This document shows positions 1 through 20,855 of a stretch of DNA of 20,855 nt, piece after piece; position 1 is the first letter of the stretch; each line of letters opens with the position of its first letter. The stretch is from Candidatus Bathyarchaeia archaeon (GTDB lineage: Archaea > Thermoproteota > Bathyarchaeia > Bathyarchaeales > Bathycorpusculaceae): positions 1 through 20,855 of the forward strand of contig JBEKGO010000039.1 in assembly GCA_050012755.1 (NCBI GenBank), written 5' to 3'. The notes under the pieces are model-generated. The model saw only the letters and a list, made by a program, of their open reading frames with translations, had not been told where the DNA came from and did not search any database. The position numbers and the translations under genes are program-made.

Positions 1-2
1 CT

Positions 3-536
3 GCCCAGTCTGTTGAAGAGCTTGTAGCCGAAGCGTTAGAAGAAGGAGCCTACGGCATCATGTACAAGCCGATTGACACCAAAAAGCTTGTTGAATTCAT
101 AGAAACCAAGAGAAGTGGGGCTCTAATCTTATTTGTCGACGTCGATCTGTCCGCAACCCAAGTACTTGTTGGCGCTCTCAAGAAAATAGGATATCGTGTA
201 GCACAAGCTAGGAGCGGTGAAGAAGCCAAAAAGCTTGTCCAAAGTAAGAAGTGTGATATGGTCTTCATTGAAGTCAAGATGCCTATTATGAACGGTATAG
301 AGACTTATATGGCTCTGAGAAAGATCAGGCCTGACATCAAGGTTGTCATGACGACTAATTATCGTGAAGGCCTAGAAGACTTGATAGATCAAGCCCTAAA
401 TGAGGGTGCTTACGCATGTATCTACAAGCCTTTTGAGGTTAAGAAAGTCGCAAAGTTGTTGGAAAGGATACTGGACGGAAAGACAAAAACCGAGATTCAG
501 AAGATGGAAACGGAAGAAAATGACAGAAAAAGATAG
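3..536 (+). CDS. Response regulator with tandem receiver domains, 5'-truncated by the window edge
   Basis: Frame is open from base 3 (AQSVEELVAEALEEGAYGIMYKP = end of one REC domain), so ATG 60 is internal. A second REC follows (ILFVDVD...FIEVKMPIMNG...VVMTT...YKPF). Confidence 0.85.
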   Translation, partial: AQSVEELVAEALEEGAYGIMYKPIDTKKLVEFIETKRSGALILFVDVDLSATQVLVGALKKIGYRVAQARSGEEAKKLVQSKKCDMVFIEVKMPIMNGIETYMALRKIRPDIKVVMTTNYREGLEDLIDQALNEGAYACIYKPFEVKKVAKLLERILDGKTKTEIQKMETEENDRKR

Positions 537-1680
537 AATTCTGATAATCGATAATGACACGGACACGCTCGAGGGCCTAAGCGATATTCTTCATGAAAAA
601 GGATACCAAACAGAAACTGCCAAGAATGGAAAAGAGGCTATTGCAAAGGCAGAGAAACGCTTCTTTAATGTTCTGATAATTGACGACGACGAAGACACGC
701 TCGAGGGCCTAAGCGATATTCTTCATGAAAAAGGATACCAAACAGAAACTGCCAAGAATGGAAAAGAGGCTATTGCAAAGGCAGAGAAACGCTTCTTTAA
801 TGTTGCCTTAGTAGACGTAGGGCTCCCAGATATGACGGGCGTAGAAGTTCTCCAGGTCTTCGGGAAGATATCCCCTTACACAATGAACGTCATCATAACG
901 GGAGCCGCGACCGTGCAAAACGCAATAGAAAGCGTGAACGTGGGGGCCAGCGCCTACCTTATGAAGCCAATAGACCATGAGACACTTGACAAAATACTGG
1001 ACGAATGTTTGAAAAAGCAGCAATTGCTTATCTTTCCAAACGAAGTACCCGGTTGCCTAAGGAAACCCAAGATCAGACTTTTACTGCAAACAATAACAGA
1101 TGAAAAAATAACTGAATTCAAACCATCAATCAGCAATGAAAAAGGCGTTTTCTACCGTGAAATCGAAAAAATAATCCCCAATCCATCCGAGTACTATCAA
1201 GTCCTTGAAATTCTCGAAAAATACGGAATACTGACAAGGAAACGTTTTGACTCTGTCCTAGCATGCCCCTCATGCAACTCGATCAAAATATCCATGAGAT
1301 TAGCTTGCCCTTCCTGCAGATCAACAAATATTAACAAACAGGCTGGAATATTCTTCAAGTGCAATGCCTGCGGGAAGGAAGCGTCTATGCCTGAACACAT
1401 ATACAGTTGCGAAGACTGCAAAAGAAGCTGTGCTGAAGATAAACTTAGAACAAAAGAAACTTTCACGCTTGAAGTCTCAAACGTTCATGAACTCCTTATA
1501 AAGAAATGGATAGAAGATTTAGACAACATGCTGACATCCGCGCAAGAATTCTATAGGCAGTCACCGCCATGCGAATCAAATAGACCGAAGGTCTCTTACT
1601 CAGCATCGAAGGTCTTTTACTCAACATTAGCGAAGAAAGGCAAAAACCTTAGGGTTACTGAAGAGAAATCGCAAGAATGA
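520..1680 (+). CDS. Response regulator: REC domain (duplicated N-terminal half) + Cys-rich Zn-ribbon output domain, TackOD1-like
   Basis: Start ATG 520 (MTEKDRILIID) overlaps the upstream stop. REC motifs intact (LIIDDD, VALVDVGLPDMTG, IITG, YLMKP). C-terminus has four CxxC pairs (CPSC, CPSC, CNAC, CEDC) after a helical LEILEKYGIL segment. Confidence 0.8.
   Translation: MTEKDRILIIDNDTDTLEGLSDILHEKGYQTETAKNGKEAIAKAEKRFFNVLIIDDDEDTLEGLSDILHEKGYQTETAKNGKEAIAKAEKRFFNVALVDVGLPDMTGVEVLQVFGKISPYTMNVIITGAATVQNAIESVNVGASAYLMKPIDHETLDKILDECLKKQQLLIFPNEVPGCLRKPKIRLLLQTITDEKITEFKPSISNEKGVFYREIEKIIPNPSEYYQVLEILEKYGILTRKRFDSVLACPSCNSIKISMRLACPSCRSTNINKQAGIFFKCNACGKEASMPEHIYSCEDCKRSCAEDKLRTKETFTLEVSNVHELLIKKWIEDLDNMLTSAQEFYRQSPPCESNRPKVSYSASKVFYSTLAKKGKNLRVTEEKSQE
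541..804 (+). repeat. In-frame tandem duplication, 2 x 132 bp (44 codons)
   Basis: 562-672 is identical to 694-804 (111 bp); 541-561 vs 673-693 differ at 7 of 21 positions. Confidence 0.97.
1586..1627 (+). repeat. Short in-frame tandem repeat, 2 x 21 bp
   Basis: cgaaggtctcttactcagcat / cgaaggtcttttactcaacat, 19/21 identical (KVSYSAS / KVFYSTL). Confidence 0.8.
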
Positions 1681-1699
1681 AATATTAACGGAGCCCTCG

Positions 1700-1867
1700 A
1701 TGTCAACGAGGAAGAGTGATTTTTGGTTCTGACAAAAAGTCGGCTGGAAAATAAGTGAAGAAGGAGAACCAGACAAAGGAGCCAAATTCACCTTTCCAAA
1801 ACTGAACAGGAACGGAAAAATAAACTTTCAAATTGCAAAAAGAATTGACGAACTAAAGGAAAATTGA
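1700..1867 (+). pseudogene. Remnant of a histidine kinase HATPase_c C-terminus
   Basis: Frame reads MSTRKSDFWF*QKVGWKISEEGEPDKGAKFTFPKLNRNGKINFQIAK..., resembling the GWxI...GEPGKGAxF end of sensor kinases. In-frame TGA at 1730-1732, no upstream kinase body, directly after two response regulators. Confidence 0.6.
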
Positions 1868-2407
1868 AGAAAACGAGTATGCCAAAACGAACCGTCTCGG
1901 AAAAAAATGAAATGGAAGCAAAAGGGAATACGATTTTTCATTCCAAAAGAACATTCCACATCATAACAGTTGAGAATGAATACCAAAAAGTTGCAAGAAC
2001 CACCAAAAGAAACATTTTATTAAGCATTGATTTTCTGTTAAAGGAATAGACTACAATGCCTAAGCAGAGACAAATAATACTTGAGCACAGTGAAAGCCAT
2101 ATGAAAAGATTCATTATTGTCTATTCAATCGTTTGTTTGGCTCCAAATCTTTGGTGAAAACGCACATTGAACTTGATTCTGCCTTGGTGTGGTTTAACCT
2201 GAATACGTCTGGCTTCATATAAAAAAAATGTGATTTGCTAATCTGTATTCCAGTTAACTTTTTTTAAGAGGCTGCTTTAGGCGCAACGATGAGCTATGTG
2301 AACCAGTTCTATTGTTTTTTTGTTTTGCAACAGCAGTTGCTTGAGTTAAGCAATTTACCGTTGTTATGGGGAAAAGTAATTAAATCGGTCCCGAGTATCT
2401 GAAAAAG

Positions 2408-2716
2408 TTGGAGATAGTTTCTGTGCTAAGCTTGAATTCTGTTCCTCAATCGCCAACAAATACATCCCCTTACATGCCTCAAAAGCGAAGGGCATCATTA
2501 TATTTTGACTTAGGCTTGATATGTGCTTTTGGCAGCTTACTTGTGTTTCCAGAAATTTTCGGTTCAGTTGCCATAATTCTTGGAGCCTATACTTGGAGGC
2601 TTGAAAGTGCTGAAAATAAAAGCCGTGGACTTCTGCTTGTAATATTTGGGATTGTAGCTATGCTGGTGGGAATTTATTACACATCTTTCTTCGGCATCTA
2701 TAATATACTTCCATGA
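2408..2716 (+). CDS. Small membrane protein (2-3 hydrophobic segments; DUF4190-like pattern); start uncertain (2408, 2423 or 2474)
   Basis: Hydrophobic LGLICAFGSLLVFPEIFGSVAIILG and GLLLVIFGIVAMLVGIYY segments after a Pro/Ser-rich N-terminus. Confidence 0.65.
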   Translation: MEIVSVLSLNSVPQSPTNTSPYMPQKRRASLYFDLGLICAFGSLLVFPEIFGSVAIILGAYTWRLESAENKSRGLLLVIFGIVAMLVGIYYTSFFGIYNILP

Positions 2717-2742
2717 AAGGCTTGGAAAAAAAGTCTTGATAT

Positions 2743-3816
2743 TTAAGGACTTTTAGCTTTCTCGTACGCGCTAGCTACAGCTCCGCTAGTTAGGACACCA
2801 ACAACTTTTGAAGGAGTTTCCCTATCCACAACAGGCAAAAGATCGATTTTTTCCTTAGTCATAAGCTTGTAAGCTTCAAAAACTCCTTCATCTGGATACG
2901 TTGAAATTTTTGTCAGCGGCATCTGCTCAACCCTAATGTTGTCACGTTGTTCTTGTTGAACCTTAATTATTTCGTTCCACGTGACTAAACCCTGAAAAAC
3001 CCCATCCTTTTCCACGAGTGCGTCATGATATTTGGATTTAAACATGATTTCCAAAGCTTCAGCAATGGTTTGGTCAGGACGAACTGAAGTGATCTCAGAT
3101 TGCATCACATCTTTTACGCTAACGCTAGCCAACATGGTTGAAACAATTGTTTGTTCTGCTTCTTCACTTGCACCGATGTAAATAAAAAAGCCGATTAGTA
3201 TTAGCACTGGATTAAAGAAGAAAAATCCTACTGCCACCATCAAAATTCCAAATATTCTGCCGATGTAAGCCGCGTATTTTGTTGCGTTAGAAAACTTCAT
3301 GCGTTCAGCTAATAAAGCCCTGAAAACTCTTCCTCCATCCATAGGGAAGGCTGGAATTAGATTGAATGCACCCAGCAGCAGGTTTAGGTATCCTAGGTCG
3401 AGAAGTATGTTTCCTGTCGAAAAGATTACGGAAGAAGGAGTGAAGCTCGGTATTTTCGTTGGTAACGCATAGTTGATGCCTATTAGAGCGGCTCCAAGTA
3501 CTATGCTTGTTAGCGGTCCAGCAATTGCCATTCGCCATTCTATTGAGGGGTTTTCAGGTATTTCCTCTATTTCTGAAACTCCGCCGATTGGATATAGAAC
3601 AATTTTACGAACTTTAATGTCATAGCGTCTTGCAACTACCGAGTGAGCAAGCTCGTGGAAGAAAACGAAGACAAATAGGAAAACAACTAAAATAAACGAG
3701 TAAATATCATGGAAGTAAACGGCTAAACCCAAAACTGCCAGAATTAATAGGATAAAGGTAAGGTGCAGCTCAATTGGGATTCCCCAAGCTGAGCCTATTT
3801 TGAAAGATAACTTCAT
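2743..3816 (-). CDS. Site-2 protease family (M50) Zn metalloprotease with C-terminal CBS pair
   Basis: HELAH Zn motif, AGP, FNLIPAFPMDGGR, multiple TM helices; CBS repeats (VKDVM..., LPVVD...VVGVLT). Confidence 0.95.
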   Translation of the reverse strand: MKLSFKIGSAWGIPIELHLTFILLILAVLGLAVYFHDIYSFILVVFLFVFVFFHELAHSVVARRYDIKVRKIVLYPIGGVSEIEEIPENPSIEWRMAIAGPLTSIVLGAALIGINYALPTKIPSFTPSSVIFSTGNILLDLGYLNLLLGAFNLIPAFPMDGGRVFRALLAERMKFSNATKYAAYIGRIFGILMVAVGFFFFNPVLILIGFFIYIGASEEAEQTIVSTMLASVSVKDVMQSEITSVRPDQTIAEALEIMFKSKYHDALVEKDGVFQGLVTWNEIIKVQQEQRDNIRVEQMPLTKISTYPDEGVFEAYKLMTKEKIDLLPVVDRETPSKVVGVLTSGAVASAYEKAKSP

Positions 3817-3971
3817 AGGTAAAGTGAGGAAACGTTTGCTTTTTAAATTTTCGATAATAGACCTGCTTGGTCTGGTTGCTTTTTCGTATTGAATAATCGC
3901 TGGTCACATTTTTTTGGAACTGCAATATGGTTATATAACTGCCTTCGCTAGCTTATTTTGAGGTTTGTCCT
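3817..3971. promoter_or_regulatory. Divergent archaeal promoter region
   Basis: TTTAAA about 27 bp upstream of the protease ATG (- strand, likely leaderless); TTATATAA at 3931-3938 and a GAGGT RBS before TTG 3972. Confidence 0.5.
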
Positions 3972-4340
3972 TTGTCTAAACTTGTTTGGAATAAACCCGT
4001 CTTATGCATTTTTAAAGAGCGAGAACCCTTCGAAATAGATCCATTTGTAGTAGTTAAAGCCAAGAAGCTGGCTCTTACACCTCAAACTGGCTCTAAATGT
4101 TCTGGCAAAGTGGAGGATTTTTTCACTCTTATGGGCGACGCCGATTATCTTTCGACCTCTGAAGGTGCAACTGACCATTATGTTATGTGTTGGTTTGACG
4201 ATACAGAGCCAGATATGACTAAGGATTTGAGACGCCTACGAGGAGTTACTTTTACGGGGAAAGTCACTTTTTTCCTCAATGAAGGCGGTAAACGCACTTA
4301 TAACGCTGCTTTTAAGGCTGAGCATGCCAAACTGAAATAA
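3972..4340 (+). CDS. Hypothetical soluble protein, 122 aa
   Basis: TTG start with RBS and TATA box, globular beta-rich composition, T-tract after the stop; no family recognised. Confidence 0.75.
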   Translation: MSKLVWNKPVLCIFKEREPFEIDPFVVVKAKKLALTPQTGSKCSGKVEDFFTLMGDADYLSTSEGATDHYVMCWFDDTEPDMTKDLRRLRGVTFTGKVTFFLNEGGKRTYNAAFKAEHAKLK

Positions 4341-4500
4341 GCATCTATTTTTGCATTTTTTTCGAACGATGATTCAGTAACATGATTTTGATAGTGAGCG
4401 GTCTTCTTCATCGTGCATTGTTACAGGTGAATTTTGCATTTTTGTTAAAATCACTCTTAAATATGACTGAATAAATTTAGATTGGATAAGGTCGTAGACC

Positions 4501-4902
4501 ATGGTAGAGCAAAAATTGCAGGCTACTCTAATTACTGGTAGAACAATTGATCAAGGCGTAGGAAAAGAGATGGGGAAAGGCTCCAAAGAATACTTTGACA
4601 GCACTTCGGTCTGTTTTATAGACAAGTCTGACATGGTAAAACTGGGTATAAAAAGTGGAACAAACGTTCAAGTGACCTCCAAGTATGGTTCAGTCATCGT
4701 TAAAGCAGTAAAATTTCCAAGCGGAATCACACCTGGAATGGTTTTCATACCATGCGGTTTATGGGCAAATGCAATCTGCGGCGACGAAACTTTCGGCATG
4801 GGCATGCCTATGTTTAAGGGTTTCCCAGTTGAAGTTGAAGCTGCCCCAAAAGGAGTCGTCTTAACCCTCGATGAGCTTCTAATGAAAGAATATGGACGGT
4901 AA
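4501..4902 (+). CDS. fwdD: Formylmethanofuran dehydrogenase subunit D (molybdopterin dinucleotide binding)
   Basis: LITGRTIDQG, VTSKYGSVIV, GMVFIPCGLWAN and MPMFKG motifs; first gene of the fwd operon. Confidence 0.93.
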   Translation: MVEQKLQATLITGRTIDQGVGKEMGKGSKEYFDSTSVCFIDKSDMVKLGIKSGTNVQVTSKYGSVIVKAVKFPSGITPGMVFIPCGLWANAICGDETFGMGMPMFKGFPVEVEAAPKGVVLTLDELLMKEYGR

Positions 4903-4908
4903 ATTGTC

Positions 4909-6459
4909 ATGACCGAAATAAAATCCGTTGTTTGTCCAATATGTGGCTGCTTATGTGATGACTTAGAAGTTACAGTGGAAAATAACGAAATTATAAAAAT
5001 GAAGAATGGCTGTGCCCAGTGTGAAGCCAAAATGGTTCACGGGTACAAAAGCGAAGAAAGAATTCTAAAACCGATGATAAGAAAAGACGGCAAGTTAGTT
5101 CCTGTCTCCATGAATGAAGCCGTCCACAAAGCAGCTCAAATTCTCACCGACGCAAAGTATCCGCTTCTATTCGGCTGGAGCAGCTCAACCAGCGAAGCGC
5201 AGCGAGTTGGCGTCGAACTAGCGGAAGAATTAGGCTCAGCATTGGACAACTGCTGCAGCGTTTGCCACGGACCATCAGTTATGGCTGAACAAGAAATCGG
5301 CATCCCCTCATGTACTCTTGGACAAATCAGACACCGTGCAGACCTCGTAATTTACTGGGCATGCGACCCATGGGCTTCACACCCAAGACATCTTGAAAGA
5401 TACACCAGTTTCACTGAAGGTCGCTTTGAAGGCAGCGAATGGAAAAATTACATGGAAAAACTGAAAGGCGCTGCAAGCCAGAAAAAAGTTGCCGCAGCTT
5501 CAAAGAGGATATTGGGTAGCTATAATCCTCCAATTCATCCACAAACATGCGCTGTAGGCGCGCCGCCTCAGGCAATCAACAAGAATGGGCGTAAACTAAT
5601 TGTTGTTGATGTCAGAAAAACCATAACTGCCGAGGCAGCTGATTATTTTATTCAGGTAGAACCAAACAAAGATTATGAAATACTAGACTCCATGAGATGT
5701 TTAGTGGCTGACCAAGAACTTGATGTTGACAAGGTTGGTGGTGTTCCAGTTGAATACCTTAAAGAAGTAACAGACGCAATGGTAAACTGCGATTTCGGTG
5801 TCATCTTCTTTGGTCTAGGCTTAACTCAAAGCGCAGGCAGATTCAGAAACGTCGAAATTGCAATCGCATTAACACGTGACCTTAACAGAAGAACCAAGTT
5901 TGTTATTTCGCCCATGCGAGGGCATTTCAACGTTACGGGCGCAAACATAGTTTTCGCTTGGCAAACAGGTTATCCATATGCACTTGATTTCTCACAAGGC
6001 TATCCACAATATAACCCTGGAGAATTCACAGCAATTGATTTGCTCAGACGCGGCGACAACGATGCAACCCTAGTTATTTCGTCAGATCCAGGTGCGCACT
6101 TTCCTAGGGTAGCAATGCAAAATATGATGAAGCACCCGATAATCACCATTAACCCAGACATGAACGCTATCTCAAGGCTTGGCGATGTAGTATTTCCAAC
6201 TCAGTGGTGCGGCATAGAATACGAGGGTACCGCTTACCGCATGGATCAGGTGCCAATAATGCTCCACAAAGTTGTTGAGCCACCAAAGGGCATTCTAAAC
6301 GACGAAGAACTATTAAAGAAAATACTAAAAGAGGTTCGAGCAATCAAAGCCCAAAATCCAGAAACCGAAACTAACGCCGAACTTAAAGCACGCAACAAAC
6401 TGGCACCTAAGATCGAAATTAAACAAAGAAAGAAAACAAAAAAAGCGGAGATTGCTTAA
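4909..6459 (+). CDS. fwdB: Formylmethanofuran dehydrogenase subunit B (Mo/W-bis-PGD catalytic subunit, Cys ligand)
   Basis: CPICGCLCDD [4Fe-4S] motif, SVCHGP metal-ligand motif (TGC at 5263-5265), HPRH, MRGHFNV, GTAYRMD. Confidence 0.96.
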   Translation: MTEIKSVVCPICGCLCDDLEVTVENNEIIKMKNGCAQCEAKMVHGYKSEERILKPMIRKDGKLVPVSMNEAVHKAAQILTDAKYPLLFGWSSSTSEAQRVGVELAEELGSALDNCCSVCHGPSVMAEQEIGIPSCTLGQIRHRADLVIYWACDPWASHPRHLERYTSFTEGRFEGSEWKNYMEKLKGAASQKKVAAASKRILGSYNPPIHPQTCAVGAPPQAINKNGRKLIVVDVRKTITAEAADYFIQVEPNKDYEILDSMRCLVADQELDVDKVGGVPVEYLKEVTDAMVNCDFGVIFFGLGLTQSAGRFRNVEIAIALTRDLNRRTKFVISPMRGHFNVTGANIVFAWQTGYPYALDFSQGYPQYNPGEFTAIDLLRRGDNDATLVISSDPGAHFPRVAMQNMMKHPIITINPDMNAISRLGDVVFPTQWCGIEYEGTAYRMDQVPIMLHKVVEPPKGILNDEELLKKILKEVRAIKAQNPETETNAELKARNKLAPKIEIKQRKKTKKAEIA

Positions 6460-8157
6460 ATGACCGAGTTACTAATAAAAAACGGCTTCGTCTTTGACCC
6501 TATTAACAAGATTAACGGGGAAAAAATGGATATAGCCATCAAAGGCGGCAAAATCGTTCACAAAGTCGGCAGCAAAGCCCAAGTAATTGACGCCTCAGGC
6601 TTGACTGTCATGCCGGGCGGCGTTGACATTCATACGCACATTGCAGGTGGGGAAGTTAACACTGGCAGAATAATTCGTCCTGATGACCATGTTAAAGATG
6701 TGGAACGCAAAACAGTCATGACTCGTGGCGGTACTGGTTACTCCATTCCTTCCACTTTCATTACTGGTTACCGTTATTCTCGTATGGGATATACGACCGT
6801 TATGAATCCATCAATGGCGCCACTGTCAGCTAAACATACCCATGAAGAATTAAATGACATACCCTTGCTTGACAAAGCCTCTTATCCACTTTTGGGCGAC
6901 TGGTGGTTTGTACTAGAAAACCTAGCTAAAGGTAACATTGAAGAATGCGCTAAACATGTCGCTTGGATGCTGGATATAACCAAGGGTTATGCCATAAAAA
7001 TCGTTAACCCGGGAGGCTTAGAATCTTGGGGTTTCGGACACAACGTCCACAGCATCGACGATCAAGTAGCCAACTTCTGCATCACCCCACGCGAAATAAT
7101 ATGCGGCTTAGCCAAAGTTAACGCCCTGCTCAACCTACCTCACTCTATACATCTTCACACTAACAACCTTGGATTACCCGGTAACTATGCTACAACACTT
7201 GATACTATGAAGGCGCTAGAAAGCGTGCCTTACAACGGCAAACCCGTTGGACACATTACTCACTTGCAGTTCTCGAGCTTCGCAGGCGACAGCTGGGCAC
7301 ACTTTAATTCAGCATCAGAAGAAATTTCAAATTACATTAACGCACACAACCACATGACCTTTGACATGGGGCAAGTCATATTTACAGACACAACAACGAT
7401 GACGGCTGACGGACCATTCGAGTTTTCACTCTACGAGTTAGGTGGCCACAATAAATGGGTTAACAGTGACGTTGAAACAGAAACTAGCGGCGGAATAATA
7501 CCCTTCCACTACAAGAAAAACAGCCCAGTAAACGCGTTGCAATGGTCCATTGGATTGGAATTGGCTTTGCTCATTAAGGACCCCTGGAAAATGTTCATGA
7601 CAACCGACCACCCCAACGGCGGACCCTTCTTTGCTTACCCACGCGTTCTCGCTTGGCTATACAGCAAGAAAGCACGCGAAGCAACACTCAAACATTGCCA
7701 CAAGAAAGCGCAGAAAAAGAGCTTGCTCCCGACAATCAACCGTGAAATGTCACTCTACGACATAGCCATTATGACCCGCGCAGGACAAGCAAAAGCTTTG
7801 GGTCTTCAAAACAAAGGCCAACTTGGCGTTGGCGCAGACGCAGACGTCGCAATATACAACATTAACCCTGAAAAACTCGACATAGCCCAAAAATTCAAGA
7901 CCGCACGCAAAGCCTTCAAACATGCATCCTACACCATCAAAGGCGGCAAAATCGTTGTGAAAGATGGCGAAGTAGTAAACAACACCACGCCTGGCAGAAC
8001 CATGTGGCTTGATGTCCAAACCAAAAACCCCTGCATAATTGACGAGGAAATGAGACGCAAATTCAAACAATACTGGACAATCGAATATGACAATTACCCA
8101 GTGTTCGACCATTACCTCAGGGTTCCAGAAAAATTAACTGTGAAGGCAAGTGTCTGA
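6460..8157 (+). CDS. fwdA: Formylmethanofuran dehydrogenase subunit A (binuclear amidohydrolase)
   Basis: DIHTHIAG, KIVNPGG, HLHTNNLG, HITHLQF and TDHPNGGP motifs. Confidence 0.97.
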   Translation: MTELLIKNGFVFDPINKINGEKMDIAIKGGKIVHKVGSKAQVIDASGLTVMPGGVDIHTHIAGGEVNTGRIIRPDDHVKDVERKTVMTRGGTGYSIPSTFITGYRYSRMGYTTVMNPSMAPLSAKHTHEELNDIPLLDKASYPLLGDWWFVLENLAKGNIEECAKHVAWMLDITKGYAIKIVNPGGLESWGFGHNVHSIDDQVANFCITPREIICGLAKVNALLNLPHSIHLHTNNLGLPGNYATTLDTMKALESVPYNGKPVGHITHLQFSSFAGDSWAHFNSASEEISNYINAHNHMTFDMGQVIFTDTTTMTADGPFEFSLYELGGHNKWVNSDVETETSGGIIPFHYKKNSPVNALQWSIGLELALLIKDPWKMFMTTDHPNGGPFFAYPRVLAWLYSKKAREATLKHCHKKAQKKSLLPTINREMSLYDIAIMTRAGQAKALGLQNKGQLGVGADADVAIYNINPEKLDIAQKFKTARKAFKHASYTIKGGKIVVKDGEVVNNTTPGRTMWLDVQTKNPCIIDEEMRRKFKQYWTIEYDNYPVFDHYLRVPEKLTVKASV

Positions 8158-8971
8158 AATGATCATTTTAATCCCCAAAAGAAAATTTGAGGTACCTGTC
8201 CAGGCAGCATGTATCAGCCCCGATGTATTCAAAGGCAAAGACACAACTGAAATAGCAAACCTGCCCGTTACCGAAGGAAACCGCAACCTAAAACTCGGCG
8301 ACCTCTTCGAAATCCACGAAGACAATCTTGAAACACCTTACATCACAATAAACGGAGACGCAGGCAAAGTCAAACGAATCGGTCAAGGCATGAAAACAGG
8401 CGAAATCCTCATCAACGGTGACGCAGGCATGCATACGGGCGAAAAAATGGCTGACGGCAAAATCACAATAAATGGTAATATAGGAGGATGGTCAGGTAAC
8501 GACATGAAAGGCGGCTTAATTGAAGTCCATGGAGACGCAGGCGACTATTTAGCTACCCCATACCGTGGGACAAGCACAGGCATGAAAGGCGGCTTAATAA
8601 TTGTTGACGGCAAAGTCGGAAGTGACTCCGGATGCTACTTGCACGGTGGAATACTTAAAATCAAAGGCGGTGCAGGAAGATTCCTCGGTTACCACATGAG
8701 TGATGGTGCAATTCTTGTTGACAAAGAAGTTGACACTCGAACAGGCGCATGTATGACCGGCGGCAAAATCGTAATAACAGGCACAATCCCAGAAGTAATG
8801 CCCACGTTCACCATAGACAGCGTAAAACCCAAAGTCAAAGTCGACGACACCCAAACTGTCGCAGGACCATTCTATGTATTTCTAGGCGACCTCTCAGAGC
8901 ACGGCACAGGCAAACTCTTCGTCTCAAAAGTCAACAACCCGCAGCTTAAGTCATACGAAAAATACCTATAG
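8150..8971 (+). CDS. fwdC: Formylmethanofuran dehydrogenase subunit C
   Basis: Repeated GxxMxGGxIxxxG beta-helix units, YRG..GMKGG, FLGDL; GTG start overlaps the fwdA stop. Confidence 0.96.
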   Translation: MSEMIILIPKRKFEVPVQAACISPDVFKGKDTTEIANLPVTEGNRNLKLGDLFEIHEDNLETPYITINGDAGKVKRIGQGMKTGEILINGDAGMHTGEKMADGKITINGNIGGWSGNDMKGGLIEVHGDAGDYLATPYRGTSTGMKGGLIIVDGKVGSDSGCYLHGGILKIKGGAGRFLGYHMSDGAILVDKEVDTRTGACMTGGKIVITGTIPEVMPTFTIDSVKPKVKVDDTQTVAGPFYVFLGDLSEHGTGKLFVSKVNNPQLKSYEKYL

Positions 8972-8997
8972 TTTTTCTTTTTCTCTATTTTGTTTTT
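8972..8997 (+). terminator. Probable oligo-T archaeal terminator after fwdC
   Basis: tttttcttt ttctctattt tgttttt immediately after the stop codon. Confidence 0.55.
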
Positions 8998-9054
8998 GCC
9001 CTCTACTGACCCACCAGAAGACCAAAGCATATACAGTTTGCATATGTGCCATGC

Positions 9055-9074
9055 TCGTTTACTATGGTAAACGA
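9055..9074. promoter_or_regulatory. Perfect 8-bp inverted repeat upstream of fdhD (operator or hairpin)
   Basis: TCGTTTAC-TATG-GTAAACGA. Confidence 0.45.
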
Positions 9075-9188
9075 AACTTGCAGAATTATGATTGCTACAT
9101 TATTCGAAGTTTGCCGACAATTGTATGAACAGCCGAATACCTTATCAAGTTGGCTGAGTTCAAAAACAACCACATAAGAGGACAACGT

Positions 9189-9974
9189 ATGCGTCAGGTT
9201 GACATGGTAAGGCTTGACTTATCTACGGGAAAAGCGGAGAAAACTAAGGATTGTGTTGCTGAAGAGGTTCCTCTTCAAATTTCGCTCAATGATGTTTATA
9301 CATTTGTGATTTGGTGTTCTCCTTCACAGTTTAAGGAGCTTGCTGTTGGTTATTTGCTTGCGGAGGAAATTTTGAGGTCGGTTGACGAAATCGAATCCTT
9401 AAGCTCAGACGAACAAGAACACAAATGTCAACTTAAACTGAAGGCAAGCGTAGATTTGGATGATCGCATGAAGCATTCGCGCCGAAGCACCCGCATAATC
9501 CCCCTCATCAAAGCCAGTACCTCACCATACCAACATGACGAGCGCATACCCATCGTAAAATCCACTCTGAAAATTAGAGCCCAAATTATCCTAGACGCCG
9601 TGAACCAAATCAACAGCCTCGCTAAGGGTTTTAAGGAGACTGGGGGGCTACATGACTCCGCCATCGTTAAAGCCGACGGCACGATTGTGGCTTTTTCGGA
9701 GGATGTGGGCAGACACAACACGGTTGACAAGGTTATTGGGCAGGCGTCGCTGAAAAATGTGGATTTTAGCCAGTGTTTCATGATTATTACTGGGCGTGTG
9801 CCGGGAGACATGATTTACAAGGCGGCGAAAGTTGGTTTGCCCATCGTGGCTTCAGTGGCGGCTGTTTTGAATTCAGGCATTTCTTCGGCTGAAAAAGCCA
9901 ACATTGCGCTGGTGGGGTTTGTACGTGGAAAACGCATGAATGTTTACACGGGGCTTGAGCGGATCATCCTGTAG
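9189..9974 (+). CDS. fdhD: FdhD/NarQ-family Moco sulfurtransferase/chaperone lacking the loop Cys
   Basis: VAEEVPL, ELAVGYL, TGGLH, EDVGRHNTVDK, TGR and LVGFVR motifs. ATG 9189 with upstream GAGG is preferred over TTG 9150. Confidence 0.93.
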   Translation: MRQVDMVRLDLSTGKAEKTKDCVAEEVPLQISLNDVYTFVIWCSPSQFKELAVGYLLAEEILRSVDEIESLSSDEQEHKCQLKLKASVDLDDRMKHSRRSTRIIPLIKASTSPYQHDERIPIVKSTLKIRAQIILDAVNQINSLAKGFKETGGLHDSAIVKADGTIVAFSEDVGRHNTVDKVIGQASLKNVDFSQCFMIITGRVPGDMIYKAAKVGLPIVASVAAVLNSGISSAEKANIALVGFVRGKRMNVYTGLERIIL

Positions 9975-9983
9975 GTGCCCTGA

Positions 9984-11252
9984 ATGAATCGACCTGATAT
10001 TAGACGGCTGCCAAAACGCTCGGACCCCCTAAAAGCACAAGCCAAGCTTCTGGATGGTGTAAAGTCAAAGTCACTTTTAACCGAAAAAATCGGGTTAGCT
10101 CAAGCCGTAGGCAGAGTCCTAGCCAAAGATGCTTACTCAAACATCAATGTACCAGCTTATGATAAAACATTCATAGACGGATACGCAATCAACCCTAAAA
10201 CCACTGCTAGTGCATCAGCCTCAAAACCCGCCGCCTTCAAAGTTGTTGGTAAACTGTTTCCAGCCGACTACCCTACCAACGCCCAAGTGGCAAGCGGCGA
10301 AGCGATCTACGTTGCGTGTGGCGCACCAATCCCCAAAGGGGCTGCCTCAACCGTTAAAGTGGAGGAAACCCGATTAAGCGGCGACAAAATCGAAGTCGTC
10401 CGTGAAATCAAACAGGGCGAGGGCATCATCCCGCTTGGAGACGACGTAAAACAGGACACACTGATGCTCAAGCGTGGGCAGGTTCTGCGACCTCAAGACA
10501 TCGGCCTACTCGCATCCATCAACATGAGAGAAGTAGAAGTTTTCAAAAAGCCAACCCTCGCCATCTTATCGGGTGGAGACGAACTCATCAAGCAATGCAG
10601 AAAAGACTCAACAAAAATCGCTAACAACTACGCTTTAGTCGTTGCGGGGTTAGCGTCTGAATTAGGAGCAGCAGCCGTGCTGAAGGGGATAATGCCTGAT
10701 GCATTGGACCACGTGAAAGAGAAAATCGGAGAAGCCTTAGCCGAGGCGGATATTGTAGTTACCATCGGGGGCACTTCGGTGGGTATAAAGGATTTTATTC
10801 CAGACGCCATAAACCAGCTTGGGGAACCGGGAGTTGTTGTGCAGGGCATTTCGCTTCGACCTGGGGCTGTTTCAGGCTTCGGCATCGTAAACAGCAAACC
10901 CATTGTGATGTTGCCTGGGCACATTGGCTCATGTATTGCAGGCTTGTACTTTTTTGCAGCTCCCCTGATCCGTTTATACTGCGGTTTAGATGGCGACGGC
11001 TTGCAACCCCGTCTAACTGCAGAGCTCTCAGAAGCCGTGGATTCTGGTCCGCAATTCAGGTTTCTGCTCCTTCACCTAAGACGTGCTGAAGGCAAACTTT
11101 TTGCTGAGCAGGTGGAAGGCGGCTCAAGCGCCCTAACAACCATAGTCAAATCAAACGGGTATGCAATCATCCCACCGCACAGAAACTTGGCAAAAGGCAC
11201 CAATGTGGCAGTTTATTTATTCGGAAACTTGGAACTGGCGCAAATTGCCTAA
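9984..11252 (+). CDS. moeA: Molybdopterin molybdotransferase MoeA (divergent)
   Basis: GRVLA, DGYA, GAPIP, GDEL, GGTSVG.KD, LPG and NGY motifs. Confidence 0.92.
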   Translation: MNRPDIRRLPKRSDPLKAQAKLLDGVKSKSLLTEKIGLAQAVGRVLAKDAYSNINVPAYDKTFIDGYAINPKTTASASASKPAAFKVVGKLFPADYPTNAQVASGEAIYVACGAPIPKGAASTVKVEETRLSGDKIEVVREIKQGEGIIPLGDDVKQDTLMLKRGQVLRPQDIGLLASINMREVEVFKKPTLAILSGGDELIKQCRKDSTKIANNYALVVAGLASELGAAAVLKGIMPDALDHVKEKIGEALAEADIVVTIGGTSVGIKDFIPDAINQLGEPGVVVQGISLRPGAVSGFGIVNSKPIVMLPGHIGSCIAGLYFFAAPLIRLYCGLDGDGLQPRLTAELSEAVDSGPQFRFLLLHLRRAEGKLFAEQVEGGSSALTTIVKSNGYAIIPPHRNLAKGTNVAVYLFGNLELAQIA

Positions 11253-12343
11253 GCTTGCGGCGCTTTCGATGGGTACCTGTGGGCATGGCTGTGTTTTCCC
11301 ATGACCCATGATTCACACCATGCCTTGTCAGCCAGTGCCCGTTCTGCCAGTAGCCAACAGCGGTTCTCCTCGTAAATTTCAGCCTCAACTCGATAGCTGT
11401 TTGCGGCTTTTAGAAAAGAATCCTTGCCTTCAAAATCCCGCTCAACAACCGCTTTAGGGTCAAGCTCCTGCTGACTTAACTTCAATAGTGTTTCGCCTTG
11501 GTTTTCCCAGCTTAATGCTGCCCAAAAAAACGCGTTCGAAAATTCAAAATTACAGGCACAATCAGCAAAAGTACTCTGTGCTTCCGAAATTCTGTCTTCT
11601 TGTAGCATTTTTGCGCCTGCTCGAAGACGCTGTAAATCAGAAACCGAGAAAATACCCAAGTTTACACTGAGGTTTTCCGTAACTGCCCTTTCAAATCGCC
11701 GCAATTGCAGCCGATTGAGGTCCTCTCTAAAATTTATGTTTATGAAACTTTTAAGTTCAGGGTCAAGCGTTTTGATGTGGTTAATCGGGGAAATAAAAAG
11801 GTTTTTTGATGCGCCTCTGGGGATGTCATCTGAGCGTGGCCGCTTCAACTTGCAAAGGGTCTCTGCGATCTCTAAGCCGCTTTCCCTTTTGAGAACCATT
11901 AGGAGGGTTTCTAATCTGCCGTTTGGCCACATTGGAACCGCAACATCAACATCCCCAGCCTCCCTGAACAGGTATTCAGCAACACTTGGCTTTAGAAAAG
12001 GCATGTCACAGGGCAATGTAAGGCAAAAGTCTGCTTTTGACGCCTTCAGCCCAGACATGATTGCCACGTTAGGACCACTTATGCCGCTGATTTCTTCGTC
12101 AACTACTATTTTGATGTTTGACAGGGCATGCTCTTTCAAAGTTCGGGCGTATTTTTCCTTCCTTTCCTCGTTATTTACTGATACTGCAATTTCGTCCACA
12201 ACGCCCTGGACGGTTTCGATAGCGCTTATCAACAGAGGTTTTCCTGAAAGCTCAGCGAGTGCCTTATCCTGCCAAACTTTATCTGTTGTCTGGAATCTGC
12301 GGGCTCTTCCTCCAGCCAAAATCAATGCAGCCCGTTTAGTCAT
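11249..12343 (-). CDS. mobA: Molybdenum cofactor guanylyltransferase MobA with ~155-aa C-terminal helical extension
   Basis: ILAGGRARRF, DKAL, GP, PCDMP, NIN..EDL; adjacent to mobB. Confidence 0.88.
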   Translation of the reverse strand: MTKRAALILAGGRARRFQTTDKVWQDKALAELSGKPLLISAIETVQGVVDEIAVSVNNEERKEKYARTLKEHALSNIKIVVDEEISGISGPNVAIMSGLKASKADFCLTLPCDMPFLKPSVAEYLFREAGDVDVAVPMWPNGRLETLLMVLKRESGLEIAETLCKLKRPRSDDIPRGASKNLFISPINHIKTLDPELKSFININFREDLNRLQLRRFERAVTENLSVNLGIFSVSDLQRLRAGAKMLQEDRISEAQSTFADCACNFEFSNAFFWAALSWENQGETLLKLSQQELDPKAVVERDFEGKDSFLKAANSYRVEAEIYEENRCWLLAERALADKAWCESWVMGKHSHAHRYPSKAPQA

Positions 12344-12356
12344 CGCTGTTTCCTCA

Positions 12357-12908
12357 TTAAGCTGTTTTGTTTTGTGTTAACTGTTTTTTGACGAGTTCCA
12401 AAAGTTTTTGCCCATCCTCAGGCACCTTAATGATTGGTATGTTGTTGTAGTCTGTGCTGTTTGAGTTTTCGGCTACGATTCCTGCAATCGCCAAAATCGG
12501 CTGGACCGTACCTTTCAAAGTCTGTTTGAGACCATTTTCACTTACTGCTGTAATAATTTTCGGAACATCGGTTCTTTTAGCGATTAGACTGTGGAAGCCT
12601 TCAATGAAAACAATGTCCAAATCCTCGTCCTTAAGCAGAGCAGTTATCTGGTCTACGTTGTTTAGCGTCATCTCAGTTTTTCTAATTATATCAATTTCTT
12701 CTGGCGAAATGGCCACAATTACTTTTGCGCCTGCTTTAGCGTATCTCCAGGTGTTTGTGCCTTCCTTATCCATCGTGAAACCTTTGTGGTGGACATGTTT
12801 TATTGAGCCGATTTTGTAACCTTGGGCTGAAAGCTGAGAAACTAAATATTCTAAGGTAACTGTTTTTCCTGAACCGCTAACACCTACGGCGGCAACAACT
12901 AAAACCAT
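12357..12908 (-). CDS. mobB: Molybdopterin-guanine dinucleotide biosynthesis protein MobB
   Basis: Walker A GVSGSGKT, IKHVHH, D..G.NT, AGA, IEGF. Confidence 0.93.
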   Translation of the reverse strand: MVLVVAAVGVSGSGKTVTLEYLVSQLSAQGYKIGSIKHVHHKGFTMDKEGTNTWRYAKAGAKVIVAISPEEIDIIRKTEMTLNNVDQITALLKDEDLDIVFIEGFHSLIAKRTDVPKIITAVSENGLKQTLKGTVQPILAIAGIVAENSNSTDYNNIPIIKVPEDGQKLLELVKKQLTQNKTA

Positions 12909-12989
12909 ATGAGTTCACACTCCGCTTTGACATCAATTGTTTGGCTTTTATAAATTACTCCCGAAATTTCACTCAAAAACATCATTTTG

Positions 12990-14099
12990 TTAATCGCCAC
13001 CCTCAGCAAAAACATTCAATGCATCAGCATTAAAACACGCATATACTTTATCACCGACGTTGACGCCTAACTCTCGAATTAGGCTTAAAGCAAGCCTTGC
13101 CTTCAACAAAAACCCAACATCCACGGTAACCTGCGCGGTTGACCTCATCTGAACCATCTCAGTTAGGGTCCCTTCAATATAATTGCCTACCCCACCAATG
13201 AAACTCGTTTTGGGCGATTTACTAGTTGAAAGCATAATGTCTTCGGGCTTAATCGTTATTGTAACGGCTTTCCCAGCAAGATTAAGAGTTGAGCAAGCAA
13301 GTAATCTTACGCCATTTACCTCCACTTCTAAAACTCCTGAACTGGCCTTAACAGCTGTGCCCTTGAACGCGTTAACCCCCAAGAACTGTGCCACATGCTT
13401 CGAACTGGGCTTATCAAAAATCTCGGTTCTGTTGCCAATTTGTTCTATGTGTCCATTACCCATCACAGCGATTCTATCCGACATTATGAACGCTTCGCTC
13501 AGATTATGAGTAACATACAACACCGTAATTTTAAGCGTCTGCAAATAATTCTTTAGTTCTAGCCGAAAAGATTCCCGAAGCTGGGGGTCAACAGCAGAAA
13601 CAGGTTCATCTAAAAGCAGTACTTGCGGTTCAGTGGCTAAAGACCTAGCTAGTGCTGTGCGTTGCTTTTGCCCGCCGCTAAGCTGGCTTGGATAAAACCT
13701 TGCGAATTCCCGAAGCCCCACAAAGTCAAGCAGCTCGGTGGTTCTTTTCTTAACTTCTTGTTTAGATAAACGCTGAGCCTTAAGTCCATATGCAATATTG
13801 TCTTCGATTCGCATGTGAGGAAAAAGGGAAACTGTTTGGAAGACATAACCGACTTTTCGTTCTGAAGGTTTAAAATGAACTTTTTTTGTGCCTGTTTTTC
13901 CGCTGACTAGAACATCGTCAATGTAGATGTTGCCATTGTCCTGTTGTGTTAAGCCTGAAAGTATGTTTAGCAGAGTTGTTTTTCCACAGCCGTTTGGACC
14001 AAGCAATGATAGGATTTCTTGGTTTTTGACCTCAAGACTAAGGTTTTGTATCACCTTTTTTTCTGCAAAGGACTTGGTGACTTCATTAATCTTAATCAT
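12990..14099 (-). CDS. modC: Molybdate/tungstate ABC transporter ATPase with C-terminal TOBE domain
   Basis: GPNGCGKT, LSGGQ, LLLDEP, H-loop VTH, TOBE-like C-terminus; operon with modAB. Confidence 0.9.
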   Translation of the reverse strand: MIKINEVTKSFAEKKVIQNLSLEVKNQEILSLLGPNGCGKTTLLNILSGLTQQDNGNIYIDDVLVSGKTGTKKVHFKPSERKVGYVFQTVSLFPHMRIEDNIAYGLKAQRLSKQEVKKRTTELLDFVGLREFARFYPSQLSGGQKQRTALARSLATEPQVLLLDEPVSAVDPQLRESFRLELKNYLQTLKITVLYVTHNLSEAFIMSDRIAVMGNGHIEQIGNRTEIFDKPSSKHVAQFLGVNAFKGTAVKASSGVLEVEVNGVRLLACSTLNLAGKAVTITIKPEDIMLSTSKSPKTSFIGGVGNYIEGTLTEMVQMRSTAQVTVDVGFLLKARLALSLIRELGVNVGDKVYACFNADALNVFAEGGD

Positions 14100-14914
14100 T
14101 TTTTGGCTCCGTACCTTTTTTGCTCAATAAGTTTCACGATGATAAGGACAGAAAATGCAATAACTATTAAGATAATAGATAACATTACCCCGGCTAATGG
14201 ATCTGAATACAGCAACAAGTATATTGCCAGAGGCATTGTCTGTGTTATGCCCGCCAAACTTCCAGCGAACATTAAAGTTGCGCCAAATTCTCCTAAAGCT
14301 CTTGCCCAAGTCATCATTGCACCGGAGATTATTGCGCGGACCGATAAAGGCAAAGTTACTGTAACAAATACCCTGAGACGTGAACCAGTTAACATTTTGG
14401 CGCTGTTAATAACATCCCTATCCATATTTTCAAACCCGGTTTTCGCGGACCGCAGAAGGAACGGAGACGCCACGAAAGTTTCTGCAATTATAACTGCGAT
14501 TGTACTGCCTGGAATAATTAATCCTAACCTGTTCAATATTGGGCCTAACAGCCCTTTTGGTGCGAAAGCGTAAAGCAATGCTACACCCGCTACAGCAGGC
14601 GGTAACACTATAGGGAGATCTATCAGGGTATCTATGATTGTTTTTCCATGGAAATTTCTAGTTGCCATGAAATAAGCTGTTGGCACCGCTAAGACCAACG
14701 CAATCAACGTTGCTACGCCAGATGTAAATAAACTAAGTTTTATTGCTTCCAATATTACAGTGTTATGCAGTTGGGCGTTAACTTGACTCGGTTCAATTCT
14801 CAAGAAAACTGCCACGATTGGCAAGAGCACAAACAGAAAATATGTCAACACTATTATGGCGAGAATTACAATTACAATTTTGTTCGACAACGAATTAGCG
14901 AAAGTCCGCTTCAA
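14096..14914 (-). CDS. modB: Molybdate ABC transporter permease
   Basis: DLPIVLPPAVAG.ALL, FVASPF, WARALGEFGAT.MFAG, TMPLAIY. Confidence 0.94.
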   Translation of the reverse strand: MKRTFANSLSNKIVIVILAIIVLTYFLFVLLPIVAVFLRIEPSQVNAQLHNTVILEAIKLSLFTSGVATLIALVLAVPTAYFMATRNFHGKTIIDTLIDLPIVLPPAVAGVALLYAFAPKGLLGPILNRLGLIIPGSTIAVIIAETFVASPFLLRSAKTGFENMDRDVINSAKMLTGSRLRVFVTVTLPLSVRAIISGAMMTWARALGEFGATLMFAGSLAGITQTMPLAIYLLLYSDPLAGVMLSIILIVIAFSVLIIVKLIEQKRYGAKK

Positions 14915-14971
14915 TATTTTTGCACCGATTAATTGATGAAAAAAGGGTGAGGAAGTGCTTAATATGCAGTT

Positions 14972-15991
14972 TTACGCTGCGCCGAACCCGAATTCAGCAA
15001 GTAGCTTTTGTCCGTTTTGTGTCGACCAGTAATCCATAAATTTCTGCGCTAATGCTGCTTGAGTTGTTTCATTTGGGACGACAATGCCATAATTGCCCAC
15101 TGTGTTTACCGCGGAGGGTATTGCAATGAATTGTACTTGAGATCCTGTCATGTTGGCATAGGCCCAATCAGAGTAAAATACTATGCCAGCGTCTGCTGTG
15201 CCCATGTTGAGGGAAACGGCTCCAACTACTTGTTCATCGGTTCCTAGCTTGTTGACGACGTTAGCTTGGAAATTCGTATAATAGTTCACGTATGCGCCGC
15301 TGCTATCGTATTGTGGGCTGCTTGAGTTACCCCATGTTGAAGTAATTTTTGTTAAGGTTTGGTTTGTGTATGAGCCAACGGGTACTGAAGGGTCTGCTAT
15401 TACTATTTTTACTCCTGGCTTAGTCAAGTCAGCCAGAGTTTGAATGTTTTTCGGGTTTCCCTGTGCCACAATTACGCAGAGGCTATTGTTAGTGAACTTG
15501 ACGGCGTTGTTTAATGTTAGTCCTGTGCTGTTTAGTTGGTTAGTCCATTTGGTGTCCGCGGACATGAAAACGTCGCATGGTGAGCCTGAGGTGATTTGTG
15601 TGTATAGAGCGCTTGATGAACCTGGATTGACGATTATGTTGCAGTTGTTTGCGGTGTCGAATGCTTGGGTCATGTTGGCGACGATATTAGTTAGGCTCGA
15701 TGCTATGAAGACTCGCAGATCCACAGGTTGTGGGGTTGGGGTTGGTGAGGGTGATAGCGAAGGTGTCGGTGATGCTGATTGCGTAGGCGTGGGAGAGGCT
15801 GTGGACATTGGAGTTGCTGATGGCGTTGGAGTTATAGTTGGTGTGGGCGAGGCGGTCGTTGTTGGAGTTGGGGTTGGAGTTGGCGAGGGATTGCTGTTTG
15901 ATGAGAATGCTCCACTATATGCTAAGTAACCTAATGCTGAAGCAAATATTATTATGACAACCAATATTACGGCTAAGTATTTGTTGTTCAT
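14972..15991 (-). CDS. modA: Molybdate ABC transporter substrate-binding protein (ModA type), membrane-anchored through a Pro/Thr linker
   Basis: ASSL, GSS..L..QI, DVFMSA, NSL, VPVG.Y and DAGIVFYSD motifs; N-terminal hydrophobic helix. Confidence 0.92.
15725..15892 (-). repeat. Low-complexity Pro/Thr/Ser linker (PTPT..) in ModA
   Basis: [28 protein letters not shown]...SPTPTPQP. Confidence 0.9.
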
Positions 15992-16001
15992 ACCTACTCA
16001 A

Positions 16002-16029
16002 CGCGATGTTATCATTTAGTCATATCGAT
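16002..16029 (-). promoter_or_regulatory. Candidate ModE box between the modA TATA box and start codon
   Basis: Minus strand ATCGATATGAC-TAAATG-ATAACATCGCG matches the length and CG...CG spacing of the ModE consensus ATCGnTATATA-N6-TATATAnCGAT; TATA (TTTATATG) at 16040-16047. Confidence 0.55.
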
Positions 16030-16132
16030 AAAATGTCAACATATAAACATTTCTCACAGAAAAATTGACAACAAAAGAATTAAAAACACAACAAGAAACA
16101 AGATATCTGCTGGCCCAAAATAATGATTAAGC

Positions 16133-16462
16133 TTAAGGCATTTTTGCCAATACGACTTTTAACTCAGCTTGAGCATTCCGATAACGTGTAACCAAATTTT
16201 TTCCAAAATCTGTAACCTCAGAAGACCCCCCTCCTTTGGCGCCCCCACGAACTCGCGTAACCAGTAGTTGACCTAACCTGGTCTCTGCCAAAGTAATCCT
16301 GTGCAAGGCATAACGGTAGGACATTTCAAGATTCTTTGCTGCCTCCAGCATAGAGTGACATTTATCGATTTCCTCTAAAAGTTCAGCTAAACCATCGCCG
16401 AAGACGGCTTCTTTTTTCTCATTAATCATCCAAAGCTTAATTGCGTAAGTTAGAGCGCACAC
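16133..16462 (-). CDS. modE: ModE-family winged-helix regulator (N-terminal domain only)
   Basis: VFGDG..ELLE.I....S...AAK.L.MSYR.A...I...E..LG..LV...RGG..GG.S.VT..G pattern; directly upstream of modABC. Confidence 0.88.
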   Translation of the reverse strand: MCALTYAIKLWMINEKKEAVFGDGLAELLEEIDKCHSMLEAAKNLEMSYRYALHRITLAETRLGQLLVTRVRGGAKGGGSSEVTDFGKNLVTRYRNAQAELKVVLAKMP

Positions 16463-16519
16463 TCGGTAGCCACCCTCTTTTACTTAGGCTCAAGAAGAAT
16501 TAAGGTTAGCGCTAAAGAC

Positions 16520-17539
16520 TCATACTTCCATGACTTTCGCTTTTTTTAGAACATTGACGTTTCCATTCCCTTTAGTTACATAGCCAACTTCAAAATGCCT
16601 GACTTTCCGCCTATCCAACTCACCCAACAAGTCATCCGTATCCTGCTTAGCTATAGCAATAAGCATTCCGCCTGCGGTCTCCTTCGCTTCACCCTGCAGC
16701 AAGGGATAGCCGAAAATTTCCGTCAGCACCGGCGTACCTCGAATCACCGGCAACTGGTCAATCACAATGTCAACTTTGCCTAGCATAGCCATATTGGCGG
16801 CATGACCTTTCAATCCAAAGCCAGTCACGTCTGTAGCTGCGTGCACTGGAACTTTCTGCATAGCTTCAGCGACGGGTTTGTTTGATGTAATCATTACATT
16901 GATGGCTTCATCAACTGCGACGTCAATTATGTTCTCTTGTACGTCTCTGAGGAGTTCTTTGCCTTCTTCTTCCTTCCGCAATCGGTAAGCTGCCATTGCA
17001 GGCGCAATCCCAAGTGGCTTAGTCAAAAACAAGCGGTCACCAGCCTTTGCCCCACGAGTGTAAACGATTTTTTTGGGGTTGCCTATGCCTGTTGCTGCGC
17101 CGCCAATAATTGGCCAAGGGTTCCGAATAGTGTGGCCACCAACCACAGGTGCACCCATTTCACGGCAAAAATCACCAAAACCTTTCAACATCCCAACAGC
17201 CAATTCGTCAGGCATATTCTCGGGATAAGCCATAATCGACAAAACACTAACAATGTTTGTGACGGCTAAAGCGTAAATGTCGCTGGTCACGTTGCTTCCC
17301 GCGATTCTGCCTTGAATTTCAGGTTCATCAACCATGGGCGTGAAGAAGTCAAGCGTGTTTAGAACTGCAAGGTTATCAGCAATTCTTACGACGCTTGAGT
17401 TTTCCCATGGACCAGCTAAGACGTCCTCACCAAACCCCTCTGATAAACCAGCCTTGTCTAGCAATCCGCCTAGCTGGTACTGGGGAAGCTTGCAACTGCA
17501 ACCGTGAATTGGAACAACCTTGGTTAACCTATAACCCAA
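16520..17539 (-). CDS. selD: Selenophosphate synthetase SelD or SelD-like protein (Cys-type)
   Basis: GCSCK, DFFTP, N..SD, GGHT, LTKPLG, TDVTGFGL.GH, T.GG; GGAGG RBS before TTG. Confidence 0.92.
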   Translation of the reverse strand: MGYRLTKVVPIHGCSCKLPQYQLGGLLDKAGLSEGFGEDVLAGPWENSSVVRIADNLAVLNTLDFFTPMVDEPEIQGRIAGSNVTSDIYALAVTNIVSVLSIMAYPENMPDELAVGMLKGFGDFCREMGAPVVGGHTIRNPWPIIGGAATGIGNPKKIVYTRGAKAGDRLFLTKPLGIAPAMAAYRLRKEEEGKELLRDVQENIIDVAVDEAINVMITSNKPVAEAMQKVPVHAATDVTGFGLKGHAANMAMLGKVDIVIDQLPVIRGTPVLTEIFGYPLLQGEAKETAGGMLIAIAKQDTDDLLGELDRRKVRHFEVGYVTKGNGNVNVLKKAKVMEV

Positions 17540-17567
17540 CTTTTTTCCTCCCGCCTTTTCATTTACA

Positions 17568-17792
17568 CTAATGCTTCTTTATCGTAATTCGAAATTCATT
17601 CTCTGATTTAGATGTTTCAACTACATGATGCCCATTATTTTTAACCCAACGCTGAACATTATCAAACTCTAACTCTCCTTCGCCGATGACTTCCAGCAGT
17701 TGCCCAGAAGCCATGCTTTCCAACTTACGCTTTGTAAAGGCAACTGGCATAGGACACATTTTTCCCTTAACGTCTAACTTTTCAATTTTCAA
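17568..17792 (-). CDS. tusA: TusA/SirA-family sulfur carrier
   Basis: LDVKGKMCPMP (CPxP) motif, 74 aa. Confidence 0.93.
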   Translation of the reverse strand: MKIEKLDVKGKMCPMPVAFTKRKLESMASGQLLEVIGEGELEFDNVQRWVKNNGHHVVETSKSENEFRITIKKH

Positions 17793-17801
17793 AATATCCG
17801 C

Positions 17802-18152
17802 CTAAAACACTATAACTTTATCACTGTTAGCTGTCCACTCAACAAGTTCATGAACTGTCGCAATCTTGACTCCATCAAGCAAGTCAGATTGGGTCAAGCC
17901 ACGCGCCTCTGCACAGACAATGCAAGCTTTGACTTCAGTGCCGCCTTTAATTAGATCCTCTAACATTTGACCATAATTGGTCAAGCCTTGAGCTGGTTTT
18001 TGACCTTTTTTAGCTAGGTAAACGCCATTTTCGAACAGCCAAATTCTCACTTTGTGTCCTTCTAAGTCGCATGTCCATGCAAATCTTAGCGCTGAAAGTG
18101 CACGTTCTTTTGCGTATGGTGCTTCATATATTATTAGTGTGTAAGTTACCAA
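17802..18152 (-). CDS. DsrE/DsrF-family sulfur relay protein
   Basis: APY..ER...ALRFA, LFENGVY, ACIVCAEARG motifs; GAGGT RBS. Confidence 0.9.
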   Translation of the reverse strand: MVTYTLIIYEAPYAKERALSALRFAWTCDLEGHKVRIWLFENGVYLAKKGQKPAQGLTNYGQMLEDLIKGGTEVKACIVCAEARGLTQSDLLDGVKIATVHELVEWTANSDKVIVF

Positions 18153-18210
18153 GCAATCAACCTCAATTTATCTGAATATAACTGTTAAAAAACTAATATA
18201 ATGCTTTATG

Positions 18211-18537
18211 TTATTCTTCTTCCTCGATTTTCACCCAGATTTTTCCTGACACAATTTTCCACTCATGACTTACGAGTTTAATGGCCGGTTCCTCTTCGTA
18301 CTCACCTGTTTTGAGGTCAAAGCGCCAATCATGGCAAGGGCAAATAATCACGTTGCCTTCAAGAGTTCCGCCTGAAAACGCGCAGCCCATATGAGGGCAT
18401 CGGTTATCAATGACGTAAATTTGTCCTGACTGTTTAATGAGTAGAATAGGTAAACCTTGAATTCGTACAAGTTTCATCGTGCCTTCTAGTAGAGCTTTTT
18501 CTTCTAAAACAGCGACAAAATTATCCGATTCAGCCAT
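18211..18537 (-). CDS. Small Rieske [2Fe-2S] ferredoxin
   Basis: CPH...CPCH (CxH/CxxH) ligand set, FDLKTG. Confidence 0.93.
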   Translation of the reverse strand: MAESDNFVAVLEEKALLEGTMKLVRIQGLPILLIKQSGQIYVIDNRCPHMGCAFSGGTLEGNVIICPCHDWRFDLKTGEYEEEPAIKLVSHEWKIVSGKIWVKIEEEE

Positions 18538-18669
18538 AAATCTGTCTCCTCACAAGATTATTCGTATTCATCAAATAAGTTTTGCCTTTCCTTCATTTAA
18601 CAATCGAGCCGATGATTCCCAGTTTTAATATTTAAATGCTTAATTCCTAGTGGTTCTAGTGTATTTTTC

Positions 18670-19509
18670 ATGTTCCAAGTGAAGCCGATGCAGGTTAAAG
18701 ATTTTGCGTTTGCAACTGAACTAGCCAACACAATGAACTGGAACATGGCTGTCGAAGACTTCGCTTTTATGACTTCACTTGAACCCGAAGGTTGCTTTGT
18801 TGCTTTTGAGGATTCGGACCGTGTTGGCATAGCCACTTGCATAAGTTTTAATACGGTTGGTTGGTTTGGCAACCTAATTGTTGAAGAAAAATACCGAAGA
18901 AAAGGCGCAGGCAGACTTCTAGTGAAGCACGCAGTAAACTACTTGCAAAGTAAAGGCGCCAAAACTATTGGGCTCTATGCTTACCCTAACCTTGGAAGCT
19001 TTTACGGAAGCTTAGGTTTCGAAAAAGAGATGGATTTTTCTGTTCTGCATGCAGAAGACCTTGGCTCCGTAGCGGGTAAAACCATGCCTAAAATAGAAAC
19101 AAAGCAGATCAGTACAATAGAGGAGTTTGATAGTCGATGCTTTGGCGGCAACAGAAAAAAACTGCTTGAATCCATCCTTCTTGAAAAAGGCAATTTGAGC
19201 TATTACTTTTCTAGGAAAAATGAGGTTGTGGGGTATGTGGCGGCTACGGTTTACGAAACAATGGCTTGGGTTGGACCCTTAATATGCGAAGTGGGCAATG
19301 TTGACGGTGCTGTTGAGCTGCTTAAAGCGGTTCTTGCAAAATTAACTGGCAAAAGCGTTTACCTGGCACTTCCAAAAAATGAATTTGCTCTTTTAGACAT
19401 GCTTTTCAATATAGGTTTTACGGAAGATTTTTCTTTAGCAAGGATGTTTTTAGGTGAAGCAACCGCAAAAAATTGCATATATTTGGCTGAATCTTTGGAA
19501 AGAGGTTAA
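18670..19509 (+). CDS. GNAT-family N-acetyltransferase (two-domain, YitH-like)
   Basis: Motif A V...YRRKGAG..L, FY..LGF; second domain with WVGPL. Confidence 0.88.
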   Translation: MFQVKPMQVKDFAFATELANTMNWNMAVEDFAFMTSLEPEGCFVAFEDSDRVGIATCISFNTVGWFGNLIVEEKYRRKGAGRLLVKHAVNYLQSKGAKTIGLYAYPNLGSFYGSLGFEKEMDFSVLHAEDLGSVAGKTMPKIETKQISTIEEFDSRCFGGNRKKLLESILLEKGNLSYYFSRKNEVVGYVAATVYETMAWVGPLICEVGNVDGAVELLKAVLAKLTGKSVYLALPKNEFALLDMLFNIGFTEDFSLARMFLGEATAKNCIYLAESLERG

Positions 19510-19513
19510 AATT

Positions 19514-20855
19514 ATGAGTGAGGATCACTGTAAATTTTTGCTTGAAGATTTTTTGAAGACTTCTTTTTCAACAGTGAAGGTTCTAGTGGAAGGTGCCGCG
19601 GCTTCAAAGGACCAGAATAGCAATCGTAAAGTTACGTTGTTCCGTTATGTTAACGGCAAAAAAGTTTCTTTTCCCTTCTCCGATGAACGCTTCTATCTGC
19701 GCGGCTCAGTTGAGTATACGAATCCACAGTTGACGGTTGAGGAGGTTCAAGGTATCGTCGGGACCCGCCTGCTTGAAACCTGCGCCAACTACTTTTACGA
19801 GCATAGTTTACATCCGCCAGATGACGGCGACGTTTCTGCACTTGCTGAGTTACTTAAAAAACCCACGCGAGGCTATATCGTGCCTTTCTTGCTTAACACA
19901 GATGATGTGGAGGCAGACCGTTACTCGATGAATCCACTCAAAAAATCAATCGTGGACAGCGGCCAAAGCGCTTTTCCAGTAGCCAATGTAAAAACGGACC
20001 AATTGAAAATCGATGAAGCATACCTCAAAAAATACGATGGCTCATTAATCTCACAAAAAGAAGCCGCACTCATAACCGAAATTCTGCAAACCAGCAACGG
20101 CTCTTACCTGGATTTTGTGGATTCAATCAAATATTCGCAGTTAAAGGAACTATCAGCGTTTTTTGGAATGGACCTTTCTCTTTACACGTTGCGTATGCCG
20201 CTTTCAACGCTGCAGACGGAGAACAGAGATGGCTTGCTACATTACATAATTCGAGAGAGCAACCGAGATTACGCCTCAATTGAGGAAGCATATACTTGCA
20301 TGGGCCGCAGCATGAAAAACCGCACAACCCTTCTCACAGTGCCGCATTCCACGAAAGGTTTCGGCTCTAAACGTGCAGCCCGAGGAAAATTGCATTTTGA
20401 AAACGGAAAGTTGCTTGACGCCACTGTCAAATACAAAACTACTCCTCTCTACCCTAATGCCATGGACCCCGAAGACATCGCAGTCGCTGTTTGCGATGAC
20501 AACTTCATTGTTCCTGGCGAAAAACTTGCCGATTACAGTTTCGCTGAGACGCCTTCTTCACCACAGTTCTTCCTATACTCAATCGGTTCTCCTGAGGACG
20601 CGACGGTTTGGCATGGCGTCGGCGCCTTCGCGGCAACACAACTACTACACAGCTACAGGTCCGGCCGCATAGCTTGCCGAGAAGGAAAACTAATCAAGAA
20701 TTTAACCGAAAAGTTCAACATCAAAGTGGATGTACCCCTACAATTTAACCTTGCACCCGAGGGCGTGTGGAGCCACCCAATTCACCGCAACATCGACGCC
20801 AGCATAGGCAGCGTAGATGACCTTCCAGATTTGGCGCATCGAGGAATGAAACTTG
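19514..20855 (+). CDS. Large hypothetical protein (>447 aa), 3'-truncated by the window edge; absent from the ORF track
   Basis: Manual translation from ATG 19514 (MSEDHCKFLLEDFLKTSF...HPIHRNIDASIGSVDDLPDLAHRGMKL) shows no stop to the window end; 4 bp after the GNAT stop, GAGGT RBS. Confidence 0.9.
   Translation, partial: MSEDHCKFLLEDFLKTSFSTVKVLVEGAAASKDQNSNRKVTLFRYVNGKKVSFPFSDERFYLRGSVEYTNPQLTVEEVQGIVGTRLLETCANYFYEHSLHPPDDGDVSALAELLKKPTRGYIVPFLLNTDDVEADRYSMNPLKKSIVDSGQSAFPVANVKTDQLKIDEAYLKKYDGSLISQKEAALITEILQTSNGSYLDFVDSIKYSQLKELSAFFGMDLSLYTLRMPLSTLQTENRDGLLHYIIRESNRDYASIEEAYTCMGRSMKNRTTLLTVPHSTKGFGSKRAARGKLHFENGKLLDATVKYKTTPLYPNAMDPEDIAVAVCDDNFIVPGEKLADYSFAETPSSPQFFLYSIGSPEDATVWHGVGAFAATQLLHSYRSGRIACREGKLIKNLTEKFNIKVDVPLQFNLAPEGVWSHPIHRNIDASIGSVDDLPDLAHRGMKL

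Follow-up and report, generated by a model that had tools for sequence, protein, structure and literature searches.

A dsrE-tusA-selD module in a peat Bathyarchaeia archaeon, probably the pared-down core of a selenium-metabolism island

A stretch of 20,855 nucleotides (the window) from a peat Bathyarchaeia archaeon, whose genome is assembled in 65 contigs and is 100% complete by marker genes, carries a real orphan SelD module, dsrE-tusA-selD. The reading favoured here, with a probability of roughly two in three, is that this trio is what remains of a larger archaeal selenium-metabolism island, pared down to its core, that its neighbourhood is inherited gene order and that its product is still used. 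TusA and DsrE may act like the two halves of a bacterial YedF-type protein and, with reduced selenium loaded on their cysteines, would deliver it to the Cys14/Cys16/Lys17 loop of SelD (a presumed direction of transfer); SelD would then make selenophosphate using ATP. In the ancestor and the sister genus selenophosphate would have fed SepSecS for selenocysteine (Sec), and the ancestral island would also have held LysR_Se, a double-cubane reductase with its activase, DUF3343, a second TusA and YedE. The lineage of the window would since have lost Sec decoding, LysR_Se, the island reductase and YedE, and retained the trio.

The dsrE-tusA-selD locus

Gene families were called by setting bit scores against the cut-offs of curated models (Table 1). 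As an earlier note on this DNA had described, the trio is compact (gaps of 9 bp between dsrE and tusA and 28 bp between tusA and selD), co-directional and placed ahead of the modE-like gene, modABC and mobBA, and faces fwdDBAC-fdhD-moeA. The compact junctions were bridged, with 0-1 differences, by contigs from three other peat/wetland metagenome runs (X2 record 8, 17306-18900; X5 record 24, 17460-17625; X3 records 11 and 12, 17306-17988 and 17988-18900) and are therefore not an assembly artefact.

The modE-like gene starts 57 bp downstream of selD and is a common successor of selD in many relatives. The genes for molybdate/tungstate ABC uptake (modABC) and guanine dinucleotide addition (mobB-mobA), at 11249-15991 on the reverse strand, are treated as context rather than as part of the selenium module, as are the formylmethanofuran dehydrogenase genes with their sulfurtransferase (fdhD) and Mo/W insertase (moeA) at 4501-11252 on the forward strand; moeA and mobA are convergent and overlap by 4 bp. 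At most loci the cassette has the Rieske gene as a neighbour, which in the sister genus is next to orf122-fwdD. It was confirmed that the window holds no genes for Sec machinery, SelU or YqeB/C and that none of its genes has an in-frame Sec codon: FwdB carries cysteine in 'SVCHGPS', and TGA read-through lengthens no gene plausibly.

Table 1. Features of the window, with the scores behind each family call
Feature	Position	Strand	Family evidence
fwdD	4501-4902	+	110 bits, below equivalog cut-off of 175
fwdB, Cys type	4909-6459	+	544 bits, cut-off 328
fwdA	6460-8157	+	794 bits, cut-off 393
fwdC	8150-8971	+	242 bits, cut-off 131
fdhD	9150-9974	+	TIGR00129, 197 bits, cut-off 141
moeA	9984-11252	+	three Pfam domains
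mobA	11249-12343	-	under equivalog cut-off
mobB	12357-12908	-	90 bits, cut-off 76
modC	12990-14099	-	under equivalog cut-off
modB	14096-14914	-	200 bits, cut-off 183
modA	14972-15991	-	107 bits, cut-off 62.5
modE-like, HTH-only, 109 aa, no Mop domain	16133-16462	-	TIGR00637, 56.6 bits, cut-off 98.5
selD, Cys type, N-terminal 'HGCSCK' (C14, C16, K17)	16520-17539	-	NF010705, 337 bits, cut-off 291
tusA, 74 aa, TusA/SirA-type carrier, Cys of 'MCPMP' is C13	17568-17792	-	PF01206, 72.8 bits
dsrE, 116 aa, C77-x-x-C80	17802-18152	-	PF02635, 86.2 bits
Rieske [2Fe-2S], small soluble	18211-18537	-	PF00355, 71.3 bits

SelD also matched TIGR00476 (234 bits against a cut-off of 125) and could be aligned from end to end with human SPS1 (3FD5/9HJT, E 5e-49), in which the Sec/Cys position corresponds to C14; C14, C16, K17, D64, D71, N83, D87 and D237 were invariant in 37 orthologues. 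The question of SelD versus SelD-like, raised earlier, was settled in favour of SelD proper, the match to the SelD-like sulfur family NF038049 reaching only 39.7 bits against a cut-off of 250, and the protein is confidently predicted to be a true Cys-type selenophosphate synthetase.

Bacterial YedF, in the part of the source drawn on here (PMC5322559), is a fusion of TusA-like and DsrE-like domains tied to SelD. The best NCBIfam matches of TusA were YedF selenium-metabolism models, both below cut-off (42.6 bits against 79 and 40.5 against 110), while DsrE scored 43.8 against the TusD cut-off of 89.25 and showed no significant similarity to the C-terminal YedF model domain (E 0.07), so that the parallel with YedF is one of domain family and context and not of membership. 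C13, P14 and P16 of TusA and C77 and C80 of DsrE were each invariant across 37 orthologues.

All three genes are under strong purifying selection. Values of dN/dS were 0.02-0.10 for selD, 0.02-0.07 for dsrE and 0.03-0.21 for tusA (dS from 0.3 to above 2), the pairs compared including some in which both members have the stripped form, without LysR_Se and reductase; for selD, comparison with Sec-less relatives gave 0.056-0.071, and a pair of sister loci, neither of which has LysR_Se or the reductase, gave 0.074. This selection is the evidence for continued use of the trio and argues that selenophosphate still serves some acceptor.

Distribution and selenium islands in relatives

Among 81 genomes of the genus, SelD was present in 56, DsrE in 56 and both in 55, including genomes with the two genes on separate contigs. 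The proposal that dsrE-tusA-selD forms a functional unit is supported by this co-occurrence (55 of the 57 genomes with either gene), although the SelD-less genomes fall mostly in one deep clade (FdhD 50-57% identical), so that the figure reflects few independent events. TusA, with Cys13, and DsrE, with C77xxC80, travel with SelD across the genus, and DsrE orthologues of at least 52% identity were confined to SelD-bearing genomes, with the exception of G017. SepSecS was found in six of the 81 genomes and tRNA-Sec in the same six; SelU and YqeB were found in none of the 81. Uninterrupted full-length SelD was present in 47 genomes, 43 of which lack both Sec markers (SepSecS and tRNA-Sec), the single-contig genomes G013 and G067 among them.

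Most loci in the genus comprise, in this order, Rieske, LysR_Se (NF040786, 254-262 bits against a cut-off of 250), dsrE, tusA, a double-cubane reductase (NF040772, about 500 bits against 350) and selD. At 32 of the 58 loci with selD the reductase lies uninterrupted between that gene and tusA; it is fragmented at seven and absent from 19, and LysR_Se is absent from seven. Repeated loss of the reductase is seen on the SelD tree, where the 46 scored rows require at least 15 state changes. In the sister genus (L125 and L126) selD has TGA at the Cys14 position ('VHG*SCK') and is thus of the selenocysteine type. The island there comprises selD, activase TIGR00241, reductase, tusA, dsrE, DUF3343 (PF11823), a YedF-like second TusA, two YedE halves (TIGR04112), LysR_Se, SepSecS, Rieske, orf122 and fwdDBA, already placed between modE and fwd. 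The G310 locus holds PSTK/SelB, LysR_Se, dsrE, tusA, selD and SepSecS, and in G131, G192 and G039 selD adjoins PSTK/SelB and SepSecS. Bacterial selenium neighbourhoods with LysR_Se, YedE, DUF3343 and a 2-hydroxyglutaryl-CoA dehydratase-like gene with its activase are described in the consulted part of PMC5322559.

Selenium acceptors and alternative readings

The lack of partners for SelD noted earlier within the window extends to the 65-contig genome. Searches there with HMMs, a covariance model, aragorn and tblastn detected no PSTK, SepSecS or tRNA-Sec, and no SelU, YqeB, YqeC, YedE, LysR_Se, DUF3343 or island-type reductase was found either. SelD is accordingly explained by no known SelD-dependent trait among the acceptor systems searched, and the archaeon appears to have lost its selenocysteine machinery. 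An ordinary SelD in an organism that still decodes Sec, with the genes in an unassembled or unbinned part, would be compatible with the division of the genome into 65 contigs, with the Cys type, which occurs in Sec users too, and with contig C51, which ends inside hdrA-mvhD, the gene flanking PSTK/SelB, SepSecS and tRNA-Sec in Sec-using relatives; moreover G009, with a SelD 89% identical to that of the window, has a TGA-type hdrA-mvhD (no Sec genes were found in its assembly, which is 56% complete). The C51 gene, however, stays open across the point where the TGA-type gene has its first break, and shares 92-96% identity with the uninterrupted Cys-type gene of Sec-less G018, G046, G012 and G084, which have no Sec genes at that locus, compared with 68% for the TGA-type gene flanking the Sec locus in Sec users. 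Given also the marker completeness, the two single-contig genomes with SelD and no Sec markers, and the loss here of LysR_Se and the island reductase, whereas five of the six Sec users retain cassette genes on the LysR_Se side, that reductase for instance, continued Sec decoding is improbable. That the trio is a functionless relic heading for loss after Sec decoding was abandoned would suit the erosion of the selenium trait in the genus, where SelD has clearly decayed to a pseudogene in G011 (14 stops) and in the second copy of G022, is reduced to remnants in G005 and is broken in G015, G078 and G087 (possibly through read errors), a whole clade lacks the cassette, and this genome is itself already without LysR_Se, reductase and YedE; the low dN/dS, also between stripped pairs, the invariant catalytic and carrier cysteines and the 43 Sec-marker-less genomes with uninterrupted SelD make it very unlikely.

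Supply of selenium to a double-cubane [8Fe-9S]-type reductase (a selenium-bridged cluster is Haft's formal possibility) has in its favour that all 32 genus genomes with a reductase over cut-off have SelD or, in G017, DsrE, and that strong NF040772 proteins lie in SelD-bearing assemblies in 955 of 970 cases, according to the portion of the preprint used (bioRxiv 10.1101/2022.07.06.499078). In this genome the enzyme could only be a second paralogue on contig C2 (337 bits against a cut-off of 350), with two activases beside it, but paralogues of this type occur in nearly all genus genomes, SelD-less G001, G003 and G010 included, and so cannot depend on SelD; the island-type reductase, for its part, has disappeared on many occasions with selD remaining intact and constrained. 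This acceptor is thus unlikely. A module handling sulfur, with SelD acting on sulfide and TusA and DsrE as an ordinary persulfide relay (for thiolation or Moco sulfur, for example), would fit families best known, as their names imply, from sulfur relays, DsrE homologues of 35-45% identity in many SelD-less Bathyarchaeia, and the SelD-like family proposed for sulfur metabolism in Crenarchaeota (PMC4210487, in the part consulted). It is highly improbable in view of the SelD scores, of relatives in which position 14 of the SelD orthologue is Sec and its gene shares operons with SepSecS and PSTK/SelB, and of the DsrE subfamily that tracks SelD.

The earlier note had proposed that SelD makes seleno- or thiophosphate and that TusA and DsrE relay Se or S to the Mo/W-bis-pyranopterin cofactor of Fwd, FdhD being counted here as a further participant. 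Such a route would bring selenium into a DMSO-reductase-family enzyme independently of Sec. Points in its favour are an effect of TusA on Moco synthesis in E. coli and the sulfuration of bis-MGD by FdhD; selD here runs in one direction with modABC-mobBA, and none of the known acceptor systems searched for was found in this genome. The expected linkage to mod, mob, fdhD or fwd genes held in part, being present within 6 kb on either side in 35 of the 58 selD loci and absent from 23. In a termite-gut lineage it is gone, dsrE-tusA and selD being unlinked among unrelated neighbours, and in single-contig G013 no Mo gene lies within about 10 kb of the cassette. The same synteny is found in Sec-using relatives, where SelD has an obvious acceptor and FwdB is also of the Cys type, and the full island of the sister genus occupies the same position, so that Mo/W adjacency is not evidence of a relay. 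All 47 high-quality genomes of the genus have FdhD, whether or not they have SelD, so the enzyme can mature without SelD; the YqeB/YqeC-like selenium-cofactor maturases, as stated above, were not found. The proposed direction, from SelD through TusA/DsrE to the cofactor, also runs against the bacterial YedF literature, in which the role presumed for such carriers lies in selenium handling around SelD (PMC5322559, in the part consulted). The bis-PGD cofactor of Fwd as target is thus unsupported and the relay improbable, and the pared-down selenium core in an inherited gene order is preferred.

Counting against this preferred reading and for a relay, selenium genes lie near Mo/W genes in two genera, and in G039, from another family, fdhD-mobA adjoin SepSecS, a recurrence that could mean more than chance.

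The dsrE-tusA-selD cassette and its surroundings

The window is the entire contig C39 (20,855 bp) of a 2.41-Mb genome assembled in 65 contigs, with a marker completeness of 100% and a contamination of 0.97%. ORF listing together with family scans upheld the gene map drawn in the earlier note: Rieske, dsrE, tusA, selD, a 109-amino-acid ModE-like HTH protein, modA, modB, modC, mobB and mobA lie in this order on the minus strand, while fwdD, fwdB, fwdA, fwdC, fdhD and moeA lie on the plus strand and converge on mobA; the intergenic gaps of 9 and 28 bp claimed for the dsrE-tusA-selD unit agree exactly with the ORF coordinates. The Rieske-dsrE-tusA-selD junctions were spanned, with 0-1 differences, by contigs of 3 other peat/wetland metagenome runs, and the compact arrangement is therefore real. 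The window sequence was detected in 24 DNA sequencing runs and in 0 RNA runs, a result that is silent on expression. Putative TATA-like boxes and Shine-Dalgarno-like motifs were noted, by eye alone, upstream of Rieske, dsrE and modA.

A search with DsrE as query returned 70 related loci, filed with few exceptions under Bathyarchaeota/Bathyarchaeia, peat, soil and termite guts being among their sources. Three loci (L058, L067 and L086) carry the archaeal cassette under the names Acidoferrum, Limnocylindrales and Methanocella, which are probably binning or labelling errors.

Coordinates of features in the window, elsewhere in its source genome and in related loci
Feature	Sequence	Position	Strand	Remark
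Response regulator	window	400-1680	+	Receiver and TackOD1 (thaumarchaeal output domain 1); fits placement in Bathyarchaeia
orf122	window	3972-4340	+	Matches neither Pfam nor NCBIfam; conserved immediately ahead of fwdD in both genera at 60-65% identity
fwdB	window	4909-6459	+	Model matched in two stretches, insert at about residues 160-225; lysine-rich tail
mobA	window	11249-12343	-	364 amino acids; NTP-transferase domain ends near residue 213; C-terminal ~150 residues without a family match
selD	window	16520-17539	-	
tusA	window	17568-17792	-	
dsrE	window	17802-18152	-	
orf467	window	19454-20854	+	Large conserved protein flanking the cassette in relatives; no Pfam family matched
orf539	related locus L024	1831-3450		Large conserved protein flanking the cassette in relatives; no Pfam family matched
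Reductase paralogue	source genome, contig C2	43633-46442		337 bits, just below the cut-off of 350; followed by two activase genes
hdrA-mvhD	source genome, contig C51	8723-10213		Contig stops within the gene
Selenium island, sister genus	L125	9159-18319		
Selenium island, sister genus	L126	8687-16508		
Surroundings of Cys-type selD	L132 (genome G157)	9733-14158		
orf122 homologue	L132 (genome G157)	11623-11982		49% identical; ~0.9 kb from the Cys-type selD

The SelD protein scored above both curated cut-offs (NF010705, 337.3 bits against 291; TIGR00476, 233.7 against 125). It is unlike the SelD-like proteins of Crenarchaeota mentioned in the earlier note, scoring 39.7 bits against that sulfur family (NF038049), whose cut-off is 250. 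In the N-terminal 'HGCSCK' motif, C14 corresponds to the Sec/Cys residue of SPS1 and to a TGA codon in relatives. Among 37 orthologues C14, C16, K17, D64, D71, N83, D87 and D237 were invariant; they are taken to include the Sec/Cys and Lys of the glycine-rich loop near the N-terminus and the conserved Asp/Asn residues at the site of ATP binding. Cysteine C13 of TusA and cysteines C77 and C80 of DsrE were likewise invariant (37 orthologues each).

The best NCBIfam matches of TusA were the YedF models TIGR03527 and PRK11018, both below cut-off (40.5 against 110 and 42.6 against 79), and the similarity of DsrE to the C-terminal part of the YedF model was not significant (E 0.07, 13 bits). Since both proteins fail the YedF model, the parallel with YedF is a functional one and not one of family membership. 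When the DsrE protein served as query in a homologue search, the matches were confined to close relatives under generic names ('tRNA 2-thiouridine synthesizing protein D', 'DsrE family protein').

Selenium traits in the source genome and across the genus

The genome search proposed in the earlier note, for tRNA-Sec, PSTK, SepSecS, SelB, SelU, YqeB and YqeC, was run and found none of them in the 65 contigs. Family searches were negative for PSTK, SepSecS, SelU (TIGR03167; M. jannaschii, the control, was detected), YqeB (TIGR03309), YqeC (TIGR03172) and YedE, and neither the Rfam model, at its gathering score, nor aragorn gave a tRNA-Sec. Only generic GTPases were returned by tblastn with the SepSecS and PSTK/SelB of relatives, and the same approach found no YedE, DUF3343 or second TusA in this genome. 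The best match to TIGR04348, presumably the SenB-type selenosugar synthase, reached 40.5 bits against a cut-off of 300 and came from generic glycosyltransferases. The absence of in-frame Sec codons from the window genes, as reported earlier, was borne out: TGA read-through lengthens no gene plausibly, and FwdB has a cysteine in 'SVCHGPS'. As none of the selenium traits searched for was found, SelD in this genome is what the literature calls an orphan.

It is very unlikely that Sec genes of this genome are hidden in an unassembled part. The Sec locus of Sec-using relatives adjoins an hdrA-mvhD fusion gene with an in-frame TGA ('FMCNW*GYAG'), and the copy in the source genome lies at the end of a contig; in an assembly of 65 contigs, one of which ends beside the expected Sec site, this is a real caveat, and the last 52 bases of that contig gave 0 matches to metagenome contigs. 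The gene (L134-L136 and L140 in relatives) has two forms in the genus, a TGA form, which stands beside the Sec locus in six Sec users and is also found in genome G009, and an uninterrupted Cys form of ~818 amino acids, found in most other genomes. The allele in the source genome belongs with the latter: it shares 92-96% identity with the uninterrupted Cys-type genes of four Sec-less genomes (G018, G046, G012 and G084), in which no Sec genes were found at the hdrA-mvhD locus, but only 68% with the TGA type. G009 (56% complete) probably uses Sec through genes that are missing from its assembly, a caveat to the genus counts given below.

Chosen gene families were searched in one sample of 81 genomes of the genus, the same draw being used throughout. 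SelD and this DsrE were each present in 56 of the 81 and occurred together in 55; the exceptions were G095, where SelD lies at a contig start and DsrE was not found, and G017 (88% complete), where DsrE is present and SelD was not found. SepSecS was detected in 6/81 genomes, and tRNA-Sec above the gathering score in the same 6, adjoining SepSecS; no genome of the sample had SelU (0/81) or YqeB (0/81). A full-length, uninterrupted SelD was present in 47/81 genomes, 4 of them with Sec markers (SepSecS and tRNA-Sec) and 43 without; two of the 43, G013 and G067, are assembled as single contigs.

The genomes without SelD fall for the most part into a single deep clade, with FdhD just 50-57% identical, and the co-occurrence of SelD and DsrE consequently rests on few events. 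Both dsrE-tusA and selD have, on the other hand, been kept in several genomes where they stand on separate contigs among unrelated neighbours. Across 301 genomes sampled from the whole class SelD was rare (19/301), and DsrE orthologues of at least 52% identity were confined, G017 aside, to SelD-bearing genomes, while DsrE homologues of 35-45% identity were common in SelD-less families.

The selenium island of relatives and its reduction

Most relatives in the genus carry a longer cassette, consisting of Rieske, a divergent LysR gene scoring above the cut-off of the 'selenium metabolism-associated LysR' model NF040786 (LysR_Se), dsrE, tusA, a double-cubane reductase (NF040772, ~500 bits) and selD, often followed by a PhoU/MazE-type regulator and NfnAB-like genes and then by modE. 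Among 58 selD-bearing loci (the 70 related loci and the window, less 13 without selD) the reductase was uninterrupted in 32, fragmented in 7 and absent from 19, and LysR_Se was absent from 7. Neither gene lies beside dsrE-tusA-selD in the window; LysR_Se was not found by tblastn anywhere in the source genome, whose only reductase is a 36%-identical paralogue on contig C2, of a type near-universal in the genus, SelD-less genomes included.

The island of the sister genus is complete. Its selD has a TGA at the position of Cys14 in the window ('VHG*SCK'), and this Sec-type selD is accompanied by the reductase with its activase, tusA, dsrE, a gene resembling carbohydrate kinases, DUF3343 (Pfam 'Se_S_carrier'), another TusA that is YedF-like, a YedE split into two genes, LysR_Se and SepSecS, and then by Rieske, orf122, fwdD, fwdB (Cys) and fwdA. 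In other relatives, dsrE-tusA-selD lies between PSTK/SelB-LysR_Se and SepSecS (G310), or selD adjoins PSTK/SelB and SepSecS (G131, G192 and G039). The trio was ancestrally embedded in Sec biosynthesis. Bacterial selenium neighbourhoods with SelD, SelA and SelB are described, in the portion of Lin et al. (2015, PMC5322559) available, as containing YedE, YedF (a fusion of TusA-like and DsrE-like parts), DUF3343, LysR_Se and a 2-hydroxyglutaryl-CoA-dehydratase-like protein with its activase. The sister-genus island resembles them in its split YedE, YedF-like TusA, DUF3343, LysR_Se above cut-off, reductase and activase, and the window retains SelD together with the TusA and DsrE components. Given the composition of the island in relatives and these families, the window trio is a selenium island of a known kind that has been stripped to its core. 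It differs from the bacterial neighbourhoods in being archaeal (the two-domain YedF is absent in archaea according to the same text), in having TusA and DsrE as separate genes in the order dsrE-tusA rather than as a YedF-type fusion, and in being without the other island genes and Sec machinery.

Compared with relatives lacking SepSecS, the window gave a pairwise dN/dS of 0.056-0.071 for selD, and compared with relatives it gave 0.03-0.065 for dsrE and 0.03-0.07 for tusA; two sister loci lacking LysR_Se and the reductase, in whose genomes SepSecS was not found, gave 0.074 for selD at a dS of 1.1. These low values argue that the trio is still in use. In a maximum-likelihood SelD tree, reductase-less loci were interleaved with reductase-bearing ones, with at least 15 state changes over 46 scored rows (a rough count, the tree being weakly resolved), and such scattered losses argue against SelD being retained solely for the reductase. 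The trait is eroding in places: a whole clade is without the cassette, and selD is a clear pseudogene in G011 and in the second copy of G022, with remnants in G005. Only these three cases were counted, because fragmented genes of related loci often occur in assemblies with fragmented neighbours and may be read errors.

Candidate acceptors and relation to known systems

The earlier note had proposed a relay of selenium or sulfur through SelD, TusA and DsrE into the Mo/W cofactor of formylmethanofuran dehydrogenase (Fwd). Fwd subunits A, B and C scored above their equivalog cut-offs (793.6 against 392.75, 543.5 against 327.8 and 241.7 against 130.65), while FwdD was below that of the tungsten-type model (110.4 against 175) and has a Molydop_binding domain. 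The predicted linkage was recovered in part, a mod, mob, fdhD or fwd gene lying within +-6 kb in 35/58 selD loci; the island of the sister genus stands between modE and fwd, and fdhD-mobA adjoin SepSecS in G039. The same synteny is, however, shared with Sec users, where the acceptor of SelD is SepSecS, and it has been lost in other lineages with the trio unaffected. FdhD was present in 47/47 high-quality genomes, every SelD-less one included, FwdB is of the Cys type in Sec users where found intact, and no selenium-cofactor maturase was found, YqeB being absent from all 81 genus genomes and YqeB and YqeC from the source genome. A selenium ligand in Fwd is possible, but nothing found calls for one, and the preferred reading of the linkage of the trio with Mo/W genes is a gene order inherited from an ancestor. 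These results correct the tempting inference that nearness to molybdenum or tungsten genes means a selenium-containing Fwd. An ancestral selenoprotein FwdB was considered as the cause of the synteny and rejected: three Sec users of the genus, and the sister genus, encode Cys in FwdB, and a fourth Sec user has a split FwdB (all six Sec users but G069 were covered, and FwdB was not found in G062).

The membership of the three families, the invariant cysteines, the co-inheritance and the constraint are the established part of the mechanism. TusA and DsrE would bind reduced selenium through their cysteines and pass it on to SelD, which would make selenophosphate. The boldest reading, to which a probability of about 0.4 is given, is SelD-dependent selenium use in dozens of species of the genus, the source species included, without Sec, selenouridine, YqeB/C or SenB, needing only SelD, TusA and a CxxC DsrE; if true, it would be a further selenium-utilisation trait. 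The acceptor might be an RNA, an iron-sulfur enzyme or a Mo/W-pterin enzyme, for example Fwd. The neighbours of selD genes unlinked from dsrE-tusA (L028, L031 and L033) comprise Toprim, kinases, dehydrogenases and RNase HII, none of which suits, and those of dsrE-tusA in termite-gut genomes (M48 peptidase, response regulator, TrkH and NadA) are unrelated genes.

TusA-DsrEFH and TusA-TusBCD are sulfur relays, and FdhD sulfurates bis-MGD. The trio shares protein folds and conserved cysteines with these relays, and fdhD adjoins the Fwd genes; unlike them, it has a single DsrE with a CxxC pair and no DsrF/H partners, and this DsrE tracks SelD and not sulfur-oxidation or tRNA-thiolation genes.

SelD is usually taken as the signature of selenium use, each accepted use having a known acceptor system. 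Orphan SelD is an established category with few members, only one of them archaeal in the available text of Lin et al. (PMC5322559); here SelD and two cysteine carriers are strongly constrained in 43/81 sampled species, with intact SelD and no Sec markers, of one widespread uncultured genus of peat, soil and termite guts. The orphan SelDs of 2008 were explained, in the portions of those reports available, by YqeB/YqeC and selenium-dependent molybdenum hydroxylases (Haft and Self, PMC2276186; Zhang et al., PMC2432076); the organisms concerned likewise had SelD without Sec or selenouridine systems, and the present genus differs from them in its lack of YqeB and the source genome in its lack of YqeC. 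A link of NF040772 with SelD has already been noted by Haft and Gwadz (bioRxiv 10.1101/2022.07.06.499078, as far as the text available goes), and in relatives this gene lies between tusA and selD and is confined to cassette-bearing genomes; the window, in contrast, has lost it while SelD is constrained, and the paralogue still present is found in genomes without SelD as well. The Bathyarchaeota Sec system with a PSTK-SelB fusion, known from the available part of a review (PMC9499178), is matched by the PSTK/SelB fusion and SepSecS beside selD in G039, G131, G192, G068 and G310, whereas no component was found in the genome of the window.

Neither selenium use in the genus nor an archaeal dsrE-tusA-selD unit was found in the literature, and the lists of SelD bearers supplementing PMC5322559 may bear on this. 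What appears to be new is a minimal SelD-carrier module, archaeal and split, that many species retain although no known acceptor accompanies it. The genus offers a natural series, from the full island with Sec through the island without Sec, the bare trio and pseudogenes to nothing, in which other roles of selenophosphate can be addressed directly, both through phylogenetic profiling and through biochemical work with the three small proteins.

In G157, from another Bathyarchaeia family, a Cys-type SelD is encoded beside a TPMT/TehB-like methyltransferase, the homologue of orf122, a thioredoxin-like DUF255 protein and an integrase, and this setting may represent a different, perhaps mobile, selenium context.
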